Positions 1-64,000 are shown, numbered from the stretch's first letter. The stretch: DNA of 64,000 bases from Candidatus Woesearchaeota archaeon (GCA_016935985.1 JAFGPW010000002.1:65991-129990), one strand, 5' to 3'. The notes: generated by a model not told the origin, from the sequence alone. A program made the numbers and translations.

Positions 1-2108
1 TACGTGTCGATGTTCTCGCTCTTCGTCTGGACGATGATATAGTTCTCCGGCTCCTTGAAGAGGTCGTAGTAGTAGGTCGCCCTGATGGAGACCGGGACGC
101 CGGGCATCCCCCACTCGCCGTACGGGCTGTCGTCGCTCGTGTAGAGGGTGATGGTCCCCATCGAGAGCACGCCGTCCTCCTCGAGCCGGTCCTGGATCTG
201 GTTGAAGCCCTCGAGGCTGTACTCGAGCGAGATGTCCTTGTTCACCGCGTGGCCGTGGAAGAAGACGACCGGATAGGCGGCAGGGTCGTCGCGGCATTCC
301 CCTGCCATGCAGCACGGCCCGCACTCGGCGAAGACGCAGCAGACCGGCTCCGGCTCGTCGAGGACGGGATCGGCCGTGGGCGAGCCGGTCTGCGGCGGGT
401 CGAGCGGCGCGAGGTCGACCGCCGGGATCGGCACCGCATCCGCGCTGATCGTGGTGCAGCGCGCGGGAAGCCCCTGAGCGATGAGCGAGACGTACGCGGG
501 GACGGGATCATAGGCAGGCGTACCGTTCCCTGCGGTCGCGTTCTCCCCGGTGGCGTTTCCCCCATCCTCATCGTCGATGGCAGGTGGGGCGCTCGCGTTC
601 GGCGCAGGGAAGGTGAAGTTCCGCGGCGCATAGGTCATGTTCCGGAGGATCGCGCTGACCTCGGCGCTGTTGCCGATGCCCGTCGGCACGCTCAGAAGGT
701 AGTCGCGCACGATGCCGTTCCTCGTCGTCGCGACGACGGATGAGAGGTTCTCCCAGAAGAGGCTGTCGTCCGGGTACGCCTGCGCGAGGTACGCGGCTCG
801 CAGGCTCCGGTTGAGGTGCTCGACCCTCGCGTTGAGCTCGTCCACCGCCTCGCAGACGTCGGCGAGGGAGAACGTGCCCTGCACCACCCTACTGTCAGGT
901 CCCGGGTGCGGGAAGCAGGAGCCCGTCAGCTCGCAGAGCGCGTCATACGAGACGTCGAGATCGAGGAGCCTCGTGAGCGCCTGCGTGAGGATGCGTCCCT
1001 CGAGGAGCTCGGCGATGAGCCCCGCCTCCGCCTCGGCTGCCTCCGCCGCCGTCTCCTGGGCGGCAAGCCCGCCCGGCGTACGGGCCGCATCGACCGCCTC
1101 CTGCAGCCGGGAGGAGAGAGCGGCGATGAGGTCGACGGATGACTGCGAGAGATAGTCCCTGCCGGCGAGGCCGATGAGCGTCTCCCTTGTCGAGATAAGC
1201 TTCGATACCGCGGCGTTCCTTCGCCCTATCAGCGACGCGAGTCCGCTCGCGAGGCTGTCGATCTCCGACATGAGGCTGTCGATCGCGGCGTCCTCATCCT
1301 CTACCGCCGTGAGCACGGCGTCGAACCGCTGCGCCTCCCACTCGCGAAGCGCATTCTCCGCCTCCGCCGCGAGCGACGCGAGGCTCAGGCTCGCATCGGC
1401 GAGGGAGGAGGCGAGCTTCTCGTCCTCGCCCGCCGCCGCGGCGAACGCGATGACGCCGTCGGCGAGCCCGTCGAGCCTCGTGCTGATGTTTCCGAGAGCG
1501 CGCAGCCGGGCGTCGAGCGCGTCATGGGCCTGTGCCTTCGCCGCCAGGTCATCGGCGTTGAGGGAGCGCATGACCGATATGACGACGCTCCGCGTCGTCG
1601 GCCTCGCCCCGGTCTCGCACAGGAAGCTCTTCTTCACGCCGGTGCAGGATATCGATAGCCGGTAGATGTCCTGGCCGGTCCCGTCGCGCCGGGCGGTGAC
1701 GTCGTAGTTCATGGTGTAGGGGTTGCCCGGCCGTATCTCGAACTCCTTCTCGTCGACCGTCTCGCCGGCGCCCAGGTCCTCGAACGTCTCGTGGCAAAAG
1801 GCGGAGCAGAAGGGGTTGGTGGTGACCTTCGCGGTCGCCGAGACGATCGCCGTCTGGCCGCGCTCGAGCGCGATCGAGGTCTGGTCGACGTCGAGGCTGA
1901 CCACTACATCGTTCCCTATCAGGAACAGGCCGTAGAGCGTGAGCTTGGTGCCGGTCGCGATGAAGATCAGCACGCCGAGGACGATGCCGATGGCGATCGG
2001 CCAGCGGTTGCGCCTGACCTGCTCGGTCACTCCGCTCATCGGGTCCTTGCCCCTCTTCCGCCGGAAGCCCTTCGGCGTTCCCCTCCTTTTCGACGCCGTC
2101 CGCGCCAT
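1..2108 (-). CDS. large membrane-anchored extracellular protein; only the N-terminal ~700 aa lie in the window, C-terminus runs past position 1; C-terminal region may be alpha/beta-hydrolase-like
   Basis: The minus-strand frame from ATG at ~2106-2108 down to position 1 is uninterrupted. It has no in-window stop, which explains its absence from the ORF track. Codon usage is GC3-rich like neighbouring genes. N-terminal basic stretch plus one TM helix (WPIAIGIVLGVLIFIATG). NxT/NxS sequon cluster (NATGENATAGNGT). Cys cluster CCVFAECGPCCMAGEC. VVFFHGHAVN motif. All track ORFs in 242-2276 are Arg/Ser-rich alternative frames. Confidence 0.6.
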   Translation of the reverse strand, partial: MARTASKRRGTPKGFRRKRGKDPMSGVTEQVRRNRWPIAIGIVLGVLIFIATGTKLTLYGLFLIGNDVVVSLDVDQTSIALERGQTAIVSATAKVTTNPFCSAFCHETFEDLGAGETVDEKEFEIRPGNPYTMNYDVTARRDGTGQDIYRLSISCTGVKKSFLCETGARPTTRSVVISVMRSLNADDLAAKAQAHDALDARLRALGNISTRLDGLADGVIAFAAAAGEDEKLASSLADASLSLASLAAEAENALREWEAQRFDAVLTAVEDEDAAIDSLMSEIDSLASGLASLIGRRNAAVSKLISTRETLIGLAGRDYLSQSSVDLIAALSSRLQEAVDAARTPGGLAAQETAAEAAEAEAGLIAELLEGRILTQALTRLLDLDVSYDALCELTGSCFPHPGPDSRVVQGTFSLADVCEAVDELNARVEHLNRSLRAAYLAQAYPDDSLFWENLSSVVATTRNGIVRDYLLSVPTGIGNSAEVSAILRNMTYAPRNFTFPAPNASAPPAIDDEDGGNATGENATAGNGTPAYDPVPAYVSLIAQGLPARCTTISADAVPIPAVDLAPLDPPQTGSPTADPVLDEPEPVCCVFAECGPCCMAGECRDDPAAYPVVFFHGHAVNKDISLEYSLEGFNQIQDRLEEDGVLSMGTITLYTSDDSPYGEWGMPGVPVSIRATYYYDLFKEPENYIIVQTKSENIDT

Positions 2109-2167
2109 GGCCCCTGCCAGGCACCGCTCGTATATAAAGACTCCGTCCACCGACGGCGGCTGACGGG

Positions 2168-3511
2168 TCAGCACTGCCCCCGATCCAGCCGGACGAAGCA
2201 GTCCTTGAGCCAGACGAGCGCCACCAGGAGCGAGCCGGCAGAGCCGATGATCGCGGCGTACGCGACGCTCAGGTAGTCCCAGCCGAGGACGTAGACGAAG
2301 TAGAACGCGAAGGGGATCGCGAGCGCCACGATCCGCGTGAGGCTGATGACGAGCCCGGGCACGCCCTTGCCCATGCCCTGCATGGTCCTCGCGATGACGA
2401 GCGCCATCGCCATGAACGGGAGCGATATGACCGTGATGCGGATGTAGGGGATCCCCAGTGCGATGAGCGCGGCATCGGGCGTGAAGACCTGGATGAAGAG
2501 CCGGGGAAGGGCGAAGAACACGGCGCCGATCGCCGCGGTGAGGATGCCGGTGACCTTGACCGCGTACCAGGTGATGCGCTTGAGCTCCTCGTACCGCTTC
2601 GCGCCGTAGAGCATGCCGACGAGCGTGAGCGTCGCGATCGAGATCGCGACCATGGGCATGACGGTCAGGCTCTCCAGCCGCGCGCTGATGCCGAAGGTTG
2701 CGACGTGGAGCGTGCCGAATGCCGCCATGATCCGGTTGATGATGATGTTGTAGAGCGACATCAGGAGCATCCAGGCGGCGGCGGGGATGCCGACGACGAG
2801 GATGTCGCTGACGAGCTCCCAGCGGAAGCGGAACGAGCGCGGCCTGAGGTGGAGGTAGGACTTCCGGCGTATCTGGTGCAGCATGAAGAGGAGGCCGATG
2901 AGGAAGGCGTTGACCGTCGCGATCGCCGCGCCCTTCACGCCCCAGCCGAGGACATAGATGAATAACGGGTCGAGGACGACGTTGATGAGCAGCGCGACGA
3001 TGGTGACCTTCATCGGCGTCTTCGTGTCGCCCTGCGCGGTGAAGGTCTGATTGAGCAGGAACAGCGGGAACATCAGGAAGATGCCCCAGAGGATGATGCC
3101 CATGTAGTCCATCGCGAGCGCGAGCACCGTCCCTTCAGCCCCGAAGAGGACGAAGATGGGCCGCAGGAACGCCTTGCCCAGGAGGAATATCACGAGCCCG
3201 GTGCCGAGCGAGAGGAGGCCGGCGTGGAGCATGGCGTTCTCCGCCTCCTTCCTGTCCTTCTCGCCGAGGTACCTGCTGATCCGGGAATTCATCCCTGTCG
3301 CGAGCCCGGAGTTGATCGCCATCAGGATGAAGAAGAGCGGGAACGAGAACGTGAGCGCCGCGATCGCCTCAGGGCCGAGCCGGCCCACGAACGCGGTGTC
3401 GACGATGTTGTAGAGCGCCTGGGTGATCATCGCCACCATGATGGGGGCGGCCATGGAGAAGAGCGCCCTCTTGGGGTCTGCCGCGAACTCGTCGACCCTG
3501 TTCCTCGTCAT
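2168..3511 (-). CDS. MATE family multidrug/oligosaccharidyl-lipid efflux transporter
   Basis: 447 aa with 12 predicted TM helices; N-terminal FSMAAPIMVAMITQALYNIVDTAFVGRLG is typical of the MatE family. Confidence 0.9.
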   Translation of the reverse strand: MTRNRVDEFAADPKRALFSMAAPIMVAMITQALYNIVDTAFVGRLGPEAIAALTFSFPLFFILMAINSGLATGMNSRISRYLGEKDRKEAENAMLHAGLLSLGTGLVIFLLGKAFLRPIFVLFGAEGTVLALAMDYMGIILWGIFLMFPLFLLNQTFTAQGDTKTPMKVTIVALLINVVLDPLFIYVLGWGVKGAAIATVNAFLIGLLFMLHQIRRKSYLHLRPRSFRFRWELVSDILVVGIPAAAWMLLMSLYNIIINRIMAAFGTLHVATFGISARLESLTVMPMVAISIATLTLVGMLYGAKRYEELKRITWYAVKVTGILTAAIGAVFFALPRLFIQVFTPDAALIALGIPYIRITVISLPFMAMALVIARTMQGMGKGVPGLVISLTRIVALAIPFAFYFVYVLGWDYLSVAYAAIIGSAGSLLVALVWLKDCFVRLDRGQC

Positions 3512-3626
3512 GGGCCGGAAAAACGCCTTCCCCTATAAAAGGCTTTACTATCAGGACGGCCTCGTTGTGACTGCGGTCAGCGCCTGTCAGGCGAAGGCTT
3601 CGGTGAAGCCGATCCGGAGGCCGGAA

Positions 3627-3651
3627 GGGGGAATTCCCTCATAGGGATCCC
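3627..3651. promoter_or_regulatory. conserved intergenic element GGCCGGAAGGGGGAATTCCC-N6-GGGATCCC (paired palindromes), 116 nt upstream of the MATE gene start
   Basis: A near-identical ~36 bp element recurs at 15012-15035, also 116 nt upstream of a minus-strand membrane-protein gene start. Confidence 0.35.
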
Positions 3652-3708
3652 GGCCCTTCTCGCGATCGGCGGGAGCCATAGCCTTGACGATGGTCCTGAG
3701 GTTCCCGA

Positions 3709-5199
3709 TCAGCCGAGGAACTGCCTGATCCGCGCGGCCTTCAGCATCCCTTCCTGGATGCCGTGCGCGTCGTGCCTGCCGAGCGCGCGCACGACCTCAG
3801 CCGTCGCCGCGGCATGGCCGGCATCGGGTTCGCACGGGAACCGCTCCGCCACCGCTGTCGCGATCCGCCGGACCGGCGCCGGCAGGTCCTTCGCGAGCGC
3901 GGGGTTGTAGAACCGCAGCGAGTCGGCGAGGTCCTCGTCGAGCGTCGGGTAGAACCGGCGCAGCTCGTCTGTCGCCGCGCCGCTGAGGCAGGCCATGCCG
4001 AGGATCTCGGGCGGGAGGCCGAGGGAGTAGAGCGAGGCGGTGAAGCGGATCGCGCGGGGCAGCGCCACGCCGCCGGTCTTTCGCGAGTAGCCGAAGAGCC
4101 CGACGTGCAGCTTCCGTTTCCGCCGGTGCGGGACGAAGGGCGCTACCCTGTTGATCGCCGGCGCGAGGAGCCGGATCGCCCCCACATACTCCTTCTTGAT
4201 GGACCCGAAGATGGCGAGCGCCTTCTTCTCATCGGGGAAGATGGGCTCCCGGCGCCTGGTGCCGGCGACGGTCTCCACCGCTCCCATCACCTCGCGCGGC
4301 TGGTAATCGTACTTGAACGCCGATTGGACGGTGAACGTCTGGATGCTCGGGTAATTCTTCAGCATCCCCTTCACGTTCGCCGGCGTGAAGTTTCCGCGGA
4401 ACGGAGCCGATCCGCAGCCGATGATCGGGAGGATCGGCACGCCCGTCCGCTCCTGCAGCCGGTGCAGCCGGGCGAGCCCGACCTTGATCAGGATGACGGC
4501 GGCGGCGCTGCCATAGTTGAGGGCCGGGTCGCTCCGCGCGAACCACACCCGCTGCAGCTCGCTGATGCGCTCGTAGCGCATGTACCTCTCGGCGTAATCG
4601 TCGGCATGGAGGATCGCGTCCTCGGTCTCGAAGAGAGGGGTCATGCGGATGTCCTTCGGCATGAACCTGCCGAGCCACTTCGCGATCGTGATGTCGCCGC
4701 GGACGAGCCGCTCGTCCTGCTGGTTGACGATGTGCTGCTTGTAGTACTCGTGGATCCTGATGAGCGGCTTCTCGGAGAGGCACATCGGGACCACCACCTC
4801 GAAGATAGGAGGGATGTCCCTGCCGTAGAAGAGCCTGCCGAGGTCATGGTTGCGCGGGATCGACGAGAGCGCCTCGATGAGGACCTTGCCCTCCGCCTTC
4901 TCGACGTCGGGGTTCGGCACGCGGATGGTGAGCAGCTTGTCCTTTCCCAGCACGTTCTTCCGGAAGAAGCTCTCGTAGCGGGAGAAGAGCTTCTTCACCA
5001 CGAAGCCGTCGACCTCCTTCCCTTCAGCGTCCCAGAGCTGCTCGTCGATCCCCAGGTGCGAGAACGCGTAGAAGGCCTCCTGCACCTCCTCATCGCCCGC
5101 GATCACCGGGTCGCTCGAGAAGAACGGCGTGCTGACGTTGTCCGGGTGCTGGGTGGACATAAGCCGGGAGATCTTCGGCATCGCCTTCTGCGCGGCCAT
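3709..5199 (-). CDS. ppcA: archaeal-type phosphoenolpyruvate carboxylase
   Basis: 496 aa. The N-terminal MSTQHPDN signature of the archaeal PEPC (PepcA) family and overall length match. Confidence 0.9.
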   Translation of the reverse strand: MAAQKAMPKISRLMSTQHPDNVSTPFFSSDPVIAGDEEVQEAFYAFSHLGIDEQLWDAEGKEVDGFVVKKLFSRYESFFRKNVLGKDKLLTIRVPNPDVEKAEGKVLIEALSSIPRNHDLGRLFYGRDIPPIFEVVVPMCLSEKPLIRIHEYYKQHIVNQQDERLVRGDITIAKWLGRFMPKDIRMTPLFETEDAILHADDYAERYMRYERISELQRVWFARSDPALNYGSAAAVILIKVGLARLHRLQERTGVPILPIIGCGSAPFRGNFTPANVKGMLKNYPSIQTFTVQSAFKYDYQPREVMGAVETVAGTRRREPIFPDEKKALAIFGSIKKEYVGAIRLLAPAINRVAPFVPHRRKRKLHVGLFGYSRKTGGVALPRAIRFTASLYSLGLPPEILGMACLSGAATDELRRFYPTLDEDLADSLRFYNPALAKDLPAPVRRIATAVAERFPCEPDAGHAAATAEVVRALGRHDAHGIQEGMLKAARIRQFLG

Positions 5200-6356
5200 C
5201 AGCGCATCAGCCCCTGCACGTATGTGCCGAGCCGGTCGAGCCCGTCGCCGAGCGCCTCTTCCCCGACGACGAAGCTGAGCCGGATGTTCGCATCGGCGCC
5301 GAAGGGCTTTCCCGGGACTGCCGCAACCCTCGCCTTCCCGAGGAGCCCTTCGCAGAACGGTACTGAGGCGAGGCCGGTCGCCGTGATGTCGGGGAAGGCG
5401 TAGAAGGCGCCTGCCGGCGGGACGATCCCCAGGCCCATCGCCTTGAGGCGGCGCACGACGAGGTCGCGCCGTGCCTTGTAGCCGCTCGCTATCTTCCGTA
5501 TCTCCGCCTGCGGGACAGAGAACGCCGCTTCCGCCATCCGCTGGGCGATCGAGCTCGGGTTCGAGGCCATGTGGCTCTGAAGCCGCATCATCGCCTTCGC
5601 GAGCTCGGGCGGCGCGCCGCAGTAGCCGATCCGCACGCCCGTCATCGCATACGTCTTCGAGACCGCGTTCACGGTGACGGCGCGCTCCCCTATCTCGTCA
5701 GAGAGCGAGGCGATGCTCACGTGCGGCGCGTCGTAGGAGAAATGCTCGTAGACCTCGTCGGCGATGATGAAGGCGCGGTCGCTCTCGCCGAGGCAGAGGT
5801 CGGCGATGCGCCTGAGCTCCGCCTTCGGGATGACGGACCCTGTCGGGTTATTCGGGTAGTTGAGCAGCACCGCCCTGGTCCGCTCCGTGATGCGGGGCAC
5901 GATGCTCTCCGCGGTGATCGCGAACCCTTCGGTCGTCGCGATGACGGGCTTGCCGTCTGCGAGCCGCACCTGCTCAGGGTAGCTGAGCCAGTACGGAGAG
6001 GGGATGATGACCTCGTCGCCGGGATCGCAGAGCGCGAGGAACACGTTCATGAGCGTGTGCTTCGCGCCGTTCGAGACGACGACCTGCTCAGGCGCATAGG
6101 CTATGCCGTTCTCGCGCGTGAACTTCTCAGCGATCGCCTGACGCAACGCGTCAGTGCCGGGGACCGGCGTGTACTGGGCGAAATTCTCGTCGATCGCGCG
6201 CTTCCCCGCCTGCCTGATGCCGGGGAAGAGGCCGAAGAAGGGCTCGCCTGCCGAGAGGTCGATGACATCCTCTCCCGCTGCCTTCATGGCCTTCGCCTTC
6301 GCCGAGATCGCGAGCGTCGCGCTCGGCGCGATCCCCCTCGCCCGTGCCGAGAACAT
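5199..6356 (-). CDS. class I/II (aspartate) aminotransferase, PLP-dependent
   Basis: SKTYAMTGVRIGY lysine region, YPNNPTG motif, ~385 aa. Start chosen at internal Met (MFSARARG). Stop overlaps the ppcA start (ATGA). Confidence 0.85.
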   Translation of the reverse strand: MFSARARGIAPSATLAISAKAKAMKAAGEDVIDLSAGEPFFGLFPGIRQAGKRAIDENFAQYTPVPGTDALRQAIAEKFTRENGIAYAPEQVVVSNGAKHTLMNVFLALCDPGDEVIIPSPYWLSYPEQVRLADGKPVIATTEGFAITAESIVPRITERTRAVLLNYPNNPTGSVIPKAELRRIADLCLGESDRAFIIADEVYEHFSYDAPHVSIASLSDEIGERAVTVNAVSKTYAMTGVRIGYCGAPPELAKAMMRLQSHMASNPSSIAQRMAEAAFSVPQAEIRKIASGYKARRDLVVRRLKAMGLGIVPPAGAFYAFPDITATGLASVPFCEGLLGKARVAAVPGKPFGADANIRLSFVVGEEALGDGLDRLGTYVQGLMR

Positions 6357-6981
6357 GGGCCGTTCGTGCGGAGGGGCAGGTATATAATGGTTTCTAATCG
6401 GATTGGCGTCGTGGGGAAGGAAAGGCAATGGTTATTTACGCGGCTCACGTCAGTCGGGCATCATGCCTATCGCTCGCGGGAGCGGGTGGCATGGCATGCT
6501 GCGGATCCTGGAATAAGGCCGCCAAGAAGAGGAGATGAGATAGCAGGGGACAAGGGCCCCCACCGGTCATGTTGCCCTTTATCCCCCTCATTTCCGCATC
6601 GGTCCATCGATGATCGCCCGGTCCCGGCCAGGCATGGGCTCACGGCCGTCATCCTCGACGCCGTCGATCGCGCACATGTCGACCGCGATCTCGCCTCTCT
6701 CGCCCCTGATGCGCTTCACGCACCGGGCCTGCTCCGCTGCGGGGACCGGTCCCATCAGTCTATCAGTCTCCGCAGCTCGTCGCTGCTCGGGACCGTGTGG
6801 TACGTCTCCCAATGGAGTATCCTGAGCTCCTTCTCGACGAGCCCTGCCTGGTATTCCTGGCTTGCCCTGCGGGTACGCATGCCGACCACCTCTCATTCTC
6901 GACGGTGCCGATCGCACCGGGGATTACTCCAGGCGCAGCATCCTTAAATACCATCGGGAGGACCAGTCGCGTGCGCGATTG

Positions 6982-6998
6982 CACAAACCTTAAATACC
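6982..6998 (+). promoter_or_regulatory. archaeal BRE/TATA promoter motif CACAAACCTTAAATACC, ~27 nt upstream of the 7023 ATG
   Basis: The same 15-mer CACAAACCTTAAATA recurs upstream of the fur-like gene at 8272-8288. TTAAATA is a TATA-box-like sequence. Confidence 0.5.
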
Positions 6999-7022
6999 AC
7001 ACCCGACTTAACGCGGGAACGC

Positions 7023-7691
7023 ATGGCCCATCTCCCCTTCTGCCCCGCGTGGTTCAGCGGCTTCGACATCATCCTGCAGTCGGTGTTCGCGATCGTCTCG
7101 CTCCTCGTCTCGCTCCTCGCGTTCAGGGTGCACCGCGCGACGTCGGCAAAGCCTGCGCGGATGTTCGGCCTATCCTTCCTCGCGATCGGGCTCTCCTACC
7201 TCATCCAGGCGCTCTTCAACCTCCTGGTCTGGTCGGGCACCGACCACTCGGTCTGCGCATCCATCGAGCAGCTCACCGAGTCGATCCTCTACGACATCGG
7301 CCTGTACTCCCATATGGCGCTGATGACCGCAGGCCTCGCGCTCCTCGCCTACATGACCTTCCGGGTGGCGAAGGCGCGCATCTACCTCATGCTCCTCTCG
7401 GTGGCGGTGGTGGCGATCATCACGTCCCGAAACCCTCTCGCGGTCTTCGCGATGGTGTCGTCCGTGCTCCTCGCGTTCATCGCCTGGCATTTCATCGGGA
7501 ACTGGCGCGAGCACCGGAGCGCGCTGACGCTGCTCGTTGCCGCCGGCTTCCTCTTCATGCTCGTCGGCGAGGCGCTGCTGATCTTCACCTACGAGGACCC
7601 GCTGTTCTACGCGGTGGGACACCTGCTCGAGATGGTGGCATACCTGCTCATGCTCGCAAACCTCATCCTGGTGATCCGCAACCATGGCTAA
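7023..7691 (+). CDS. integral membrane protein (6-7 TM), unknown function
   Basis: 222 aa, highly hydrophobic; 8-nt overlap with the downstream wHTH gene. Confidence 0.6.
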   Translation: MAHLPFCPAWFSGFDIILQSVFAIVSLLVSLLAFRVHRATSAKPARMFGLSFLAIGLSYLIQALFNLLVWSGTDHSVCASIEQLTESILYDIGLYSHMALMTAGLALLAYMTFRVAKARIYLMLLSVAVVAIITSRNPLAVFAMVSSVLLAFIAWHFIGNWREHRSALTLLVAAGFLFMLVGEALLIFTYEDPLFYAVGHLLEMVAYLLMLANLILVIRNHG

Positions 7692-7962
7692 GAAACGGGA
7701 CCGGCTCGAGATCATCCACGACATCCTGCTCGTGATCCGCGAGAAGGGCGACCGCATCAAGCCCACGCACATACTCTACAAGTCCAATCTCTCCTACCAG
7801 ATGCTCACCGACTACCTCAACGAGCTCATAGGGAAAGGCCTGATCCTCACAAAGGAGGACAAGAAGGGGAAGAGGACCTATGCGCTCACCGACAAGGGCT
7901 ACAGGTTCCTCACCGAGTTCAAGATGATCCGGGATTTCCTGGAATCCTACGGCCTCGACTGA
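7684..7962 (+). CDS. winged-helix DNA-binding protein (small archaeal wHTH regulator)
   Basis: 92 aa; LEIIHDILLVIREKGDRIKPTHILYKSNLSYQMLTDYLNELIGKGLI is a wHTH pattern. Confidence 0.65.
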   Translation: MAKKRDRLEIIHDILLVIREKGDRIKPTHILYKSNLSYQMLTDYLNELIGKGLILTKEDKKGKRTYALTDKGYRFLTEFKMIRDFLESYGLD

Positions 7963-8271
7963 TCAAGGGCCTGCGCAGCAGGGGGTTCAGGCCTGAGCAG
8001 CACTCCCTGAAGACATCGAAGACCTCCTTCTCGATGTTCCGGTACGGGACATTGACCATGCTCGCCACCTCCTTTTTTTCGGGCTGCGCGGTGCCTGCCA
8101 TCACCTTATCGTGTGGCGTCGTGAGGCCTCATCTCGCGGAAAGGCCGAACAGCCACGGCGACGGCGAGGCGGGACACCGAGCAAGGTATCGTCAGTCGGT
8201 ATACAGATGTATATACTGTTATAGCATTCTTTTATAAATAGTCTCGGAAACTGGGTTCCTCACCTCACTTC

Positions 8272-8288
8272 CACAAACCTTAAATAGC
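8272..8288 (+). promoter_or_regulatory. BRE/TATA promoter motif CACAAACCTTAAATAGC upstream of the fur-like gene
   Basis: Shares the 15-mer with the 6982 site; TATA at 8280-8286. Confidence 0.5.
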
Positions 8289-8300
8289 ATAGGAACATTC

Positions 8301-8323
8301 TTATCAATAATTATTATCAATAA
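8301..8323 (+). promoter_or_regulatory. Fur-box-like operator TTATCAATAATTATTATCAATAA (direct/inverted AT-hexamer repeats) between the TATA box and the fur ATG
   Basis: Tandem TTATCAATAA x2 around the palindromic centre ATAATTAT resembles the (GATAAT)n Fur box. It is positioned over the predicted TSS. Confidence 0.45.
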
Positions 8324-8336
8324 GGGTGGTGACTCG

Positions 8337-8750
8337 ATGGCATCGACACGGAACACGCCCCAGCGTGAAGCGATCCTCGCCTACCTGCAAAGCGTCCACA
8401 CCCATCCGACAGCGGAGGAGGTGCATGCCGCGGTCAGCAGGAAGCTGCTGTCCATCGCGCTCGCCACTGTCTACCGGAACCTCAACCTGCTCGCCGAGCG
8501 CGGCATCATCCACCGCCATCAGATCGGCGGGGGCTACCGCTATGACGCCGACCTCGCGGCGCACGAGCACTGCGTGTGCACCTCCTGCGGCGGGATCTAC
8601 GATGTCCCGGCCGAGGATATAGAGGCTGCGGCGACCCGGCATATCGACCGGAAGCGGTTCGTTCCCGACCACGTCGAGGTGACGGTCTACGGTGTGTGCG
8701 CGAAGTGCGATCACGATACAGACACGATACGAAAGGTGAAACCAACATGA
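8337..8750 (+). CDS. Fur family transcriptional regulator (Fur/PerR/Zur-like)
   Basis: 137 aa. N-terminal wHTH, HEHCVC and CxxC...CAKC metal sites. Heads an oxidative-stress operon. Confidence 0.9.
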   Translation: MASTRNTPQREAILAYLQSVHTHPTAEEVHAAVSRKLLSIALATVYRNLNLLAERGIIHRHQIGGGYRYDADLAAHEHCVCTSCGGIYDVPAEDIEAAATRHIDRKRFVPDHVEVTVYGVCAKCDHDTDTIRKVKPT

Positions 8751-8911
8751 AAACAAGCAAACCGACGACACGGATGCTGCGCCAGGGCATGCTCGAACGC
8801 TACAGCTGCGACGAGCTCTGCTACATCGGCGCGAAACAGGGGCTCGATGAGCCTGCGATGGAAGAGCTCGCTTTCAAGGGTTGCCCTCCCTGCTTCGGAC
8901 AGGATGAGTGA
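8747..8911 (+). CDS. small Cys4 protein (CxxxC...CPPC), possible rubredoxin-like metal-binding protein
   Basis: 54 aa; start overlaps the fur stop (ATGA); sits between the regulator and the ferredoxin. Confidence 0.4.
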   Translation: MKTSKPTTRMLRQGMLERYSCDELCYIGAKQGLDEPAMEELAFKGCPPCFGQDE

Positions 8912-8914
8912 GCG

Positions 8915-9166
8915 ATGGCGAGGCTCATCCGCGGCAACCGGACCGAGGAGATCCCCGACGGCAGCAGGATCGTCGAGGCGGCGGGACGGCTCGGCGTCCC
9001 CTTCGGCTGCTACGAAGGGGTCTGCGGCGCCTGCCGCATCGAGATCGAATCCGGTATGGAGAACCTCTCCCCGCTCACCGGGCACGAGGAGGAGCAGGGC
9101 TGCAGCGGCACAGAACGCCTTGCGTGCCAGTGCACGATCGCCGGCGGAGAGGCAAGGATTAAATAG
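8915..9166 (+). CDS. 2Fe-2S ferredoxin (plant-type fold)
   Basis: 83 aa; GCYEGVCGACRIEI ... LACQC cysteine pattern. Confidence 0.75.
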   Translation: MARLIRGNRTEEIPDGSRIVEAAGRLGVPFGCYEGVCGACRIEIESGMENLSPLTGHEEEQGCSGTERLACQCTIAGGEARIK

Positions 9167-9192
9167 GGGGAGGCATTCAGGCCTCATCGAGG

Positions 9193-9663
9193 GTGAATAC
9201 CATGAAAACGACCAAGGTATCAAAACAGCTCATCGATATGCTCAACAGGGCGCTCGAGTCCGAGCACCAGGCGAACATGCAGTACCTGAGCCATGCCGAG
9301 CTCGTCGACGGCGAGAACGCCGAGGCCGTCATCGCGCGTCTCAAGGAGATCGCGTCCGACGAGGCCGAGCACGCGACGAAGTTCAGGGAGATGATCGGCG
9401 CCTACCTCGGCGGCACGCCCTCCATGAAAGCGGCGCCCGCGAAGGCGGCGAAGACGGTGAAGGAGATCCTCACCGCCAATCTCGCCGACGAGCGCGAGGC
9501 GGTCGAGCTCTACGGCGAGATCATGGAGCTGCTCAGGAAAGAGCGGGACAACCTGCCCTACGCCTACATGAAGCTCGAGCACCTCCTCCGCCACGTCATC
9601 ATGGACGAGATGGAGCACATCACCGAGCTCAAGAACCTGCTCGGCGAAGGGCCGGAGGACTGA
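9193..9663 (+). CDS. ferritin-like diiron-carboxylate protein (bacterioferritin/rubrerythrin superfamily)
   Basis: 156 aa with ExxH motifs (EAEHATKF, EMEHITEL). Confidence 0.65.
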   Translation: MNTMKTTKVSKQLIDMLNRALESEHQANMQYLSHAELVDGENAEAVIARLKEIASDEAEHATKFREMIGAYLGGTPSMKAAPAKAAKTVKEILTANLADEREAVELYGEIMELLRKERDNLPYAYMKLEHLLRHVIMDEMEHITELKNLLGEGPED

Positions 9664-9721
9664 AACAGGCCTTCCCCTTCCCTTTTACCCGTTCATATCC
9701 CTCTCCCGGAGACGATCGACC

Positions 9722-10219
9722 ATGGAACTGAAAGAGGCGATGCAAAAGGCCCTCGCGTTCGAGAAGAAGGGCCACGGAATCTATATGGAGGCGGCGAAGG
9801 CGACCGCCAACCCGGTGGTGAATAAGACCTTCACCTACCTCGCCGAGCAGGAGCTGCGGCACGTCGAGGCGATCGAGGACTACCTCAAGACTGGCGATCT
9901 CCACGCCGAGGCGCTCGGCGACGACGAGGAGAGGACTGCGGAGTTCTTCACCATGACGACCGAGGAGTTCAAGGAGCGCACCGCGCTCTCCGCCGACGAC
10001 GTCAAGGCGCACGAGACCGCGCTCCATCTCGAGAAGGAGAGCTACGACTTCTACGCGGAGGCGCTCGCCGACGCGGAGGGGCAGGCGACGAAGGACTTCC
10101 TCGTCTTCCTGATGGAGCAGGAGAACGCGCACTATAAGCTGATATCCCGCGCGTACGAGTACGTCAGCGACCCGGTCTCCTTCCACGCCCAGCACGAGGG
10201 CTGGCTGTTCGAGGGCTGA
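9722..10219 (+). CDS. rubrerythrin-like ferritin-fold protein (no rubredoxin domain)
   Basis: 165 aa; four E..(E)xxH helices (AFEKKGH, EQELRHVE, LHLEKESYDFY, EQENAHYK). Confidence 0.75.
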   Translation: MELKEAMQKALAFEKKGHGIYMEAAKATANPVVNKTFTYLAEQELRHVEAIEDYLKTGDLHAEALGDDEERTAEFFTMTTEEFKERTALSADDVKAHETALHLEKESYDFYAEALADAEGQATKDFLVFLMEQENAHYKLISRAYEYVSDPVSFHAQHEGWLFEG

Positions 10220-10306
10220 TCCCGACAGCCGTTAAGGATCTCTGTTCCCTACCCTCCTTCCCTATCCTTTATATCCCTCCGTCTCAGCGATGATCCCACC
10301 AAGGAG

Positions 10307-10816
10307 GTGGCCATCATGGGACAGGTTTGCCGGCTCGAGCAGCCGACAGGCGTGAAGGCGCCCGGCTTCTGCCTGTACGATACTGAAGGGAACGACATCT
10401 GCCTGCGCGACTATGCGGGCAGCTGGGTGGTGCTCTACTTCTACCCGAAGGACGGCTCACCCGGCTGCACGCTCGAGAACCTCGGCTTCTCGGACCATCG
10501 GGCCGAGTTCGACGGCATGCGCGCGATGGTGATCGGCGTCTCGCCGGACACGATCAGGAAGCACAAGAGCTTCACCGAGAAGCACAGGCTTCGGACCACG
10601 CTCCTCTCCGACTTCGACCGGAGGATCATCGACGCCTACGGCGCCGCGAGGAAGCGCACGATGTTCGGCAGGGAGTCCGAGGGCGTGCAGCGCAGCACGT
10701 TCATCATCGACCCTGCGGGGAGGATCGCGCACGCCTGGTGCAAGGTCAGCGTCCCCGGCCACGTGGACGAGGTGCTCGCGAAGCTCCGCGAGCTCCAGGC
10801 CGACGCCGAGGGGTGA
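10307..10816 (+). CDS. bcp: peroxiredoxin, Bcp-type thiol peroxidase
   Basis: FYPKDGSPGCT peroxidatic-Cys motif, thioredoxin fold, 169 aa. Confidence 0.85.
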   Translation: MAIMGQVCRLEQPTGVKAPGFCLYDTEGNDICLRDYAGSWVVLYFYPKDGSPGCTLENLGFSDHRAEFDGMRAMVIGVSPDTIRKHKSFTEKHRLRTTLLSDFDRRIIDAYGAARKRTMFGRESEGVQRSTFIIDPAGRIAHAWCKVSVPGHVDEVLAKLRELQADAEG

Positions 10817-10819
10817 AGG

Positions 10820-10826
10820 TTTTTAT
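10820..10826 (+). terminator. oligo-T archaeal terminator after bcp
   Basis: T5-6 run immediately after the stop codon. Confidence 0.35.
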
Positions 10827-10849
10827 ACCCGTCCGTCCCCCTCGCTTCC

Positions 10850-11074
10850 ATGGATCCCGAGCCAGGCACCTACCTGCACTTCAAGGGAAAGAAGTATGAG
10901 GTCCTTGGGATCGCGAAGCACAGCGAGACCGGCGAGGAGCTCGTCGTCTACCGCGCGCTGCACGACGACTCGAGCCACGGCCCCCACGACTTCTGGGTCA
11001 GGCCGAGGAAGATGTTCCTCGAGACTGTCGAGCGGGACGGGAGGACGATGCGGCGGTTCAATAAGGTTGGGTGA
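10850..11074 (+). CDS. DUF1653 family protein
   Basis: 74 aa; YLHFKGKKYEVLGIAKHSETGEELVVYRAL ... WVRPRKMF matches the DUF1653 consensus. Confidence 0.75.
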   Translation: MDPEPGTYLHFKGKKYEVLGIAKHSETGEELVVYRALHDDSSHGPHDFWVRPRKMFLETVERDGRTMRRFNKVG

Positions 11075-12049
11075 TCAGAGCGTCAGCCGCTCGATCTCCT
11101 CGACCACGCGGTCATCGACCTCTATCATGCCGGACGAGAGCGCGTCCTTGAGCAGCATGCCCGACCGCTCGCCGGGTATCCTGATCTCCATCGCCCACCT
11201 CGCGAGGCGCGACGACTTGATCTCGCTGCACAGCTCCTCGATCTCCTCGAGGAAGCGCTCCTCTGTCGTGAAGATCCGCGGGTCGATCACGATGAAGAGG
11301 TAGCCTCGGTCGAGGTCGCTCGCGACCTTGGATCCGGTCTTGCCGCCGACCATGGCCGCCATGATCTCGATCGCCATCGAGATGCCGTAGCCCTTGTAGC
11401 TGCCGAACGGCACGAGGGAATGCACCTTGTGCGGGTCGGTCGTGGGCTCGCCGTCGGCGTCGAGGGCCATGCCCTCCTGCACCTGCTCGCCCCGCTTCTG
11501 CGCATGCCTGACCTCCGCCATCGCGCGCTCCGAGGTCGCCATGTCGAGGACGAACGGGCACTCTTTCCGCGGGATGCCGATCCCCAGCGGGTTCGCGCCG
11601 AGGCGCGGGTCGATGCCGCCGTAGGGCGCGGTCCGGGGCCGCGAGTTGTTCATCACCCAGCCGATCATGCCGTGCTTCGCCGCGAGGTGCGCGTAGAAGC
11701 CGGGCATGACATACGATTCCATGTTGTGCATGCCGATGATGGCGATCCCGCGCTCCTCGGCCTTGAGGATCGCGAGCTCGATCGCGGCCTTCCCTATGAT
11801 CGAGCCGGGGTTGCCCTTGCCGTCTATCAGGGCATAGGTCTCGCTCTCCCTCTCGATAACCCACGGCCCCTCGGGCTCCCTGAGCCGCTCCACCGCCTTC
11901 GGGAACGCGGAAAGGCCGTGGCTCTTCTTGCCCGAGAGCTCGCCGTAGAAGTACTCCTCGATCATGGCCTCCGCCTCCTCCCCTGTCATGCCGCGCTTCT
12001 TCAGCACCTTGATGCACAGCTTCCGAAGCTCAGCGATGTCGGCCTTCAT
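11075..12049 (-). CDS. Ldh_2 family 2-hydroxyacid dehydrogenase (malate / L-sulfolactate dehydrogenase, ComC/Mdh-II-like)
   Basis: 324 aa; the DADGEPTTDP, FGSYKGYGISMAIE and HGLS motifs are typical of the PF02615 family. Confidence 0.85.
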   Translation of the reverse strand: MKADIAELRKLCIKVLKKRGMTGEEAEAMIEEYFYGELSGKKSHGLSAFPKAVERLREPEGPWVIERESETYALIDGKGNPGSIIGKAAIELAILKAEERGIAIIGMHNMESYVMPGFYAHLAAKHGMIGWVMNNSRPRTAPYGGIDPRLGANPLGIGIPRKECPFVLDMATSERAMAEVRHAQKRGEQVQEGMALDADGEPTTDPHKVHSLVPFGSYKGYGISMAIEIMAAMVGGKTGSKVASDLDRGYLFIVIDPRIFTTEERFLEEIEELCSEIKSSRLARWAMEIRIPGERSGMLLKDALSSGMIEVDDRVVEEIERLTL

Positions 12050-12188
12050 GGCATCCTCACAGTCCCCTCTCCTTAATTAAGATTACTCATGCCTATTGTA
12101 TCTATCAAATAATGGTAAAATTAATAAATGGGCTGGCTCTGGGCCTCTCCATCGGCGCCCGATATCGGGAGCCGAGGGGTGGTACCGG

Positions 12189-13895
12189 ATGATCGAACGC
12201 GCACTGATCTCAGTCTTCTCCAAGGATAATCTCGGCATGCTCGTCGAGGGGCTCGTCAAGGTCAACCCGAGGATCGAGTTCGTCTCCTCGGGCGGCACCG
12301 CTAAGGCGATCCGCGGCATGGGCGACTACAATGTCGCCGATGTGTCCGACATCACGGGATTCCCCGAGGCCTTCGGCGGCAGGGTGAAGACCATCAATCC
12401 GCTCATCGAGGGCGGCATCCTCTACGACCGGCACGATCCCGAGCACGTCGCGACAGCGCAGAGGCTCGGCGTGAAGCCGATCGACCTCGTGGTCTGCAAC
12501 CTGTACCCGTTCGACAAGGTCTCGGCGGATCCCAACGCCAAACTCGAGGACATCATCGAGAACATCGACATCGGCGGACCGACGATGGTGATCTCCGCGG
12601 TCAAGAACATGAACAGCGTCGGCGTGCTCGTCGACCCGACAGACTACCGGACCGCGATAGCGCACCTGAAGAACAACGGCGGCGAGCTCAGCCAGGCCTT
12701 CCGCGAGACGTTCGCCGCGAAGGCGCTCAACTACCTCGCCGACTACCGGGCGAGGAACGCGACAGTCCTCACCGAGAAGCTGACAGGAGAGAAGTCCGTC
12801 CGCCCGTTCTACCGGAACGGCGTCGTTCTCCGCTACGGCGAGAACCCTCACCAGGCCGGCATCACGTACAAGTCGCCGACAGACGTCAACGGCATCGCGC
12901 ACGCGGACGTCCTCTACGAGGGAAAGCCCCTCTCCTACAACAACTGGACCGACGCCGACGCGGCGGCGGCGATCGTCGACGACCTGATCAGGACAGGCGC
13001 GGGGCATGCGGCCGCGGTCGTCAAGCATGCGAACCCCTGCGGGATGGCGACCGGCGTGACTCCGGCGATGGCGCTCGCCCACGCCTGGGCAGGCGACCCG
13101 GTGTCAGCGTTCGGAAGCATCATCGCGCTCTCGTCGCCTGCTGACGATGGCGTGCTCGAGTTCCTCAAGGAAGGTGTCTACAAGGAGAAGCAGTTCGTCG
13201 AGCTCGTGATCGCCCCCGGCTACTCGCAGCGCTTCCTCGACTGGGCGAAGGCGGAAGGCGAGTTCGCGGGCAGGAAGCCGAAGAACATCCGGCTCATGCA
13301 GTATCACTTCCCGGGGAAGTACCCCTCGCTCCGGACCGATGCGACCATCGGCAGGACCATCTCGGGCGGCTATCTCGAGCAGTCTTTCGACGGCACGCTG
13401 CTGCCTGCGCCCATGGCCGAGCTGATGCGGCCCGCAGGGCCTGAGGAGAAACGGGGTCTTGTCGCCGGCACGAGCGTCGACCCGGCGATGGAGGGCCTCT
13501 TCACCTTCTCCGTGCTCGCGGCCAAGCACCTGAAGTCGAACGCGATCGCCATCGGCTACGAGTACGACGCTGGCAAGTACCTGCTCATCGGCGCCGGCAT
13601 GGGCCAGCCGAACCGCGTCGACTCGATGAGGCTCGCGGTCGACCGGGCGCTCGACTACATCCACCGCTCCGGTATGTTGATGCGCCAGGATGAGGTGCTC
13701 GAGAAGAAGACCGTCGTCGCGAGCGACGCCTTCTACCCCTTCCCTGACGGCCCGCTCTACGCGCTCAACCAGGGGTTCAGGAATTTCATCCAGCCGGGCG
13801 GGTCGGTGAACGACACGGAAGTCATCAAGGTCATGGACGGCTGCCTCGCGAGGATGATCCTCACCGACGGGCATCGCCACTTCAGGCACCAGTGA
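12189..13895 (+). CDS. purH: bifunctional AICAR transformylase / IMP cyclohydrolase
   Basis: MGS-like N-terminus (ALISVFSKDNL ... GGTAKAI ... GGRVKTINPLIEGGIL). C-terminal IQPGGSVNDTEVIKVMD ... HFRH. Start set at the internal Met (MIERAL). Confidence 0.85.
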   Translation: MIERALISVFSKDNLGMLVEGLVKVNPRIEFVSSGGTAKAIRGMGDYNVADVSDITGFPEAFGGRVKTINPLIEGGILYDRHDPEHVATAQRLGVKPIDLVVCNLYPFDKVSADPNAKLEDIIENIDIGGPTMVISAVKNMNSVGVLVDPTDYRTAIAHLKNNGGELSQAFRETFAAKALNYLADYRARNATVLTEKLTGEKSVRPFYRNGVVLRYGENPHQAGITYKSPTDVNGIAHADVLYEGKPLSYNNWTDADAAAAIVDDLIRTGAGHAAAVVKHANPCGMATGVTPAMALAHAWAGDPVSAFGSIIALSSPADDGVLEFLKEGVYKEKQFVELVIAPGYSQRFLDWAKAEGEFAGRKPKNIRLMQYHFPGKYPSLRTDATIGRTISGGYLEQSFDGTLLPAPMAELMRPAGPEEKRGLVAGTSVDPAMEGLFTFSVLAAKHLKSNAIAIGYEYDAGKYLLIGAGMGQPNRVDSMRLAVDRALDYIHRSGMLMRQDEVLEKKTVVASDAFYPFPDGPLYALNQGFRNFIQPGGSVNDTEVIKVMDGCLARMILTDGHRHFRHQ

Positions 13896-13930
13896 GCGGA
13901 CCTTCCCGCCCTCTCACTGCCGACCCCTCA

Positions 13931-14272
13931 TCAGGCCTCAGGCATGCCGGTGAGCATCACGATGACCGCGTCAGGCGCCTTCTCCTGGAACTTCCGCGCG
14001 ACCCAGTCGGCCTTGGCGGCGACGAGCGTGTCGTAGACGAAGATGTCCACGCCCGGCGGATAGAGATACATCTCGAGCGCCTTGCGGCGCTGCCCTGCCT
14101 CTGCCTCAAGGCTCACATCGCAGACGGTGATCCTCTTCCGAGGACCCACATCCCCCTGCTCCATCGCATAGAGGGGATCAGGGAACCGCCTCCTCAGGAT
14201 GTCCATCGCCGAGCGCGTGTAGTGGTCGAGCAGCGGGTGCGCGTCCTTATAGTCCCATGTGGTGATGGTCAT
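13931..14272 (-). CDS. hypothetical protein
   Basis: 113 aa; GC3-rich frame; no recognisable domain. Confidence 0.45.
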   Translation of the reverse strand: MTITTWDYKDAHPLLDHYTRSAMDILRRRFPDPLYAMEQGDVGPRKRITVCDVSLEAEAGQRRKALEMYLYPPGVDIFVYDTLVAAKADWVARKFQEKAPDAVIVMLTGMPEA

Positions 14273-14311
14273 AGGACCCTATAAGGGCCGCTCATATAAT
14301 AATCCTGCTCC

Positions 14312-14896
14312 TCATCCGGCAGCCGTCCGTCCCCTTCTCCCGGTCAGATTCTTCCGGGCATACGACCAGGCCGTGTAGAACACCGGGCCCATCGAGAGGT
14401 AGACCGCCTGCATCCAGCGGGGCGCGTGGATGCAGTCGCAGACCGGCAGCCCGGGATAGCTGCCGGTCGGCAGGTTCTGATAGCCCCAGACATGGTAAGC
14501 GATGGTCTCGAGGGTCATGAGCAGCAGCCAGTACGGGAGCGTGAAGAGCAGCAGCCGCATCCGGAAAGGGAGCCTCCACCGCTTCTCCGCATGGGTCATG
14601 ATGACGCCGAGATAGGCGAGGCCGAGGCTCCAGGCGAGGAAGGCGAAGGTGTTGAACGTGCCGATCATGGGCGAGGTGAAGGCATACTGATAGATATCGC
14701 CTGCGATCGCCACCCAGACAAGCGCGAAAGCAGTCCCAATCAGCACCATCCTGATGAGGCGCTTCCTCCCGGTGAAGTGGAGATAGGGATAGAGCAGGAG
14801 GTGGGCTGAGAGGACGACTGCGAACGGGTCGAGCAGCGGCAGGAGGACCATCACGGCTGCCGCCGCAACGATATCCATGGTCAGGATACGGTCCAT
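14312..14896 (-). CDS. integral membrane protein (5-6 TM), unknown function
   Basis: Hydrophobic. Start set at internal Met (MDRILT); this choice places the conserved upstream element exactly 116 nt away, as for the MATE gene. Confidence 0.5.
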   Translation of the reverse strand: MDRILTMDIVAAAAVMVLLPLLDPFAVVLSAHLLLYPYLHFTGRKRLIRMVLIGTAFALVWVAIAGDIYQYAFTSPMIGTFNTFAFLAWSLGLAYLGVIMTHAEKRWRLPFRMRLLLFTLPYWLLLMTLETIAYHVWGYQNLPTGSYPGLPVCDCIHAPRWMQAVYLSMGPVFYTAWSYARKNLTGRRGRTAAG

Positions 14897-15011
14897 GCGC
14901 CGCTCCCAGCACGCGGTACTATATAAATTTTCAGGGAAAACCGGCGTTGCTGAGAAAGCGGCCAGAGCCAGGGGGCGAAGGCTGCGGTAGAGCCCTTCCA
15001 AAGGCCGGTAA

Positions 15012-15035
15012 GGGGAATTCCTTTAAGGGGATCCC
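15012..15035. promoter_or_regulatory. second copy of the GGCCGG(T)AAGGGGAATTCC-N6-GGGGATCCC element
   Basis: About 85% identical over 36 bp to 3621-3656, at the same distance from a minus-strand membrane gene start. Confidence 0.35.
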
Positions 15036-15165
15036 ATCTCCCGAGGGTCTGGTGCGTGCCTGAGCGTCGGGTGTGGGCCTTTGCGTCGGCGCCGGCCCGA
15101 GCGAAGGCGAGATTTTCAACAGAGCCGAGAAAACCATTAAATAACCCCTCGCGTAACCTCCTTCC

Positions 15166-15480
15166 ATGGCGCTCAAGGAGGTCCAGCAGGACGTCGACCG
15201 ATGGGCCAGGCAGTTCAAGGTGCCCTACTGGCAGCCGCACGAGATCCTCGCGCGCCTCGCCGAGGAGCAGGGCGAGCTCGCCCGCGAGATCAACCACCGC
15301 TTCGGCCCCAAGCGCAGGAAGCTGGAGGAGAGGGACGGCGACCTCGGCGAGGAGATGGCAGACATCGTCTTCACGCTCTGCTGCCTCGCGAACTCCCGGG
15401 ACGTGGACCTCGACTCCTCGTGGAAGAAGGTCATGGGAAAATGTTACGGCAGGGACCAGGACCGCTACGCGAAGAAGTGA
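15166..15480 (+). CDS. MazG-like nucleotide pyrophosphohydrolase domain protein
   Basis: 104 aa; EEQGELAREI ... EEMADIVFTL EExxE metal motifs. Confidence 0.8.
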   Translation: MALKEVQQDVDRWARQFKVPYWQPHEILARLAEEQGELAREINHRFGPKRRKLEERDGDLGEEMADIVFTLCCLANSRDVDLDSSWKKVMGKCYGRDQDRYAKK

Positions 15481-15489
15481 GGCCGGCGC

Positions 15490-15939
15490 TTACAGCTCCT
15501 TCTCCATGATCCTGTTCACCCACGCGCTCCGGATCGTCTTGTAGCCGAGCCTGCGATAGAGCCGCACGCTCGGGTTGTCGGAAAAGACCATCAGACTGAT
15601 GCGCCTCATGCCCCTGCGCCTCGCCTCGCGCTCGACGCGCCGCAGCAGCATGGTGCCGATGCCCTTGCCCTGATGCGGGCCGGAAAGGTGGATCTCATGC
15701 AGGCGGCAGGCGTCGCCGTAGCAGCCGGCCATGTAGTAGCCGATGCGCCTGCCTCTCTTCTCGACGATCCTGATCCTGTCCTTCCAGAACCTCATCCGGA
15801 ACTTCCTCGGCGAGAACCCGCTCATGTGCCGCTCGAAGTAAGGCCCCATAAGCCGTCGGGTGAGGTCATGGCAGAAGCGGTAGTCACGGTCGCCGCAGCG
15901 GCGGACCGTGATGTCACCTGCGCTTGCGGAGCGCCTCAT
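15490..15939 (-). CDS. GNAT family N-acetyltransferase
   Basis: HQGKGIGTMLLRRVEREARRRGMRRISLMV acetyl-CoA-binding motif; start uncertain (internal Met chosen). Confidence 0.75.
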   Translation of the reverse strand: MRRSASAGDITVRRCGDRDYRFCHDLTRRLMGPYFERHMSGFSPRKFRMRFWKDRIRIVEKRGRRIGYYMAGCYGDACRLHEIHLSGPHQGKGIGTMLLRRVEREARRRGMRRISLMVFSDNPSVRLYRRLGYKTIRSAWVNRIMEKEL

Positions 15940-16366
15940 TCCTCGACCCCCTGCTGAGCACGATCGGCCGGGCGCGCTGGAGATGATAGGGCTTAGGCAG
16001 CTTCGTCGTCTTCCGCGCACCCCTGCTCATCTGTTCCGTCTTCACGTACTCCCCGAGAGCGCGTGTCATCCGCACCACCTTCGCGAACTTGAGCAGCCGG
16101 AAGAGGGCGGTGAACGGAACGATCGCGAGGATGTCGAGCCAGCAGTGATGGAAGAAAACCTCGGGATCGCGGTATCGCCGGTACTCGATCACCAAGTCGA
16201 TCGCGAAGCAGGCGATCACGATGCCGTCGACGATCCGTATGGTGGCCTCCTGCTCCGGCGTGAGGTAGACGAACATCTCGATGAAGACGAGCCCCACCGA
16301 TAGGAAGATCAGGAAGAGGATGGCATGCTCGAACCTCGTGACATGGTCGGTGACGCGATTGGCCAT
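15914..16366 (-). CDS. stand-alone voltage-sensor-domain-like membrane protein (S1-S4, no pore domain)
   Basis: 150 aa with 4 TM. The last helix, FRLLKFAKVVRMTRAL, has R/K at every third position (S4-like). Acidic residues occur in TM1-3. Confidence 0.5.
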   Translation of the reverse strand: MANRVTDHVTRFEHAILFLIFLSVGLVFIEMFVYLTPEQEATIRIVDGIVIACFAIDLVIEYRRYRDPEVFFHHCWLDILAIVPFTALFRLLKFAKVVRMTRALGEYVKTEQMSRGARKTTKLPKPYHLQRARPIVLSRGSRNEALRKRR

Positions 16367-16488
16367 GGCCGCTTAAAAAGAACCTCTCTATAAAAAGGTT
16401 TGCCGTTCTGCAGGGTAGCTGCAAGCCGGACCGCACCCTTTGGTAGATTTATATAGGAGTGCCGCCTACCCGAATGCGGTGAACCGCT

Positions 16489-17235
16489 ATGAGGATCGCA
16501 TACGCAATCGGGATCATCGCACTGCTACTTGCCGCGGGCTGCACGACGCAGCCTGAGAGGCCCATCGGCGGCGACATGGACGAGCACGGCTGCCTGATAG
16601 CGGCAGGCTATTCCTGGTGCGAGGAGCGCCAGAAGTGCCTGCGCAGCTGGGAGGAGGAGTGCACGCCGGTCGTGCCGCTCACCAAGGACGATGCCTACCG
16701 GATCGCCGGCGACTCCCTCTGCGTCCAGATGGGGGCGCTCTCCGACGAGGCGAGCAGGAACGACATCACCGGCTCCTGGTGGATCGGGCTCGAGATGAGC
16801 CCTGAGAACGAGAAGCCGGGCTGCAATCCCGCTTGCGTGGTGCTCGACGAGAGCAGGAACGCGGACATCAACTGGCGCTGCACCGGCCTCATCCTTCCCG
16901 AGGAAGGCGCTGTCTCGTCCTTCGGCGAGTGCGTCGCGGCGGGGAATCCGGTGATGGAATCCTACCCGCGCCGATGCCGCGATGCCGAAGGGAACACCTG
17001 GACCGAGGAGCTACCGCCGAGCGGGCCTTCGGACGTGATGCGCATCCCGAAGGAGATCCTCTGCAACGACGCCGGCGGCACGTGGCTGCCAGCGTATGAG
17101 GAGTGCGAGTACGTCTCAGAGGAGGACTGCGTCGGGATGGGCGGCGAATACTTCGAATGCGGCTCGGCGTGCCGGAACGACCCTGAGGCGGAGATCTGCA
17201 CGCTGCAGTGCGTGCCCTACTGCGCGCTCGCGTGA
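16489..17235 (+). CDS. Cys-rich secreted lipoprotein with internal duplication
   Basis: Signal/lipobox LLAAGC. Two related modules GGxxDEHGC..AGYSWCEE..C / CNDAGGTW..YEECE.. with ~22 Cys. Confidence 0.6.
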   Translation: MRIAYAIGIIALLLAAGCTTQPERPIGGDMDEHGCLIAAGYSWCEERQKCLRSWEEECTPVVPLTKDDAYRIAGDSLCVQMGALSDEASRNDITGSWWIGLEMSPENEKPGCNPACVVLDESRNADINWRCTGLILPEEGAVSSFGECVAAGNPVMESYPRRCRDAEGNTWTEELPPSGPSDVMRIPKEILCNDAGGTWLPAYEECEYVSEEDCVGMGGEYFECGSACRNDPEAEICTLQCVPYCALA

Positions 17236-17289
17236 AGCGGGCATTTTTATATGCTCTCTTTTTGTACTTCCTCTTACTCCGTCCTTCTC

Positions 17290-17505
17290 ATGCCGATCGC
17301 CATCGACTATGGGCGGTGCTGCTGGAAGGACGGGGCATGCGCCTCGTGCAGATGCGGCGGCGGGGCAGCCTGCAAGGGATGCGTGGAGGCGTGTCCGACC
17401 GGTGCGCTCACCCGCGGGAGGAAGGTCGAGTTCGACTCTTCGAAGTGCATCGGCTGCGGCCAGTGCGCCGACGCATGCGCGCACGGCGCGATAACGCCCG
17501 AGTGA
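17290..17505 (+). CDS. 4Fe-4S dicluster ferredoxin
   Basis: CKGCVEACP and CIGCGQCADAC motifs. Confidence 0.75.
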   Translation: MPIAIDYGRCCWKDGACASCRCGGGAACKGCVEACPTGALTRGRKVEFDSSKCIGCGQCADACAHGAITPE

Positions 17506-17516
17506 GCGTACTCGCA

Positions 17517-17912
17517 TCATGCCCCTTCCTTATACCGTCTGTAGGTACGCACGAGGTAGTGTAGCACGTTGTACTCGGCGTTCACCAGCCCTTCCCTTTT
17601 CGGGGCGCGTGCGACGACGACGTTCGCCTTGTCGAGATAGGGAGCCGCCTGCGCGACGACCGCCTCGAGCGTCCCGTCCCACGCCAGCGTGCGCTTGGTG
17701 TGCGCAGGAACCGAGAAATTCATCCTCACCGGTCCGAGCGCGACATAGTCGGTTATCTGCCTCTCCGAGACCTCATACGTGTTCATCTCGTCCTCGGCGA
17801 CGATGACCGCGTAGCCGGCGCGCGTATGCGGATCGTTGATCTGGGTGAGCGTGAGCCACTCCCGGCCCGAATCGAGAACGTCGGTGAGGGTATCATGATC
17901 GATCGGTATCAC
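17517..17912 (-). CDS. hypothetical protein, last gene of the MutS-like operon
   Basis: 131 aa; start overlaps the MutS-like stop (ATGA). Confidence 0.5.
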   Translation of the reverse strand: MIPIDHDTLTDVLDSGREWLTLTQINDPHTRAGYAVIVAEDEMNTYEVSERQITDYVALGPVRMNFSVPAHTKRTLAWDGTLEAVVAQAAPYLDKANVVVARAPKREGLVNAEYNVLHYLVRTYRRYKEGA

Positions 17913-19675
17913 CTCTTCCTCAACTCGCCGACCCGCGTCGCGTCCTTCGCGTACTTGCCCTGACGGATGTCCTTCTCCAGGCTCGCGTACAGCCCCTCGC
18001 GGGTGATGCCGATCGCCTCGCGCTGGAGGTTTCCGTACGACCTCTCGCGTGCGTCCCGGATGACGCGATGGGTGAACTCGATGCCGCTCCCATTCTGCCG
18101 CGCCTCGACCGCGAGGTTCATGCTGTGCGGCAGCTCGCCGGTCTCGACGGCGTCGGCTATCTCCTGCTTGTGCGTGGTGAAGTAGGCGGTGATGCCCTTC
18201 ATGACCAGGTGCTCGAGCACGATCTTCGTCGCCTCCACCGACTCAACATGGTCGGTGCCGTTCGCGAACTCGTCGAAGAAGACGACTGAGTAAGGGGTGG
18301 ATGCGTGGTTGCCGTTGCTCGGGTTCGTGAACTCCTTCACGCGCTTGAGCTCGGTGAGGTACAGGCCGGTGCCCTGTTCAGTGTCGTCCTGGTAGGTGTA
18401 GGAGGTGAAGATGCCGTCGATGGTCGAGAGCTCGGCCTTCTCCGCCGGCAGCCACATCCCGATATGGCTCAGCCAGTACGCCTGGCCGACGTGCCGGATG
18501 TAGGTGGTCTTTCCCCCGTTGTTGGGGCCGGTCACCACGAAGACGTTCCGGTCCTTGTCTGAGATGATGTCGTTCGTGACGACATCCTCCGCCTCGAGCG
18601 CCTTCATAAGCGTTGTGTTGTAGCCTCCTTCGATGACGGTCCGCTTCTCCTCCATCGGGAGGAACGTCGGTCGGGTCACCGGGACGCCGCGCTCCGCCCA
18701 CTCCCGCTGCACCTTCGCCGCGCCGATGAGGAAGCCGAGCGTCTGCATCGAGTCGTGCAGCTCCGCCTCGGGAAGCTTGGCGTAGACCGCCTCGTTGATG
18801 AGGTCGAGCCAGTAGTCGGTCAGCTGGTGGTAGCCACTGTTGTGCGTGCGCTGGAAGTTGTCGAGGCCTCCCTCGAACACGAACAGAATCTTGTTGTAGA
18901 AACCCTTCCTCTCCTCGAGCGTCTTCTTGAGATTCACGCCCTCTGCCTCGTTGTTGAGGAATCCCTCGAACCGCTCCTCGTCGAGGAGCCTGCCCGTTAT
19001 CTCGATCATCTTCTCTGCGGTCGCATAGAGGTGCCGGCGGTTCTCGACCGACTCGAGGTCCCCATGTCCGAGATCGCACCGCATCTTCGCCGTCGCGTTC
19101 CCCAGGTCGTACTCGCGGTAGAGGGCATTCATGAACTCCTTGACCTTCTGGAAACCCTCATCCGCCGCGAACCGTGCGCCGAAATCCTGGATGCTTGTCA
19201 GGTAGGCGCTCTTGGCCTGTGTGGGAGCGGTGATCGCCTCGATGAGATTGACCAGGAGGTTCGCCCTCTCGAGCCTCTGCACATGCTCATCGCGCATATC
19301 GTGGGAGAAGTGCTTGTCATGCTGGAACCGGTCGCCGGCGAGCTTGACCTCCTGCGCCCACTCCGCGAGCACCTTGTCCTCCATGAGCTCGCCGATCGCC
19401 TCCTGGCGCTCGACGAGGACGGCAGTGTCGTTCGTGGGGTTGAGGAAGATGTGCTCGTTGTATTGCTGCTGCTCATTGCCGACGCCCCATGAATGGGCGC
19501 CATCGTCCACTTTCCTATGGACGACCTCGATCTCGAGGTCCTCGTAGGCCGGTGCGTTGTAGCCGACGTTCCCTTCCGTCCGCACTTCTATCATAAGGCC
19601 GAAGCTTTCGTCGCGCTCCTTGAACCGCTTGAGATACTGGTTGAAGTATTCCTTCGTCTTTGTGACAAGATCCAT
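17909..19675 (-). CDS. MutS-family ABC ATPase (domain V only, no mismatch-binding domain)
   Basis: 588 aa. Walker A VVTGPNNGGKTTYIRHVGQ, Walker B VVFFDEFANGT, THKQEI His-loop, ABC signature STFLTEL-like region. Confidence 0.8.
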   Translation of the reverse strand: MDLVTKTKEYFNQYLKRFKERDESFGLMIEVRTEGNVGYNAPAYEDLEIEVVHRKVDDGAHSWGVGNEQQQYNEHIFLNPTNDTAVLVERQEAIGELMEDKVLAEWAQEVKLAGDRFQHDKHFSHDMRDEHVQRLERANLLVNLIEAITAPTQAKSAYLTSIQDFGARFAADEGFQKVKEFMNALYREYDLGNATAKMRCDLGHGDLESVENRRHLYATAEKMIEITGRLLDEERFEGFLNNEAEGVNLKKTLEERKGFYNKILFVFEGGLDNFQRTHNSGYHQLTDYWLDLINEAVYAKLPEAELHDSMQTLGFLIGAAKVQREWAERGVPVTRPTFLPMEEKRTVIEGGYNTTLMKALEAEDVVTNDIISDKDRNVFVVTGPNNGGKTTYIRHVGQAYWLSHIGMWLPAEKAELSTIDGIFTSYTYQDDTEQGTGLYLTELKRVKEFTNPSNGNHASTPYSVVFFDEFANGTDHVESVEATKIVLEHLVMKGITAYFTTHKQEIADAVETGELPHSMNLAVEARQNGSGIEFTHRVIRDARERSYGNLQREAIGITREGLYASLEKDIRQGKYAKDATRVGELRKR

Positions 19676-19696
19676 GATCGTTCACCTTCGTCCTGT

Positions 19697-19837
19697 TCAG
19701 TCCGCCTGCTTCATCTGCGCGATCGCGCGCTCGAGGATGTCGACCGCCGGGTAGTCGAACCTGCGCTTGCAGCGCGGGCACGCCTTCGGCGTCTTCACCC
19801 TCGTCATCCAAGTATAGTCGCAAAAGTCGCATCTCAT
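19697..19837 (-). CDS. small C4 zinc-ribbon protein (MRCDFCDYTW...CPRCKRRF...), 46 aa
   Basis: Not in the ORF track (<60 aa). GC3-rich codons. CxxC-N15-CxxC. Lies between a 131-aa gene and the MutS-like gene on the same strand. Confidence 0.4.
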   Translation of the reverse strand: MRCDFCDYTWMTRVKTPKACPRCKRRFDYPAVDILERAIAQMKQAD

Positions 19838-19843
19838 GTCGTA

Positions 19844-20239
19844 TCACCTTCCCTTCTGTTTTATGAGATTGCAGTACTCGTCGATCGCCGCGAACACCTT
19901 CGGCACGTCGTCGAGCAGCCGCGGCTTCGCGAGGAAGATCTCCCAGGCCTCGTACCCGGGCGCGTGCCTGCCGGAAAGCGAGAATATGCCGATGCCCTTC
20001 CCTTCGTACACCAGCACCAAGCCATTGTCCGTCCAGTTGGTGACCGGCGAGTCGGCGATACCCTGCATACTGATGGTGGAACGCATGGCAGCATTCATCT
20101 CATGCCTGTGGTCTGCCCCCGCATCAGGGACGCCGAGGATCTCATATTTCGCCTCCAGCGTGTAGAACAGGCCGCCGTGCTCCATCACGAAGCACGTGAG
20201 GTTCCTGTTCTCCCGCGCGAGCTTCTCAAGGTCGTGCAT
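19844..20239 (-). CDS. hypothetical protein, first gene of the MutS-like operon
   Basis: 131 aa; HRHEMN / MEHGG motifs (possible metal site); no confident family. Confidence 0.5.
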   Translation of the reverse strand: MHDLEKLARENRNLTCFVMEHGGLFYTLEAKYEILGVPDAGADHRHEMNAAMRSTISMQGIADSPVTNWTDNGLVLVYEGKGIGIFSLSGRHAPGYEAWEIFLAKPRLLDDVPKVFAAIDEYCNLIKQKGR

Positions 20240-20245
20240 CTCTCA

Positions 20246-21328
20246 TCACCTCAGCGTGTAGTCGAGCGTGATCCACGCGTCCGCCTGCCTGGTGCGGGCG
20301 TTGTAGTTCGCCTCGACCTTCGCGTCGAGGTCGCCGACGCTCGTGGTCGTGTAGTAGGACGCGACAAGGCCGGTGTCGGTGGTCTTCCCGGTCCACTGCG
20401 TCTCGGCGCCGAGGCCGATCATGCCCACGGCGGTCTGCACGCCGGGCAGCGCCTTGACGGTCATCGAGCCGTCGTCGCCGGAAAGGTCGAGCCCGAGCGA
20501 GTACGTGCCCTTCGTCATCGGCGGCGGGAGGTGGGTGTCGTAGAAGGACGGCACGGTGAAGATGCGTGCGACGTTGTGGGCGTTCTTCGTCGTGTAGAAC
20601 CCCTCCTGCTTCTTCCCCGCGCCGATCCGGTTCTTGATGTGCCAGACACCGGTCTCGCGGTCATGCTTGTACCAGGTGAGCGTCCCGAGCGCGTCGCTCC
20701 CCGTGTAGAACGCGAAGACGCTCGTCGCGTTGATGGTATTCCCAATCGAGAGGAACGCGTCGTCGGTGGATCCCGCGACGAAGCCGAAGAGCCTATTCCT
20801 CTCCTCGCCGGTCGCGCGGTCCTTCGCCATGAGCGCCGCGTCGGCGTAGAGCGTGAGCGGTCCCGCCTTCACGCCCTCGAGCATGCCGTAGACATAGCTC
20901 CTGCCCGGGCCGTGCTGCTGCACGCTCATGCCGTAGTCGAGAGCGGCGGTCGCGTCGCCGACAGGCAGGCGTATCCAGGAGAAGCCCCATGTCTCGTCGT
21001 TCCCGTCGTAGTTGCCGAGGTTGACCACCGCGAGGTTCATGCTGCGCCTGCCGTCGGAGAGCACGTCCATGACGTAGAGGCCGGCCTTGTCGATCGTCCG
21101 GTCGCCCTTCGCCAGGTCGAAGCCGGCGTCGTATCGGAGCTGCACCTTGTCGCCGGTCACCCAGACGCGCTGGTACGGGAGCCCTTCCTTCTTCTCATTC
21201 TCTACGAACGAGGTCTCGCTATGCACCCTGTCGAGCACCGGCTTCGCTTCCGTCTGCGCCTGCGCGCCGGTGGCGATCGTATACACTGCCGCTGCGGTGA
21301 GCAGCGCCTTCTTGAGCATGTTCATCAT
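20246..21328 (-). CDS. secreted beta-rich protein with N-terminal signal peptide
   Basis: MMNMLKKALLTAAAVYTIATGAQAQ signal peptide. G/T/S/Y-rich alternating pattern suggests beta-sheet or beta-barrel-like structure. Confidence 0.55.
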   Translation of the reverse strand: MMNMLKKALLTAAAVYTIATGAQAQTEAKPVLDRVHSETSFVENEKKEGLPYQRVWVTGDKVQLRYDAGFDLAKGDRTIDKAGLYVMDVLSDGRRSMNLAVVNLGNYDGNDETWGFSWIRLPVGDATAALDYGMSVQQHGPGRSYVYGMLEGVKAGPLTLYADAALMAKDRATGEERNRLFGFVAGSTDDAFLSIGNTINATSVFAFYTGSDALGTLTWYKHDRETGVWHIKNRIGAGKKQEGFYTTKNAHNVARIFTVPSFYDTHLPPPMTKGTYSLGLDLSGDDGSMTVKALPGVQTAVGMIGLGAETQWTGKTTDTGLVASYYTTTSVGDLDAKVEANYNARTRQADAWITLDYTLR

Positions 21329-21466
21329 CGTATCACCTGGTATGATTATTACTACCCGGTAGGTACAATGAAAGAAGTATAAACCTTACGTATAAACTAT
21401 ATATATTTAATTTTATGTTTAAACAAATCGATAGGTTTATATATAAATAAACCCCTTAGGCATGCC

Positions 21467-22387
21467 ATGAGACGCAGACTCATCAGGCAGGGGCAGACCA
21501 CGCTCATGGTGAGCATCCCCGCCCGCTGGGCGAAGGCGAGGAACCTCGGCAAGGGAGCCGAGGTCGAGATAGCGGAGAAGGAGGGCGACCTCATCATCAG
21601 CGCGGAGGGGAAGGACATCAAGCGTGAGGCTGCCTTCTCGCTCGCGAGCGCCCAGGAAACGTCGGTCCGCACCGCAGTCACGAACGCCTACCGGCTCGGC
21701 TTCGACCGGGTGACGATCGACCTCACCGGCGAAACGCAGTTCCCCATCGTGCAGAAGACCGTCCGGGACCTCCTGCCCGGCTTCGATGTCGTATCGCATG
21801 GGGAAGGGCGCTGCATCATCGAGAACATCACCGAGCCGTCGGCCGAACGGGCGGATGCGGTGTTCAGGAAGATCCTCTATAGCATCGAGGAGATCTACTC
21901 GCTCGTGCGGAGGCATCTCCAAGGGAGCGACGTCACCGCCGGGATCCTCGAGGTCGAGGCGACGATCCAGCGCTACGACAACTTCTGCAGGCGGATCGCG
22001 TCGAAGTCAGCGGATCCGTCGGAACCGACGCAGCTCCTCTGGGCCTTCTACACCGGGCTCGTCCACGGCCAGCGCGAGGTCTTCCTCCTCGTCAAGCGGC
22101 CCGCGAAGGCATCACAGGAGACGCTCGCGCTCTTCGATGGCATGAGCAAGCTCTTCGTGATGCTGAAAGAGGGCTATATCAAGAAGGACCTCTCGCTCCT
22201 GGAGCGCATCCATGAGGAGGAGAAGCGGCTCGTCTACGAGGAGGGGTATCCCCTGCTCGAGAGGAAGCGCGGCGAGGAGTCGGTGCTCCTCTTCCGCATC
22301 ATCGCGGCTGTACGGTTCCTGTACCTGGCTTCAAGCCCGCTGATCGGCCTCCTGCTGTGGCGGTCGCGGCAGGACGCTCCGGCATGA
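21467..22387 (+). CDS. PhoU-like phosphate-uptake regulator with N-terminal AbrB/SpoVT-type DNA-binding domain
   Basis: N-terminal LIRQGQTTLMVSIPARWAKARNLGKGAEVEI swapped-hairpin motif; helical C-terminal domain typical of archaeal PhoU homologs. Confidence 0.6.
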   Translation: MRRRLIRQGQTTLMVSIPARWAKARNLGKGAEVEIAEKEGDLIISAEGKDIKREAAFSLASAQETSVRTAVTNAYRLGFDRVTIDLTGETQFPIVQKTVRDLLPGFDVVSHGEGRCIIENITEPSAERADAVFRKILYSIEEIYSLVRRHLQGSDVTAGILEVEATIQRYDNFCRRIASKSADPSEPTQLLWAFYTGLVHGQREVFLLVKRPAKASQETLALFDGMSKLFVMLKEGYIKKDLSLLERIHEEEKRLVYEEGYPLLERKRGEESVLLFRIIAAVRFLYLASSPLIGLLLWRSRQDAPA

Positions 22388-24347
22388 CGACCTGATAGTG
22401 CGTCGTGCGGTACTCAGGGCTGTACGTGAGGTTCGGGATGAGCTTCGGCATCCGGTCCCAGCGGACCTTCCCTTCCTCATCCGTCATCTCATAGAGCGCG
22501 ATCGCATCGTCGATGAGGCGCTGCTTCTCGGCCGGAAGGTAGCGGTAGTAGCCCTCGTTGACCGTGAACGCTCCCTTGGTGGTGTCATCCACCACGATGT
22601 ACGGCAGGTACCTGACATCGCCGCTCCGCTGCATCGCGGGAGCGATCTCGGTCTCGAAGTCGCAGAAGTACCGGACGATCGTCTCGACGACGTCGCGGTC
22701 AGGGTCCATGCAGAGCTTCATGTACTTCGTCGCGAAGGCGGACTGCACGTTGATGTTATCGTCGTCGGCGGCCATGCCGTGCGTGAGCTCGTCGGCGTAC
22801 CTGACGAAGATCCGGGGGACGAGCATCTGCGGCGTGCGCGCCTTCCGGTAGCTCTCGGGGAGGTCCTCCTTGTCCGCGATATAGGCCGCCCGCAGGACCG
22901 AGAGCATGAGGCGCCGATCCATGCCATGGATGCTCTCGACGAAGTTCCCGAGGTCCTCGAACACGCCCTCGAGACCATGCCGTCCGGCATCCTTGCCGTA
23001 CTGGCGCGAAACGTCCTCATAGCGTTCCCTGAGCAATTTCGCATCGTCGGCGATCACGCTCCACATGTACCTGCGCTCAGGGTCGCTGAGGTTCTGCCTG
23101 CTCCATTCCATGTAGCGCTCGTTCCGCATGACCTCGAAGAGAGACGGGCGCGGCTCCTTCTGGTTGCCGGTCCAGATGCTCCCCATGACGACGAGCCCGA
23201 AGACGCCGACGCCGGCGGCGACTCCTGCCGCCATCCTGAGAGACTCCTTCGCCTTGTTGAGCCAGTCGGCGGTCGTCGGCCTGCGGGTCTTCTCGAGGTC
23301 TGATATCAGCTGATCGATGCTCCAATACCCCTTGTCGCCGTCGAGGGTGAGCCCTTTGCGGATGATGGTGCGGTACTGGCGCGGCACCCTCCGCGCCGCG
23401 CGCTCGACCTCCTGCTCGTGGATCGCGTGGTCAATCGAGCCGATCGGCTCATCGCCTTTCAGGAGCGTGACGAAATAGTTGATGCCGCCGACCGTCCTGG
23501 TGACCCCCTTCTCTCCTGTCTTCAGCGTGTACTCTATCGGCGACTCGCCGACAAGCGCGTAGTACATGGTCGCGACTATCGAATAGATCTCGGTCCTGAG
23601 GTCGGCCTTCGCCTCCTTGCCCAGCATCAGCGCATTGATGAGCGTCGGGTGGGTGAACGGCGTGCCGCCGCGCGTCGGGTAGAACTCATGCTCGATCTCC
23701 TCGATCCGCTTGCAGTTCTGCAGGTCGATGATCTTGACGAGGTCCTGGTCGTTGACGAGCATGTTCGACGGCTTGTGGTCGCGGTGCAGGATGCCGTTGT
23801 CGACGAGATGCTTCGCTCCCTCGATGTACTGCCTAAAGATTTGGTAGAACCGGTCGGTGTCGCGTATCGGCCCTGACTGCTTGACGAGCGATTCGAGCGA
23901 TTTCGCGTTCTTGAAGTACTGCTCGGCCACGATGTCGGTCCCCTCGAACTCGAGATGCTCGACCACGTCGATGATGTTCGGGTGCGAGAGGACGCTCCCG
24001 AAGTGCACCTCGTTCTGGTAGACATTGCCCTTCGAGAGGTTGAGGATCGTGGTGAAGGACGAGCCGGGAATCTCGGCGAGCGGGATCTTGAGCACGCGCA
24101 GCGCGTTGTACTTGCCTGAGGCGTAGTTCGCCAGGTACACCTTGCTCGTGTGCCCTTCCTCCTTCCCGAGCTCGCCGTCATCGATGAGCGTATACCCTCT
24201 CAGGGTGAGGAACTCTATGAGCTCCTGCTTGAGGAACGGATGCGGCGCATGGGTGTCGTGCGCATGCCTGCCTGCTCTCTCTCTCCTCTCGAGCCGGGGG
24301 ATCGTCGCCTCGAGCGTCGTATGGTCCTCGAAGGGCTGGAATCTCAT
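22299..24347 (-). CDS. membrane-anchored eukaryotic-type Ser/Thr protein kinase with ~290-aa extracytoplasmic C-terminal domain
   Basis: HRDHKPSNML catalytic loop, kinase N-lobe motifs, TM helix AAGVAAGVGVFGLVVMGSIWTG. Confidence 0.85.
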   Translation of the reverse strand: MRFQPFEDHTTLEATIPRLERRERAGRHAHDTHAPHPFLKQELIEFLTLRGYTLIDDGELGKEEGHTSKVYLANYASGKYNALRVLKIPLAEIPGSSFTTILNLSKGNVYQNEVHFGSVLSHPNIIDVVEHLEFEGTDIVAEQYFKNAKSLESLVKQSGPIRDTDRFYQIFRQYIEGAKHLVDNGILHRDHKPSNMLVNDQDLVKIIDLQNCKRIEEIEHEFYPTRGGTPFTHPTLINALMLGKEAKADLRTEIYSIVATMYYALVGESPIEYTLKTGEKGVTRTVGGINYFVTLLKGDEPIGSIDHAIHEQEVERAARRVPRQYRTIIRKGLTLDGDKGYWSIDQLISDLEKTRRPTTADWLNKAKESLRMAAGVAAGVGVFGLVVMGSIWTGNQKEPRPSLFEVMRNERYMEWSRQNLSDPERRYMWSVIADDAKLLRERYEDVSRQYGKDAGRHGLEGVFEDLGNFVESIHGMDRRLMLSVLRAAYIADKEDLPESYRKARTPQMLVPRIFVRYADELTHGMAADDDNINVQSAFATKYMKLCMDPDRDVVETIVRYFCDFETEIAPAMQRSGDVRYLPYIVVDDTTKGAFTVNEGYYRYLPAEKQRLIDDAIALYEMTDEEGKVRWDRMPKLIPNLTYSPEYRTTHYQVVMPERPAATATAGGRSAGLKPGTGTVQPR

Positions 24348-24746
24348 CTCGGCACCTCCGTGGCTGAGCGTATCGCCTGCTCGAAGGCGTGGCTGCGGTT
24401 CCTGAAGCGCCCGCTCCTGATGCCTTCACCTACCATGAGCAGGGTCTCCTCATCGACCGAGATAGAGATCTTATATTTCTTAACTACCATTTGGTAGCAA
24501 ATAGTACTACTACTATTTAAATATTTCTATAATTAATCACTTTTTAGGGACAAAAAATGGTGCCGGTGCCTCATCATCCCCCCTACCAGGAGAAACTCTG
24601 TCCTCCATCGACTGGAAAGATACAGATAGGTACTGGATAATCTTATTTAGATATCGCTCACTGGCCGGGCAGCTCGAGATCCCTTTCCTCCCTGCGCTTG
24701 ATCGCTATCGCGCCGCCGCGACCGTCGTCAGCACGGCTTCTGCGTA

Positions 24747-25103
24747 TCACCCGTGTCCGGCGCATGCCTCCTCATAGAGGGCGTCCCGCGCCTCTCCTGC
24801 CTGCCATGCATGGAGGATGTCGGCTGCCCGCTCTCCGAGGGAGACCATCACCCTGACCCCTGCCTTCCCGAAAACCGTCACCGCATTCCTTCCAAGGCCG
24901 TGGCAGAGCACCACATCCGGCCTGAGGGAAAGGCACTGCTCCGCCGGCGTCGCGCTGCCGCCATGATGGCGTCCCGCGTTCTCGACGGTCTCGATGACCC
25001 TCCCTTTCTCATCGACCACAGTGAACGAGCCGCACCTTCCGAGATGGCTTGCGACCGGAGCGTCTTCGCCGCCAGCTCCATCAGTCGGTATGAGTATCCT
25101 CAT
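24747..25103 (-). CDS. NifX/NifB-type dinitrogenase FeMo-cofactor-binding domain protein
   Basis: MRILIPTDGAGGEDAPVASHLGRCGSFTVVDE ... VVLCHGLGRNAVTVFGKAGVRVMV (PF02579 pattern). Confidence 0.75.
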   Translation of the reverse strand: MRILIPTDGAGGEDAPVASHLGRCGSFTVVDEKGRVIETVENAGRHHGGSATPAEQCLSLRPDVVLCHGLGRNAVTVFGKAGVRVMVSLGERAADILHAWQAGEARDALYEEACAGHG

Positions 25104-25467
25104 CTGGTCCTCCCCTCCATCCTCGTCGCCTCCGGTGGCCGTTCCCGTGTCGCCTGCCGGACATCGGCGGCTCGCCGGTCACGACGAACTCGCCTCCCCC
25201 GATACGCAGCGCCTTGCCGTTCACAAGAGCGTCGGCGACCTTCCCGTGGGCCGCCTGGAGCAGGCGATGGAAGGTCGGCTGGGATATCCCCATCTTCCCG
25301 GCAGCCTCCTCCTGATCGAGCCCCTCCAGGTCCTTGAGCCTGAGCGCTTCGAACTCGTCGACCGACAGTATGACCTCTCCCATCCCGCGCAACGGTATCC
25401 CCGCAGGCTTGAAATAGGTGACGTGAGGGTCCATCCCGATCCTCCTGCACCGTCGCGGCCGTGGCAT
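25081..25467 (-). CDS. DUF134 (UPF0251) predicted DNA-binding protein
   Basis: MPRPRRCRRIG ... YFKPAGIPL ... DEFEALRLKDLEGLDQEEAAGKMGISQPTFHRLL. Confidence 0.75.
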   Translation of the reverse strand: MPRPRRCRRIGMDPHVTYFKPAGIPLRGMGEVILSVDEFEALRLKDLEGLDQEEAAGKMGISQPTFHRLLQAAHGKVADALVNGKALRIGGGEFVVTGEPPMSGRRHGNGHRRRRGWRGGPDEDTHTD

Positions 25468-26015
25468 CACGCTCCCTCCTCGTCTGTTCCCGCATCGGTA
25501 TCGTCTTCGGAGGCATGTTCTCGCGGCGTCCCGTCGGACGCCCTGCCGGACTCTGTCCCTGACCCCTTGCCGATCCCCTGATACTCCTCGCATGCGGGAT
25601 TCCTTCCCTTCTGCGCCCGCACGCCCTTGCCTGAACCGTCCTGGGCAGGGATGCCATATCCGCTCCCGGACTCCTGCTCTTCATATGTCGCGGCGATGAG
25701 ATCCCCATCAATGTACTCCTTTTTAACAGTATCGATAGGCGTGCCTGGCCGGATGTTGATGATCCGTCTCCTCGCGTTCTCCGGTCCCTCCATCTCGCCG
25801 ATGACGATCGCCTCGCAGCCGTCATAGGACTCATCGACAAGGTCCTGGAGCTCACGGCCGGGATTGCCGGTCTGCGGGCGGTGTGGCCTGTTCCTCATCG
25901 TCCCGTCCCGATAGATTATCTCGAGGCTGTCGATGTCGCGCGCATGCCCGGCGACGACATAACCCTGCCTTCCTTGGCGAGCTCCGACGACGATGTAAGG
26001 CACTGTATCACCCAC
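25467..26015 (-). CDS. NifX-like domain protein with Gly/acidic-rich C-terminal tail
   Basis: YIVVGARQGRQGYVVAGHARDIDSLEII ... CEAIVIGEMEGPENARRRIINIRPG resembles the NifX fold. Tail GSGYG...GSGKG...GIGKGSG. Confidence 0.45.
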   Translation of the reverse strand: MGDTVPYIVVGARQGRQGYVVAGHARDIDSLEIIYRDGTMRNRPHRPQTGNPGRELQDLVDESYDGCEAIVIGEMEGPENARRRIINIRPGTPIDTVKKEYIDGDLIAATYEEQESGSGYGIPAQDGSGKGVRAQKGRNPACEEYQGIGKGSGTESGRASDGTPREHASEDDTDAGTDEEGA

Positions 26016-26529
26016 CGGTAACGCCTCCGAGCCGGTCGATCGCGAGGCCCTGGACGATGGCGAGCATGATGATCCCTGCTGAGAAGACGGCGGCGTACCA
26101 CGCGCCGAAATAGAGGATCATCACCGGCAGCAGAGCCGGCTTGACCGCGCGCGCGTAGAGGAAGCCGGCGATCCTGCCCTCGCTCACCCCCTCCCCCTTC
26201 GCATGGGCGAGCGCCGGGAACCAGGCATAGAGGGGCCCGGCGCTCACGATGCCGGAGAGCAGGATGAGCATCCATCCGCGCGCTCCCGAACCTGCGCCGA
26301 GCAGCCTTTTCAATGCTTTCGGGTCAAGCCATCGGTCGAGCGCCACCAGGATCGCGAAGACCATGGCAAAGGGCGGCAGGATGCGCAGGGCCATCCCTGC
26401 TGCCGTCTGTAACGCCTGCCCGAGCAGTTGCGGATCGGAAAGGCCGGTCACGGCATAGGCGCAGAGGACGACGCTCGCGAGGATGATGGTCGCATGTGGC
26501 CTTTTCCGCGACCAGGGCTGGGGTGTCAT
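26008..26529 (-). CDS. permease half-subunit (DUF318/ArsP-like two-component membrane permease)
   Basis: 173 aa with 4-5 TM; overlaps its partner by 4 nt. Confidence 0.55.
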   Translation of the reverse strand: MTPQPWSRKRPHATIILASVVLCAYAVTGLSDPQLLGQALQTAAGMALRILPPFAMVFAILVALDRWLDPKALKRLLGAGSGARGWMLILLSGIVSAGPLYAWFPALAHAKGEGVSEGRIAGFLYARAVKPALLPVMILYFGAWYAAVFSAGIIMLAIVQGLAIDRLGGVTGG

Positions 26530-26945
26530 AGGATCCCTCCAAGAAGGCCTATGAGGATGCCGCCGGCGAGCGAGAGGAGGAATGCGCCCGCGTTGCGCAT
26601 GAGGGCGAACCTTCTGCCGAGCGCTACGGCCTCGGCCGGCAGGGTGATGATCCCTACCGTCACCCAGGCGAGCATGAATGATGTGACCGCGATGATCCCG
26701 ATCCCCTTGCCGAGCATCTCGCCGCCGATGACATAGCTCGTCACCGGATTGCCGGCGAGAACGCTTCCGAGCGCGCTCCCGATGAGCGCGTCAGCGAATG
26801 GCTCGCCCCAGAAGAGCGAGACGAGCCGATCCCGGGGGATGATGGTGAGGAGCAGCGCTATCGCAAGCACCGTAAGGGCTGTGGGGACGAGCAGCCTGCC
26901 GAACTGCCGTCCGGCCCTCCTCGCTGACGCGAGGATGCGGTCCAT
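26526..26945 (-). CDS. permease half-subunit (DUF318/ArsP-like)
   Basis: 139 aa with 4 TM, Gly-rich helices. Confidence 0.55.
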   Translation of the reverse strand: MDRILASARRAGRQFGRLLVPTALTVLAIALLLTIIPRDRLVSLFWGEPFADALIGSALGSVLAGNPVTSYVIGGEMLGKGIGIIAVTSFMLAWVTVGIITLPAEAVALGRRFALMRNAGAFLLSLAGGILIGLLGGIL

Positions 26946-26946
26946 C

Positions 26947-27198
26947 CTACCCTTTCCCCTCGAGCTTCTTGAGCCGAGACTCCATCTCGCGCTTGCTGTC
27001 CTCGAGCTCCTTGAGATCGGCCATGAGGGAAGCCTTCTCTTCCTCCTCGGTCAGTCGCCGAGCGGTCGGGTACGCGTCCCTATCGAGGTAGCGCCGGCCG
27101 CGTCCGAAGCCGCGGGCACGGCCGCCGCCGCATGGGCCCATCCCCCGTCCTGTCATCGGACCCATCCTATCGGGTCCGGTCCTGTCGAATCCTGGCAT
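26947..27198 (-). CDS. DUF5320 family protein
   Basis: MPGFDRTGPDRMGPMTGRGMGPCGGGRARGFGRGRR followed by coiled-coil LKELEDSKREMESRLKKLE. Confidence 0.7.
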   Translation of the reverse strand: MPGFDRTGPDRMGPMTGRGMGPCGGGRARGFGRGRRYLDRDAYPTARRLTEEEEKASLMADLKELEDSKREMESRLKKLEGKG

Positions 27199-27258
27199 TG
27201 TATATCACCTCCCAAGATTGTATTATGAATATATATTCATAACTACTATATTAAACTT

Positions 27259-27771
27259 GTGAATAGCTTTTTAAATGACCTCGCCTTCCGACCTCAGATG
27301 AACCCCCTCACGCACTCGCTCGCCGCGGTCCTGTTCCTCTTCGGCCTCTATCGCGGCAGCGTCCCGCTCGCCGAGCTCTTCCTCTTCGGCATCGTCTTCT
27401 CGCTCCTCCCCGACCTCGACATCCTGATCGCCATCGCACGAGGGAAGAGCATGATGCACCTCCGCTCGTGGCTGCAGGAGCCGTTCGGCGTGCTCGCGGT
27501 GGCGGTCCCGATCGGTGCCGTCCTCTCGCTCATCCGTCCGGAATACTTCCTGATGACCGTCGTCCCGTACGGCAGCCACGTGATCATCGATTACCTCGCG
27601 CTGCACAAGGTGAAGCCGCTCGCGCCGTTCAGGGATGACACCTACTGGACCGGCTTCGTCATCGGCTGGCCGAGGGCGCCGTGGCACACCGGCGCGGAGA
27701 AGGGCATCCCTGAGAACTACCTCACCGCAGCGCTCCTCCTCGCGCTCTTTCTTTCGCTCTTCCTCACTTAG
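27259..27771 (+). CDS. membrane-bound metal-dependent hydrolase (YdjM/DUF457-like)
   Basis: NPLTHSL ... LPDLDILIA ... SHVIIDYLALH His/Asp pattern, 4 TM. Confidence 0.55.
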   Translation: MNSFLNDLAFRPQMNPLTHSLAAVLFLFGLYRGSVPLAELFLFGIVFSLLPDLDILIAIARGKSMMHLRSWLQEPFGVLAVAVPIGAVLSLIRPEYFLMTVVPYGSHVIIDYLALHKVKPLAPFRDDTYWTGFVIGWPRAPWHTGAEKGIPENYLTAALLLALFLSLFLT

Positions 27772-28598
27772 CTGCCCATGATGAGCGCGGGATTCGTGAG
27801 GAGCAGGATGCCGAGCACGAGCATGATGGCGCCGCCGACGAACTTGATCCACGCCATCTGGTCCTTTGTTATCTCCCTGCTCCTGAACGTCCATCCGAAG
27901 ACGAGGATGACGGCCGAGAGCGGCAGCACATAGACAAGATTGTAGAACGCGAGATAGGCGTAGTGGCCGAGGCCGGCTCCGAGCCCTTTGCCCGCGAGGA
28001 TGCTCGTGTAGATGATGGGGAAGCCCGCGGTGCACGGCAGCTCGACGAGCGAGGAGAACGCGGCGAGGAAGATCGAGGAGCCGATGAGCGCGGGAAGCGA
28101 CCCTTTCCTGATCACCTCCTTCATGTGCCCGATCCTCGCCATGAGGGGCGCCTTGTGCTTCTCCTGGATCATGAGGGTGATGCCCTTCCTGAACCAGATG
28201 AGCTCCTTGATGTTGATGAGGCCCGCAAGGATCGCGAGGGCGGCGATCGTGTAGCGCAGGGGATCGATGAAGCCGATATAGCGGAAGATGTTGAGCCACG
28301 CCGCCATGAACAGGAAGTAGATGAGATAGACCATCACCACGAACGAGAGGCCGATGATCAGGATGCGCCGCCTCGAGTGCGAGACCGACATCAGCAGGCC
28401 GAGCAGCAGGGTGAGGATGAAGAGCGTGCACGGGTTGAAGCCGTCGATGATCGCTATCGCGAAGGTGAAGAGCGGCAGCGGCATGCCGCTGCCGAGCCCC
28501 TCCATCGCAGCGGGGTCGACGCCCTTCAGCGCATAGAACAGGCCGACGATCGCGGCGAGCACGATGATGAGGATCATGGTCTTCTTCGTATTATCCAT
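27768..28598 (-). CDS. CcdA/DsbD-family thiol:disulfide interchange membrane protein
   Basis: Two TM Cys motifs (DGFNPCTLFIL and LVELPCTAGFPIIY), ~8 TM. Confidence 0.65.
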   Translation of the reverse strand: MDNTKKTMILIIVLAAIVGLFYALKGVDPAAMEGLGSGMPLPLFTFAIAIIDGFNPCTLFILTLLLGLLMSVSHSRRRILIIGLSFVVMVYLIYFLFMAAWLNIFRYIGFIDPLRYTIAALAILAGLINIKELIWFRKGITLMIQEKHKAPLMARIGHMKEVIRKGSLPALIGSSIFLAAFSSLVELPCTAGFPIIYTSILAGKGLGAGLGHYAYLAFYNLVYVLPLSAVILVFGWTFRSREITKDQMAWIKFVGGAIMLVLGILLLTNPALIMGS

Positions 28599-28603
28599 CC
28601 GAT

Positions 28604-29032
28604 TCACCTCCGGTTGAACCTGTCGAAATACGCGGCGAAGGCGTCTCGGGACTGCCCGCCGATTACGACCTCGCAGCCGAAGATGGTGGTCGGCGTGAAC
28701 TGGATGTCGATCCCGAGCTCTGCGGTCCGATGCCTGCCCGCATCGGTCGAGACGTCGATCACCTCCAGGTCGACCCCCTTCTCGCGGGCGAGCTCCTCGA
28801 GCATCGGCTTGGCGACCGCGCAATGGCCGCAGTACCGGCTCTCGAGCATGATCACCGAACGAGCGATCTCAGCGGTGCAGGCGGCGGGCGGGAGCATGCC
28901 GTTCTGCATGATGACATAAGGCTGAATCCGCCCATCATCGCCGCCTGCACCGTACCCTGCGCAGCCGGAGACGAGGGACAGGGTGAGGAGGAAGACTGCC
29001 CATCCATATCTTGTGGTTTCGTGCAGCTTCAT
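28604..29032 (-). CDS. thioredoxin-fold lipoprotein (CGHC active site)
   Basis: Lipobox LSLVSGCAG; RYCGHCAVAKP thioredoxin motif; lies adjacent to the CcdA-like gene. Confidence 0.7.
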   Translation of the reverse strand: MKLHETTRYGWAVFLLTLSLVSGCAGYGAGGDDGRIQPYVIMQNGMLPPAACTAEIARSVIMLESRYCGHCAVAKPMLEELAREKGVDLEVIDVSTDAGRHRTAELGIDIQFTPTTIFGCEVVIGGQSRDAFAAYFDRFNRR

Positions 29033-29102
29033 GGCGCATCACAAGGTTTATATGCTGACGGTTGTTCTGGATGAAACGATATATAAATCTTGGTTTCAAA
29101 AA

Positions 29103-29597
29103 ATGAAACAGGAGATCCACGACCGGCTGTTCATGAAGGGCCTCTTCCTCGGGATTGCCGTCATCACGGGCTTCATCTTCATCGTGGTTTTCTCGAGCCT
29201 CTATGTCTCTGACGCCATCCGGAACAACAATGCGTGCGGCTGCGTCATCCCCATCCCCTATATGATCATCATCCTCTCCTCGCTCGGGCTCTTTGTCGGC
29301 AGCCTCTCATACTACATCATCGGCGCGAAGCATGTGCGCGACATGAGCCGGATCGGCCGGGACGTGAAAGCGACGCTTCGGTTCCTCCCGCCTGATGAGC
29401 GTGTGGTCATCGACGCGCTGATCAGCCAGCAGGGTTCGATGCGGCAGTCGGCGATTGCCGCAACGACCGGCCTGGACAAGGTCAGGGTCCACCGGGTCAT
29501 CGGCCGGCTCGAATCGAAGCGGATCGTCGAGAAGACCGATGAGGGCGCTTGCAAGCGCGTGTCCCTGATCCCCGACCTCATCGAGGTGTTCGGCTAG
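29103..29597 (+). CDS. membrane-anchored wHTH (MarR-like) transcriptional regulator
   Basis: Two TM helices then QQGSMRQSAIAATTGLDKVRVHRVIGRLESKRIV. Start set at an internal Met to avoid overlap. Confidence 0.5.
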   Translation: MKQEIHDRLFMKGLFLGIAVITGFIFIVVFSSLYVSDAIRNNNACGCVIPIPYMIIILSSLGLFVGSLSYYIIGAKHVRDMSRIGRDVKATLRFLPPDERVVIDALISQQGSMRQSAIAATTGLDKVRVHRVIGRLESKRIVEKTDEGACKRVSLIPDLIEVFG

Positions 29598-30270
29598 CGA
29601 CGTCACGGCCTGTCTTCCTGTAGAGGACGTCGAAGGCCTCCATGAGGTCTTTCTCGTCGAAGAGGAAGATCATCTCCGGCATGCAGGTCAGGCACTCCCT
29701 GATGTTGACGCCGTGCAGCCACAGCTCCTGGGAGAGGATGCCGAGAACGCCCGGGGTCTCCCACGCCGCCTTCGAGAGGTCGATCACCACCTCACCCATC
29801 CCTCGCTCGATAGAGCGTATCCGCGCCTGCGGGAAGATGCCGGCGACCCGCTCGGCCGCGTCCTCGTCCACGATGACCTTCACCGCGTGCTGCGCCTGGA
29901 CGATCCGCAAGGTCGTCGCCGCGCTCGGACCCGCCTCGGTGAAGATGTCCTCGAGCTTCGCGAGCACGTCCTCCGCCTTCGCGAGCGTGACCGAAGCGAG
30001 ATGGTTCTTGCTCGAGAGCTTGGCGCCCCTGATGATGTCCCGCGCCTCCTCATAGGTCTCCTGGAACGGCCGCTCCTCCTCATATCGCCGGATCGCGGAT
30101 ATGATCGCGTCGAGCGAGGCGTTAGGGAGGATGTTCGCCTGGAACCGTTTGGCGAGCGCCCTCGTGTTGATCAGCCCTCGCGCCAGGTCGAGCCTCACTG
30201 ACGGCGACCGGGCGATCCCATTCCAGACAATCTCCCTTATTTTTGTCATATTCGACATATATATGCTCAA
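29578..30270 (-). CDS. hypothetical protein
   Basis: 230 aa, GC3-rich; possible C-terminal ACT-like region. Confidence 0.45.
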   Translation of the reverse strand: MSIYMSNMTKIREIVWNGIARSPSVRLDLARGLINTRALAKRFQANILPNASLDAIISAIRRYEEERPFQETYEEARDIIRGAKLSSKNHLASVTLAKAEDVLAKLEDIFTEAGPSAATTLRIVQAQHAVKVIVDEDAAERVAGIFPQARIRSIERGMGEVVIDLSKAAWETPGVLGILSQELWLHGVNIRECLTCMPEMIFLFDEKDLMEAFDVLYRKTGRDVASRTPR

Positions 30271-30356
30271 GTATTTAAAACTTTAGGTAAAAATGCCATA
30301 ACATTTTTAAACAAAGAGTGTGTTTTCAGCCAAACTCATTGTGGGGTTTAACACCA

Positions 30357-30479
30357 ATGGCACGGATCGTCTATGACGAGCAGTTTTTTCACGAGCAGGC
30401 AAAGCATGTGGAAAGGCAGCTCGTCATAGCGATCATCGCCTCCCTGGCGATCGTCGGCCTCGTCATCGTCCTGCTCTAG
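30357..30479 (+). CDS. small membrane protein (40 aa, C-terminal TM helix)
   Basis: Not in the track. MARIVYDEQFFHEQAKHVERQLVIAIIASLAIVGLVIVLL. Host-like codon usage. The opposite-strand 64-aa ORF looks antisense. Confidence 0.3.
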   Translation: MARIVYDEQFFHEQAKHVERQLVIAIIASLAIVGLVIVLL

Positions 30480-30560
30480 GCGGCCCGGCTCGGTTCTCGG
30501 CGCCGCGACCCATACCACGACCTGACAGGCCGCTTCCCCCACACTCCGAGGTGAAAGGAA

Positions 30561-30998
30561 ATGGCGAACGGAACAGCAGCCCTCGAACAGGAAATCAGTC
30601 AGACACCAATTCTCTCATCCCTCATCAATGCGGTCAGGGCCGCACCCGGCTATCTGGACCGCATGAAAACTCTCCTCGTCACCGTATTCGTCGCGAAGAA
30701 GGCGGATGATGCAGCGCAGACCATCCCTAATCCTGAGTACCCCTTCTTGAACATGCATGCCCCGGTCAATCCCTTCGGCATCCCGATGGGCGATTACGGG
30801 CCGCCGACCGATGCGGTCCCGGCGAAGCGGTTCCAAGGGCAGAAGATGCCACACGAGCATCCCCTTCCCACAAGCGACCCGCAGGAGATGTTCGAGCTCA
30901 CGCTCGACCAGGTCTACTCGCCCGCCTACTACCGGCGGATCGCCGCGATACGGCTGAACGAGCCGCGTGAGCCTCTTCGTCGCGGGACGGAGAACTGA
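30561..30998 (+). CDS. hypothetical protein
   Basis: 145 aa. Confidence 0.4.
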   Translation: MANGTAALEQEISQTPILSSLINAVRAAPGYLDRMKTLLVTVFVAKKADDAAQTIPNPEYPFLNMHAPVNPFGIPMGDYGPPTDAVPAKRFQGQKMPHEHPLPTSDPQEMFELTLDQVYSPAYYRRIAAIRLNEPREPLRRGTEN

Positions 30999-31002
30999 CC
31001 CG

Positions 31003-31548
31003 ATGGAGCACCACAACCTCGCCCAGCTCCTGAAGGAGCATGCCGGCGACCTGACCGGCTTCGCCGAAGGGGTGAAGGCCCTTGACCATCTCACCCTCGA
31101 CAGCTCAGCGATGGGAAATCTGGAGGAGGCCTTCCAGGCGCAGTACGCGAGTAGCCCGGAGCGCGACGCCGCCGGCAGTACGATCGCGAAGACGGTCGTC
31201 TACGAGCGGATGCTCGAGTCGGTGCGCAACCACGGCAAGAAGGACGCGTTCCGCGACCTCTTCCTGAGCATCGGCGACCAGGGCTGGCGGCCCTGCCAGG
31301 CGCGCGTCGACCAATACATACTCGAGCATGACCGCCGCTCGTTCCAGAGCTACCTCCACGGGATCAAGAACAACCTCCTCTATATCAGCAAGGAGCTCGA
31401 ATCCGTCAAATGGGTGAAGAACGTGAAGGTCGAGCACCAGCTCTGGTACCGCCTCACCGCTGTGGTGAACAACGCCCATCTCCACACCCAGATCTTCGAG
31501 CGGTATGCGAAGATGCCGTTGAAGGACGAGCCTAACAGAAACAGTTAA
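31003..31548 (+). CDS. hypothetical protein
   Basis: 181 aa from the internal Met (MEHHNL). Confidence 0.45.
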   Translation: MEHHNLAQLLKEHAGDLTGFAEGVKALDHLTLDSSAMGNLEEAFQAQYASSPERDAAGSTIAKTVVYERMLESVRNHGKKDAFRDLFLSIGDQGWRPCQARVDQYILEHDRRSFQSYLHGIKNNLLYISKELESVKWVKNVKVEHQLWYRLTAVVNNAHLHTQIFERYAKMPLKDEPNRNS

Positions 31549-31573
31549 ATAACCGGTGCGGCTGCGTTGATGC

Positions 31574-32644
31574 ATGGACGCGGAATCATTCATCAGCGAG
31601 AACCGGAAGCGCATCGACCACCGGCTTTCCGCCTTCTTCGATGCCGAGCGCGCCGCCTTCGCCGCCACGAGCGGCTTCTCCGCTGAGATCCTCGACGAGA
31701 TCAGGGCCTTCGTGCTCCGGGACGGCAAGCGGATACGGCCGCTCCTGTGCCTGCTCGGCTACCACGGCTACGCAGAGCGCCTCGAGCATGAGGACGGCGT
31801 CCTCGATACCGCGTGCGCCCTCGAACTGCTCCACGACTTCTTCCTCGTCCACGACGACATCATCGACCGATCGGATCTGCGGCGGAACCTCCCGACGCTC
31901 CATAAGACGCTCGAGAGGAAATTCCTCAAGTATTCCGACGACCCGGCGCTCGGCGAGAACCTCGCGATCATCGCCGGCGACATCCTGCTCAGCCTCGGCT
32001 TCACGCTGCTCGCCGGCGCCGGCCTCACGCCTGGGACAAGGACGCTGCTCATGAAGCGGTACGTGCACACCATCAACCAGACCGGGCTCGGCGAGATCAA
32101 GGACATCTATTACTCCTTCCTCGACGTGGACGAGGTGAAGGAGGACGACGTCGCGCTCGTCAACCGGATCAAGACCGCGGTCTACACGATTGAGACCCCG
32201 CTCCTCATGGGCGCGATGGCGGCAGGCGCTCCCGAAGAGGAGCTCGCGCGCATCTCGGCGATGGCGATTCCGCTCGGCGAGGCCTTCCAGATGAAGGACG
32301 ACATCATCGGCATGTTCGGGACCGCGGAGGAGGTCGGGAAGCCGACCACGAGCGACCTCGAGGAGGGCAAGAAGACGCTCCTCATCCTCGACACGCTCCG
32401 GAGGGTGGATGGGCCTGACCATGACTTCATCAGGAGCAGGCTTGGCAGGAAACATATCCCTGTCGAGGATTTCGAGATGGTGAAGGAGAAGATGCGCGCG
32501 TGCGGCGCTCTCGACTACGCGGAGTCGATGGCCCGGGAGAAGACGCTTGCCGCGAAGCGCGAACTCGAGCGCCTGCATATCAAGCCGACATTCAAGGCCG
32601 TGCTCTCCGGGCTCGCTGACCTGCTGCTCGAGCGTAAGAAGTGA
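31574..32644 (+). CDS. polyprenyl synthetase (trans-isoprenyl diphosphate synthase, GGPP/FGPP synthase-like)
   Basis: First Asp-rich motif LVHDDIIDRSD and second FQMKDDIIG. Confidence 0.85.
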   Translation: MDAESFISENRKRIDHRLSAFFDAERAAFAATSGFSAEILDEIRAFVLRDGKRIRPLLCLLGYHGYAERLEHEDGVLDTACALELLHDFFLVHDDIIDRSDLRRNLPTLHKTLERKFLKYSDDPALGENLAIIAGDILLSLGFTLLAGAGLTPGTRTLLMKRYVHTINQTGLGEIKDIYYSFLDVDEVKEDDVALVNRIKTAVYTIETPLLMGAMAAGAPEEELARISAMAIPLGEAFQMKDDIIGMFGTAEEVGKPTTSDLEEGKKTLLILDTLRRVDGPDHDFIRSRLGRKHIPVEDFEMVKEKMRACGALDYAESMAREKTLAAKRELERLHIKPTFKAVLSGLADLLLERKK

Positions 32645-32710
32645 CCACTCATCAGAAACAAAAAATTATTATACTTTCTCTCCCCACTCCCCTAACCATA
32701 GAGGGGGACC

Positions 32711-33316
32711 ATGCAGCAGCGACCCGATGACAGCATATTCTCAGGATCGGTCGAGGATATGGTGAGGGATGCCCTGGGCTCCTACCGCGTCGTCGACAGC
32801 TGGACGAACGATCTCTACCCGGTGCCGATACACCTCTCCTATGAGCATGAGAGCTTCCTGATGCTCTTCTCCCTGTGGCTCGGCGACGAGGAAGACAATG
32901 ACGAGGAGGATATCCTCATGCAGTGCATGGACCTCGCCGCCCAGATCGACTACCAGTTCAGCCAACGGTTCGGCTTCTCGATGGAGCCGCGCGACCCCCT
33001 CTCAGCCGCACGGCCGGAGGTCTTCAGGTCGAGGCATGAGCTGCTCTGCCGCATCAACGGCCCTTCCTGGGACGAGCGCAAGCATTACCTCACCCACTGC
33101 CTCCCCAAGAACGGCAGCCTCGACCCGTTCACCTCATACTGGGCGTGCGAATGCGACTTCATGGAAGAGCGCAAGAGCATGGGCTTCTTCGAGGCGGCGA
33201 ATCGGGCGGCGGCGCGCGCCGTCTCGATCGTCAGGTTCATATTCGATAACCGCGATGAGTATTCCTTCTATTTCATCGACTCGCCGACAAAGAGGATGAG
33301 GTTGGAGTTCCCGTAG
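32711..33316 (+). CDS. hypothetical protein
   Basis: 201 aa; stop adjacent to the start of the next gene. Confidence 0.5.
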   Translation: MQQRPDDSIFSGSVEDMVRDALGSYRVVDSWTNDLYPVPIHLSYEHESFLMLFSLWLGDEEDNDEEDILMQCMDLAAQIDYQFSQRFGFSMEPRDPLSAARPEVFRSRHELLCRINGPSWDERKHYLTHCLPKNGSLDPFTSYWACECDFMEERKSMGFFEAANRAAARAVSIVRFIFDNRDEYSFYFIDSPTKRMRLEFP

Positions 33317-33319
33317 TCC

Positions 33320-33865
33320 ATGGAAACCGGCGACCATATCATCAGGAACACCTGCATCGAGGCGCTCTGCTGGTCCGAAGGGGCGGCCCCGGCCGTCTAT
33401 TTCGGAGACGGCAGTACGGCGGTCGTCGGCATCTACCTGCCGGCCCAGCTCGAGCATCACGTCACCGTGCACCATTTCGGCATCATGATGGGCACCGAGC
33501 CGCAGCGGATACGCCTGCTGGTCGAGGACTACCTCGCCGCACGGACACCCCTCCCGGTGGCCGGACAGGCGGCGATGCAGGAGCCCGTCGTCGGCGGGAT
33601 CCGCTCTGGCATGCGCGCCATCCTCAGCGATGCGGCGCCCCTCTTCGTGGATGACGCTTCCTATATCGCGAAATACATCATGCTGCCGTTCGAACGCGGG
33701 CTCCCGCCGTCGTTCTGGCTCAGGGTCGATGATCCTGACATCAGAAGGGCCTACGCCCACCAGCAGAACGAGTTCTTCGCGATGAACTTCCTCGTCCGCG
33801 ACGCCCTCATCTACGACGTCTACCGGAGAAGGCTCGTCGGGCGGAAGCGGCCGCTCAGGAAGTGA
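33320..33865 (+). CDS. hypothetical protein
   Basis: 181 aa. Confidence 0.5.
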   Translation: METGDHIIRNTCIEALCWSEGAAPAVYFGDGSTAVVGIYLPAQLEHHVTVHHFGIMMGTEPQRIRLLVEDYLAARTPLPVAGQAAMQEPVVGGIRSGMRAILSDAAPLFVDDASYIAKYIMLPFERGLPPSFWLRVDDPDIRRAYAHQQNEFFAMNFLVRDALIYDVYRRRLVGRKRPLRK

Positions 33866-34370
33866 GGAGCTTCGCGATAGCGCTCCCGAACGCCCGAGAG
33901 GCGTCAGGCCCGTTCGCGGTGACGACCTTCCCGTCGACCACCACCGGCTCATCCACCCACTCTGCACCGTGCTCCCTGAGGTTGACCTTCTGGCTCGGCC
34001 AGGAGGTGACCCTTTTCCCCTTGAGGACTCCAGCGTTCGCGAGGACCGAGGGCGCGATGCAGATCGCGGCGAGGACCTTCCCTTCATGCTCCATCTCCTG
34101 AGCGAGCATGTGGGCCTTGGAATGCCGGAAATAGAGCGTCGCGCCGGGCCCTCCGACGAAGACGATGGCATCGTAGTTCGAGCCGCACTCGTCGAGGGTT
34201 ATGTCGACGCGCTGCCTCCTGCCTGCCTTGGATACCGCGGCCGAGGTCAGCGACGCGGTGACGACCCCGATCCCCGCTTCCTCCAGCATCCGTCTCGGCT
34301 CGTCGTATTCCTCGTCCCTGAAATCCTCAGGGGCGATGATCATCAGCGCGCGTCTGGGCATCTTCAGCAC
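33855..34370 (-). CDS. DJ-1/PfpI family protein (class I glutamine amidotransferase-like)
   Basis: AAICIAP nucleophile-elbow Cys; 171 aa. Confidence 0.85.
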   Translation of the reverse strand: MLKMPRRALMIIAPEDFRDEEYDEPRRMLEEAGIGVVTASLTSAAVSKAGRRQRVDITLDECGSNYDAIVFVGGPGATLYFRHSKAHMLAQEMEHEGKVLAAICIAPSVLANAGVLKGKRVTSWPSQKVNLREHGAEWVDEPVVVDGKVVTANGPDASRAFGSAIAKLLTS

Positions 34371-34371
34371 C

Positions 34372-35211
34372 TCATGGCAGCCTTGAGTAGGTTTCCTTCA
34401 TAAGCTTTGCGTCTCCCTCGATGTTCGGCGACTCGCAGACGACGACCCCCTTCGCCCTGAAGCCTTTGAGCGATGCGAGGAGCTCCTTCCAGGCGAGCGG
34501 GCATTCCTTCAGGTTGACATGGTTCCGCTCGCCCTTCGGTCCGTACTCGATCCCCGAGATGTGGATGTGCATGTTGTCAAGGGCTTCCCTGCCGAGCCCC
34601 TTCTCGACCTTCCCGAGCGCCTGGTCCCAATCCTTCCTGCCGTTGCGCTTCCCTTGGTACCTGGCGTAGTGATGCGAGAAGTCGATGCACGGCAGCACCT
34701 GCCCGAGATCCTGGGAGATGCGGATGAGCTCGTCGAGGTCGCCCCACTGGGTCTCCTTACCGGTGAGCTCCGGCCTGATCCAGATGCTGTTCCCTTCGTC
34801 CTTGAGCTTTTTCGTTATCGCCGCGAGCCGTTCCTTCATCAGCCGGTAGACCATCTCCTTATCCCGCTGCATATAGAACCCCGCATGGAAGGTGACCGAG
34901 AATGCGCCGGCGAGATGGCCGATCCTGGCAGACTGGAGTATCCGCTGCTCTGAGGCGTGGATCTTCGGCTTCTCGAGGGAGGTCAGGTTGATCCAATAGG
35001 GGCCGTGGACCGAGAGGACCTTGCCTTCCCTCTTCCGGGCGGCGTCGACCTCCTTCGCCATGTCCTCTTTCATGTGCACGCCGCGCACGAACTCGATCTC
35101 CATGTTGTCGAGGCCGAGCTTCCCGAGCTGCCCGATCCCTGCCACCGTCCCCCTCTCAGGCGTCGAGAGAGGGATGCCGGCGGTGCCGAACAGGAGCCTG
35201 TCGAATCCCAT
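34372..35211 (-). CDS. endonuclease IV (Nfo) family AP endonuclease, TIM barrel
   Basis: HGPYWINLTS...AS.QRIL.SARIG..L.......FHAG parallels the Nfo HAPYLINL...FHPGS pattern. Confidence 0.65.
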   Translation of the reverse strand: MGFDRLLFGTAGIPLSTPERGTVAGIGQLGKLGLDNMEIEFVRGVHMKEDMAKEVDAARKREGKVLSVHGPYWINLTSLEKPKIHASEQRILQSARIGHLAGAFSVTFHAGFYMQRDKEMVYRLMKERLAAITKKLKDEGNSIWIRPELTGKETQWGDLDELIRISQDLGQVLPCIDFSHHYARYQGKRNGRKDWDQALGKVEKGLGREALDNMHIHISGIEYGPKGERNHVNLKECPLAWKELLASLKGFRAKGVVVCESPNIEGDAKLMKETYSRLP

Positions 35212-35328
35212 GGGGGTGTCGTAGCGCAGGTCTGCTTATAAAGGTTATGGGCTGGTCGTATTATTATGTATTACTTGTTGGTGGTGAATTCAGATAAGTA
35301 TTTAAGGAGGTGTGTATCAACACCCTCC

Positions 35329-36012
35329 ATGGCATTCTCGCTCGCCGCCCTAGAGCTGCTCCTCTCGCTCTCAGGGAACCCACCGATAAGTGCTCTCGAT
35401 GACACTATCGCCGTCCCCCGTCCCCAGCTGGACCCGCCGCCGATCGAGCGGCTCCTGGATCCTGACGAACAGGATCATATCATCCCGAAGAAAGACATGG
35501 ACCGGCTCTATCTGGGCTCTGCGGCGATCATGCTGCGGATCGGGCAGCTCCATCTCGCCGGCGTCTCGGTGACGAGCCTGGATACGGCGCAGTACTCCAG
35601 ACGGGAGCTCAAGATGATCGAATCCGAGCTGCCTGGCCTCCTCACCTATGAGGCGTTCGTCAAGCAGGATTCCGCCACCTGCCTGATAGGCTTCTTCACG
35701 AAGAGCGAATATGTCTTCCCCGATTCGGCCGTCGAACGGCCGATGATGCTCATGAACATCGGGTTCGAGCGCTATCAGCCGCTCGCCCCCGGCGTCTCGC
35801 TCACCTCGGTGCGGATCCTCGTCGACTACAACCGTGGGCTCGTTGCGATGTACGACACCCCTCTCTTCTATATTCCCGACTCTGCCGACCTGCGTCAGAA
35901 GGTCTGTTCTGGCCTTTCCAGACTCACCACTCCGGATCTCGTCGAGATGCTCAATGCCTACCAGCAGAAGCTCCTCGAGAGCCTCGCGGAGCCGGCGCTC
36001 AAGGACGAATAA
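35329..36012 (+). CDS. hypothetical protein
   Basis: 227 aa from the internal Met. Confidence 0.45.
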   Translation: MAFSLAALELLLSLSGNPPISALDDTIAVPRPQLDPPPIERLLDPDEQDHIIPKKDMDRLYLGSAAIMLRIGQLHLAGVSVTSLDTAQYSRRELKMIESELPGLLTYEAFVKQDSATCLIGFFTKSEYVFPDSAVERPMMLMNIGFERYQPLAPGVSLTSVRILVDYNRGLVAMYDTPLFYIPDSADLRQKVCSGLSRLTTPDLVEMLNAYQQKLLESLAEPALKDE

Positions 36013-36196
36013 TTTATATACTAGCACCCCCATCACAGCCACCATGCGCATCTTCGACTGGCTCTTCCAGCAGCTCTTCCAGGGCATCTTCCTTCTGAAC
36101 ACCTGCTAGTCCGGGCCCCAGAGCCTCACGACGGTAAGCCTTATCTCCATCACTTTTATATATCCTTCATGAATAATGGGCACGAGGTGGGATACA

Positions 36197-38101
36197 ATGC
36201 CACAGGTCAGCATCACCTTCCAGGACGGATCACAGAAGAAGTACGACGCAGGGATCACGCTCGGCGAGATCGCGAAGGACCAGGAGGGCCGTTTCGGCAA
36301 GACCATCCTTGCGGCGAGCGTGGATGACCATCTCCAGGACCTCTCCAGGACGGTCGAGAAGGACTCTAGCGTCGTCTTCTTGACCTTCGACACCCACGAG
36401 GGCAGGGACGTCTTCAGGCACAGCACCAGCCACATCCTCGCCCAGGCGGTTCTCCGCATCTGGCCTGACGCGAAGCCCACCATCGGCCCGGCGATCGAGG
36501 ACGGGTTCTACTACGACTTCGACATGCCGCCGGTAGGCCCTGAAGACCTGAAGCGGATCGAGAAGGAGATGAGCCGGGTCGTCCAGGAGAAGATCCCGAT
36601 CGAGCGCAAGGAGGTCTCGAAGGCGGACGCGCTCAGGGAGTTCAAGGGAAACGAGTATAAGATCAGGATGATCAAGGAGCTCGATGAGGGGACCATCACG
36701 ATCTACAAGCAGGGCGACTTCTCCGACCTCTGCAGGGGCCCGCACGTCCCGCACACCGGCTATATCAGGTTCTTCGCCCTGACCAAGGTCGCGGGAGCCT
36801 ACTGGCGCGGCGACGCGAAGAACAAGATGCTCCAGAGGATCTACGGCATCTCGTTCCCCGAGAAGGCGCAGCTCGACGAGTACAAGCGGCTCCAGCAGGA
36901 GGCGAGGCAGCGCGACCACCGCAAGATCGGCCGCGAGCTCGACCTCTTCAGCTTCCAGGAGGAGGGGCCCGGTTTCCCGTTCTGGCACCCCGGCGGCATG
37001 GTGCTGCGCAACCAGATCGAGGCGTTCTACCGCAGGCTCCACCACGACCACGGCTATGTCGAGATCAAGACCCCTATCATCCTCTCCCGAACGCTCTGGG
37101 AGAAGTCGGGCCACTGGGACCACTACCGGGAGAACATGTACTTCACGACGATCGACGGGGCGGACTACGCGGTGAAGCCGATGAACTGTCCCGGCGGCGT
37201 GCTCGTCTTCAAGAGCAGGATACGCTCGTACAAGGAGCTCCCCATGAAGGTCGCCGAGTTCGGGCTCGTGCACCGCCACGAGCTCGCGGGTGTGCTCCAC
37301 GGCCTCTTCCGCGTCAGGGTCTTCACCCAGGACGACGCCCATGTCTACTGCCTGCCCGAGCAGCTGAAGGACGAGATAATCAAGGTGATCGACCTCGTCT
37401 TCGAGCTCTACCACGCCTTCGGGTTCGAGGACTTCGACATCGAGCTCTCGACCAGGCCCGAGAAGTCGATAGGGAGCGACGCGATGTGGGAGAACGCGGA
37501 AGGAGCGCTCCGCGACGCCCTCGAGGAGAAGAGGATACCCTATAAGCTCAACCCCGGCGACGGCGCGTTCTACGGCCCGAAGATCGACTTCCACATCAAG
37601 GACTGCATGCGGCGCAGCTGGCAATGCGGCACCATCCAGGTGGATTTCGCGATGCCGGAGACCCTCGACATCACCTACATGGGCGAGGATGGCACCCAGA
37701 ACCATCGCCCGGTCATGATCCACCGCGCCATCATGGGCTCGATCGAGCGGTTCATCGGGATCCTCCTCGAGCATACGGCAGGCAAATTGCCGATGTGGCT
37801 CAGCCCGGTGCAGGTGAAGATCCTCACGGTCTCGGAGAAGTTCACCGATTATGCGAACGGCGTCGCGGCGAAGATGGATGCGGCTGGCCTGCGCGTGCGC
37901 GTGGACGACCGGAACGAGTCGATCGCGAAGAAGGTGCGCGAGGCTCAGCTCCAGAAGGTCAACTACATCCTCGTGGTCGGCGAGAAGGAGCAGAAGGGCG
38001 GGACGGTGGCCGTCCGCACGCGCGCGAACGAGGTCAGGGGCGAGCAGGAGGTCGCGGACTTCATCAGGGACGCGTGCAAGGAGGCGGATTCGAGGGGGTA
38101 G
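36197..38101 (+). CDS. thrS: threonine--tRNA ligase (bacterial-type, TGS + editing + class II catalytic + anticodon-binding)
   Basis: MPQVSITFQDGSQKKYDAGITLGEIA TGS start; HRDLKP; class II motifs. Confidence 0.9.
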   Translation: MPQVSITFQDGSQKKYDAGITLGEIAKDQEGRFGKTILAASVDDHLQDLSRTVEKDSSVVFLTFDTHEGRDVFRHSTSHILAQAVLRIWPDAKPTIGPAIEDGFYYDFDMPPVGPEDLKRIEKEMSRVVQEKIPIERKEVSKADALREFKGNEYKIRMIKELDEGTITIYKQGDFSDLCRGPHVPHTGYIRFFALTKVAGAYWRGDAKNKMLQRIYGISFPEKAQLDEYKRLQQEARQRDHRKIGRELDLFSFQEEGPGFPFWHPGGMVLRNQIEAFYRRLHHDHGYVEIKTPIILSRTLWEKSGHWDHYRENMYFTTIDGADYAVKPMNCPGGVLVFKSRIRSYKELPMKVAEFGLVHRHELAGVLHGLFRVRVFTQDDAHVYCLPEQLKDEIIKVIDLVFELYHAFGFEDFDIELSTRPEKSIGSDAMWENAEGALRDALEEKRIPYKLNPGDGAFYGPKIDFHIKDCMRRSWQCGTIQVDFAMPETLDITYMGEDGTQNHRPVMIHRAIMGSIERFIGILLEHTAGKLPMWLSPVQVKILTVSEKFTDYANGVAAKMDAAGLRVRVDDRNESIAKKVREAQLQKVNYILVVGEKEQKGGTVAVRTRANEVRGEQEVADFIRDACKEADSRG

Positions 38102-38152
38102 GGGCGGATCCTTGCGAACCGTTAAATTCCTGTTATACGAGGGTGAGGAGCG

Positions 38153-38596
38153 TTAGCGACGAGAAGTTGGCGTAGGGCGGGTTTCATAAAATTTTTTGAG
38201 AATATCGTCTAATTTATTCCAATCTTCACCAACAACAATAGGTTTCAAGGCAATTAGTTCTTCTCTATAACTTACTTGCTGTGGGATGTCATTCAATAAA
38301 AAAATCGGGATTTTTCTATAAAATGCCAGGCCCATTTCCAAAAAAGAATTTCCACCAATATATCCTGCAATTCCATTTTTATCATAATTTGCAACATAAA
38401 CGGCATGAGACGAGTCAATTTTTTGGATATGTTCATTGATTAAATCGTATTGAATTTTTGCTAATGAATCTTCACCTAAGTGGTGGAAATCTTTCATGCT
38501 TGGCAATAGAACCTCGTGTCCTATTTCTTCGAGAGATTTTTTTATATCCCACAGCTTCTCAAAAAATTTTGCACTTGAACATAATGTAATTTTCAT
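38153..38596 (-). CDS. nucleoside 2-deoxyribosyltransferase-like / SLOG-fold protein (tentative)
   Basis: 147 aa; MKITLCSSAKFF ... AVYVANYDKNGIAGYIGGNSFLEMGLA resembles the PF05014/PF15891 pattern. Confidence 0.4.
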   Translation of the reverse strand: MKITLCSSAKFFEKLWDIKKSLEEIGHEVLLPSMKDFHHLGEDSLAKIQYDLINEHIQKIDSSHAVYVANYDKNGIAGYIGGNSFLEMGLAFYRKIPIFLLNDIPQQVSYREELIALKPIVVGEDWNKLDDILKKFYETRPTPTSRR

Positions 38597-38654
38597 AATT
38601 ATATTGGAATAAGTATTAGTTTAAATATTTAACCCGCCCGAAGCCAATTACGCC

Positions 38655-38732
38655 TAACATCGCGATTAAGAGAAGTTCGGCGTAGCCGAATTTGGACGGA
38701 GCCTGCAAGGCGGAGTCTCTTAATCGCTGTTA
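38655..38732 (+). repeat. structured repeat copy 1 (TAACATCG-arm-AAGTT hairpin AATTTGG-CCTGCAAGG-arm'-CGCTGTTA)
   Basis: 78 bp; arms CGATTAAGAGA / TCTCTTAATCG complementary; internal hairpin TTCGGC-GTA-GCCGAA. Confidence 0.8.
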
Positions 38733-38961
38733 TGTGGTGAGCCTGTAAGGCGAACGAGGGAGCATAGCGACCGACAGTATGACGCAGACAAAAGATTTAG
38801 AAAAATTTTCCTATTAATATTCCAGCCACAATAAGTAAAGCTGCGATTATTAACAGAATAATCAATAGTGAAAATTTTTTTCGTTTTCTAAGTAATTCTC
38901 CTAACATATTTTTAGTTTATTGATTAGAATATATAAATCTTTTGTCGAGTAATATTGCACA

Positions 38962-39043
38962 TAACATCGGGATTTACCGAAGTTCGCGAAGCGAATTTGG
39001 ACGAAGAAACCTGCAAGGTTTCGTAGTCGGTAAATCGCTGTTA
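38962..39043 (+). repeat. structured repeat copy 2
   Basis: 82 bp; arms GGATTTACCG / CGGTAAATCG (compensatory relative to copy 1); hairpins TTCGC-GAA-GCGAA and GAAACC-TGCAA-GGTTTC. Confidence 0.8.
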
Positions 39044-39123
39044 GTTGCGTCACAAAGTGACCGAGGGATAGTGCAACGATTTTTCACGAAGTGAAAAAAT
39101 CCCGAAGAGTTGAGAAAAGAAAT

Positions 39124-39381
39124 CTAATGTTGTGTTTTAAAGAAATAAGCACTTGCAATACCAAATCCAATTGTTAAAATCCATAAGATTATTGTAACTG
39201 TGCCAGAGCCACCTAGAGGAGACATTAATGCGGCAAAACCAAGAATAAATGTAATAATTGCTAGCACAATTGCCAATGCTCTATGTCCCATAAAACTCCA
39301 AAATGTCATATTACAATATAGATATTGGATTTGGTTTATAAATTTTTCGTCAAGATTTCTTTTTTCAATTGCAACTAACAT
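39124..39381 (-). CDS. small membrane protein (2-3 TM)
   Basis: 85 aa; island codon usage; sits between repeat copies 2 and 3. Confidence 0.4.
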   Translation of the reverse strand: MLVAIEKRNLDEKFINQIQYLYCNMTFWSFMGHRALAIVLAIITFILGFAALMSPLGGSGTVTIILWILTIGFGIASAYFFKTQH

Positions 39382-39451
39382 CGCGATTAAAAAAAGTTCG
39401 CGAAGCGAATTTGGGAAAATCCTGCAAGGATTTTCTTTTTAATCGCTGTTA
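39376..39451 (+). repeat. structured repeat copy 3
   Basis: 76 bp; arms CGATTAAAAA / TTTTTAATCG; hairpins TTCGC-GAA-GCGAA and AAAATCC-TGCAA-GGATTTT. Confidence 0.8.
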
Positions 39452-39546
39452 TACGCCCCGAACAAAATCTTTGATTTTGTGAGAGCCTGCAAGGCGTGGT
39501 CGAGGAGTTTTGAAAAAACTCCGAAGAAGTCGTAAGAGATGCCGTC

Positions 39547-40029
39547 CTATTTGATTAATGAACCCATAACATCTTGGAAAAAAACACTTTCTCCTCTATA
39601 AAGAATTCTCTCTTGTCCTTTGAAATAACTATAATCGCCTTCCATTTCAAAGGTGTATCTAAAATCTCCATCAGAGAATTCTTTAGGTCCTCGAAAAGGC
39701 ACACTATCATCAAAATTCATTAGAGCTTTTTTTAGAAATGGAAATGCTTGTTCTTGGAAAAAAGCGTCATCGAATTTTGGATTATGTTGTCCTTGATATG
39801 CCATGCACCAAATAGGATTTCCTTGGAAGAAAACAACTTCTCTTCCTGGTGCCCATTGGCTTCCTGCATAAGAATCGTGATATCTTAAATCTCCTTCTAC
39901 AAATTCATAATCTTTATGACCTTCTTGAGTGGGCACCTCACACCTATGTTGTTTTCTGACTTCTTTTGGTGCGGCATAAGTATGTCTGTGTGCCTTTGCG
40001 ATAAAATCTAAAAGTGTTTTTTTCTCCAT
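39547..40029 (-). CDS. hypothetical aromatic-rich protein (possibly DUF5680-like)
   Basis: 160 aa. Confidence 0.4.
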   Translation of the reverse strand: MEKKTLLDFIAKAHRHTYAAPKEVRKQHRCEVPTQEGHKDYEFVEGDLRYHDSYAGSQWAPGREVVFFQGNPIWCMAYQGQHNPKFDDAFFQEQAFPFLKKALMNFDDSVPFRGPKEFSDGDFRYTFEMEGDYSYFKGQERILYRGESVFFQDVMGSLIK

Positions 40030-40094
40030 AAATTTAGTAAAATTGGTGAATTAATAAAGCTTTCTTTCGTGTAGGCATCTCTTACGATTGCGTA

Positions 40095-40240
40095 TAACAT
40101 CGCGATTTAAAGAAGTTCAATTCTGACCTCGAGACTCGCCTTGCAGAGGCTCGAGCTGGAAGAATTGAATTTGGGTAAATTTCGGGAAATCGCTTGGCGA
40201 TTTAGCGTAAGCGACCGAAATTTCCTTTAAATCGCTGTTA
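40095..40240 (+). repeat. structured repeat copy 4 (expanded, 146 bp)
   Basis: Arms CGATTTAAAG / CTTTAAATCG; hairpin stem changed to TTCAATTC ... GAATTGAA; extra internal insert. Confidence 0.75.
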
Positions 40241-40385
40241 TATTCTTTGACCCTACGAGTGAAACGGAGTGGGGTCAAATTTCGTCCGAAAAGTCACGAG
40301 AACGCCGTCTTCAAGGGCGAAGCCCTATCTAACATTAACTTAAAGGGAAAGGAAACTTAAATATTGTTTTTTCTATAGAGTAGTA

Positions 40386-40880
40386 ATGTGCGAAAGATTT
40401 AAATATCTTATATTTATTCTATTCTGTATGGACAACATAAATGATAGATGTTATCAAAGTGATTTATCAACATCAGGATTTGATCAAGCAGATGCATTAG
40501 CAATTAATTTTCTAATGGCACAAGGACTGTTTCTAAGAGGTAGGGGTTATACTCCTGCTGAAACAGGTATATATTTAGACGGAAAAAGATTTATTATTGC
40601 AAGAATGGTTGGAAAATCATCACATTTTGGAGCAGGGGGACAATCGCTTGGACTTCCCGATGAAAGAACTGCAAATCCTGAAGATTATGCCGCATTTCTG
40701 GAAATGCTGATGGGCGGAGATGTTAATAAAGCAACTGTTATTACTTCTAGTAAGGATGTAACAGACCAATTACTAAAAGCAGAAGGTTTAACATCCATTA
40801 TTGGTAAACCAGATGGTGCGGTTCCATACATTGAAGCAAAATATTCTGGAAAACAAATTGACATTATTACTGGTCGTTAG
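40386..40880 (+). CDS. hypothetical protein
   Basis: 164 aa, island codon usage. Confidence 0.4.
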   Translation: MCERFKYLIFILFCMDNINDRCYQSDLSTSGFDQADALAINFLMAQGLFLRGRGYTPAETGIYLDGKRFIIARMVGKSSHFGAGGQSLGLPDERTANPEDYAAFLEMLMGGDVNKATVITSSKDVTDQLLKAEGLTSIIGKPDGAVPYIEAKYSGKQIDIITGR

Positions 40881-40924
40881 TTTCCTTTCCCTTTCTAGAA
40901 ATTGGGCGTTCTCGTGATTGAATA

Positions 40925-41009
40925 TAACATCGGGCTTAAGGGAAGTTTTTTGCGTAGCAAAAAATTTGGGAGAGCGAAGTGCAACGAGCGAACCCTTTAA
41001 GCCCTGTTA
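40925..41009 (+). repeat. structured repeat copy 5
   Basis: Arms GGCTTAAGGG / CCCTTTAAGCC; hairpin TTTTTTGC-GTA-GCAAAAAA. Confidence 0.75.
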
Positions 41010-41145
41010 AATCCGCCGACGAACGAAGTGAGGAGAGTGCAACGTGCCCGAGCGGAATGAAATGGAGCGAAGGAGTCGCCAGCAGTATATTTTGTTTTTA
41101 GGGGGTCAGCGCAAATTTTTTGCTTCTTTTTTTGAAAAAAGAAGA

Positions 41146-41733
41146 TTATTGATTTTCCATAATTTCTTGTATGTCCAAATCTAAGTGTCTAAGCAATCTA
41201 GATTCAGAAACTTTTTCTAATCCTCTTTTGATAAGTTCTTGTGCTTCAGAATATTGTTTTCTATAAATATGATGGATTGCCCCCATATAATACGGGCGAT
41301 CCAAATCAGGATTAAGATTTATTGCTTCTTCCAAACTAGATTCTGCACCTTGAAAGTCTCCTAATTTAAACTGAACAGATGAATAATTAGTAAGAACCAT
41401 AGGTCTTCCTGCCCAATCTTCAGGTGCTTCTTCTAAACAGCACCTAAAAAAATAATTCGCTCCTGCAGGTTCGTTTGCTTCAAGGGTCATAGATCCCAAA
41501 TAAAAATTTGCCCAAAAATCATCAACATGATTAATATGGGATTTGATGAAACATCCATATGCTTCAGGATACATCCCTCTCTGAAGAAATATAGCTCCAG
41601 TACCAGTTAAACGAGTAATTCTATCGGCATAAGTTTTTGGATTACTCTCATCAAGATATTCATTTTTCATTTGAACACTCGCTACAAGATGCTTTGCCAA
41701 TATGTCTGTAAGCTTATCTTTTCCCATAATCAA
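41146..41733 (-). CDS. TPR-repeat protein
   Basis: 195 aa; several 34-aa helical repeats (W/LG/Y/A/F/A/P pattern). Confidence 0.55.
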   Translation of the reverse strand: MIMGKDKLTDILAKHLVASVQMKNEYLDESNPKTYADRITRLTGTGAIFLQRGMYPEAYGCFIKSHINHVDDFWANFYLGSMTLEANEPAGANYFFRCCLEEAPEDWAGRPMVLTNYSSVQFKLGDFQGAESSLEEAINLNPDLDRPYYMGAIHHIYRKQYSEAQELIKRGLEKVSESRLLRHLDLDIQEIMENQ

Positions 41734-41814
41734 ATGGTAACGGTTGTTACTATATAAGTATTACTCCCCCCCAATTAGGGAAAAATATATAAATATATAG
41801 GATATTCCATATAT

Positions 41815-42552
41815 ATGATAAAGGAATCGTTAGAAAAAATAGGCTTAACATCCGGAGAAGCTGAAGTATATGAAGCACTGGTTAGCTTAGGCTTATCATC
41901 TACTGGTGCAATTACAAAAAAAGCAGGAATTGCCAGTTCTAAAGTATATGAGGTTCTTCAGAGATTACAAAAAAAAGGTCTTGTTAGTTTTGTGATAAAA
42001 AATGGAGTACAATATTATGATGCAACACCTCCTGAACGATTGCTTGATTTTCTTGAAGAAAAAAAAGAAGATGTAGTAAGGGCTCAAGAAGACATCAAGA
42101 AAATTATTCCTACAATAAAGCAACTTGGAGAGAAAGCAGACGAACATAATGAAACAGTAGTTTATACAGGTATTGAAGGTGCAAAGATTGTTCTTAAGGA
42201 GATATTAGAAGCAGGAAAGAAAGGAATATCTAATTATGGATTCGGGACAAATGTTGATCCTTATGTGGAACAATTGCCTCATGCTCTTAATAATTATATT
42301 CAAGAGGCAAAAAAACTAAAGTTTAAAACAAGATTAATTTTTGCTAAAGGATTCAAATCTTCAAATATAACAGCAGAAATTAGATTTCTCTCAACGGAAT
42401 ATTTACCTCCTGTTAGAACAATGATTTATGGACATAAAGTTGCGATAGTTGATTTCACAAAGCCAGTTACAACAATTATTATTCATAAAAGAGAAATTGC
42501 GGAATCATATAAAAAACACTTTGAACAATTATGGAAAATCGCAAAAAAATAA
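41815..42552 (+). CDS. TrmB family transcriptional regulator
   Basis: N-terminal HTH LTSGEAEVYEALVSLGLSSTGAITKKAGIASSKVYEVLQRLQKKGLV; 245 aa. Confidence 0.8.
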   Translation: MIKESLEKIGLTSGEAEVYEALVSLGLSSTGAITKKAGIASSKVYEVLQRLQKKGLVSFVIKNGVQYYDATPPERLLDFLEEKKEDVVRAQEDIKKIIPTIKQLGEKADEHNETVVYTGIEGAKIVLKEILEAGKKGISNYGFGTNVDPYVEQLPHALNNYIQEAKKLKFKTRLIFAKGFKSSNITAEIRFLSTEYLPPVRTMIYGHKVAIVDFTKPVTTIIIHKREIAESYKKHFEQLWKIAKK

Positions 42553-42639
42553 ATCTCTGAAACGAAGTTTCAGACTATCTGTTTTCTGAAAGAAAACCGC
42601 GCTGACCCCCTTTCTATAAATAATGCTGGTGATTGGATT

Positions 42640-42749
42640 TAACATCGGGCTTAAGGGAAGTTTTTTCCGCAGGAAAAAATTTGGGAGAGAAACGAATTTT
42701 GCTTGGCAAAATAGCGAAGCGGTCGTTTCGAACCCTTTAAGCCCTGTTA
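42640..42749 (+). repeat. structured repeat copy 6
   Basis: Same arms as copy 5; hairpin TTTTTTCC-GCA-GGAAAAAA (compensatory GC to CC/GG change relative to copy 5). Confidence 0.75.
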
Positions 42750-42815
42750 AATACGTTTTCCGTTACGAGCGAAGCGGAGTTCGGAAAACCTGCGTCCGCA
42801 GAGTAAAATTTCCAT

Positions 42816-42862
42816 TTAAAAATAAATTCGACCACAGGGAGTGTATATGTGCGAAGCACTGG
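42816..42862 (+). repeat. direct repeat DR-A (TTAAAAATAAATT-N15-TATATGTGCGAAGCACTGG)
   Basis: 37/47 identical to DR-B at 49492-49537. Followed by three GGGGAGTTCC 10-mers at 42861, 42916, 42967 and a ~55 bp degenerate tandem repeat x3. Confidence 0.7.
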
Positions 42863-43038
42863 GGAGTTCCGTTCCTTAGAAAGAGCGAATGCGACACATC
42901 AAGAACAAGTATCTAGGGGAGTTCTTTTTTCATCAAAGCCGAAGGCTCATCAAGTAAAAACATCTAGGGGGAGTTCCGTTCAATACAAGCGAACAAAGTG
43001 AGCCATCAAGAACAAGGTTATAGGGGCGAGAAAACCAA

Positions 43039-43073
43039 AACATTTATTAACATTTGATAACATTTGTGATAAT
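43039..43073 (+). promoter_or_regulatory. three 10-bp-phased iterons AACATTT(A/G)NN upstream of the RHH gene (candidate operator)
   Basis: AACATTTATT AACATTTGAT AACATTTGTG, 12-45 nt upstream of the ATG. Confidence 0.4.
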
Positions 43074-43084
43074 AGGGGGTAGCT

Positions 43085-43222
43085 ATGAAACCAAAAAACG
43101 TTACACTACACTTAAATTCAGATTTGTACGAGAAATATAAAGAATTTTGCAAGAGAAAAGGCTGGCTTGTATCTAGACAAGTTGAGCTTATGATGGAAAA
43201 GCAGATGAAGGGAGACATATAA
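43085..43222 (+). CDS. ribbon-helix-helix (CopG/Arc-like) small DNA-binding protein, 45 aa
   Basis: Not in the track. MKPKNVTLHLNSDLYEKYKEFCKRKGWLVSRQVELMMEKQM is a beta-strand then helix-helix pattern. Stops 1 nt before the next gene. Confidence 0.5.
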   Translation: MKPKNVTLHLNSDLYEKYKEFCKRKGWLVSRQVELMMEKQMKGDI

Positions 43223-43223
43223 A

Positions 43224-43961
43224 ATGGTATCATTCAAACTTGCAGCTATAAAAATTCTGAGAGAAGCAAAAGAACCTTTGCACTATGAAGAGATCACTAA
43301 AAGGGCATTAGAGAATAACATGATTGAGACTTCTGGAGCTACACCTGAATCAACCATGAATGCTCAGATTGCTGTTGACATTAAATCAAAGAAAGGAGAA
43401 TCTCCTTTTGTACGGGTTAAACCTGGTTATTTCGGACTAAATCCTAATTTTACTGAAAAGGAAGAGAAAGAAGAAGAAAAAGAAGAAGAAGTAAAAGAAG
43501 CAGAAATTCAAGAGAATATAAGCACACAATACGTAGGTAAAGCAGGAGAGCATCGGGTTGTCAGTGAGTTATTATTCAGAGGATTTAATGCAAGTATTAT
43601 GGGTGTTGATGAAGGGATTGATATTGTTGCTACAAAAGAAAGAAGTCTCTATAATATACAAGTAAAAACCTCAAACGAGAACAAATTCAATTATTATGTT
43701 TTTGATTTGCGTATAAGCAGTTTTGAGAAATATAATAGAAATAATACTTTCTATGTATTTGTTCTTAAAGGAGAAAAGGTTAATTTTCTCATATTACCTT
43801 ACTTTGAAATTCAGAAAAATGTTGATCAAAAAAATATTCTTGTTGTAAATAAAAGTACACGATATCGAATTAACATTAGGATACGTGATGGAAAATTGTA
43901 TTTAGGAAATAAGGAGAATGAAATGTCATACTTTATGAATAATTGGGAGTTAGTTAAATGA
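43224..43961 (+). CDS. HARE-HTH + PD-(D/E)xK (Mrr-like) restriction endonuclease-like protein
   Basis: N-terminal AAIKILREAKEPLHYEEITKRALENNMIETSGATPESTMNAQIAVDIK (HARE-HTH). C-terminal EHRVVSELLF ... GVDEGIDIVATKE ... IQVKTS nuclease core. Confidence 0.6.
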   Translation: MVSFKLAAIKILREAKEPLHYEEITKRALENNMIETSGATPESTMNAQIAVDIKSKKGESPFVRVKPGYFGLNPNFTEKEEKEEEKEEEVKEAEIQENISTQYVGKAGEHRVVSELLFRGFNASIMGVDEGIDIVATKERSLYNIQVKTSNENKFNYYVFDLRISSFEKYNRNNTFYVFVLKGEKVNFLILPYFEIQKNVDQKNILVVNKSTRYRINIRIRDGKLYLGNKENEMSYFMNNWELVK

Positions 43962-44605
43962 ATCAGACAAAATCAAGGCAAAGAGTTATTGATCATGGAG
44001 AAGTCTTTACCCATGAAAGAGAAGTAAATGGAATGCTTGATCTTGTTAAAAATGAAACTGAAAGATTAGATTCTCGATTTTTAGAGCCTGCGTGTGGAAC
44101 GGGTAATTTCTTAATTGAAGTATTGAACAGAAAACTCATGGTTCTTAAGAAAAAATATAGTCGTAGTCAACCAGAATATGAAAAATATGGTATAGTTGTT
44201 GTTTCAAGCTTATATGGTATTGATTTACTTGAAGACAACGTACAGGAATGTAGGCAAAGATTAATTGACACATTGGAAAAAGAATATACCTCTATTTTCA
44301 AACATAAATTTAATCAAAAGTATGTAGAAGTTTTAAGGTTCATCTTAAGCAAGAATATTGTCTCAGGAGATGCGCTGACAATGAAAAATACTAAAGGAAA
44401 GCCACTCATTTTTTCTGAATGGTCAATGCCTTATAATGATTCTAAAATTAAAAGGAAAGAATATTCATTTAAGGATATATTTAGCCCCACTCTTTTATGG
44501 AGTTTTACTACTGATAGCGATACAGGAGAAAGAGTAATATTACCCAACGTATATAAGGATCATCCCCTCATGAACTATATGGAGTTAGTAAACAAAAATG
44601 GATGA
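43958..44605 (+). CDS. truncated gamma-class N6-adenine MTase paralog (motif X + canonical motif I, no NPPY)
   Basis: GEVFTHEREVNGMLDLV ... LEPACGTGNFLIEVL; 215 aa. Confidence 0.55.
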   Translation: MNQTKSRQRVIDHGEVFTHEREVNGMLDLVKNETERLDSRFLEPACGTGNFLIEVLNRKLMVLKKKYSRSQPEYEKYGIVVVSSLYGIDLLEDNVQECRQRLIDTLEKEYTSIFKHKFNQKYVEVLRFILSKNIVSGDALTMKNTKGKPLIFSEWSMPYNDSKIKRKEYSFKDIFSPTLLWSFTTDSDTGERVILPNVYKDHPLMNYMELVNKNG

Positions 44606-45068
44606 AGAATTTGACATAGAAGGTGTAATTTATCCGGTGCCTTACGATTTAGCTATGAATATTTTTAAAAAAAATAAAAAAATTTTTGTTAAATATTTGA
44701 CACACGAGCCTACAAAAAAAACAGTAGTTCGTCTTAAGAAAGGGATGAAGTTGTATATCTATTCTTCACAATCCAAAAAGGTTATTCTCGGTGAAGGAGT
44801 TATTGATGAAATATCTTTTTTGAACAGATCAGAAATCTTATCAAAATTTGATGACGAGCTATTCATTTCGGAGTCAGAGTTAAGGGACTACTCGAAGGGG
44901 AGAGAAAGTAAGAAGGCCCAAGTGTTAAAAATTAAGAATATTGTTCTGTATCCCAAAGGGAAGATTGTTAAAAGAGCAATAACTATGACCGGTATATATG
45001 TAACTGGACAAAATAAAAAAAGCATTTTTGGGAATCAGAAAAACATCAATGGAGTTAACAAAAAATGA
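44598..45068 (+). CDS. PUA/ASCH-like beta-barrel domain protein (tentative)
   Basis: 156 aa; MKLYIYSSQSKKVILGEGVIDEISFL; embedded in the RM operon with 8-nt and 4-nt overlaps. Confidence 0.35.
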   Translation: MDEEFDIEGVIYPVPYDLAMNIFKKNKKIFVKYLTHEPTKKTVVRLKKGMKLYIYSSQSKKVILGEGVIDEISFLNRSEILSKFDDELFISESELRDYSKGRESKKAQVLKIKNIVLYPKGKIVKRAITMTGIYVTGQNKKSIFGNQKNINGVNKK

Positions 45069-46621
45069 ATAAAACGGATTACAATCCAGATATATTAAGT
45101 TGTCTAGCAAGTTTAAGCAACGATGAAGTATTTACACCTCCTAAAATAGTTAATGAAATGCTAGATTTGTTACCTCCCGAATTATGGAAAGATAAGAATG
45201 CAAGATTTTTAGATCCTGTGTCTAAAACAGGGATTTATCTGAGAGAGATAGCAAAGAGACTAATGAAAGGTTTGGAAAAACAGATTCCCAATAGGCAAAA
45301 AAGGGTAAATCATATCCTTACCAATCAACTTTATGGGGTAGCAATAACAGAGTTAACATCCTATGTCTCTAGGAGATCATTGTATTGTTCAAAAACTGCT
45401 AATGGAAACTACTCTGTTTCTACAGAGTTCAAGAATAAAGAAGGGAATATAAGATTCAAAAATATTAATCACGAGTGGGTAAATGGAGGCTGCATATTTT
45501 GCGGTGCAAGTAAGGAAGTTTATGATCGTGGAGACGAAATGGAGTCACACGCTTATGAGTTTATCCATACAGAAAAACCGGAGGAGATATTCAAAATGAA
45601 ATTCGATGTAATTTTAGGAAATCCACCTTATCAGTTAAGTGATGAGGGTCACGGAAGAAGTGCTAGACCTGTTTATCATAAGTTTGTTCAACAAGCGAAA
45701 AAACTAAACCCTCGGTTTTTGACAATGATCATACCTGCACGCTGGTATGCAGGAGGAAAGGGACTTGATGAATTCAGGTCAGAGATGTTGAATGATAAAC
45801 GAATTCGCAACCTTGTCGATTTTGAAAATTCACGTGATGTTTTTCCTGGTGTTGATGTGGCAGGAGGAATATGTTATTTTTTATGGGATAGAGATAATAA
45901 AGGATCATGTGAGATAAAGAGTTTATACAACGGAGCAGAGGTAAAATCTGTAAGAGCTTTGGACGAATTTTCAATTTTTGTAAGACAAGGTCAAGCAATA
46001 CCAATTATTAGAAAAATAGAAGCAGTAAAAGAAAATAATGGAAAACGACTGAGTGATGTTGTATCCTCAAGAAAACCATTTGGATTACCAACAAATTATG
46101 AACCCAAAGAGAAAGGAGTGCCTTGCTGGTTTATTCAGAGGGTAGGATTGAAATATGCTGATAAACGAGATATAATGGATCCTAATAAATTATTAAACAA
46201 ATGGAAATTTCTAGTACCCAAAGCACCTATCGCTGGTCAGACTGATTTTTCTAAACCTGTAGGATTTTATTATGATGGAAATACTAAAATTGCAAAACCA
46301 GGTGAATGTTGTACTGAATCATTTATCGTTGCTGGAGCATTTAATACAGAGGAAGAAGTAATTTCTTTCAAATCTTATTTATTTACCAAAATTGTGAGGT
46401 TCTTAATACTTCAGACAGTTATTTCGCAAGATGTAACGAAAAATAACTTTTCTTTCGTACCTGATTTAGGTAAATATAAAGGAAAATACACTGACGAATT
46501 ATTGAGGAAACGTTGGAATATAACTGATAGTGAATGGAACTATATTGATTCAAGAATAAGATCAGTTGATTCTATAAATAATAAAAATCACTATGAGGAA
46601 ATCCCTGATGACGATGAATAA
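45065..46621 (+). CDS. gamma-class N6-adenine DNA methyltransferase with C-terminal target-recognition region (Eco57I/TaqI-like M)
   Basis: Motif X DEVFTPPKIVNEMLDLL, degenerate motif I LDPVSKTGIYL, motif IV ILGNPPYQ, Cys-containing insert (GGCIFCG), ~330-aa C-terminal TRD. Confidence 0.8.
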   Translation: MNKTDYNPDILSCLASLSNDEVFTPPKIVNEMLDLLPPELWKDKNARFLDPVSKTGIYLREIAKRLMKGLEKQIPNRQKRVNHILTNQLYGVAITELTSYVSRRSLYCSKTANGNYSVSTEFKNKEGNIRFKNINHEWVNGGCIFCGASKEVYDRGDEMESHAYEFIHTEKPEEIFKMKFDVILGNPPYQLSDEGHGRSARPVYHKFVQQAKKLNPRFLTMIIPARWYAGGKGLDEFRSEMLNDKRIRNLVDFENSRDVFPGVDVAGGICYFLWDRDNKGSCEIKSLYNGAEVKSVRALDEFSIFVRQGQAIPIIRKIEAVKENNGKRLSDVVSSRKPFGLPTNYEPKEKGVPCWFIQRVGLKYADKRDIMDPNKLLNKWKFLVPKAPIAGQTDFSKPVGFYYDGNTKIAKPGECCTESFIVAGAFNTEEEVISFKSYLFTKIVRFLILQTVISQDVTKNNFSFVPDLGKYKGKYTDELLRKRWNITDSEWNYIDSRIRSVDSINNKNHYEEIPDDDE

Positions 46622-49133
46622 AAACTTTTTTCCGAAGAAGCCTGATGTAAGTCCACTTATTTATGCTTATGAACTTGAAGGTGTTGAAACGCATAAAGGA
46701 CTATTAAAAGTAGGATATACTACGCGGACATCTAAAGATAGGGTAAAGGAGCAATTAAAAACTAGTCGTGTAAAGTATAAAATAGTATTTGAAGAATCTG
46801 CCATGAGAAAAGACGGCACTTATTTTGATGATCACGCAGTCCATAAACTTTTGCTCAAGAAAGGAATTAAGCGAAAAAGTGGAGAATGGTTTGCTTGTTC
46901 TATTAAGGAAGTAAAAGCTGTCGTTTTAGCCTTGAAAACAGGAATAATAAATGAAGATAATAGGACATTGAATTTCAAAATGAGGCCTGAACAAGCTGAG
47001 GCAGTAAAAAGAGCGTCTCATTATTTTTCTAGTTTTAAAGAAGAGAAAAAAACACCTCATTTCCTTTGGAATTGTAAGATGAGATTTGGTAAAACTTTTG
47101 CGGCTTATCAATTAGCAAAAAAAATGGGATGGAAAAGGATTCTTGTGCTAACATTTAAACCTGCGGTTGAAAGTGCTTGGGAAGATGACTTATTAAATCA
47201 TGTTGATTTTGAGGGATGGCAATTTTATTCTAGACATTCAGATATAAATTCAAGCAAATTGAAAAAAAAGAAACCTATAGTTTGTTTTGGTTCTTTTCAG
47301 GATTATTTAGGTAAAGATTCTCTTGGTAGGATTAAGACAAAAAATGAATGGGTTCATAAAATTAAATGGGATTGTATTATCTTTGATGAGTATCATTTTG
47401 GTGCGTGGAGGGAATCAGCAAAAAGCCTATTTGACGAGGAAAATGAGATTCTTGTTGAGCAGAAAGAATATGAAGAAGAGATGGTTCAAGGTCCTGAAGA
47501 GCAAGATAAAATTGATTATTTAGAAAGTGCGATGCCTATAAAGACAAGATTATATCTTTATTTATCTGGGACTCCATTTAGAGCAATAATTTCAGGAGAA
47601 TTTATAGAAGAACAAATTTATCATTGGACTTATTCCGATGAGCAAAGAGCCAAAGAAAATTGGAAAAAAGCTAAGAATCCTTATGAGTCTTTACCTAGGA
47701 TAGTATTGCTAACCTATCAATTACCAGATTCAATAATAAACATTGCGAGCGGAGGAGAATTTGATACTTTTGATCTAAATGTCTTTTTTTCTGCTAAAGG
47801 TGAAGGCAAAGATGCAAAATTTGTATATGAAGACGATGTCCAAAAATGGCTTGATTTGATTCGAGGCAACTATTTAGCGTCAAATTTGGATAATTTAAAA
47901 CTGGGTGCTAAAAAACCCCCTCTTCCTTATTCCGATGTTAGATTATTGAATATATTATCTCACACACTTTGGTTTTTGCCGCATGTTAATTCATGCCATG
48001 CTATGGATAATTTATTGATGCAGAAGCAAAATAAATACTATCACTATTACAATATTGTAGTCGCAGCAGGTGCAACAGCAGGAATAGGACTAGATGCTCT
48101 CAAACCTGTACAAAAGGCAATGGAAGAGCCATTAAAAAGTAAATCGATTACCTTAACATGTGGAAAACTAACTACTGGAGTTACTGTAAGACCTTGGGCA
48201 GGTATTTTCATGCTTAGAAATCTAAAAAGCCCAGAAACATATTTTCAAGCAGCATTTAGAGTTCAATCCCCTTGGACTGTAAAAAATCCAGATGGAAAAA
48301 CTCCTAACTCTGAAGAAATCATAAAGAGAGAATGTTACATTTTTGACTTTGCTCCAAATAGAGCATTAAAACAGATTGCAGACTACAGTTGTAATCTTGA
48401 TATTGATGAAACAGATTCTGAGAAGAAAATTAAGGAGTTTATTGATTTTCTGCCCGTGTTAGCTTTCGATGGAAGTCGTATGGAAGTATTAGATGCTGGT
48501 AAAATTATTGAAATGGCAATGAGCGGAACTACTGCTTCACTTTTGGCAAGACGGTGGGAAAGTGCTCTACTCGTTAATGTTGATAACCACACTTTAAGTA
48601 AAATTCTGAATAATCCAAAAGCCCTAGAAGCTCTAATGAGTATTGAAGGTTTTAGAAGTTTGAATAGTGATATTGAGCTTATTATAAACAAGTCAGAATC
48701 GGTCAAAAAGACTAAGCAAAAATTAGCAAATGAAGAAGATATTCCACCTAAGCTAAAGAAAAAACTGACTGAAGAAGAAAAGGAATATATGAGTAAAAGG
48801 AAGGAGATTCAGAAGAAATTAATCAAATTTGCAACAAGGATACCTATTTTTATGTATTTAACAGATTACAGGGAAAGAACATTGAAAGATATAATAACAA
48901 AATTAGAACCTGGTTTGTTCAAAAAAGTTACAGGATTAAAGGTTGAAGATTTTGAGTTATTAGTAAGCCTAGGAGTATTCAATAGTAATTTGATGAATGA
49001 TGCAGTATTCAAGTTCAAGAGATATGAAGAAGCAAGTTTGTCGTACACAGGAATATATAAACATAAAGTCGAACAAGTGGGGGGATATGACATAGTTGTG
49101 ACTGCTGAAGAATTCACTGAAAAGGTAAAATGA
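46608..49133 (+). CDS. T5orf172 (GIY-YIG superfamily) nuclease - SF2 (ResIII-like, DExH) helicase fusion; restriction/effector subunit
   Basis: N-terminus LIYAYELEGVETHKGLLKVGYTTRTSKDRVKEQ ... GEWF. Helicase motifs FGKTFAAYQ (I), CIIFDEYHFG (II), LSGTPF (III), QAAFRVQSPW (VI). Start at an internal Met (ATGA overlap with the MTase). Confidence 0.8.
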   Translation: MTMNKNFFPKKPDVSPLIYAYELEGVETHKGLLKVGYTTRTSKDRVKEQLKTSRVKYKIVFEESAMRKDGTYFDDHAVHKLLLKKGIKRKSGEWFACSIKEVKAVVLALKTGIINEDNRTLNFKMRPEQAEAVKRASHYFSSFKEEKKTPHFLWNCKMRFGKTFAAYQLAKKMGWKRILVLTFKPAVESAWEDDLLNHVDFEGWQFYSRHSDINSSKLKKKKPIVCFGSFQDYLGKDSLGRIKTKNEWVHKIKWDCIIFDEYHFGAWRESAKSLFDEENEILVEQKEYEEEMVQGPEEQDKIDYLESAMPIKTRLYLYLSGTPFRAIISGEFIEEQIYHWTYSDEQRAKENWKKAKNPYESLPRIVLLTYQLPDSIINIASGGEFDTFDLNVFFSAKGEGKDAKFVYEDDVQKWLDLIRGNYLASNLDNLKLGAKKPPLPYSDVRLLNILSHTLWFLPHVNSCHAMDNLLMQKQNKYYHYYNIVVAAGATAGIGLDALKPVQKAMEEPLKSKSITLTCGKLTTGVTVRPWAGIFMLRNLKSPETYFQAAFRVQSPWTVKNPDGKTPNSEEIIKRECYIFDFAPNRALKQIADYSCNLDIDETDSEKKIKEFIDFLPVLAFDGSRMEVLDAGKIIEMAMSGTTASLLARRWESALLVNVDNHTLSKILNNPKALEALMSIEGFRSLNSDIELIINKSESVKKTKQKLANEEDIPPKLKKKLTEEEKEYMSKRKEIQKKLIKFATRIPIFMYLTDYRERTLKDIITKLEPGLFKKVTGLKVEDFELLVSLGVFNSNLMNDAVFKFKRYEEASLSYTGIYKHKVEQVGGYDIVVTAEEFTEKVK

Positions 49134-49384
49134 TTGGCAAGCTTCTTGATCCTAAGGCTATAATCGGAACTATCTCGTTTGTTTTTATCATGGTTGTTCT
49201 TTTTATGATGCTTGACGGAATACAAGATAGTCCTTTAGCTGAGAACGAACAGGCAAATAAGACTATTCAAGAAACGAAAGAATCTTTATCTATCTTGACT
49301 AATGGTTATTTTCTTGCTGGAAGCATAGCAAGTGCAATAGCATTGATAGGCTTCTTCATCTGGTTATATCATAGATACAGTTAG
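49130..49384 (+). CDS. small membrane protein (2 TM), last gene of the RM-like operon
   Basis: 84 aa; start overlaps the helicase stop (ATGA). Confidence 0.5.
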   Translation: MIGKLLDPKAIIGTISFVFIMVVLFMMLDGIQDSPLAENEQANKTIQETKESLSILTNGYFLAGSIASAIALIGFFIWLYHRYS

Positions 49385-49491
49385 TTTTCTCGTCCCCTTC
49401 TAAAAAATATGAATTTTCGAGCAACAAAGTTGCGAGCGTAGATGTCCGTCAGGACTAAGGAACTCCCCCCTTAAATTAAAGAACTCCCCTA

Positions 49492-49537
49492 TTAAAAATA
49501 AATTTCTCCGAAGGAGACTATATGTGCGTAGCACTGG
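49492..49537 (+). repeat. direct repeat DR-B (TTAAAAATAAATT-N14-TATATGTGCGTAGCACTGG)
   Basis: Flanked by three GGAACTCCCC 10-mers (49459, 49480, 49536) that are the inverse of those next to DR-A. Confidence 0.7.
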
Positions 49538-49651
49538 AACTCCCCAACTTTACCGTCAAAGAAATGGAAATTTTATTGTATTTAACACGTATTAAGCGTA
49601 CTTTTTCGCGCCGAACAGGGATTTCCGGCGTCTTCACGAAAAGGCGTATAA

Positions 49652-50473
49652 ATGCCCGCTGTCCCCCGTGTCCGGATGGGGTATGAGAGGATTGTGACAG
49701 ACGAGTGCAGGTTCAGGGGCTATTCGCCGAGGACGATAAAGGCATACCTGCATCACGTCAAGAGGTTCGTGGCGTCCGGGATGCCGCCGAGGGAGTACCT
49801 CCTCATGCTCATCGGGAACGGCGCCTCTGACGAGACGGTGAGGTCCGCGGGCTTCGCCGTCAGGTTCTATCTCGCGGCTGCGGGGAAGGGCCGCCCGGAG
49901 GCCGGAACGGTCCTTGCCGCCCTGCCGAACGTCAAGCGCGGGAAGAGGCTTCCGGTGATACTCTCCAAGGAGGAGGTGGGGCGGCTGGTATCGGCCTCCA
50001 GCAACGCCAACCACCGGCTGATCATGCAGGTAGGTTATTCTGCCGGCCTGCGGGTCAGCGAGATAGTGAACCTCCGCTGGCAGGACGTCGATCTCGGCAG
50101 GGACGTGATCCATGTGAAGCGCGCCAAAGGGAAGAAGGACCGGATCGTCATGCTCTCTTCGAAAGTCAAGGAAGGCCTGCTGGGCCTCGCGCCTGGCAGG
50201 GAAGGGCCTGTCTTCCTCACGAACAGGGGCGGAAGGTACTCACCAAGGACGATACAGAAGATCATAGCGGATGCGGCAGCGAAGGCAGGCATACGGAAGA
50301 GGATAACCCCGCACACCCTGCGGCATTCCTTCGCGACGCATCTCCTGGAGAACGGGACAGACCTGCGGCACATCAGGGACCTGCTGGGACATTCTGACCT
50401 GCGCACGACCATGGTCTATACGAACGTGTCGAACAGGACCATCCGCGGCATCAGGAGCCCGCTGGACGACTGA
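49652..50473 (+). CDS. tyrosine site-specific recombinase (XerC/XerD/XerA-like)
   Basis: R..HTLRHSFATHLLENGTDLRHIRDLLGHSDLRTTMVYTNV catalytic box II with Tyr; C-terminal IRSPLD; host-like high GC; no IntI-specific insertion. Confidence 0.85.
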   Translation: MPAVPRVRMGYERIVTDECRFRGYSPRTIKAYLHHVKRFVASGMPPREYLLMLIGNGASDETVRSAGFAVRFYLAAAGKGRPEAGTVLAALPNVKRGKRLPVILSKEEVGRLVSASSNANHRLIMQVGYSAGLRVSEIVNLRWQDVDLGRDVIHVKRAKGKKDRIVMLSSKVKEGLLGLAPGREGPVFLTNRGGRYSPRTIQKIIADAAAKAGIRKRITPHTLRHSFATHLLENGTDLRHIRDLLGHSDLRTTMVYTNVSNRTIRGIRSPLDD

Positions 50474-50703
50474 AGGGTGACCCGGGAATAAGGGCCGTCT
50501 TCTCGCCCGCCTGGACGCGCCCGGCGCGCGGCCTTGGCGATTCCCGCATCCCAATATGCACCTCAAAGATATATGATTCGATAATAGTGTTATGATATAC
50601 TTATCCGAATACATATCTCCTGCATACTATTCCCGTCCGCATCCCGCCCGCCGCCGTTCTCTCCGAGTAAGATTTAAATACGCCCGCTGAATGGCGACCG
50701 TCT

Positions 50704-52104
50704 ATGGGCATCATCCCGTTCTCCGGTGAGCGCAAGCGCCACTTCCTCTATTCGAGCCTCCTTTTCGCCGAGCCGGAGGCGCACCTCGCGCCGTTCTTCA
50801 GGCGGGAGAGCCTCGCCTGTTTCGGCACCGGCATGAAGGCAGAGACGCTCGTCCAGGAGAAGCACTATCAGGCGCTGCTCGCGAGCTTCGCGAAACGGCC
50901 GAAATCCTTCGACGACATCGAGAGGCTCTGCCTCAAGGAGCGGAAAAAAGCGATCGACCTTACCAAGAAGCTGAAAGGCGCCTCATCGTTCCGCCGCACG
51001 ACCATCGCCTCCTACTACTATGGGATCCACACGGGGCTCGCGTTCTTCATCCAGCTCTCGTTCCTGCTCGAGCGGCTGCAGCAGGCGGCGTTCCCCCGGG
51101 TCGTGCGCTGGCTCCAGGAAGAGCATCCCGACCAGGTCGAGCAGGCGGCGTACCTGTGCAAGAGCGAGAAGCCCACCTTCGAGACGATCGAGAAGGAGAA
51201 GCTCGCCGAGCTCCTGCTCGAGGACACGCTCCAGGTAAAGAAGGCGCGGATGGTCGACCACGCCCACCGCTTCGGCTTCCTGTCCGTCGGGCTCGCGGGC
51301 GAGCCTGCGGCGACGCACGAGCAGGCGACCCGCACTGCTGAGGAGCTGCTCAGGCGGCACCCGAACGAGGAGAGCCTCAGGGCCTATGTCGAGGAGCGCA
51401 AGCGCGGCGCGAAGGCGAAGGCGCTCGAGAAGAAGGCGCTCCTCGACTCGCTCGCGCCCGACCCCTATGTGCGGCGCTACATCTACGTGCTCCAGAAGTC
51501 GGGGTCGCTGCTCGAGCTGTGCGCCTCCATCATCAGGATCGTCGTCTACCTCGCCCAGCCGCTCTACGCCGAGGCCGCGCATCGGCTCGGCCTCGACATG
51601 AATGGCCTCCTCTCCCTCACCGCCGAGGAGGTGGAGTCGCACTTCATGGACGACACGAGGCCGGATGAGGCCCTCTTGGAGAAGCGTCGCGGACAGTACC
51701 ACCTCAGCGTCGCTGACGGCAGGATCGCCATCGCCTACGGCGACGAGGCGGAAGGCCGCATCGCCGATTCCCGCGGCGAGAAGGAGGTGCGCTCGCTTCC
51801 CGGCACCATCATCTTCTTCGGCAAGGCGACCGGCGCCGCCAGGGTCATCACCGACCCCTCATACCCGGAGAAGCTCCATGTGGGCGACATCCTCGTCTGC
51901 GTCACGACCGGCCCCGACTACCGGTTCCTGATCGAGAAGGCGGGAGCCATCATCTGCGAGGGCGACGACGAGTACCTCGCCGGGTACCTGGAGGACCGTA
52001 AGAAGCCGGCGCTGAAGAACGTCGACGCGGCGACCGAGCGGCTCGCTGACGGCATGAGCGTCATCGTCGACGCGGATGAGGGCAAGGTCCTGATCGACGA
52101 GTGA
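50704..52104 (+). CDS. PEP-utilising-enzyme mobile (swivel) domain protein, catalytic His motif degenerate; N-terminal domain unknown
   Basis: C-terminal GTIIFFGKATGAARVI ... GDILVCVTTGPDYRFLIEKAGAIICEGDDEYLAGYLEDRKKPALKNV ... SVIVDADEGKV has the PF00391 topology but lacks GGxTSHAAI. Confidence 0.5.
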   Translation: MGIIPFSGERKRHFLYSSLLFAEPEAHLAPFFRRESLACFGTGMKAETLVQEKHYQALLASFAKRPKSFDDIERLCLKERKKAIDLTKKLKGASSFRRTTIASYYYGIHTGLAFFIQLSFLLERLQQAAFPRVVRWLQEEHPDQVEQAAYLCKSEKPTFETIEKEKLAELLLEDTLQVKKARMVDHAHRFGFLSVGLAGEPAATHEQATRTAEELLRRHPNEESLRAYVEERKRGAKAKALEKKALLDSLAPDPYVRRYIYVLQKSGSLLELCASIIRIVVYLAQPLYAEAAHRLGLDMNGLLSLTAEEVESHFMDDTRPDEALLEKRRGQYHLSVADGRIAIAYGDEAEGRIADSRGEKEVRSLPGTIIFFGKATGAARVITDPSYPEKLHVGDILVCVTTGPDYRFLIEKAGAIICEGDDEYLAGYLEDRKKPALKNVDAATERLADGMSVIVDADEGKVLIDE

Positions 52105-52357
52105 CGGGCGGATCGCGCGTCCCGCATGGTGCGGTATCACCCTCTCCCTGGCATCCTCCTCTCCCTGGCATCCTTCCCTCTCTGTTCGCGCAGCCACCAG
52201 GGCGCCTGGTGGGGCATCCCGATCGTCACTGTCAGCTTCGCCATGCTGCCGACCCTGTCGCGTTCCGCCGCCCTCCGGAAGGGCTCCTATAAAAAAGGTT
52301 CCATCAGGGAGTGATTAATTGGGTGAAGATGGGGAGGGGGCAGGGGGATGTCGCCGT

Positions 52358-53608
52358 CTAGCGGTTGATCGCCCGCACCACTTCCGCTATCTGGTGGCCG
52401 TACTTGGAGTCGTAGAACAGGGGAGCGGTGAGCGGCTTATAGGTATAGGGGATCGCCCTGAATTCCTCATACGCCTCGATGACCGCGCGCGAGAAGGTGC
52501 GTATCGCGATGTTCTCCTCGACATAGTCGTACCAGTAGTCGCGGTGGTGGGAGAGCGTCTTGTACGAGTCCATGAGCCGGAAGGCCGAGCTCTCGAAATA
52601 GTCGCTGATGCCCTCGATCATGTCCTCCTCGACGATCTCCTTATACCCCATCTGGTAGAGCCTGCGGAAGACCGATTTCGTGATATCGATGAACATCCGA
52701 TGCAGGCCGCGCGTCGGGTCGTCGACGCTGATGTCCTGGTGCTTGTGGTCATAGACGCCGAGGTCGACCTGGCCGCAGCGCCAGGGCGAATTGTGCAGCC
52801 AGGTGAGCTGGCCTATCTCCAGGTCGTAGAGGGGAGGCACCGGCATGCGGGGCCAGAGGGTGCGCGACATCGCGAACTCGCCTGAGGTCAGGTACTTGTA
52901 TTCGCTCAGGTAGCTCAGGTAGTCCTGGATCGCCGCCTCGTCCCTGAAGACCTTGCTGAGCGAGAGGATGAGCGGCCGCACCCCGAGCCTGAGCGCCCGG
53001 CCGAAGAGCTGGTGCTTGCCCTGCTCCTCATTCCATTTCAGCCGCTGGTAGTACGCCTTGATGAAATCGAAGCCCATCTTGGGATACATCAGCGGCATCG
53101 CGAGGTTCTCGACGAAATGGCTGTCATAGGTCAGGATGTCGGCGTCGTGGAGCATCAGATGGCTCATGGGATCGACGGTGTGGAGGTAGAGCAGCGAGGT
53201 CCAGACGTTCGCGCCCTTGCCGCGGTCGAGCTCGGGGATGTTCGCCCCCTTCTCCTTCATCTCTTTCCGTATCTCATGGATCTGGGGGTGCAGGTTCCAG
53301 ACCAGGGTGACGCGGTCGCCGAGCCGCTTCTGGTAATTCGATTTCAGGTCCTTGTACGCCCTCTCGCCGGTCAGCCCGTCGATGGGGATCACGATGCTGC
53401 TTATCCAGGTGTTCCTGGAGAGGGAGGAGACGATCCCCTCGAGCCCCTGCCCCGCGTCCCCCAGCATCGCAGGGGAGATGGCGTCGGCATACGTCGCCGG
53501 GATGACGAGCGTGATGGGGTCGTGCCTCCGATGGAGCGCGAGCTTGTGCTCGGCGCTCTCGCGTGCGGCCCCGAGGTCCACTACCCTGTCCCCTTGGTTG
53601 AACGGCAT
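52358..53608 (-). CDS. GT-A fold glycosyltransferase, mannosyl-/glucosyl-3-phosphoglycerate synthase-like
   Basis: GKGANVWTSL (as in MPGS GKGEGM), LMLHDADIL DxD motif, 416 aa. Confidence 0.55.
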   Translation of the reverse strand: MPFNQGDRVVDLGAARESAEHKLALHRRHDPITLVIPATYADAISPAMLGDAGQGLEGIVSSLSRNTWISSIVIPIDGLTGERAYKDLKSNYQKRLGDRVTLVWNLHPQIHEIRKEMKEKGANIPELDRGKGANVWTSLLYLHTVDPMSHLMLHDADILTYDSHFVENLAMPLMYPKMGFDFIKAYYQRLKWNEEQGKHQLFGRALRLGVRPLILSLSKVFRDEAAIQDYLSYLSEYKYLTSGEFAMSRTLWPRMPVPPLYDLEIGQLTWLHNSPWRCGQVDLGVYDHKHQDISVDDPTRGLHRMFIDITKSVFRRLYQMGYKEIVEEDMIEGISDYFESSAFRLMDSYKTLSHHRDYWYDYVEENIAIRTFSRAVIEAYEEFRAIPYTYKPLTAPLFYDSKYGHQIAEVVRAINR

Positions 53609-53692
53609 GGTGCAGCATCCTATCTGATGGCGGCTTATTCACCCCTTGAGAATAGCTAATCTGGCGGGATATATAAAATTTGGTATGGTCTC

Positions 53693-54907
53693 TTATAAAT
53701 GGAGCTGCCGGACCTCCCGGTAGGCAGCACCTGCCTCAGGCGCATGCCTGATGATGCCGTCGAGCCGGTTCCTGGCGTGCTGGAGGACGAGGTCGTGCTT
53801 GTACCGCTTGAGCTCTTCGCGGGAGCCGTCCTTCGGCCGCTCGTAGAGGCGGCGCCGCACGATCGTCGCTCCCTCCTCAGTGGCGTCGAGGTAGCCGAGC
53901 TCAGCGGCCCTGCGGTAGAACCGCACGGTCCGGAGGAAGAGGCCGTCCCTGTTGACGGTCCCTTCATCAGGGCCGTAGAGCCGCGGGTCGACGGCGATTC
54001 CCGCCTTGCCGAGCGCATCGGCTGAATGCGATATCGCGTCGTACAGGTCGCCGAATCGGAAGCCCCTCTGTCCCTTCCCGGCGAGGTCGTAGAGGAATCG
54101 CGCCCCGAGCATGGAGGCGGTTATCGTCGAGAGGTCGAGGAAGCTGCCCTTGATCCGCTCCGCGAACGTCGCGATGTCGCGCCTCACCCACGCCTCGTCG
54201 GTATCGGCGGGGAGGCGTCGCACGGGCCGGTACGTGAACGGCTCGCCGAAGGCGAAGAAGACAAGGTTCCGATGCCGCTTCCCGAGCGGCGCGCCTGCCA
54301 TGAAGTCATAGGTCGTGCCGACCGGCACGACCCTGACCGACTCCACATGCCCCTCGTGCGGGATGTGCGAGATGTTGTACGCGCCGGCGTGGATCTTCGG
54401 GATGCGGCCGTCGGTCTTCGAGGTGCCTTCAGGGAGGATGCCTGCCGAGTATCCCGCGAGGTAAGAGTCCCTGATGCTCCCGAGCGTGGCCCGGTTCTTC
54501 GCCCGCAGCTCCTCCCTCCCGGAATCGGTGAGGCCCTCCTTCGCGCTCACGCGGCGGATCGGGAACGCGGCGAAGGAGAAAAGGGTCCAGATCGCCGCAT
54601 TGAGCGCCTGTGACGAGGTGAAATCCTTGATGCCGATCCGCACTGGCGGCTTTGCCGGCAGCTTCCGCCAGAGCGGCAGGCCGTTGAGAACGTCGTACCA
54701 CGATTCGTGCTTCATGATGTAGAGGTGGGGGCTGGGGAGCGGCGTGCCGTCCTCCCGGACCAGGTTCTCGAGGCCCCGGACATGCACCTCCTCGGTGAAG
54801 AGCGGCTGCGCCTTCTCGAGCATCCATGTCACTCCCCTCATCAGCCAGCGGCGTGACGCGGGAGGCTCGGCCTCGATGATCCGCACGTCGAGCTGCCTTG
54901 CGCCCAT
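53693..54907 (-). CDS. PlsC-like (LPLAT superfamily) acyltransferase
   Basis: HxxxxD motif IMKHESWYD and FPEGTR-like ILPEGTSKTDGRI. Confidence 0.65.
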   Translation of the reverse strand: MGARQLDVRIIEAEPPASRRWLMRGVTWMLEKAQPLFTEEVHVRGLENLVREDGTPLPSPHLYIMKHESWYDVLNGLPLWRKLPAKPPVRIGIKDFTSSQALNAAIWTLFSFAAFPIRRVSAKEGLTDSGREELRAKNRATLGSIRDSYLAGYSAGILPEGTSKTDGRIPKIHAGAYNISHIPHEGHVESVRVVPVGTTYDFMAGAPLGKRHRNLVFFAFGEPFTYRPVRRLPADTDEAWVRRDIATFAERIKGSFLDLSTITASMLGARFLYDLAGKGQRGFRFGDLYDAISHSADALGKAGIAVDPRLYGPDEGTVNRDGLFLRTVRFYRRAAELGYLDATEEGATIVRRRLYERPKDGSREELKRYKHDLVLQHARNRLDGIIRHAPEAGAAYREVRQLHL

Positions 54908-55019
54908 ACGAGGCAGGGAGAAGGTACATAATAATAAAAGTTTTCAAATAAAGAAAGGGGATTGGGGGAAAGGAATAAAAGAGGGAATAAAAGAGGGAAG
55001 AAAAGAAAAATAGGGGGGC

Positions 55020-55898
55020 CTAGCGCCGCTTCTTCCTAAAGACCCGCACCACGAGCCAGACGATCCCGATGCCGACCGCCCACGGCACCACCACGAACAG
55101 GAGCGTGAGCAGGCTGTTGAACGAGTCCACGAGGCTTCGCACGAGCTCGCTGATCTTCACGAGCGCGACGCTCACGTAGTCGCTCTGCTTCTCCTGGATC
55201 GAGAGGGATATCGTCGAGTAGTCGACCCGCTGGTCCATGTTCCCGATCCGGTCCTCGAGGTACTTCACGCGGCGCTCCTGGTCGAAGATCCGGTCGCTGA
55301 GCGTGATCTTGTCCTCGACCTTCACCGCGTCGTCGTACATCTCCTGGTAGCGCTCGAGCCGCGCCTTCTCGGCCTCGAGCTCGACCTGCGCGTCGGTGTA
55401 CCGGCCGGTGATGTCGTCCCTGCTCTCGGAGAAGGACTGCACCTCGCCGATCTGCTTCAGCTGCGCGACGACCGCCTCGTACTTCGGCGTCTCGACCTTG
55501 ATCTGGTAGTAGCCCTGCCAGGTCTGGTGGCCGGCGGGACCGTACTTGTTGACGTTCTCGTCGAGCAGGTAGCCGTCGGCAGCGGTGATGACCCCCTTCG
55601 CGAGCGCCGCGTTCTCGGCGAACGAGCCGCGCGGCACCTCGGTCGTGAGCGAGGCGCTCTTGGTGATCACCCGGTCGGTGACCTCGGGCGCGAAGCCCTC
55701 ATCGTAGTAGACGCCGCCGCCGCGGTACGCCGCAGATTCCTCCATGTCATACGCGGCCATCGGCGCCGCCATGCCGACGCTCTTGTAGGCGAGCTGCGAT
55801 AGCTCCCCGCCGCCGGAGAGCGCCACGACGAGCACGATGAGCACGATTGCGATAAGCCAATTGTCCTTGACCGTCCTATACTGTTCCTTGATTCCCAT
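55020..55898 (-). CDS. DUF4349-like membrane/secreted coiled-coil protein
   Basis: N-terminal TM, central coiled coil, C-terminal TM LLTLLFVVVPWAVGIGIVWLVV. Confidence 0.5.
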   Translation of the reverse strand: MGIKEQYRTVKDNWLIAIVLIVLVVALSGGGELSQLAYKSVGMAAPMAAYDMEESAAYRGGGVYYDEGFAPEVTDRVITKSASLTTEVPRGSFAENAALAKGVITAADGYLLDENVNKYGPAGHQTWQGYYQIKVETPKYEAVVAQLKQIGEVQSFSESRDDITGRYTDAQVELEAEKARLERYQEMYDDAVKVEDKITLSDRIFDQERRVKYLEDRIGNMDQRVDYSTISLSIQEKQSDYVSVALVKISELVRSLVDSFNSLLTLLFVVVPWAVGIGIVWLVVRVFRKKRR

Positions 55899-56044
55899 CC
55901 GGATCACCTCGAAAGTCCATGCTTGCTGATCGGTACTGGTGCTCGAAGATATACGCACCTTTTATAAATACTTTCTGAACGCTGCAACCGGAATCGAACA
56001 AATCCACAACAACCTTTTTAAACAGACGCGCATTTTCCGCGCCC

Positions 56045-58189
56045 ATGTGCGGCATCATCGGCTTCTTCAATAAGGACCATGCCTGGTCGCTCGCAAAAGA
56101 CGGGCTGCACATCATGCACGCGCGCGGCCGCGACGGGGCAGGTCTCGTCTCTCCGGACGCCTCGACCTATGAGCAGTCCCCGACCCAGCTCGAGATCGAG
56201 CGGGGGACCTGCGCGCTCGGCCATGTGCTGCACTCTATCGTAGGCTCGGTCTCCCAGCCCCTGAAAGGCGCGGGTCTCCTCTCGATCAACTGCGAGATCT
56301 ACAACTGGCAGCAGCTCGCCGAGAAGTACGGCATCGCCGCTCTGAACGACGCTGACCTGGTCCTCAAGCTCCTCGACCGGACCCCGATGGAGCCTGAGAG
56401 GATAACCGCGCTCCTCTCCGAACTCGACGGAGTTTTCGCCCTCGGCTACTGGCGGGGGAGGAATGTCCTCGTCGCGCGGGACATCATCGGCGTCAAGCCG
56501 GTCTGGTACATCCACGCCGATTTCTTCGCCTTCGCGTCCGAGAGGAAGGCGTTCGGCAAGCTCGTCGAGACGAACGCGGCGGTCGAGCTCGGTCCGCGCA
56601 AGGCGCTTGTCTACGACGTCACCGCGAACGCCCTCTCGTTCGTCACGCGCCCCTTCTTCCCGACGGCGCCGGAGCTTCCCGACGATGACGCGATGCGGAG
56701 GCGCCTCGGCGAGCTGATATCCGGAGCGGTGGCGAAGCGCACGACCGGCAGGAAGGTCGGCGTCCTGTTCTCCGGGGGGATCGACTCCACGCTCATCGCA
56801 TTCCTGCTCAAGAGGCTCGGCGCCGACCTCACCTGCTATGCGGTCGGCGTGCTGTCGGAGGGGGCGGACCTCCCGACCGACATCGTGGCGGCCCGCGCCG
56901 CAGCCCGGGAGCTCGGCCTTGACTACAAGGAGATCCTGCTCGGCCTGAAGGACGTCGAGAAGCTCATGCACATCACTATCCCGCTCATCGAGTCGACGAA
57001 CGTGACGAAGGTGGGGGTCGCGATCCCCTTCTACGCCGCGTGCAGGAAGGCGTTCGCCGACGGGCTCCGTGTCATGTTCTCAGGCCTCGGGTCAGAGGAG
57101 ATCTTCGCCGGCTACGAGCGGCACGGCCATGCGAAGGACATCAACCGCGAGTGCGCGCAGGGGCTGCTCCGGATGTATGAGCGCGACCTCTACCGCGACG
57201 ATACGGTCTCGATGAACAACACGATCGAGCTGCGCCTGCCCTTCCTCGACCACGCGCTCGTGGCCTTCGCGCTACGCATCCCGGGGAAGCTCAAGATCGT
57301 CGGGAACGAGAAGAAGGCGGTCCTTCGGGAGGCGGCGCGCGCGCTCGGGCTCCCGGCAGCGCTCACGCGGCGGCCCAAGAAGGCGGCGCAGTACGGTTCC
57401 AAGGTCGACTGGGCGATCGCGAAGATCGCCAAGGACCGGGGGCATCCCTCCAAGTCCTCGCTCCTCTCGCGCCATTACCCCCAGTTCGACGTCCCGCTCG
57501 GCGCGCTCGTCTCCGGCGGCAAGGACTCGCTCTACGCGATGCACATCATGGCGAAGATGAACTACCCCTTCAGATGCATGATCGCGATCCGCAGCGCGAA
57601 CCCGGACTCCTACATGTTCCACACCCCGGCGATCGACATGGTGCGGCTGCAGGCGGAGGCGGTGGGGCTGCCGCTCATCGAGCAGGAGACCTCGGGCGAG
57701 AAGGAGAAGGAGCTCCTCGACCTCGAGGAGGCTATCCGCCGGGCGAAGAGGGATCACGGCATCCACGGCATCGTCGTCGGCGCCCTCTTCTCCGACTACC
57801 AGCGCGACCGCGTCGAGGACATCTGCGAACGGCTCGGCATCAAGCTCTTCTCCCCGCTCTGGCACAAGAACCAGGAGTCCGAGATGAGGGAGATCCTCGA
57901 CGAGGGCTTCTCGGTGGTCATGACCCGCATCGCGGCAGAGGGGCTCTCGCCCGACTGGCTGGGCCGCGTCCTCAGAAGCGAGGATGTCGACCGGCTCGCG
58001 ACGCTCACGAGGAAGATGGGCTTCAACACCGCGGGCGAGGGGGGCGAGTTCGAGTCGCTCGTCCTCGACTGCCCGCTCTTCGAGAGGCGCATCGAGATCG
58101 TGCGCTCCTCTGTCCAGAAGGAGAGCGCCGACCGGGCGGACCTCATCATCAGGAAGGCTCGGCTCGTCCCGAAGCCGGCGCATCCATAG
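56045..58189 (+). CDS. asparagine synthase (glutamine-hydrolysing)-like protein fused to a C-terminal Dph6/MJ0570-like PP-loop ATPase domain
   Basis: MCGIIGF Ntn-GATase start, AsnB PP-loop VLFSGGIDSTL, second PP-loop LVSGGKDSLYAMHIMA ... SYMFHTPAIDMVRLQAEAVGLPLIEQETSGEKE (diphthine-ammonia ligase family pattern). Confidence 0.75.
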   Translation: MCGIIGFFNKDHAWSLAKDGLHIMHARGRDGAGLVSPDASTYEQSPTQLEIERGTCALGHVLHSIVGSVSQPLKGAGLLSINCEIYNWQQLAEKYGIAALNDADLVLKLLDRTPMEPERITALLSELDGVFALGYWRGRNVLVARDIIGVKPVWYIHADFFAFASERKAFGKLVETNAAVELGPRKALVYDVTANALSFVTRPFFPTAPELPDDDAMRRRLGELISGAVAKRTTGRKVGVLFSGGIDSTLIAFLLKRLGADLTCYAVGVLSEGADLPTDIVAARAAARELGLDYKEILLGLKDVEKLMHITIPLIESTNVTKVGVAIPFYAACRKAFADGLRVMFSGLGSEEIFAGYERHGHAKDINRECAQGLLRMYERDLYRDDTVSMNNTIELRLPFLDHALVAFALRIPGKLKIVGNEKKAVLREAARALGLPAALTRRPKKAAQYGSKVDWAIAKIAKDRGHPSKSSLLSRHYPQFDVPLGALVSGGKDSLYAMHIMAKMNYPFRCMIAIRSANPDSYMFHTPAIDMVRLQAEAVGLPLIEQETSGEKEKELLDLEEAIRRAKRDHGIHGIVVGALFSDYQRDRVEDICERLGIKLFSPLWHKNQESEMREILDEGFSVVMTRIAAEGLSPDWLGRVLRSEDVDRLATLTRKMGFNTAGEGGEFESLVLDCPLFERRIEIVRSSVQKESADRADLIIRKARLVPKPAHP

Positions 58190-58220
58190 GATTTCGTAAG
58201 ATTTAATAATCCCACGTCCG

Positions 58221-59432
58221 ATGATGGTCCCCATGGAGACCGGTCAGGAGGTATCGCTCCTCATCCTCGTCCTTCTCGTGCTCGTCTGCGGGGCGCTCGG
58301 CTACTACACATTCTCGCTCAGCCAGGAGCTCTCGTTCAAGGACATCCGGCTCGAGAACAAGAACGCTGAGATAGCGCAGCTGAAGACAGACATCGCCGGC
58401 CGCGACTCCCAGATCGCCGCGCTGAAGGCGTCGGCCGTCTCGCTCTCTACGGAGCTCGACACGCTCCAGGGCCAGGTCGCGACCCTCGCCGCGGATAACC
58501 AGGCGGTCCTCGACGAGAACCAGGCGCTCGACGCACGGATGCTCGACCTGAACGAGCAGATCGACGCGACGATAGAGGACCTGCAGGGCTACGAGGCCTC
58601 GATAGCGGAATCGATGCAGTGGTTCCAGGAGAACAGCGACCTCGCCGGAGCCCCCGACTACGCCAAGTTCCGCGTCGGCATCAGGAGCTCGTGCATCGAG
58701 AAGGATGAGGTCTCCTGCCGGATCAAGCTCGCCTGCATCAACCTCGTCAACCAATACCTCGAGGAGTTCTCCTACAAGCCGGATGCGGTGTCCACCGATA
58801 AGGACGACTACCTGCTCGACCTCGCGGCGATCCACGACAACCAGGGCGGCGACTGCGAGGACTTCTCGCTCCTCTTCTCCGCCGAGCTCGCGTACGCGGA
58901 AGGGTACTGCGCCGCCGACGGGCTGCCGGTGCGCTACCAGGCCTACGTCTCGGGCACGCAGCGCTACTACGTCGACTGGACGGAGAAGTGGTATATGGAA
59001 GGGGCCGCCCCCTACTGGATCCCAGAGGACCACGGCGAGCACGCGATCGTCTGCGGCACCTTCCCCGGCTCCTTCGACCCGAACAACGAGGGGAGCGCGG
59101 TCGGGCACTGCCTCATCGGCTTCTCGTCGGAGGAGCTGCGGTCGAGCGATGACGTCTACCCCTTCCTCCAGGAGGCCTATCTCGTCGAGCCCCAGCTCGG
59201 CGCGCTCGTGGCCGAGCTCGCGACCGAGCCGGCGATCAGGTTCCACCGCGGCACCGAGGTGCCGAAGGGCTACCTGATCTACATGGTGATAACCGGCAAA
59301 GACCTCTATGTCTACGACGAGCTCGACGGCAGGTACCAATGGTTCGGCTACGAGGACTATCGGGAGAGGATCGCGGGCCTGCGTGCGGAGATGGAGTCGA
59401 TCGCCGGCCAGGTGTACGTGCGGACGATATAG
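58221..59432 (+). CDS. membrane-anchored coiled-coil protein with transglutaminase-like cysteine-protease domain
   Basis: N-terminal TM, long coiled coil, GGDCEDFSLLFSAELAYAEGY ... HAIVCG Cys/His core. Confidence 0.6.
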   Translation: MMVPMETGQEVSLLILVLLVLVCGALGYYTFSLSQELSFKDIRLENKNAEIAQLKTDIAGRDSQIAALKASAVSLSTELDTLQGQVATLAADNQAVLDENQALDARMLDLNEQIDATIEDLQGYEASIAESMQWFQENSDLAGAPDYAKFRVGIRSSCIEKDEVSCRIKLACINLVNQYLEEFSYKPDAVSTDKDDYLLDLAAIHDNQGGDCEDFSLLFSAELAYAEGYCAADGLPVRYQAYVSGTQRYYVDWTEKWYMEGAAPYWIPEDHGEHAIVCGTFPGSFDPNNEGSAVGHCLIGFSSEELRSSDDVYPFLQEAYLVEPQLGALVAELATEPAIRFHRGTEVPKGYLIYMVITGKDLYVYDELDGRYQWFGYEDYRERIAGLRAEMESIAGQVYVRTI

Positions 59433-59437
59433 GAAGC

Positions 59438-60622
59438 TCAGTAGCTGTTGATATAAATCCTCGTCGTGGTCCCCTTCTCGATGAACGGTTCGAGCAGCCT
59501 CTTCACGTCGTCGTGGACCTGCCCCTCGTTGAGCATCTTCGCGAGCTCGTAGACGTCGGGGACCGCGAGCTGGTCCCAGAGCCCCACCACCTTCATGGTC
59601 CTGAAGAACTCGGCGCGCCGCGGATCCTCCTTCTTCGGGAACGAGAGCTTGGGGTATGTGCGGATGGCGGCGCGCCTGCCTGAGCCGAAGACGTTCTGGA
59701 TGCCCTGCTGCTTCGCGAAAGCGACGAGCCGCTGGGTCGCCTCCTCGATCTTTATCGCCACGTCCCTCTCCTGCTCCTTCAGCCGCGCGAACTCGTTGAC
59801 GAGCTTCACGCCATCCTCCTTCCTGAACTCCTCGGGCGGCAGCGCGTCGGTCGCGAACTTGTGCTTCCAGAGCGGGCAGAGGCGCTGGAACTCGCACCAG
59901 TTGCAGAGCGGCGACTGGCGCGGCTCGAATTCGGTCGTCGACTCGACCTGCCTGATGACCCGCATGATCTCGGCCTTCAGCAGCTCGAGCTGCTCGTCGC
60001 TGCGCTCTGACTCGATGTCCTTGTCGAAGGCGAGGTAGTGCCAGATGAGCCTGATGCGTTTGGCCCAAGGGAACTTCCTCTTGAGCCCGTAGGCGTAGAG
60101 CGCGAGCTGGCGGTCGGTGTCCGCCTTGTCCTGGGTGGGGAGCGTGTTCGAGGTCTTGTAGTCGTGGATCTCGAAGGTCTCGCCGTCGAGCGCCAGCCGG
60201 TCGATCCTGATGTGCATCTGGTACTCGCCCGCGTCGTCGATCGGCGCCATCCACTGGGTCTCGAGGCCGATCGTCTTCGCCTGGGTGAAGGGCTGGTGGC
60301 GCGCGTAGTAGTCGCGGATGAACCTCTCGCCCATCCTCCGGTAGTTCTCCTCCTTGTACTCGGTCCGCACGATGTAGACCGCGTCAGGGTCGTATTCCTT
60401 TTCCCAGCGCCCGTTGTAGAAATCCACGATCTCCTGGACCGTGCAGCTTTTCAGGAACTGCAGGTCCTTGTAGAGCTTCTCGAGGGCCTCGTGGACCAGG
60501 GAGCCCATGAAGGCCTCGATCGATGTGCCCTGCTCCACCTCCACCTTCTCGATGTAGCCGAACCAGTACTTCTTCGGGCACTGCTCGAAGGTGGAGAGCC
60601 GGGAGTGGGAATAGGTGGGCAT
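59438..60622 (-). CDS. PD-(D/E)xK nuclease superfamily protein (Cas4/RecB-like, C-terminal Cys cluster)
   Basis: YSHSRLSTFEQCPKKYWF, IRIDRLALDGETFEIHDYKTS, CNWCEFQRLC. Confidence 0.7.
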   Translation of the reverse strand: MPTYSHSRLSTFEQCPKKYWFGYIEKVEVEQGTSIEAFMGSLVHEALEKLYKDLQFLKSCTVQEIVDFYNGRWEKEYDPDAVYIVRTEYKEENYRRMGERFIRDYYARHQPFTQAKTIGLETQWMAPIDDAGEYQMHIRIDRLALDGETFEIHDYKTSNTLPTQDKADTDRQLALYAYGLKRKFPWAKRIRLIWHYLAFDKDIESERSDEQLELLKAEIMRVIRQVESTTEFEPRQSPLCNWCEFQRLCPLWKHKFATDALPPEEFRKEDGVKLVNEFARLKEQERDVAIKIEEATQRLVAFAKQQGIQNVFGSGRRAAIRTYPKLSFPKKEDPRRAEFFRTMKVVGLWDQLAVPDVYELAKMLNEGQVHDDVKRLLEPFIEKGTTTRIYINSY

Positions 60623-60723
60623 GCTTCCCCCTGTTCTCTGCCTGGTATTTAAATGTTTGTCGCAGGCCTGTCCGGTGGGGTTTTCCGGTAACATTTATAA
60701 ATGGGGCCGGCTTCCAGGACGGC

Positions 60724-62076
60724 ATGGTGCTCGAGAAGCTCGGCCAGTCGCTCAAGGACACGCTCGCCAAGGTAGCGAAAGCGGTGTTCGTCGATGAGAA
60801 GCTCATCAATGAGCTGATCAAGGACATCCAGCGCGCCCTCCTGCAGTCCGACGTGAACGTCAGGCTCGTCTTCGAGCTCACGTCGCGCATCAAGGAGAAG
60901 GTGCAGAAAGCGGATCTCCCGCCCGGGCTCTCGAAGAAGGAGTTCCTGATAAAGACCATCTACGACGAGCTGGTGCAGTTCCTTGGCGGCGAGGGGCACA
61001 AGATCGAGGTCGGGAAGAGGAGGCCGTATGTCATCATGTTCGTCGGCCTCTTCGGCAACGGCAAGACGACGCACGCGGGAAAGCTCGCCAAGTTCTTCAG
61101 CAAGCGCGGCTCCAAGGTCGCGATCCTCGGCCTCGACATCCACCGGCCGGCGGCCATGGACCAGCTGGAGCAGATAGCAGGGCAGGTCAAGGTGCCGGTC
61201 TTCATCGACCGGAAGGAGAAGGACCCTCTCAGGATATACGCGAAATACCGGGACCAGCTGAACAAGTTCGACATCGTGCTCGTCGACACGGCAGGCAGGG
61301 ACGCGCTCTCCGATGACCTCATCACGGAGATCAACGCCATCAACACGGCGCTGCGGCCTGACGAGAACCTGCTTGTCATAGGCGCCGACGTCGGCCAGGC
61401 GGCGGAGAGGCAGGCGCGCGCGTTCCACGAGTCATGCGGCGTCTCGGGAGTCATCATCTCCAAGATGGACGGCACCGCGAAGGGAGGGGGAGCGCTCATC
61501 GCGTGCTCGGTCACCGGCGCGCCGGTGAAGTTCATCGGCGTCGGCGAGAAGCCCGATGACCTCGAGGAGTTCAGGCCCAAGAGCTTTGTCTCGCGCCTGC
61601 TCGGCATGGGCGACATCGAACTGCTCCTCGAGAAGGCGAAGGGCGCGATATCCGAGGCTGACGCCGAGGACCTGGGCAAGCGCGTGCTGAAAGGAGAGTT
61701 CAACCTGATCGACCTCTTCGAGCAGATGCAGGCGATGAAGAAGATGGGCTCGCTCCAGAAGATCATGGAGCTCATCCCCGGCATGGGCCAGCTCAAGCTC
61801 CCGAAGGAGGCGCTCGACGTGCAGGAGGGGAAGCTCGAGAAGTGGAAGCACATCATGAACTCCTGCACCCGGGCCGAGCTCGAGGACCCGGAGACGATCG
61901 ACGGGCCGCGCGCCGCGCGGATCGCGAAGGGCGCCGGCGTCACGGCGCACGACGTGCGCGAGCTCGTCAAGCAGTACCGGCAGACGAAGAGGCTGATGAA
62001 GACCCTCGGCGGCAGCCAGAAGGGCATGGAGAAGATGATGAAGCGCATGGGCGGCCTCGGCCGCATGATGCGCTGA
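60724..62076 (+). CDS. srp54: signal recognition particle protein SRP54 (archaeal type)
   Basis: MVLEKLGQSLKDTL N-domain, GLFGNGKTT, DTAGR, Met-rich M domain. Confidence 0.9.
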   Translation: MVLEKLGQSLKDTLAKVAKAVFVDEKLINELIKDIQRALLQSDVNVRLVFELTSRIKEKVQKADLPPGLSKKEFLIKTIYDELVQFLGGEGHKIEVGKRRPYVIMFVGLFGNGKTTHAGKLAKFFSKRGSKVAILGLDIHRPAAMDQLEQIAGQVKVPVFIDRKEKDPLRIYAKYRDQLNKFDIVLVDTAGRDALSDDLITEINAINTALRPDENLLVIGADVGQAAERQARAFHESCGVSGVIISKMDGTAKGGGALIACSVTGAPVKFIGVGEKPDDLEEFRPKSFVSRLLGMGDIELLLEKAKGAISEADAEDLGKRVLKGEFNLIDLFEQMQAMKKMGSLQKIMELIPGMGQLKLPKEALDVQEGKLEKWKHIMNSCTRAELEDPETIDGPRAARIAKGAGVTAHDVRELVKQYRQTKRLMKTLGGSQKGMEKMMKRMGGLGRMMR

Positions 62077-62093
62077 TCCCTGCTTTCGTTCTC

Positions 62094-62735
62094 ATGCGTC
62101 TCGCGCAGAAGCGCGCGCTCGTCGCGCGCTGGAGAGAGGAATACGGTTTCCCGGAGCGGCTGCTCGCCGCGTTCATGGCGGTGCCGCGCGAGCGCTTCAT
62201 CGACGCCTCGCTCAGCGACGAGGCATACGGCGACTACCCGCTGCCGATCGGGGGCGGTCAGACGATCTCGCAGCCGACGACGGTCATGCTGATGACCCAT
62301 TTCCTCGCGCCTGAGCCGGATTCGCGCGTGCTCGAGGTGGGGGCGGGCAGCGGCTACCAGGCGGCGGTCCTCAGCCGGCTGGTCCCCGAGGGGAAGGTGA
62401 TCAGCGTCGAGTACGATGCCGGGCTCGCCGAGACGGCGCGAAGGAATCTCAGGGCCGCTGATGCGGAGAACGTCGAGGTGGTCGTCGGCGACGGCGGCGA
62501 CGGCCTCCCTGACCGCGCGCCGTTCGACCGGATCATCGTCACCTGCGCCTGTCCGAAGGTGCCGGGGCCGCTCGTCGCGCAACTCGCCGAAGGAGGGGCG
62601 CTCGTCGCGCCGGTGTCGGGCCTGCTCGGCGAGACGATGGTGCGGCTGACGAAGGAGGGCGGGAAGGTGAAGAAGGAGCGGCTGGGGCTCTTCTCGTTCG
62701 TGCCGCTGAGGGGGAGGCACGGGTCTGATGGATGA
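62094..62735 (+). CDS. pcm: protein-L-isoaspartate O-methyltransferase
   Basis: GGGQTISQPTTVMLMT, LEVGAGSGYQAAVLS. Confidence 0.85.
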   Translation: MRLAQKRALVARWREEYGFPERLLAAFMAVPRERFIDASLSDEAYGDYPLPIGGGQTISQPTTVMLMTHFLAPEPDSRVLEVGAGSGYQAAVLSRLVPEGKVISVEYDAGLAETARRNLRAADAENVEVVVGDGGDGLPDRAPFDRIIVTCACPKVPGPLVAQLAEGGALVAPVSGLLGETMVRLTKEGGKVKKERLGLFSFVPLRGRHGSDG

Positions 62736-62772
62736 TGCTCCCTTGCACTCCCGCCACTCTCATCGCACCACC

Positions 62773-62778
62773 TTTTTT
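62773..62778 (+). terminator. oligo-T terminator after pcm
   Basis: TTTTTT run 38 nt after the stop. Confidence 0.3.
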
Positions 62779-62826
62779 ATTCTATGGGAGTAACAATTAA
62801 ATAGTTGGGGGTCTGCTCCCTTTCTG

Positions 62827-63312
62827 ATGGTCAAGCGGATCGTGCGGTACGGCTGCGAATGGCCAGGGTGCGGGAAGGAATACGACGACCATGCTTCGGC
62901 AGAGCGGTGCCAGCGGCAGGGGCTGCTCGGGCCCGAGATCGCGCCCGGCCTGGTGCTCGACTTCAACGGCAGGGGCTTCTACATCTTCACCGCAGCGGGC
63001 TCGGAGGGGCATCAGCGCGTCTACTCCTACCTCGACCTGCAGAGCGGATTCTCCGACCTCGAAGAGCTCGCCGCGTCATGCGAAGGCAAGAACCCTGAGC
63101 AGGCCTACTTCCAGTTCAGCCAGATGTACACCCGCCAGCTCTACTCGCTCAAGGACAGCGGCCTCCTGCATACGCTCGCCGAAGAGCTGTTCCTCAACCT
63201 CAGCAGGCTGATCGAAAGATGCCCCTCGCTCGCAGGGATCAATGCCTGCGTTTCGCGGTCGGCGCCTGATGGGCTCTACCGCACGCACCCCTTCTTCACC
63301 GAGGAGAACTAG
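62827..63312 (+). CDS. hypothetical protein with N-terminal C2HC zinc-finger-like motif
   Basis: YGCEWPGCGKEYDDHASAERC. Confidence 0.45.
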   Translation: MVKRIVRYGCEWPGCGKEYDDHASAERCQRQGLLGPEIAPGLVLDFNGRGFYIFTAAGSEGHQRVYSYLDLQSGFSDLEELAASCEGKNPEQAYFQFSQMYTRQLYSLKDSGLLHTLAEELFLNLSRLIERCPSLAGINACVSRSAPDGLYRTHPFFTEEN

Positions 63313-63318
63313 CCCCTC

Positions 63319-64000
63319 TCACTTCCGCTTCGTGCGCTTCGCGACGAGCCGGTCGTGCTTCTCCTGCATCTCGTGCATCATCCTCTCGAGCGCCTTGATC
63401 TCGTGGTCCTTGATGTCCTCGGAATCGACCTCGTCCTTGGTGTACTCCGCCCCTTCCTCCATGAACTCGGTCCGTATCGGCGTCTCCTTCTGGCGACGGT
63501 GCTCGCGCCAGCGGGCCATGAAGATCGCGAGCGAGGAGAGGATGATGGTGAAGATGATCACCGCATAGACGAGATTCGCGATGAAGTCAGCGCGCGGCAG
63601 GCCGCGGCTCAGCGCGATCGTCGCGAGCGCCGCCGCCGCGAGGCCGCGGGCGAACGAGCCGGTGATCAGGTCCTGGTCGTACGGCTCGAAGCTCCTGATG
63701 AGCAGGCGTGACGCCCGCCGGGTGTACATCAGGACGAGCGCGATGACGCCGCCGAGGAAGATCGGCCAGGGGTCCTTCAGGTCGAGCAGGAGCCCGATAT
63801 AGACGAAGAAGAATGTCTTGAGGAAGAAGGAGATCTGCGAGTAGAAGAACTGTTCGTTGGGCGTGAGGACCGAGACATGCACCTCCCCTGACTCATCGGC
63901 GCCGATGCCCTGTTTCCTGCCCTTCCCCTCGATCCTCTGCTCGACCCGCTGGGAGATGCTCGTGAATATCACGACCAGCTGCCGGTTGTTCTTGAGCATG
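63319..64000 (-). CDS. cation:proton antiporter family protein, C-terminal part (N-terminus beyond window end)
   Basis: Hydrophobic helices then charged cytoplasmic tail; ORF open to the window edge. Confidence 0.55.
   Translation of the reverse strand, partial: MLKNNRQLVVIFTSISQRVEQRIEGKGRKQGIGADESGEVHVSVLTPNEQFFYSQISFFLKTFFFVYIGLLLDLKDPWPIFLGGVIALVLMYTRRASRLLIRSFEPYDQDLITGSFARGLAAAALATIALSRGLPRADFIANLVYAVIIFTIILSSLAIFMARWREHRRQKETPIRTEFMEEGAEYTKDEVDSEDIKDHEIKALERMMHEMQEKHDRLVAKRTKRK

Follow-up and report, generated by a model that had tools for sequence, protein, structure and literature searches.

Integrons, including those of archaea (Ghaly et al. 2022, PMC9668308), share an organization in which a divergent tyrosine recombinase (IntI) gene is followed by an attI site and then by gene cassettes ending in imperfect palindromes, the attC sites; the archaeal IntIs have an additional domain, and canonical attCs are purine-rich and more stable on the bottom strand (Nivina et al. 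2016, PMC5027507). Archaeal XerA/dif is a second point of comparison, and in the Thermococcales dif is a single double-stranded site away from xerA, which in P. abyssi reads ATTGGATATAA-TCGGCC-TTATATCTAAA (Cortez et al. 2010, PMC2958812). The 'Integron-like' subgroup of simple tyrosine recombinases is a near relative of the system described here (Smyshlyaev et al. 2021, PMC8138268), and a 2026 permafrost study reported that 97.4% of contigs with integron-type recombinases lack an integron recognized by IntegronFinder, novel attC sites being suggested as one possible reason (PMC13323075).

We have examined a 64-kb stretch of DNA (the window) from a Woesearchaeota (DPANN) archaeon that contains a family of repeats and a nearby tyrosine recombinase gene. 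We conclude that the repeats are very probably folded-DNA recombination sites of a sedentary chromosomal integron, with the recombinase encoded at 49652-50473 as the predicted integrase. The locus has the integron order of divergent recombinase, attI and cassettes ending in imperfect palindromes, and the homogeneity of its attCs across the array is likewise a trait of sedentary chromosomal integrons; there are nonetheless several differences, which we describe below.

A family of structured repeats

Six imperfect palindromes of 76-146 bp, all in one orientation, span positions 38655-42749. These are attC1 (38655-38732), attC2 (38962-39043), attC3 (39376-39451), attC4 (40095-40240), attC5 (40925-41009) and attC6 (42640-42749), all in the minus-strand reading. 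When the 64 kb are searched with a covariance model made from family members (R1), the six copies and nothing else are recovered, at 65-88 bits (75.2, 70.8, 81.6, 65.5, 87.8 and 71.6 bits respectively, with E = 6.6e-13 for attC6); attC4, the longest copy and one with a branched centre, was left out of model building and yet scores 65.5 bits. The positions, sizes and shared strand agree with the first-pass annotation of this DNA, but the family it put at six copies has six full members and a seventh, truncated one (38115-38141, minus strand). This consists of the first arm only (TATAACAGGAATTTAACGGTTCG on the minus strand), has 70% identity with the arms of copies 5 and 6, and gives no match to the covariance model; it lies directly against the stop codon of thrS (38099-38101), at the distal end of the array, and its arm also begins complete attCs at two related loci (L002 and L112).

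In the window 1.2 occurrences of TAACATCG are expected and seven are observed. Six correspond to the elements, and the remaining one (47933, minus strand) is within a gene and is not picked up by the covariance model. The ends of the elements had been described as invariant, and the AAC...GTT triplets are indeed conserved, as they are in integrons, where the crossover is likewise at G|TT; the right end, however, is CGCTGTTA in only four copies and CCCTGTTA in copies 5 and 6. Similarly, CCTGCAAGG was assigned to most copies, but is present in copies 1-3 and absent from the others.

Each copy folds as anticipated on both strands (z-scores -2.8 to -9), with a 5-bp outer stem (TAACA/TGTTA) leading through a conserved 2-nt bulge to a second stem of 10-12 bp and then to two or three hairpins. 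The stem resembles a dif-like core (with a TTAnnnnCAAT arm) plus the 2-nt bulge, and the family is further characterized by an invariant CCAAATT-hairpin-AACTT module and a GA/TC bulge. Unlike integron attCs, the elements carry this invariant module, lack the canonical extrahelical bases on the arm opposite AAC, having a 2-3 nt bulge on the AAC arm within the spacer, and have a spacer that is mostly base-paired, with TTAnnnnCAAT in place of GTTRRRY as the R' arm.

Covariation among the copies is strong, as had been proposed. In 16 family members 93.4% of cells are paired, compared with 32-47% when the partners are slid, and both sides change in 14 of 25 pairs; with 49 distinct members the values are 93.0% and 20 of 25. 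A compensatory change can also be seen in the inner hairpin of attC3 between the window copy and its counterparts on three metagenome contigs (L001-L003). The bottom strand is purine-rich and is the more stable in 51 of 52 elements (mean difference 2.1 kcal/mol), a further likeness to integrons, and one invariant position is a G.T wobble on the bottom strand but an A.C mismatch on the top strand. From a reading of the folds, with no separate tally, many bottom-strand hairpins have C-GNA-G-type triloops, which are typical of very stable DNA mini-hairpins.

The recombinase and the attI site

The array is read on the minus strand, opposite to the polarity first assumed for it, so that the integrase gene lies upstream and divergent, followed by attI, seven AT-rich cassettes and the truncated site at thrS. 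The recombinase gene (49652-50473, plus strand) encodes 273 aa from the first ATG (265 aa from 49676 in the NCBI call); it is GC-rich and host-like, is transcribed away from the array and lies 6.9 kb from the repeats. The product matches Pfam Phage_integrase (E = 2e-41), and its best NCBIfam matches are XerA_Arch (196.7 bits, cutoff 220) and the integron integrase TIGR02249 (183.1 bits, cutoff 265), the latter split into two stretches. In size and two-domain build it is like archaeal XerA, and its best PDB matches are the XerA structures 4a8e and 5hxy (from P. abyssi and T. acidophilum). The protein is short of about 45 aa of the IntI-specific domain, in accord with the earlier claim that it lacks this insertion, and when it is aligned to VchIntIA (2a3v) chain residues 175-243 are passed over, setting it apart from the integrases of integrons. 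Its C-terminal tail (G-I-R-S-P-L-D), however, can be aligned along the tail of IntI4 as far as residue 318 of 320, whereas XerA alignments end sooner. The recombinase had thus been rightly noted as nearby and without the insertion, but its placement as the cognate integrase was missed. XerA models score about level with integron-integrase models, and the protein could be the cell's chromosome-dimer resolvase, in which case it might be next to the array owing to an insertion at a dif-like site; a classical IntI may also be encoded elsewhere in the genome, our view being that of 64 kb.

The attI site (49575-49602, minus strand) lies approximately 90 nt upstream of the integrase start, where the GC content switches, and reads ACGCTTAA-TACGTG|TTAAATACAAT on the minus strand, with the crossover between 49586 (C) and 49585 (A) in plus-strand coordinates. 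Its core recurs upstream of related integrases, as TTTAATAGGTG|TT (L137), TTTAATAGATG|TTA (L139), CTTAATAGGTG|TTA (L002) and AAAATACGTG|TTA (L004), and two other contigs (L136 and L138) stop at attI or within ~30 nt of it. The sequence TATTGATAATCTTATG is common to 29 related loci and is followed by 22 different sequences, of which 21 have a TTnnnnnNAAT cassette start, giving the variation in units that a cassette system had been expected to display. The junction consensus is TTAAT-CsC-GATG|TTAnnnnCAAT. As in archaeal XerA/dif, the sites have 11-bp arms (ATTGnnnnTAA) and a 6-bp spacer, but here the site is beside the recombinase gene, is the point of cassette insertion, and has predicted folded hairpins as its partners.

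Gene cassettes

Each cassette starts with TTAnnnnCAAT and ends in an attC-type element. Because the array reads on the minus strand, each element is part of the cassette that lies to its right in the coordinates of the window, reversing the original assignment of elements to the genes that they follow; nor is there always one short gene per element, since cassette 2 has two genes and cassette 1 is a 6.9-kb multi-gene module. All of the cassettes are read on the minus strand. Genes for defence and of unknown function are abundant in the cargo, as in integrons, and by eye the cassettes seem to have their own promoter-like TATA elements.

Cassette 1 (42643-49585; 6943 bp), which has attC6 at its 3′ end, is a restriction-modification-like defence module by Pfam and PADLOC matches. 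It encodes an RHH protein, a HARE-HTH/PD-(D/E)XK protein, methyltransferase parts, a DUF365 protein, an Eco57I-type methylase, a T5orf172+ResIII helicase and an 84-aa membrane protein, and these genes are bracketed by a 14-nt inverted repeat (42804-42817 with 49562-49575). A comparable 7-kb type I R-M block extends from attI to the first attC in L137. Cassette 2 (40928-42642; 1715 bp) has two divergent genes with Pfam matches, coding for a TPR protein (41146-41733, minus) and a TrmB-family regulator (41815-42552, plus), and is also found as an isolated 1615-bp contig (L135, run SRR13394437). Cassette 3 (40098-40927; 830 bp) encodes a 164-aa protein of unknown function (40386-40880, plus), cassette 4 (39379-40097; 719 bp) a DUF5680 protein (39547-40029, minus), cassette 5 (38965-39378; 414 bp) a small ORF of no more than 85 aa (39124-39381, minus), and cassette 6 (38658-38964; 307 bp) an ORF of ~35 aa. 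The last, cassette 7 (38142-38657), encodes a 147-aa protein (38153-38596, minus) with a weak Pfam match, below cutoff, to nucleoside 2-deoxyribosyltransferase (E = 0.0085). Bracketing inverted repeats, a feature that distinguishes these cassettes from those of integrons, also occur in cassettes 3 (40342-40357 and 40879-40894), 5 (39110-39125 and 39353-39368), 6 (38787-38799 and 38934-38946) and 7 (38167-38188 and 38626-38647).

In six of the seven window cassettes the 5′ end is complementary to the first arm of the cassette's own attC, as in integrons. The match is perfect in cassette 1 (TTAAATAC with GTATTTAA at the attC6 start), and all five cassettes between attCs pair at four or more of the five variable positions, including cassettes 2 (TTAAATCC with GGATTTAA, 5/5), 3 (TTATATTC with GAATATAA, 5/5), 5 (TTAGTTGC with GCAACTAA, 5/5) and 6 (TTATGTGC with CCACATAA, 4/5); the 5′ end of cassette 7 shows no match with its truncated attC. 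Over all loci, 13 of 23 cassettes match their own attC compared with 10% of non-cognate pairs, and the 10 of 23 in other loci that match at three or fewer of five positions may represent missed attCs or cassette fusions. On the face of the sequence, this complementarity is circular-cassette logic; no junction of a circularized cassette was seen.

Cassette mobility and related loci

The DUF5680 cassette (cassette 4) recurs on three unrelated metagenome contigs (L001-L003) with 98.9-99.4% DNA identity, varying with the stretch compared, and its protein is 100% identical on all three. In these four contexts the homology ends at G|TT on both sides, with unrelated flanks beyond, a direct view of cassette mobility at the GTT, where the first-pass annotation had looked for the unit boundaries. 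In L001 and L002 it is the first cassette after the integrase, directly at attI, and the integrases there are divergent tyrosine recombinases of 267-269 aa, 40-43% identical to that of the window.

The stable folds and strong covariation might also be accounted for if the elements were structured non-coding RNAs, transcription terminators or insulators between genes, and in plus-strand RNA a G.U pair would stand in place of the G.T wobble. We regard this as very improbable, since no Rfam family matches the elements, their orientation tracks the integrase while the flanking genes lie on both strands, homology between contexts breaks within the element at G|TT, and the bottom-strand triloops are of a kind generally associated with DNA. 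To a MITE or a REP/BIME-like selfish repeat that is intergenic by chance we give almost no credence: the elements are short, palindromic, intergenic and multi-copy, but the copies are limited to one 4-kb stretch of the 64-kb window, they are not identical and have diverged extensively with pairing kept, no target-site duplications were seen on reading the sequence by eye, and each element moves with its adjacent gene as one unit. Both of the fall-back readings first offered, as non-coding RNA and as REP/BIME, are therefore set aside.

Eighty loci with relatives of the L001 integrase offer a broader view. All 43 covariance-model matches are upstream of the integrase on the opposite strand, and there are none in the 293 kb downstream of the integrases; where at least 2 kb of upstream sequence is available the element is present in 15 of 21 loci. 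This strict placement bears on whether the array is a CALIN, that is, an ordinary array without an integrase whose canonical attCs depend on a classical IntI acting in trans, encoded at another site or by a different organism, with the short recombinase being the host XerA. Most reported archaeal integrons are CALINs and Woesearchaeales genomes with attCs but without IntI have been listed (PMC9668308), canonical attCs likewise have AAC...GTT and cross over at G|TT, and the best PDB matches of the recombinase are XerA. A CALIN is nonetheless unlikely, given not only the placement but also a conserved attI directly upstream of the recombinase gene with many different first cassettes after it, and a cassette start (TTAnnnnCAAT) that fits an XerA-type arm and not GTTRRRY. 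Moreover, a proxy canonical-attC model made from aadA7 and nine archaeal attCs recombined by IntI1, which is small (10 sequences) and differs from IntegronFinder's model, gives no match to any of the six elements at E <= 10, a further difference from integrons.

Proposed mechanism and implications

The right end of an element together with the start of the next cassette forms a double-stranded arm-spacer-arm site, and attI is also dif-like, raising the question as to whether these are small integrative elements stacked at a dif-like site by classical double-stranded Xer/dif recombination, with no folded intermediate and with palindromes that serve otherwise. This seems quite unlikely. In double-stranded form attC has a spacer of 8 bp, whereas that of attI is 6 bp, and the central regions differ in sequence (TACGTG in attI, TCGCGATG in attC) and are not swapped in products; the crossover is therefore on one side of the spacer only, a single-strand exchange. 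In addition, the two arms covary, left with right, in the 49 distinct elements, for which a folded form is the sole explanation, and the asymmetry in stability between strands and the invariant G.T/A.C position likewise speak for folding.

For the folded-DNA integron that we favor, the bottom strand of the element (the plus strand of the window) would fold into a hairpin. Its stem would offer the recombinase two arms to bind, R (ATTGnnnnTAA) and L (TTAA...), and extrusion of the conserved 2-nt bulge would leave a central region of 6 bp between them. Folded in this way, the arms and 6-bp centre would copy the double-stranded attI and resemble an archaeal dif site. Cleavage by the integrase would occur in the bottom strand at TAA|C, corresponding to G|TT in the top strand, and the bottom strand alone would be exchanged, with the junction resolved by replication as in bacterial integrons and CTX-phage integration by XerCD; attC x attC recombination would excise circular cassettes, and attI x attC recombination would insert them.

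A parallel is to be found in IMEX integration of the CTX-phage type, for which Val et al. are said to have reported in 2005 that XerCD acts on a folded single-stranded DNA hairpin mimicking dif. One strand pair is reportedly exchanged, replication resolves the junction, and elements can stack at the site. The proposed mechanism would be similar in having a Xer recombinase act on such a hairpin with exchange of one strand pair, but CTX is a replicating phage genome and not a promoter-plus-gene cassette, and is not known to have either an array of dozens of interchangeable cassettes or a dedicated recombinase gene beside the site.

The first suggestion of a non-canonical, attC-like cassette system in an archaeon is thus borne out by the covariation, the G|TT junctions, and a recombinase 100% identical to a 265-aa NCBI protein labelled Candidatus Woesearchaeota archaeon. 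Judged by its predicted sites and recombinase, the array is not a canonical integron. Because the recombinase lacks the IntI-defining domain and the sites miss the canonical attC model, the system looks like an undescribed Xer-like branch of integrons, in which attI, an attC family and mobile cassettes, identified in neither the 'Integron-like' recombinase survey (PMC8138268) nor the permafrost study (PMC13323075), would now be defined for a recombinase without the insertion.

A low-GC island carrying a family of folded elements

The window has a GC content of ~62%, within which an 11.5-kb stretch (38.1-49.6 kb) stands at ~35% GC, flanked by thrS (36176-38101) and a tyrosine-recombinase gene (49652-50473, plus strand). 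There are no tRNA genes in the window, and the island is therefore not tRNA-targeted. Chimeric assembly is an unlikely source of the jump in GC content, since host-type DNA lies on both sides, the edges of the island are an attI and a truncated attC, and the same contrast is seen at L137, the locus of a related recombinase.

The first-pass annotation reported six palindromic elements between 38655 and 42749, and we confirm these at the positions proposed; we refer to them as attC1 to attC6. The sequence TAACATCG occurs seven times in the window against 1.2 expected, and six of the seven occurrences are the elements. Both ends had been described as invariant; this holds for TAACATCG, which is present in all six copies, but CGCTGTTA closes only four of them, copies 5 and 6 ending in CCCTGTTA. 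Folded as single-stranded DNA, all copies behave alike on either strand (z-scores of -2.8 to -9) and share an outer stem of 5 bp (TAACA/TGTTA), a bulge of two nucleotides that read TC on the plus and GA on the minus strand, a second stem of 10-12 bp, and a branched centre in which an invariant AAGTT-hairpin-AATTTGG module is accompanied by one or two variable hairpins.

Compensatory changes in the stems had also been proposed, and these are borne out by an alignment of 16 members from the window and related contigs, with the structure specified by hand and the partners slid by 1-3 columns as a control: 93.4% of cells are paired against 32-47% in the slid versions, and 14 of the 25 pairs have changed on both sides. 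Among 49 distinct members gathered with a covariance model of the family, 93.0% of cells are paired and 20/25 pairs have changed on both sides, in an alignment that is biased towards the structure because it was fitted to the model. The matches of the model in the 64 kb are exactly the six copies (65-88 bits), including copy 4, which was left out of model building.

A seventh, truncated copy consisting of the first arm only (38115-38141, repeat family D7) abuts the thrS stop codon. Adjoining it and overlapping the stop codon is a GC-rich imperfect hairpin, GGATTCGAGGGGGTAGGGGCGGATCC (38065-38110), which may be the thrS terminator or a piece of a deletion junction. Two or three extra short GC-rich hairpins, such as GCCTGTAAGGC, TTTTCACGAAGTGAAAA and GGAGTTTTGAAAAAACTCC, also lie between each gene and its attC (38733-38790, 39044-39120, 39452-39545, 40241-40340, 41010-41110 and 42750-42800). 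Inspected by eye on the plus (bottom) strand, most of the loops, in these hairpins and in those of the attCs alike, read G-N-A, a motif of very stable DNA mini-hairpins.

Cassette boundaries, mobility and polarity

The first-pass annotation asked whether gene-plus-repeat units are gained or lost with boundaries at the GTT, and mobility of this kind is shown by the gene for a 160 aa DUF5680 protein (39547-40029, minus strand), whose product is 100% identical on L001-L003, three contigs of other metagenomes. The shared DNA is a 719-bp unit (39379-40097 in the window) found in four contexts in all, with 4-6 mismatches in 718 compared bases between the window and the other three (99.2-99.4% identity; 98.9-99.2% in slightly longer BLAST alignments); four of the mismatches amount to a compensatory change in an attC hairpin. 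In all four contexts the similarity begins just past the G of ...ATG|TTATAC... and stops at the G of ...AATCGCGATG|TT..., and the flanks are unrelated past both points. The unit directly follows a divergent tyrosine recombinase of 267-269 aa in L001 and L002, and is preceded by another element of the site family in L003. L003 also carries a DDE_3-family transposase gene (an IS element) inside its cassette array (2372-3394), following an apparent attC first arm (TATAACAAAGGTTAAGCAG); this site may have been interrupted by the IS. A second candidate for mobility, the 7-kb restriction-modification cassette of L137 and the first cassette of L080, was rejected, as the two share only a 100-nt leader at 85% identity.

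From these junctions it is clear that the array is read on the window minus strand, with each element forming the 3' end of the cassette on its right (in window coordinates), and that the recombinase is therefore upstream and divergent, as in integrons. The opposite arrangement, in which the plus strand would be the top strand, attI would be the half-site at 38115-38141 and the integrase would be expected to the left, is overturned by the junctions and by the related loci.

Circularisation of a cassette requires pairing of its 5' end (TTAnnnnn) with nnnnnTAA, the first arm of the attC that it carries. Four of the five window cassettes that lie between attCs pair perfectly, and the fifth at 4/5 variable positions. 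The 6.9-kb block between attI and attC6 also pairs (TTAAATAC with GTATTTAA), and we take it to be a single cassette for this reason. Across all loci, 13/23 cassettes match their own attC at a minimum of 4/5 positions, against 10% of non-cognate pairs. More extensive complementarity between the ends of the 6.9-kb cassette was considered and rejected, since gapped local alignment yields separate 14-nt segments that are overall no better than shuffles.

Two other explanations offered for the elements fail at this point. A structured non-coding RNA family is contradicted by the junctions, by the common orientation and by the confinement of the copies to the array, and a scan of the whole window found no Rfam family at the gathering threshold. 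The same three observations contradict MITE or REP elements, and here the copies, which occur within the array only, are moreover divergent yet covarying and move together with a gene.

The attI site and related loci

Approximately 90 nt upstream of the integrase start is an attI, ACGCTTAA-TACGTG|TTAAATACAAT (49575-49602), and the GC content switches exactly there. The same core is present at relatives of the window recombinase (TTTAATAGGTG|TT, TTTAATAGATG|TTA, CTTAATAGGTG|TTA and AAAATACGTG|TTA). At L137 the first cassette is a 7-kb type I restriction-modification block with an element at its far end, and L139 carries a hydrolase cassette; in these relatives the opposite side of the integrase gene is occupied by housekeeping genes of archaeal type, for PheRS, ribosomal protein L34e and the mevalonate pathway.

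Scanning metagenomes with the L001 recombinase recovered 80 loci, in which the covariance model of the family finds 43 elements, every one of them upstream of the recombinase and on the opposite strand; no element was found in the 293 kb downstream of the recombinases at these loci, almost twice the amount of upstream DNA. Where there is at least 2 kb of upstream sequence, 15 of 21 loci have one or more elements, in arrays of up to four. The attI sequence TATTGATAATCTTATG is shared by 29 loci and is followed by 22 different sequences, all except one of which have the cassette-start signature. The functional layout of an integron, a divergent tyrosine recombinase beside attI and then a cassette array, is thus present in the window and recurs in related loci, and the cassettes are discrete, mobile and bounded at G|TT, as the functional definition also asks. 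In the L001-type attI region, ~70-115 nt upstream of the integrase start (L055-L119), we note a perfect 11-6-11 palindrome (GATTATCAATA-N6-TATTGATAATC) which directly precedes TTATG|TT and has a TTATATAAAT box upstream of it; the palindrome itself has the shape of a dif site and may serve to bind the integrase or a regulator.

A search of genome contigs with the window integrase recovered a single relevant relative, L004, in a Thermoplasmata-labelled MAG (45% identity), at which only the attI is visible because the contig stops 306 nt upstream of the integrase gene; the 50 remaining loci hold Xer-like genes of an ordinary bacterial kind. A motif scan of IMG/VR viral contigs gave four pattern matches, which we regard as chance because the covariance model confirms none of them.

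Two short-read contigs stop at, or within ~30 nt of, a window-type attI, which is suggestive of population heterogeneity. Short-read contigs with these integrases (L136, from Logan SRR13394437, L138, L140 and L141) very often stop at or just past attI, and in the sample holding the window's own integrase the cassette with TPR and TrmB genes is a separate 1.6-kb contig (L135). These observations are consistent with an assembly graph that branches at recombination sites, whether because of repeats or at the level of the population.

A compact XerA-like recombinase

NCBI has a 265-aa protein, labelled Candidatus Woesearchaeota archaeon, with 100% identity to the window recombinase. Exact-protein look-ups with the integrase read from the first ATG and with ThrRS returned no record; the integrase is recorded only with the 265-aa start. 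Among its 120 closest homologues, which range from 251 to 306 aa in length, identity is 58-69%, and several are labelled Woesearchaeota or Nanoarchaeia. The catalytic core matches Pfam PF00589 (E = 2e-41), and in the PDB the closest sequences are the XerA proteins of P. abyssi and T. acidophilum (136 and 129 bits, respectively); VchIntIA (2a3v) is matched in separate pieces (116 bits). The NCBIfam archaeal XerA model (XerA_Arch, NF040815) scores 196.7 bits, below its cutoff of 220.

According to PMC9668308, which cites Messier & Roy 2001 on this point, the IntI-specific additional domain of ~35-45 aa around patch III is required for activity, and it serves as a criterion in IntegronFinder. Archaeal IntIs have this domain (Ghaly et al. 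2022, PMC9668308). The first-pass annotation described the window recombinase as lacking it, and three lines of evidence agree. In the alignment with VchIntIA 2a3v, query residues 174-197 lie opposite chain residues 175-243, so that ~45 residues of the domain are absent; the integron-integrase models score below cutoff (TIGR02249, 183.1 bits against 265; PRK15417, 127 against 435); and the homologues are similarly short. The C-terminal tail is IntI-like, with residues 198-272 aligning with 244-318 of IntI4 and including the G-x-x-S-P-L tail. The short recombinase is the presumptive catalyst at the array.

Comparison with canonical attC sites

The elements resemble canonical attC sites in being imperfect palindromes (R''-L''...L'-R') with AAC...GTT and a G|TT crossover, and in having a branched, variable centre. 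As in canonical sites (PMC5027507), the bottom strand, which is the window plus strand, folds better (in 51/52 elements, by a mean of 2.1 kcal/mol) and is purine-rich, GC skew being positive in 50/52. A G.T wobble on the bottom strand, corresponding to an A.C mismatch on the top strand, is invariant in the 16 aligned members.

In canonical attCs, as described by Nivina et al. 2016 (PMC5027507), the central spacer is unpaired and extrahelical bases stand on the arm opposite the bottom-strand AAC. Here, by contrast, the only conserved unpaired bases form a 2-3 nt bulge on the AAC arm itself (TC on the bottom strand), which lies 2 nt past the cleavage point, and the rest of the spacer is paired; the canonical extrahelical bases are absent as a family feature, with a single extra T on the arm opposite AAC in copies 5 and 6 only. 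A covariance model of canonical attC, built from aadA7 and nine archaeal attCs recombined by IntI1 (Ghaly Data S9) and thus a small proxy distinct from the model of IntegronFinder, gave no match to the six elements at E <= 10 with filters off.

Most archaeal arrays are CALINs, cassette arrays lacking an integrase, and only six IntIs were found among 75 genomes (Ghaly et al. 2022, PMC9668308). The window array could in principle be a CALIN served in trans by a classical IntI; this is hard to square with the strict placement of elements beside the short recombinase, with the conserved attI, and with the failure of the canonical proxy model to find any element.

A dif-like core and a proposed mode of strand exchange

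The 47 distinct junctions give the consensus (C/T)TTAAT-C(G/C)C-GATG|TTAnnnnCAAT. The dif site of P. abyssi, at which XerA acts in chromosome-dimer resolution, is ATTGGATATAA-TCGGCC-TTATATCTAAA (PMC2958812), and the 11-bp arm TTAnnnnCAAT shares the pattern of its arm ATTGGATATAA. The spacer at the right end of attC is 8 bp long when the DNA is double-stranded. Folding into the hairpin would extrude the GA/TC bulge and leave 6 bp, as in attI (TACGTG) and dif, and only the folded form would appear to offer the correct geometry. The attI and attC spacers differ and are not exchanged in the products, and crossover is consequently on one side of the spacer only. By tyrosine-recombinase chemistry, cleavage would occur on the bottom strand at the junction of R arm and spacer (TAA|C), with exchange of one strand only and a junction that replication resolves, a course also followed by integrons and by CTX-phage integration. 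Purely double-stranded recombination of the Xer type leaves both the strand asymmetry and the covariation of the left arm unexplained, and we infer that a single-strand mechanism operates at these sites.

Cassette contents and gene-bracketing repeats

Cassette 1, the 6.9-kb block next to the integrase, is a restriction-modification-like module with PADLOC matches to type II/IIG methyltransferase and nuclease, and it also encodes HARE-HTH/PD-(D/E)XK and T5orf172+ResIII proteins. Its methyltransferase looks split (43958-46621) into a 215-aa N-terminal MTase-like ORF and a 518-aa Eco57I-type methylase, with a 156-aa DUF365 gene between them and overlapping stops and starts. The remaining cassettes encode a TrmB regulator with a TPR protein, the DUF5680 protein, and small or unknown proteins.

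Every cassette in the window has a 13-22 nt inverted repeat bracketing its gene or genes, and in each case none of 50 shuffles reaches the score. From the integrase side, the repeats are at 42804-42817/49562-49575 (cassette 1), 41151-41164/42527-42540 (cassette 2), 40342-40357/40879-40894 (cassette 3), 39530-39543/40074-40087 (cassette 4), 39110-39125/39353-39368 (cassette 5), 38787-38799/38934-38946 (cassette 6) and 38167-38188/38626-38647 (cassette 7), the best pairs for cassettes 2 and 7 being just inside the ORF ends. Similar repeats are present in 13/19 cassettes of other loci, often starting right after TTAnnnnCAAT. To our knowledge no such repeat occurs in bacterial integron cassettes. 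As a hypothesis, the repeats might place the gene in a loop when the DNA is single-stranded, so that neighbouring attCs come to lie side by side.

The 6.9-kb cassette has further repeats: three ~55-bp direct repeats, each starting GGGGAGTTC(C), at one end and three inverted copies (GAACTCCCC) at the other (42861-43026 and 49461-49545), and at both ends a directly repeated, archaeal promoter-like TTAAAAATAAATT-N-TATATGTGCG(A/T)AGCACTGG. They may serve to bind regulators or belong to the bracketing repeats. Bacterial cassettes are mostly promoterless. Inspection by eye finds an archaeal TATA/BRE-like box at 40048-40063 (minus strand AAAGCTTTATTAATTC), ~20-30 nt upstream of the DUF5680 start at 40029, and the cassettes seem, by eye, to carry their own such box near the start codon, which would give leaderless transcripts.

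The contrast in composition, with the array at ~35% in a 62% GC genome and the integrase gene host-like, is paralleled in L137, whose array is at ~32% and the DNA downstream of its integrase at ~47%. The cassettes seem to come from a pool that is AT-rich whatever the composition of the host; this suggests that Woesearchaeota differing widely in GC content share one pool and have recently transferred cassettes among themselves.

Implications

The array works like an integron and is one by the functional definition; it does not pass two tests that define the canonical family, one for the IntI additional domain and one for canonical attC features and a canonical attC model. The proposal of the first-pass annotation that these are attC-like folded sites of a non-canonical cassette system is supported. 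The searchable literature on integrons in DPANN or Woesearchaeota, archaeal integrons and XerA with cassettes yielded no description of this system. We lean modestly towards the view that it represents a distinct and widespread integron lineage of DPANN archaea (Woesearchaeota/Nanoarchaeia), with a compact XerA-like integrase lacking the IntI domain and folded, dif-mimicking attCs with a bulged spacer. If so, the additional domain and the canonical extrahelical bases would be dispensable for single-strand, structure-specific cassette recombination, and the system would be a living intermediate between Xer/dif and integrons, or an independent parallel. Part of the archaeal CALINs and of the 'integron-type recombinases without detectable attC' would also be accounted for, and the inverted repeats around the genes would constitute a novel means of drawing neighbouring attCs close to each other for excision.

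In practice integrons are defined by the extra domain of the integrase and by attCs from one covariance model, and surveys using these two criteria recovered only six IntIs in 6718 archaeal genomes (PMC9668308). Dozens of loci of the type described here came from one scan. If the short Xer-like enzyme is the cognate integrase, then current tools miss a class of integron that appears common in DPANN archaea, and a candidate intermediate that can be tested, one with dif-like sites, becomes available for the proposed origin of IntI from Xer. Both the enzyme and the sites are small and well defined, which puts direct biochemical testing within reach. Under the same condition, archaea ranging from 33% to 62% GC would have AT-rich cassettes in common, whole restriction-modification systems among them, and cassette sharing would provide a concrete route of gene flow among these reduced-genome symbionts.

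Follow-up and report, generated by a model that had tools for sequence, protein, structure and literature searches.

Direct and inverted repeats around an archaeal restriction-modification module as putative terminal modules of one integron-like cassette

We analysed a 64,000-nt (64-kb) stretch of DNA from a Candidatus Woesearchaeota archaeon, hereafter the window, in which a restriction-modification (RM) module is bracketed by direct repeats (DRs) and inverted 10-mers. Judged from its sequence, the RM module is one cassette of an integron-like array and spans ~42640-49586. We suggest, with moderate confidence, that the direct and inverted repeats are the terminal modules of this one cassette and that its two ends would extend the attC stem of the excised cassette. 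A preliminary description had taken the RM module for a separately mobile unit inserted into, or next to, the array. What stands of this is a discrete, apparently exchangeable unit with ties to the tyrosine recombinase next to it; its place is that of an array member, and all seven cassettes have such inverted ends, each specific to its cassette.

The array occupies 38.1-49.6 kb, directly upstream of a XerA-type tyrosine recombinase gene, on an island of 32-40% GC in a genome of 60-67% GC. Its seven cassettes, of which the RM cassette lies nearest the attI-like site, are separated by palindromes ending ...AAC / GTT... that we read as attC-type imperfect inverted repeats. Six sites are long and one is short, with conserved polarity. 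AAC and GTT are invariant in 7/7 sites, paired L-type arms are present, and the RYYYAAC...GTTRRRY consensus is fully matched in GCCTAAC, ATTTAAC, and GTTAAAT, the other sites being one position off. The stems have a 2-nt bulge in the half opposite to the canonical attC extrahelical bases, and the same strand carries a conserved G-T wobble. The features from the left end to the recombinase gene are as follows.

42640-42752, + strand: attC-like site no. 6, probably part of the RM cassette (TAAC box 42640-42643, GTTAAAT box 42746-52)
42755-42801, + strand: predicted local hairpins hp1 (GTTTTCCG...CGGAAAAC) and hp2 (CTGC-GTCC-GCAG)
42804-42817, + strand: left arm of a 14-nt terminal inverted repeat, TAAAATTTCCATTT (inverted-repeat search)
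42816-42862, + strand: DR-A module, with AT-box (42816-28), hp3 (42829-43), core, then TGG; the core is TATATG plus the GCGAAGC mini-hairpin hp4 (42849-59)
42861-43030, + strand: three tandem units of ~52-55 nt, each opening with motif X (repeat search)
42861, 42916, and 42968, + strand: motif X copies GGGGAGTTCC, GGGGAGTTCT, and GGGGAGTTCC (motif search)
43023, + strand: degenerate fourth G-run of the tandem units
43040-43069, + strand: three 10-bp direct repeats ACATTTnnnA preceding the RHH gene, candidate operator and promoter of the RM operon (read from the sequence)
43085-43222, + strand: small 45-aa protein, read as ribbon-helix-helix (RHH) (ORF call)
43224-49384, + strand: cargo genes (Pfam, PADLOC), namely a HARE-HTH/PD-(D/E)XK protein, a 215-aa methyltransferase-like ORF, DUF365, an Eco57I-family methyltransferase, a T5orf172+ResIII helicase, and a small membrane protein
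49438-49458, + strand: block GTAGATGTCCGTCAGGACTAA, conserved in six right ends and containing the hairpin GTCC-GTCA-GGAC
49459-49489, + strand: X'3 GGAACTCCCC (49459-68) and X'2 AGAACTCCCC (49480-89), reverse complements of X3 and X2
49492-49537, + strand: DR-B module, with AT-box (49492-504), hp3 TCTCC-GAA-GGAGA (49505-17), and core with the GCGTAGC mini-hairpin (49519-37)
49536-49545, + strand: X'1 GGAACTCCCC, complement of X1 (motif search)
49562-49575, + strand: right arm of the 14-nt terminal inverted repeat, AAATGGAAATTTTA (inverted-repeat search)
49578-49586, + strand: terminal box GTATTTAAC, the cassette right end; six right ends share an identical sequence as far as this box and differ beyond it
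49587-49601, + strand: attI-like site ACG-TATTAAGCGTAC, a motif conserved upstream of homologous recombinase genes
49676-50473, + strand: XerA-like tyrosine recombinase, 265 aa (the ATG at 49676 agrees with the public gene call)

By sequence conservation, the true cassette limits are the attC-type boxes at ~42640 and 49586, not the direct repeats. The right end is conserved with other cassettes up to GTATTTAACA (49588), beyond which other loci run into attC and the window runs into the conserved attI-like motif; this comparison places the crossover region at ~49586-49588. A Logan contig starts at 49559, consistent with a k-mer branch at 49588/49589, and public contigs break at attI, with five of the nine fetched beginning 100-270 nt upstream of the recombinase gene. 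The attI-like motif, TAAC-N3-TATTAA(A/G)C, lies 60-120 nt upstream of the recombinase gene in the window and in other sets of loci (L014, L040/41, L042-44, and L045/46) and is conserved upstream of five homologous recombinase genes; we take it for the attI that separates the integrase gene from the first cassette. By profile search the recombinase is a XerA_Arch match, and P. abyssi XerA can be aligned with it from end to end. Against TIGR02249 it gave two match stretches below cut-off, and its residues 165-190 face chain residues 174-244 of VchIntIA (2a3v), ~45 residues being missing. The IntI-specific additional domain was thus absent from both the profile search and the structure-chain alignment.

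The cargo combines a DNA methyltransferase with a nuclease/helicase partner, as expected from sequence for an RM system. The Eco57I-family methyltransferase has a Pfam match at 2e-39, and methyltransferase and helicase match positions 861-1315 and 151-677, respectively, of one type IIG REase-MTase model in PADLOC. The 45-aa RHH-like protein has no family match in Pfam, NCBIfam, or PADLOC; by tblastn, its homologues are the first gene of other cassettes (L015, L010, and L038).

Core, prefix, and 9-mer are confined, within the window, to the two module ends. The core TATATGTGCGWAGCACTGG lies on the + strand at 42844-42862 and 49519-49537, its only two matches in 64 kb even at 3 mismatches (0.01 expected), and the prefix TTAAAAATAAATT matches only at 42816 and 49492 (0.02 expected). 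By motif count, the 9-mer GGGGAGTTC occurs six times, at 42861, 42916, and 42968 on the + strand and at 49460, 49481, and 49537 on the - strand, versus 0.73 expected; at least six copies were reached by 0/100 shuffles. DR-A and DR-B, described earlier as direct repeats sharing core and prefix, are therefore confirmed, and the core, which the preliminary description allowed might recur by chance in low-GC parts of the genome, is unique to these two sites in the window. In other genomes it is frequent, and its structural context is always the same. Prefix and core are separated by 14-15 nt that are unlike in the two copies (CGACCACAGGGAGTG vs TCTCCGAAGGAGAC), so the 47-bp "repeat" is two conserved blocks around a variable hairpin. 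The three 10-mers per end, reported as oppositely oriented, indeed are so; moreover, the middle 10-mer is the same variant on either side (GGGGAGTTCT / AGAACTCCCC), and the triplets are therefore mirror images in register. An independent repeat search also recovered the three degenerate ~55-bp tandem units noted before, at 55, 52, and 55 nt. An extra 14-nt inverted repeat surrounds the module, with TAAAATTTCCATTT at 42804-42817 and the complementary copy at 49562-49575; the window has only these two, in inverted orientation (expected 0).

The inverted 10-mers and the 14-mer are the RM cassette's own terminal inverted repeats. All seven window cassettes bear such repeats, each of its own sequence, and in a 7x7 matrix of left against right ends the cognate pair has the top score whichever row or column is taken. 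X and X' are complementary in 11/12 module pairs, with several different X sequences. T5-7 runs, terminator-like, often follow X'. Outside the window, attC site no. 6 and the left end after it share 87% identity with L024 and 83% with L023 over ~380-396 bp, the 149-nt right end containing DR-B is identical to L015 at 145/147 positions, and tandem units with motif X recur in L019, L017, L023, and L024. The hp2 stem covaries among loci (CTGCG/CGCAG, TTGCG/CGCAA, and TTTCG/CGAAA). The chassis of ~278 nt plus attC on the left and ~149 nt on the right surrounds unrelated cargo in other DPANN-type loci, cassette ends being 84-99% identical between loci despite that cargo, and attC plus end chassis is common to arrays with different neighbours. 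The same architecture was found in L019+L008, L017, L023, L024, L018, L012, L028, L013, L009, L015, and L014.

A core scan returned 38 matches, 35 of them in low-GC contigs of DPANN type or binned as "Methanosarcinales"; having the exact core as its seed, the scan yields a sample biased toward the present chassis family. Flanks are conserved over >150 nt in these contigs. The core flanks different cargo; it never occurred as an empty site in the 35 loci, nor did we find a circular junction or empty site otherwise, a metagenome scan for the window's attI giving 0 hits. The module consists of an AT-box, a covarying C-GNA-G triloop hairpin, TATATG, and a GCGNAGC mini-hairpin. In the 35 DPANN-type loci we counted 58 modules, on a single strand only in 34/35 loci, and each lies immediately 5' of the cassette-specific X (left end) or its complement X' (right end). 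Pairing is kept in hp3 across 41 distinct sequences and throughout in hp4, with stems GTGC, GTCC, GTTAC, and GTTTTCT. Module strand tracks attC polarity (33:5 and 30:1). Not all cassettes carry the DR module; the L040 RM cassette has inverted ends without it.

The C-GNA-G triloop hairpins are strand biased: the window array has 12 on its + strand and none on its - strand (shuffles 0.125), and the counts are 138 versus 7 in 34 oriented loci. GCGNAGC DNA mini-hairpins melt at 70-76 C and are known in ssDNA signals, whereas their RNA counterparts are considerably less stable, a related r(GCGAAAGC) melting at 39 C (PMC13037366; PMC3201870). Taken singly, neither end folds better than shuffled sequence (z -0.3 to -0.8), so the case for the hairpins comes from covariation and loop bias rather than from energy. 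For the joined RM ends with attC, the predicted energy is -98.9 kcal/mol, ~30 kcal/mol deeper than the present array junction (-68.2); non-cognate ends gave -61 to -71 and a shuffled right end -60.5 +/- 2.7 kcal/mol. The minimum-energy structure of the joined ends pairs X1:X'1, X2:X'2, X3:X'3, the 14-mers, and the boxes. The - strand folds nearly as well (-92.5 vs -96.1).

We propose that excision and circularisation of the cassette would bring X' and X to flank attC. The attC stem would then be longer by >50 bp, which would favour a hairpin or cruciform at that cassette's site. By analogy with integron recombination, the + strand would be the folding strand. In such a one-strand stem, the sequences 5' of each arm would be related by a two-fold axis, and the direct repeats would form two-fold-symmetric accessory hairpins. 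Two direct repeats beside inverted arms would therefore produce a symmetric structure that would suit a dimeric factor, be it the recombinase or a host protein. The analogy to integron mechanics may fail, because the stem bulge is in the opposite half and because the IntI insertion, which reads the extrahelical bases, is missing from the recombinase. Outside the attC-stem model, the near-invariance of the 19-nt core points to sequence-specific recognition.

Other readings of the repeats account for part of these data. The DRs and G-/C-rich motifs could be transcriptional punctuation on the + strand, acting as terminators or insulators at the RNA or promoter level, which we regard as unlikely; we see no better prospects for a variant in which the AT-box is a promoter with a leaderless start at TATATG and cassettes are shielded from read-through. 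In the window, the DRs might also feed transcription toward the recombinase gene, DR-B lying ~140 nt upstream of its start, but L040-L046 have no DR-B upstream of the recombinase. The AT-box sits ~15 nt upstream of TATATG, a typical archaeal TATA-to-start spacing, yet a covarying hairpin between TATA box and start would be unexpected, and the C-G-closed GNA triloops are a signature of DNA stability. T5-7 runs follow X' in nine right ends, and other array cassettes have TATA-like boxes 25-30 nt upstream of ATG; against this, cargo genes have TATA-like boxes of their own nearer their starts, module orientation tracks attC polarity rather than genes (the DRs are antisense to 7/7 genes of L017 and to most of those of L023), and the cassette-specific long-range X/X' complementarity is left without a reason. 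It is less likely again that the 10-mers are double-stranded iterons, i.e., operators or centromere-like sites for the RHH or another DNA-binding protein, and we rate equally low the extension in which the palindromic core GTGC-N3-GCAC is a second operator and the RM operon is regulated or silenced from both ends, for example by looping. Three direct copies upstream of the RHH gene and three inverted ones at the far end, an RHH or wHTH gene often coming first after the left end, and a ~52-55 bp spacing near five helical turns would suit iterons. RHH type and 10-mer type do not covary, however, which makes the earlier suggestion that the RHH protein reads the 10-mer improbable: the window (KNVTLHLNS) and L015 (KNVTLHLKS) have different X sequences (GGGGAGTTCC vs GGGGCGTC), whereas the unrelated L019 RHH (IKVSVSMER) shares the window's X. 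Cassettes without a DNA-binding gene still have X/X' (window cassettes 0-4; L017), separate 10-bp repeats sit at the window's RHH promoter, and the loop strand bias is left unexplained.

The mini-hairpins could also be ssi/sso-like priming sites on a single-stranded excised or transferred cassette, with the inverted repeats incidental; to this we assign a slightly smaller probability than to iterons. Its appeal lies in strict one-strand polarity, which fits a priming signal, and in exact likeness: hp4 is GCGAAGC or GCGTAGC, DR-B hp3 contains CCGAAGG, and both GCGNAGC and CCGAAGG occur in known ssDNA priming signals, GCGNAGC-type signals acting in ssDNA at the phage G4 origin, RSF1010 ssiA, and phage N4 promoters (PMC13037366). 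Here, however, they lie within recombination-site flanks with no linked primase, replication gene, or replication function, the module is absent from many cassettes, and two copies per cassette exactly 5' of X or X' would be unexplained. The preliminary description had read the DRs as attL/attR cores, or the 10-mers as multi-site transposon ends, of a separately inserted element, and this we consider very improbable. Direct repeats do bracket the module, with opposed subterminal repeats and an adjacent tyrosine recombinase, and a short motif in several mirror-image copies at two ends (3+3 here) recalls Tn7/Mu. A reading of the DRs as a target duplication or as attL/attR is contradicted, as the 14-15-nt centres differ and cassettes have 1-2 core copies; the same modules stand at cassette ends in 35 further loci, where the cargo is unrelated. 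Unlike in Tn7/Mu, there is no target duplication and, as reported before, no transposase among the module ORFs, all of which were scanned against Pfam, NCBIfam, and PADLOC, and the motif varies by cassette with no matching protein encoded there. The ends are always adjacent to att boxes, conservation with other cassettes extends past the DRs to those boxes, and the core is on no viral contig.

The terminal-module model sets the array beside several known systems. As in integrons, archaeal integrons/CALINs included, there is a tyrosine recombinase, an attI-like site, and cassettes parted by ...AAC / GTT... imperfect palindromes, with att sites similar within the array and variable cargo including defence genes. 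Unlike in integrons, the recombinase is XerA-like without the ~45-aa IntI-specific insertion, the stem bulge is in the other half of the site, cassettes hold several genes and promoters of their own, and every cassette has its own terminal inverted repeats beyond the core boxes, many also with strand-specific DR mini-hairpins. To our knowledge, and in the literature we found, neither cassette-specific terminal inverted repeats nor strand-specific DR modules figure in descriptions of integrons. Ghaly et al. (2022; PMC9668308) list MAGs of Woesearchaeales and Methanosarcinales that have attC clusters and lack IntI. Subterminal hairpins at both ends on one strand, not inverted, are shared with IS200/IS605 and REP/RAYT elements and imply a strand-specific single-stranded substrate. 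In contrast to IS200/IS605, however, the ends here abut the att boxes of a tyrosine recombinase and have long inverted repeats too, and no HUH (Y1) transposase was found in the RM cassette or the other cassettes examined. With Xer/dif IMEX elements, the array shares an Xer-family recombinase and tandem stacking at one chromosomal site. Short att sites with 7-11-nt centres do occur (L008, L017, and L019), but most sites have 60-130-nt hairpin-forming inserts rather than a fixed 6-8-bp spacer, and the array lies directly upstream of the recombinase gene.

We found every element listed in a preliminary description of this region at its coordinates, which confirms repeats bracketing the RM module and 10-mers of opposite orientation at its two ends. 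The 19-nt core TATATGTGCGWAGCACTGG occurs in the 64-kb window only at 42844 and 49519, with up to three mismatches allowed (0.01 expected), and the prefix TTAAAAATAAATT only at 42816 and 49492; the 14-15 nt from prefix to core are not alike in the two direct repeats, DR-A and DR-B. The 9-mer GGGGAGTTC is present in six copies in 64 kb (expected 0.73). The middle 10-mer is the same variant at both ends (GGGGAGTTCT and AGAACTCCCC); hence, the two triplets mirror each other in register. Outside the triplets lies an additional inverted repeat of 14 nt (TAAAATTTCCATTT at 42804 and AAATGGAAATTTTA at 49562), and independent repeat detection recovered the tandem units of ~52-55 nt.

Features of the array and of the repeats around the RM module (window positions)
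38116-49601: seven-cassette integron-like array, from the short att site to the attI-like site beside the recombinase
38116-38138: short att site GAACCGTTAAATTCCTGTTATAC, just past the ThrRS stop codon
~38655-38735, 38962-39046, 39376-39454, 40095-40243, 40925-41012, and 42640-42752: long attC-like sites
42816-42862: DR-A
42861, 42916, and 42968: copies of the 9-mer GGGGAGTTC, forward
49460, 49481, and 49537: copies of the 9-mer GGGGAGTTC, reverse
49492-49537: DR-B
49676-50473: XerA-like recombinase gene, without the IntI-specific insertion

The window is archaeal chromosome of 60-67% GC that encodes an archaeal-type PEP carboxylase and Dph6, and NCBI labels the public copy of its recombinase Candidatus Woesearchaeota. 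An island of 32-40% GC extends from 38.1 to 49.6 kb, starting 15 nt past the ThrRS stop codon and ending ~90 nt ahead of the tyrosine recombinase gene. Six long and one short attC-like sites, of the form yTAACATCGsGaTT...GAAGTT(hairpin)AATTTGG(hairpin)...AATCGCTGTTAnnn, split the island into seven cassettes, the seventh of which is the RM module, next to the recombinase. The recombinase scored best with the archaeal XerA model and aligned end to end with P. abyssi XerA, whereas ~45 residues are absent relative to Vibrio IntIA where the IntI-specific domain sits. It has more than 7,900 homologs, the first 120 listed being 58-69% identical; the few source names among the matches listed are Woesearchaeota, Nanoarchaeia, or 'archaeon'. 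The start at 49652 in the ORF list is probably wrong, because a TATA-like sequence, GTATAAAT, overlaps this position and the public call has the gene start at 49676. Exact-protein look-ups returned no record of the 273-aa recombinase ORF call or of the methyltransferase, and the 265-aa recombinase has an exact record only on a Logan contig starting at attI.

The preliminary description took the module to be separately mobile, bounded by direct repeats resembling attL/attR or transposon ends. This interpretation is supported in part, and the repeats are neither an attL/attR pair nor a transposon. Six right ends are identical as far as GTATTTAACA, beyond which the attC arm (ATCGG...) follows in other loci and ACGTATTAAGCGTAC follows in the window. 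A motif, TAAC|N3-TATTAA(A/G)C, recurs at an equal distance ahead of homologous recombinase genes in five sets, among them that of L014, a locus from another genome whose first cassette is again DR-flanked. Moreover, five of the nine public contigs fetched start 100-270 nt upstream of the recombinase gene, as expected if a variable first cassette breaks assemblies there. The limit of right-end identity, the attI motif, and the contig breaks together place the cassette at ~42640 to 49586, with both DRs internal to it rather than bounding it. At the left, similarity of L023 and L024 to the window extends over the attC preceding DR-A; thus, this attC travels with the left end.

The contigs beginning at or near the attI motif (within their first 100-270 nt) are L001, L041, L043, L044, and L045, and this recurrence suggests population-level variation of the first cassette. 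The Logan contig of the window recombinase gene begins at 49559, the outcome of a 31-mer graph for a branch at 49588/49589. Under a cassette model, the circular junction would read ...GTATTTAA|CATCGGGCTTAAGGG and the empty site GGATCCTTGCGAA|CACGTATTAAGCG, with other cassettes likewise joined to CACGTATTAAGCG. Neither an empty site nor a different first cassette came up when metagenome contigs were scanned with the host-side attI of the window (no hits). In integrons, the attI-proximal cassette is the most recent acquisition; if this rule applies here, the RM cassette would be the latest to arrive.

We scanned for exact matches to the core, with one genome per species. Of 38 stretches returned, three (L021, L022, and L039) fell in high-GC bacterial coding sequence and were left out as chance matches. 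The remaining 35 lie on low-GC contigs of Woesearchaeota or Nanoarchaeota MAGs, Methanosarcinales-binned MAGs, and one Atribacteria-labelled MAG (L009), with flank conservation exceeding 150 nt and compensatory substitutions in several small hairpins. The preliminary description had proposed looking for the core beside different cargo, and this is what we found: identity to the window is 84-92% over the left end (278 nt) and 89-99% over the right end (149 nt), and the cargo proteins behind these shared ends are unrelated. Most hits resemble DR-A; those resembling DR-B are L008 and L015, with two upstream copies of GGAACTCCCC, and the 149-nt right end of L015 matches the window at 145 of 147 positions. 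L019 and L008 are neighboring pieces of one Nanoarchaeota contig, since a 1313-aa ORF crosses their join. Together they read DR-A, three forward copies of the cassette-end 10-mer (X), an RHH gene, the 1313-aa gene, two reverse copies, DR-B, and one reverse copy, bounded by short att sites. L017, L023, and L024 share this architecture in modules of 3.6-5.1 kb, and L012, L013, L014, L018, and L028 have a version with one X per end. We conclude that the repeats are very probably the ends of cassettes built on a widespread chassis. Core hits were absent from viral contigs, and an Rfam scan of 37.5-51 kb (E<=1) gave no match.

Each DR is a module composed of an AT-box, a variable hairpin (hp3), TATATG, and a mini-hairpin (hp4) in the core. 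Our script, which required AT[ACT]TG with a hairpin before it and a perfect hairpin after it, found 58 modules in 35 loci, confined to a single strand in 34 of them. The exception, L028, has modules on both strands (about 4768-4950), where the right ends of two cassettes face each other across a half att site; this arrangement suggests an inversion or irregular recombination event. Because the MAFFT alignment misplaced hp3, we counted covariation by script. Pairing is kept across 41 distinct hp3 sequences, with loops GAA, GTA, GCA, or AAA. Similarly, hp4 is GTGC-GWA-GCAC in 48 cases, and the others (GTCC/GGAC, GTTAC/GTAAC, or GTTTTCT/AGAAAAC) are all complementary. Its center is exactly GCGAAGC or GCGTAGC, the DNA mini-hairpin motif. 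GCGNAGC DNA mini-hairpins melt at 70-76 C, and their RNA counterparts are considerably less stable (Tm 39 C for the related r(GCGAAAGC)); the motif is known from the G4 origin, RSF1010 ssiA, and other single-stranded DNA signals (PMC13037366; PMC3201870).

The modules lie on the strand that bears the TAACATCG arm of attC-like sites (33 versus 5); the GAAGT...AATTTGG motif inside those sites is on this strand too (30 versus 1). GNA triloop hairpins closed by C-G follow the same polarity: 12 on the + strand versus none on the - strand of the non-coding array (38100-43085; shuffles 0.125), and 138 versus 7 in 34 DR-oriented loci. The conserved AAGTT/AATTT stem of the attC-like sites has a G-T wobble on the + strand, whereas the other strand would have an A-C mismatch. 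By analogy, and given an attI beside the recombinase, the + strand would correspond to the 'bottom' (folding) strand of integrons. We considered whether the DR might be a promoter or terminator for cargo and rejected this, as the polarity of the module tracks that of attC and is independent of gene direction; all seven genes of L017 and most of those of L023 are antisense to it. This argues for a strand-specific role at the DNA level. A T5-7 run resembling an archaeal terminator follows the C-rich complement of X (X') in L009, L011, L012, L013, L014, L017, L018, L023, and L028; the window, L008, and L015 have no such run. Small ORFs starting at the core ATG (MCEALGSSVP; 54 aa at 49522) were dismissed as coding, since only five residues are shared and the remainder tracks X versus X'.

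After each module comes a G-rich X at the left end and its complement X' at the right end, for example GGGGAGTTCC and GGAACTCCCC, GGGGGTCTGAG and CTCAGACCCCC in L009, or GGGGCGTCA and TGACGCCCC in L015. The sixth cassette of the window carries GGGGGTCAGCGC (41101) and GCGCTGACCCCC (42599), with a diverged DR module at its right end (~42556-42597). In 11 of 12 left-right module pairs, complementarity spans 9 nt or more. Inverted ends are present in all cassettes of the window; further examples are GTCGTAAGAGATGCC (39529) with GGCATCTCTTACGA (40074) and AAAGGGAAAGGAAACT (40342) with AGTTTCCTTTCCCTTT (40879). The end sequences differ from cassette to cassette across 38132-49586. When all seven left ends were aligned to all seven reverse-complemented right ends, the cognate pair topped every row and column (27-32 versus 14-25).

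The suggestion that the RHH protein reads the 10-mer is not borne out, as RHH type and X do not covary: the RHH beta-strands of the window and L015 are near-identical and their X motifs unlike, and L019 has X as in the window with an unrelated RHH. Site-specific inversion between X and X' was rejected as well, X being different in every cassette. With X changing in this way, no matching cassette-encoded protein, and a complement always present, a protein-binding site is a poor explanation; base pairing, or descent from a single long palindrome, accounts best for X and X'.

We then joined the RM right end, the sixth attC, and the RM left end in silico. The predicted DNA fold (-98.9 kcal/mol) pairs X1:X'1, X2:X'2, X3:X'3, the 14-mers, and the terminal boxes and leaves hp1-hp4, the small hairpins of the ends, local. 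The present array junction reached -68.2 kcal/mol, non-cognate ends came to between -61 and -71, and with a shuffled right end the value was -60.5 +/- 2.7. Single ends folded alone were no more stable than shuffles, so we dropped their stability as an argument; for the joined ends, the opposite strand has a predicted fold almost as stable, so energy alone does not select a strand. In the mechanism we propose, the XerA-like recombinase would excise and re-insert the cassette at TAAC/GTTA boxes. Circularization would bring X' and X to either side of attC, and the cassette's own inverted ends would lengthen the attC stem and favor its folding or cruciform extrusion; in the array, attC would be flanked by non-matching ends and gain no stem extension. 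Each DR lies on the 5' side of one arm of the first inverted pair. A one-strand stem would relate the two by a two-fold axis, which would explain why the DR is direct and all else inverted, and suggests a dimeric reader of the pair. The nearly invariant core could serve as an accessory recombinase site or as a priming signal. On balance, we lean toward the RM repeats being terminal modules of one integron-like cassette whose ends extend the attC stem; to folding in single-stranded DNA as the mechanism, we give slightly less than an even chance.

Archaeal integrons and integrase-less attC clusters, including those in Woesearchaeales and Methanosarcinales MAGs, have been published (PMC9668308). 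Our search of the open-access literature turned up no account of a XerA-like partner, of terminal inverted repeats specific to each cassette, or of such mini-hairpin modules. The IntI domain that defines integrons is absent from the window recombinase, and extrahelical-base placement does not settle membership; we therefore term the array integron-like. More tentatively, it may represent a DPANN analog of integrons, with a XerA-type recombinase lacking the IntI domain and cassettes whose own inverted repeats and strand-specific GCGNAGC modules let the excised form fold into long self-matching single-stranded DNA around attC. If so, structure-specific recombination sites would gain a new class, and gene capture of the integron type may here have taken an independent or ancestral route. 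A short attC would then not suffice for cassette capture in these DPANN archaea: each cassette would supply a long, self-complementary, strand-specific DNA structure to a Xer-like enzyme without the integrase-defining domain. This would bear on the origin of integrons from Xer-type recombinases, on mobile units defined by single-stranded DNA structure rather than sequence, and on the shuffling among DPANN archaea of defense genes, such as the attI-proximal RM here and the type I RM that takes this position in a related genome. Standard integron finders score such arrays only as integrase-less attC clusters; the 19-nt core and the attI motif are simple probes for them.

In that related genome (L040, 2480-10000), the attI-adjacent cassette has its genes in the opposite orientation and encodes a type I RM (HsdR/S/M and a 47-aa ORF), with inverted ends GGGGGGAATTCC and AATTTCAGGGGC and no DR module; the cassette preceding it has two tandem DR modules at its right end. 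Host sequence of the window (1-38100 and 49600-64000; labelled Woesearchaeota) is 60-67% GC versus 32-40% for all cassettes, whose end sequences are near-identical to those of low-GC DPANN genomes. Judged from composition and these shared ends, this implies that cassettes flow between lineages of very different composition.

Cargo of the RM cassette
Small protein read as RHH (no family matched)
HARE-HTH/PD-(D/E)XK protein
43958-44605: methyltransferase-like 215-aa ORF
DUF365 protein
45065-49133: Eco57I-family methyltransferase (518 aa) and T5orf172-helicase (846 aa)

From its gene content, the cargo is plausibly an RM or defense operon. The methyltransferase and helicase align to positions 861-1315 and 151-677, respectively, of one PADLOC type IIG REase-MTase model, and covering two parts of a single model they look like a split version of a single-polypeptide helicase-methylase RM enzyme. 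The full Eco57I-family methyltransferase is preceded by the 215-aa ORF, whose matches to N6-adenine methyltransferase models cover only their N-terminal portion; this ORF may be either a fragment or one subunit of a split enzyme. Three 10-bp direct repeats (43040-43069; ACATTTATTA, ACATTTGATA, and ACATTTGTGA) closely precede the RHH gene and are a more likely candidate for the RHH operator than the 10-mers.

Follow-up and report, generated by a model that had tools for sequence, protein, structure and literature searches.

We consider it likely that the operon at positions 43085-49384 of the analysed window, a 64,000-nt stretch of a Candidatus Woesearchaeota contig, combines a DrdVI-family restriction-modification (R-M) core, inferred to restrict by an ATP-driven mechanism, with accessory genes and an RHH controller, and that the entire operon is one mobile cassette. 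The DrdVI family is already catalogued, though barely studied. The apparent carriage of the operon as one giant cassette, in an integron-like archaeal array beside a Xer-type recombinase, was less expected than the R-M family itself.

All seven co-oriented ORFs of the initial annotation were recovered on the + strand at the coordinates originally given, with neighbours either 1 nt apart or overlapping by 4-29 nt. The first encodes a 45-aa RHH (Arc/CopG-like) protein (43085..43222), a candidate operon controller without NCBI annotation, and is followed by a locus-specific accessory gene for a 245-aa HARE-HTH nuclease of the PD-(D/E)xK (E...D...QxK) type (43224..43961). These precede M1, a 215-aa small MTase-fold subunit (43958..44605) whose SAM motif, FLEPACGTGNFL, is intact and in which FSEWS replaces NPPY; a 156-aa DUF365/ASCH-like (PUA-superfamily) protein located between M1 and M2 (44598..45068); M2, a 518-aa gamma-class N6-adenine methyltransferase (MTase) of the Eco57I family recognised by its motifs and Pfam match (45065..46621); R, an 846-aa T5orf172/GIY-YIG nuclease-SF2 translocase (46593..49133); and a locus-specific 84-aa two-TM protein (49130..49384), which had also been noted previously. 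The ORF call for R begins at 46593, while NCBI places its probable start at 46614. Because the operon has 32% GC and the host 62%, its expression in this host is uncertain.

Upstream of the 45-aa ORF, three AACATTT repeats with 10-bp phasing (43039..43065, + strand; starts at 43039, 43049, and 43059, that is, 26-46 bp before the start codon) lie over a TTTATTAA box and form a candidate operator/promoter. The phased iterons reported initially are thus present, while the accompanying RHH call is tentative, the protein matching an Arc-like repressor at E 0.017; its homolog directly upstream of M1 in another locus (L012) scored 2.3e-6. Together, the RHH protein and the repeats would probably control expression of the operon after transfer.

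That the operon is restriction-modification-like was borne out by homology of its core proteins to M1, M2, and R of plasmid pDrdVI. Based on these alignments, we assign the 215-, 518-, and 846-aa proteins as M1, M2, and R of a DrdVI-family R-M system: M1 was 44% identical to M1.DrdVI (E 8e-49), M2 43% identical to M2.DrdVI (E 3e-155), and R 55% identical to the DrdVI R protein over residues 16-839. The genes are co-oriented in the order M1-M2-R, as in DrdVI, although here the DUF365 gene interrupts M1 and M2. Among related loci with enough upstream DNA, which came from many bacterial and archaeal phyla, 50 of 52 had the triad, and the family as a whole comprised 4057 representative clusters, widely distributed via horizontal transfer and plasmids. 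Single-chain T5orf172-ResIII-Eco57I fusions exist among the relatives, and M1 remains separate there. The architecture, initially placed outside known families, is therefore at its core (M1, M2, and R) that of the REBASE DrdVI family, filed under Type IIG; this match to a single REBASE family covers the three core genes, and the other four lie outside the conserved system.

Within the core, M1 had been described as a gamma-MTase fragment with a perfect SAM motif and no NPPY. The motif (LEPACGTGNFL) is present and NPPY is absent, its position occupied by a conserved FSEWS, but the protein is a conserved subunit rather than a decayed fragment, retaining 42-84% identity across 65 loci. M2 is the predicted catalytic gamma-class N6-adenine methyltransferase with its own C-terminal TRD. 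It matched the Pfam Eco57I family (PF07669) at 2.3e-39 and MmeI_Mtase only weakly, and carried motifs X (FTPP), I (FLDPVSKTG), and IV (GNPPYQ), an order that, with the C-terminal TRD, indicates the gamma class. Among homologs its H/C/C/H insert was invariant and the catalytic part conserved, while the TRD (about residues 341-518) was variable, so that the first description of a full gamma-class N6A MTase with TRD and Cys insert holds. R had Pfam matches to T5orf172 (5.2e-9) and ResIII (2.6e-6) and is arranged as a T5orf172/GIY-YIG domain (about residues 20-115), an SF2 translocase, and a helical C-terminal region, with GKT, DEYH, SGT, QxxR, and GEWF motifs invariant among 53 homologs (67-85% identity). 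These results agree with the proposed N-terminal T5orf172/GIY-YIG nuclease in place of PD-(D/E)xK, and Pfam returned no match to the C-terminal PD-(D/E)xK nuclease of a Type III Res. The AF2 model of R was poor (mean pLDDT 61, pTM 0.49), and its fold matches (Snf2-type, HsdR of EcoR124I, XPB, and SauUSI) suggest 'SF2 translocase' and nothing finer. No sequence match between M1, M2, or R and solved structures, Type ISP enzymes included, was found. The PADLOC model REase_MTase_IIG (PDLC03626) matched both M2 and R.

The conserved system comprises three of the seven genes, the other four being locus-specific add-ons as judged from related loci. The 245-aa protein matched HARE-HTH (4.6e-19), PDDEXK_5 (1.2e-5), and, weakly, Mrr_cat_2 (0.0098), and its nuclease motif, E109...D129/D133...Q146-V-K148, was invariant among 25 homologs, in line with the annotated fusion of HARE-HTH to a PD-(D/E)xK Mrr-like nuclease. 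The protein first termed PUA/ASCH-like likewise matched PF04033 (DUF365; 2.8e-10), PDB 2kku (7e-9), and ZmASCH (5guq; E 0.006), and members of the two-TM protein cluster occurred in other Woesearchaeota contigs. Conceivably, the seven genes together constitute a single novel, integrated defence system, where the HARE-HTH nuclease and ASCH/PUA-like readers cooperate with the methylase and the GIY-YIG-helicase. The tight spacing of the seven co-oriented genes points this way and could mean that the accessory genes have become a functional part of the operon at this locus; DUF365 homologs adjoin M1, on its upstream side, in the Nanoarchaeota loci L010 and L019, two loci with the same TRD class as the window (L023 and L039) have, between M2 and R, HARE-HTH proteins whose C-terminal part differs, and the DUF365 protein weakly matches the PADLOC candidate PDC-M11B. 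We nevertheless regard such a system as unlikely, given that 50 of the 52 related loci carry just M1-M2-R and that, among 87 DrdVI-like loci, tblastn detected no homologs of the window's HARE-HTH nuclease; homologs of the two-TM gene were found in none of the 87, of DUF365 in two, and of the RHH protein in one. Moreover, the HARE-HTH nuclease family (714 matches) occurs independently, amid unrelated R-M genes or housekeeping genes, its homologs lying in R-M islands or by themselves, and other DrdVI-like loci fill these intergenic slots with unrelated cargo, namely KilA-N, YhcG nuclease, an AAA ATPase (AAA_21), and DarT-macro. The initial annotation's coupling of a modification-sensing module to a modification-generating one is consequently unsupported as a system, because conservation is restricted to three of the seven genes and the four extra ones are missing from almost every related locus; a local accessory arrangement may still exist, since genes of the HARE-HTH and DUF365 types turn up in a few related loci.

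Returning to the DrdVI-type core, M1 would be a conserved truncated paralogue of the N-terminal half of M2, predicted to be catalytically dead and probably still SAM-binding, and M1-M2 would place m6A on a short asymmetric motif of 5-6 bp. Cloned in E. coli, M1-2.DrdVI produced m6A at GCAGCC (PMC6430315), and M1-2.MaeIV modified GCACY in the same manner (REBASE/NEB papers); these papers term DrdVI systems "split methylase" Type IIG, and M1 was co-expressed with M2 in the characterised relatives. The TRD encoded here differs from that of DrdVI (31% identity), and the recognition motif is therefore probably different. At unmodified sites, M2 probably recruits R, which would translocate using ATP and cleave DNA through its GIY-YIG domain, acting in function like Type ISP, Type I, or Type III enzymes despite the REBASE 'IIG' label. 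For DrdVI itself, PMC4996451 reports a GIY-YIG domain in what it calls 'a fused translocase and REase'. The HARE-HTH nuclease, ASCH-like, and two-TM genes are probably accessory or hitch-hiking cargo within the operon.

We found no cleavage biochemistry in the published literature for any DrdVI-family member, DrdVI and MaeIV included, and no published mechanism of DrdVI-type systems. This absence fits a quite unlikely alternative, an epigenetic or 'relic' role for the triad in which M1-M2 methylate and the helicase-nuclease no longer restricts, as does the report that B. subtilis dnmA, yeeB, and yeeC (compared below) had no effect on phage or transformation and showed no restriction (PMC9973331). 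Loss of restriction is difficult to reconcile with the invariance of all nuclease and helicase motifs in R, with TRD turnover around a conserved catalytic core, typical of active R-M systems, and with the spread of the family through horizontal transfer and plasmids. Further, Vibrio homologs of DnmA/YeeB are cited in PMC9973331 as having protected against phage.

The operon lies within an 11.4-kb island of 32-39% GC in the 62% GC Woesearchaeota contig, with abrupt GC changes at both ends, and consists of arrayed attC-like hairpins. The remaining cassette array (38115..42754) begins with a half attC (38115-38140) located 13 nt past the ThrRS stop codon, and has attC-like sites at about 38650-38737, 38957-39048, 39371-39456, 40090-40245, 40920-41014, and 42635-42754; its cassettes encode a Nuc_deoxyrib_tr-like protein, small membrane ORFs, DUF5680, a 164-aa protein, and TPR and TrmB proteins. 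The attC sites fold as hairpins, with L-box pairing at 10-11 of 11 positions across six different L-box sequences, which reflects compensatory changes. The sixth (42635..42754), an imperfect hairpin that delimits the R-M cassette, has left box GGATTTAAC, right box GTTAAATAC (42746-42754), a 2-nt bulge, an 11-bp L stem, and a branched loop (DNA fold -29.1 kcal/mol, z -5.1). The mobile context of low-GC island, attC-like repeats, and recombinase was absent from the initial annotation.

Beyond the operon, the attI-like core GTATTTAAC (49578..49586) is the exact reverse complement of this right box (9/9 complementary) and sits within a site, ATTGTATTTAACACGTATTAAGCGTAC, that is 65 bp upstream of a recombinase gene; other contigs conserve this site in front of their homologous recombinase genes. 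Between neighbouring cassettes, box complementarity was 9, 9, 9, 9, and 8 of 9, versus 6-8 of 9 within single attC sites, such that cassette starts are complementary to their own inverse core, as defines integron attC/attI sites. The operon is additionally flanked by a 47-bp direct repeat, in which an A/T-rich TATA-like box, GGAG, and ATG TGC GAA GCA CTG follow one another in copy A (42816..42862, + strand), 81% identical to copy B (49492-49537, + strand), and whose core, TATATGTGCGAAGCACTG, is also present in L099. All six GGGGAGTTC motifs in the whole window (0.73 expected) flank the operon, three upstream on the + strand (42861, 42916, and 42968; 42861..42976) and three inverted, around copy B, on the - strand (49460, 49481, and 49537; 49460..49545).

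From these sequence boundaries, the whole operon is best described as a single 6.8-kb mobile cassette (42747-49586), and it was probably captured at the attI-like site beside the XerA-like recombinase, passing from a low-GC donor to a high-GC Woesearchaeota host. The same layout was seen in L099, where the cargo is a Type I R-M operon and the GC asymmetry is milder, and with small cassettes in metagenome contigs; it recurs in other archaeal contigs. That the island is instead an assembly chimera, with the operon derived from a different low-GC organism, is very improbable: the contig is metagenome-assembled, GC jumps at both ends, both junctions are in repeat-type sequence, and the left end is a half attC only, but two independent mis-joins would be required, the sequence at the right junction is that of a genuine attI x attC product, with 9/9 box complementarity at a site conserved elsewhere, L099 shows GC asymmetry too, and the left half-site lacks a partner from which a mis-join could start.

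The recombinase (49652..50473, + strand) has 58-68% GC, like the host. Its best model was archaeal XerA, with a TIGR02249 match that was split and below cut-off, and its best PDB match was XerA of P. abyssi (4a8e), aligned over the full length, whereas IntI4 (2a3v) aligned in parts only. The IntI-specific additional domain, the integrase criterion for an integron, was absent from this protein.

Considering established R-M classes, the system is not textbook Type I, having no Methylase_S (HsdS-type) match, a TRD within M2, and T5orf172 rather than PD-(D/E)xK as nuclease, nor textbook Type III, as motif order and TRD position mark M2 as gamma class and R has an N-terminal T5orf172 and no C-terminal nuclease match; both exclusions had been proposed before. 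The further exclusion of Type IIG stands in the strict sense of nuclease and MTase in one chain, R and M2 being separate ORFs, and fails in that REBASE files the DrdVI family under Type IIG and the PADLOC IIG model matches. Type ISP, a single chain with an Mrr nuclease, was also rejected; the enzyme here is split and its nuclease GIY-YIG-type. The closest counterparts are DrdVI (Deinococcus wulumuqiensis NEB 479, plasmid pDrdVI) and MaeIV (Methanococcus aeolicus), which share the three proteins and their order, an R of GIY-YIG/T5orf172 plus translocase, and an Eco57I-type gamma M2 with a C-terminal TRD. Unlike either, the window has DUF365/ASCH between M1 and M2, RHH and HARE-HTH nuclease genes upstream, and a two-TM gene downstream; unlike DrdVI, the host is archaeal and the carrier an integron-type cassette, not a plasmid.

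Type III EcoP15I similarly encodes Mod and Res separately, with an SF2 ATPase within Res (a ResIII match here), but combines a beta-class Mod, central TRD, and C-terminal PD-(D/E)xK, in contrast to the gamma class, C-terminal TRD, N-terminal GIY-YIG, and extra M1 found here. The Type ISP enzymes LlaGI and LlaBIII follow a nuclease-SF2 translocase-gamma MTase-TRD logic, exactly the order of the fused single-chain DrdVI relatives, and translocation-coupled cleavage is the likely mode; they differ in their Mrr-type PD-(D/E)xK, whereas R here is GIY-YIG/T5orf172, R and M2 are split, and M1 is probably needed. By domain content, DnmA(YeeA)-YeeB-YeeC of Bacillus subtilis and Vibrio crassostreae is also similar (gamma m6A MTase with TRD, SF2 helicase, and T5orf172/GIY-YIG), but its helicase and T5orf172 are separate and its MTase is a single long chain of the MmeI type that has no M1 partner, while the operon described here encodes a T5orf172-helicase fusion and an Eco57I-type MTase accompanied by M1. 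Morgan et al. 2009 reportedly predicted that DnmA/YeeB/YeeC-type proteins constitute a helicase-dependent R-M system.

Finally, the array resembles bacterial integrons and those of archaea (Ghaly et al. 2022) in that cassettes are divided by folded imperfect palindromes with RYYYAAC/GTTRRRY-type boxes, each cassette opens with bases that complement its own site's inverse core, a tyrosine recombinase gene has a simple site next to it, and the cargo includes TA and R-M genes. It differs from them in that the recombinase is XerA-like without the IntI insertion, a seven-gene operon of 6.8 kb makes up the first cassette, and the cassettes are about 25-30 GC points below the host.

Seven forward-strand open reading frames were found where the initial annotation had placed an operon: a 45-aa RHH candidate (43085-43222), a 245-aa HARE-HTH nuclease (43224-43961), the 215-aa M1 (43958-44605), a 156-aa DUF365 protein (44598-45068), the 518-aa M2 (45065-46621), the 846-aa R (46593-49133), and an 84-aa 2-TM protein (49130-49384). 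The source contig carries locus tags JXB02_01690-01735 at NCBI. Adjacent genes were separated by 1 nt or overlapped by 4-29 nt, and therefore form one tightly packed transcription unit. Most of the proposed domain assignments were borne out. The 245-aa protein matched both HARE-HTH (4.6e-19) and the nuclease family PDDEXK_5 (1.2e-5) in Pfam, and the protein described as PUA/ASCH-like was DUF365 (2.8e-10), related to an ASCH protein of Zymomonas (E 0.006) and to the archaeal protein 2kku (7e-9). M2, proposed as a gamma-class methyltransferase (MTase), matched the Eco57I family (2.3e-39), while R matched T5orf172 (5.2e-9) and ResIII (2.6e-6), as expected for a T5orf172 nuclease joined to an SF2 helicase. 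The view that the system is non-canonical was supported in part, in that this is a restriction-modification (R-M) operon, but its three core genes belong to the catalogued DrdVI family.

Judged from sequence comparison, the core adds a new member to the DrdVI family and is accompanied by locus-specific accessory genes. A tblastn search of plasmids returned pDrdVI of Deinococcus wulumuqiensis NEB 479, on which the triad constituted the sole annotated R-M-like genes within the 12 kb retrieved. Identities between the window and pDrdVI were 44% for M1, 43% for M2, and 55% for R (full length), which together with the shared gene order place the core in this named family. M2 carried the motifs FTPP, FLDPVSKTG, and GNPPYQ, an invariant H/C/C/H insert (the Cys insert of the initial annotation), and a variable C-terminal region. 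In R, the GIY-YIG-type residues Y24, Y26, R50, and E98 were invariant across 53 homologs, as were the helicase motifs GKT, DEYH, SGT, and QxxR. A single PADLOC model of 1359 positions (REase_MTase_IIG) was matched by M2 at positions 861-1315 (4e-40) and by R at positions 151-677 (4e-31); therefore, a fused version is already present in REBASE-derived libraries. Indeed, single-chain T5orf172-ResIII-Eco57I proteins of 1193-1464 aa were found, and a Bacillus cereus plasmid encoded a separate small MTase-like gene ahead of such a fusion. Relatives of R numbered in the thousands (4057 representative clusters in a 50%-identity library, E up to 0.001), and the best 120 listed, which were 67-100% identical with the source contig's own protein at the top, came from Woesearchaeota, Patescibacteria, Bacteroidota, and Ignavibacteria. 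Searches of all PDB sequences with R and M2, by phmmer and by profile, returned nothing relevant; sequence thus gives no grounds for claiming a relationship to Type ISP, HsdR, or Res.

Conservation of the triad was assessed in a tblastn survey of 87 DrdVI-like loci combined with gene neighbourhoods. The order M1-M2-R on one strand was present in 50 of 52 distinct loci, these being the ones having at least 2.7 kb of DNA upstream of the helicase gene. M1 had been described as a fragment that retains a SAM motif and lacks NPPY. The canonical SAM loop (FLEPACGTGNFL) was present and FSEWS occupied the NPPY position, as described, but "fragment" did not hold: M1 copies 42-84% identical (50-84% in four aligned examples) precede the MTase and helicase genes in those 50 loci, which argues that M1 is a conserved subunit and not a relic. 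The target-recognition domain (TRD) of M2 had a different set of relatives. The window TRD (46085-46621, M2 residues 341-518) was 64-67% identical to bacterial TRDs in loci L021, L023, L029, L039, L041, and L065, whose carriers included Thermodesulfobacteriota, Hydrogenedentota, Kryptoniota, and Anaerolineales. TRD identity fell to only ~30% in the nearest archaeal systems, even though their R proteins were 85% identical, a distribution that points to TRD exchange across domains.

The remaining four genes had more scattered distributions. Neither the HARE-HTH nuclease nor the 2-TM protein of the window had a homolog in the 87 DrdVI-like loci (tblastn), while DUF365 was present in two, both from Nanoarchaeota and upstream of M1, and RHH was present in one. 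The HARE-HTH nuclease nevertheless belongs to a well conserved family (714 matches; E...D...QxK active site invariant in 25 homologs), whose members lie among unrelated Type II MTase and REase genes or housekeeping genes. RHH was the weakest of the earlier assignments (Arc-like repressor, E 0.017); a 41% identical homolog in locus L012, located in front of M1, scored 2.3e-6 as an Arc-like repressor. The iterons reported alongside it were real, with AACATTT at 43039, 43049, and 43059 over a TATA-like TTTATTAA box. DrdVI-like operons are porous. The M2-R gap exceeded 300 bp in 28 of 50 loci and held a KilA-N gene (L003), a YhcG/DUF1016 nuclease (L029), an AAA_21 ATPase (L073), or HARE-HTH proteins different from that of the window, recognised by Pfam in L023 and by near-identical N-terminal sequence in L039. 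Both of these HARE-HTH loci belonged to the window's TRD class (TRD identity 65-66%). Elsewhere, a DarT-macro fusion lay between M1 and M2 (L038), and an inserted 948-aa protein was read by eye as a putative PHP plus ATPase protein (L063). Because the extra four genes are rare or absent in relatives, and the same gaps hold unrelated genes, we read them as accessory or hitch-hiking cargo. The proposal that a modification-sensing module coexists with a modification-generating one is accordingly not supported for the system as such, although a modulatory role is conceivable, since HARE-HTH and ASCH-like genes recur.

The operon was located in an 11.4-kb island (about 38150-49600) of 32-39% GC, within a contig of 58-68% GC (about 62%), and was flanked by ThrRS on the left and, on the right, by a tyrosine recombinase gene of host-like GC (49652-50473). 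The island held six imperfect palindromes, each about 90-155 nt in length and folding into a long hairpin (z-scores -2.5 to -5.7). All six shared terminal nnnnnTAAC/GTTAnnnnn boxes, an invariant 2-nt bulge, and a second stem of 11 bp. This stem had six different sequences over ten sites from the window and related contigs, with pairing retained at 10-11 of 11 positions. The left box of a site was complementary to the right box of the previous site at 9, 9, 9, 9, and 8 of 9 positions, against just 6-8 of 9 within one site, a pattern of complementarity across cassettes that characterises integrons. At site #6, the hairpin at the left border of the R-M operon, the right box (GTTAAATAC, 42746-42754) paired 9/9 with GTATTTAAC (49578-49586), 65 bp upstream of the recombinase start; thus, the R-M operon constitutes one 6.8-kb cassette. 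The other cassettes (38153-42552) encoded a 147-aa nucleoside 2-deoxyribosyltransferase-like protein (weak match), two small membrane ORFs, a DUF5680 protein (160 aa), an unknown 164-aa protein, and, from divergent genes in a single cassette, a TPR protein and a TrmB regulator. An attC regex scan recovered three of the six sites and was not used as a basis for these assignments, and the direction of the array was set from the conserved resident site beside the recombinase, since extra-helical bases gave conflicting signals.

At the left end of the island (38115-38140), 13 nt past the ThrRS stop codon, only a right attC arm was present. Of this half-site, 18 nt (AACCGTTAAATTCCTGTT) were identical to an attC arm in L099, another contig compared with the window, and its box matched that of the neighbouring cassette at 6/9 positions. 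That the island is an assembly chimera is unlikely, since it would take two mis-joins and the right junction has the canonical form of a recombination product. An IMEX integrated at a dif site was considered less likely, because an integron better accounts for the hairpin sites and the complementary boxes; in Thermococcales, dif does not adjoin xerA (PMC2958812). No RNA genes were detected in the island (Rfam, E up to 0.1; ARAGORN), and the GC-richer patches correspond to the attC-like sites.

Several shorter repeats also surrounded the operon. Six copies of GGGGAGTTC occurred in the 64-kb window, against 0.73 expected, and all flanked the operon, three upstream (42861-42976, + strand) and three inverted downstream (49460-49545, - strand). 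When these arrays were tested as a feature of the DrdVI module in other DrdVI-like loci, this was not the case; in L099, an inverted G-rich pair (GGGGGGAATTCC) flanked a Type I cassette in an analogous manner. A 47-bp direct repeat, 81% identical between the operon ends (42816-42862 and 49492-49537), comprised a TATA-like A/T box, GGAG, and a mini-ORF start (ATG TGC GWA GCA CTG), and its right copy opened a 54-codon ORF running through the attI-like site. The repeat core TATATGTGCGAAGCACTG was common to L099. The very stable d(GCGAAGC)/GCGTAGC mini-hairpin motif recurred in the attC variable loops (38640-42760) and in the 47-bp repeat (42850, 49525).

The best NCBIfam model for the recombinase was archaeal XerA (5e-58, below the model cut-off), and its best PDB match was P. 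abyssi XerA, over the full length. In contrast, an integron-integrase model matched in two pieces only and V. cholerae IntI4 aligned just in parts. The split integrase match and full-length XerA match indicate an enzyme without the IntI-specific insertion. Homologs of 58-69% identity were annotated in Woesearchaeota and Nanoarchaeia MAGs, on contigs with housekeeping genes downstream and a contig end or low-GC DNA upstream. Contigs L096, L097, L098, and L100 ended 120-1050 bp upstream of the Xer-like gene, a pattern to be expected if assemblies break at a variable, repeat-rich array. The window's Xer-like gene had a GC content of 58-68%, versus 29-36% for homologs in other Woesearchaeota; composition suggests that cassettes were imported from low-GC relatives into a high-GC host.

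Upstream of the homologs we identified a conserved attI-like site, ATTGnnTTTAAC-A(T/C)(C/G)-TATTAA(A/G)CGTA, which lay 65-150 bp from the gene in several contigs of Woesearchaeota or metagenome origin; this layout was seen in the window (38115-50473), L096-L100, L103, L107, L118, and L120. Scanning metagenomes for the site returned 23 loci, about 10 with the extended site, seven of which had an Xer-like gene 95-130 bp downstream. In four of the metagenome loci, an attC-like site lay 1.3-1.9 kb upstream, its right box exactly complementing the local attI 9-mer, and metagenome cassettes included toxin-antitoxin-like genes. L099 (2690-10798) carried a complete Type I R-M operon (hsdM, hsdS, and hsdR; about 7 kb) as its first cassette, with 9/9 pairing between the attC right box GTTCTATTC (2825) and the attI-like GAATAGAAC (9873), adjoined by a homologous Xer-like gene, an arrangement identical to that of the window.

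Archaeal attC arrays were reported mostly as integrase-less CALINs, with only six IntIs, all carrying the IntI domain (Ghaly et al. 2022). We found no paper linking attC arrays to XerA-type enzymes in the literature searched. Tentatively, and with somewhat more doubt than confidence, we propose that Woesearchaeota (DPANN) run an integron-like gene-capture platform with a XerA-type recombinase that does not have the IntI-specific domain. The recombinase would join folded attC-like hairpins to the conserved site that lies shortly before its gene, whole defence operons could be single cassettes (the 6.8-kb DrdVI-like operon here and the 7-kb Type I operon in L099), and operons would cross lineages ~30 GC points apart. 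If true, this would account for archaeal attC arrays being seen mostly as integrase-less CALINs. The cassette context may outweigh the R-M system in importance and is the most novel lead: it shows an entire defence operon travelling as an integron-type cassette in archaea. The probable driver is a Xer-type recombinase, a point relevant to the origin of integron integrases from Xer recombinases.

Once assigned to DrdVI, a puzzling operon becomes a system that can be tested. This family is already known and mechanistically uncharacterised; it spans bacteria and archaea in over 4000 clusters at 50% identity, yet neither a solved structure, cleavage biochemistry, nor a published mechanism was found in the literature searched. 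Homology, intact motifs, and TRD variability are established, as is methylation by two relatives, and on these a working mechanism can be proposed. M2 would be the catalytic, sequence-reading subunit. M1 may correspond to a truncated paralogue of the N-terminal half of M2; M2 and M1.DrdVI were 36% identical over 55 aa, and the motif I regions of the M1 and M2 genes shared a 33-nt DNA repeat. Having kept the SAM pocket and lost the catalytic tetrapeptide, M1 would complete or regulate the methylase, and a conserved subunit that is predicted to be dead but SAM-binding poses a question of its own. R would then dock on M2 where sites are unmodified, translocate along dsDNA with ATP, and cut through its GIY-YIG-type domain. 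In the AF2 model of R (mean pLDDT 61), only the T5orf172 domain (pLDDT 81-90) and RecA1 were modelled with confidence. The best Foldseek matches of the model, Snf2-type remodellers, HsdR of EcoR124I, XPB, and SauUSI, had low TM-scores and are generic SF2 translocases, which fits a dsDNA translocase and is proof of nothing more; helicase subfamily placement from Foldseek was dropped for the same reasons.

Among known systems, DnmA-YeeB-YeeC resembles the DrdVI-like core component by component. In B. subtilis it restricted neither phage nor transformation (PMC9973331), a reason for caution over the proposed mechanism, while Vibrio homologs provide phage protection, as cited in the same paper. 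The nuclease-motor-MTase-TRD order of Type ISP enzymes is common to the fused DrdVI relatives, whereas the nuclease differs, and the DrdVI family is probably the GIY-YIG counterpart of the Type ISP enzymes.
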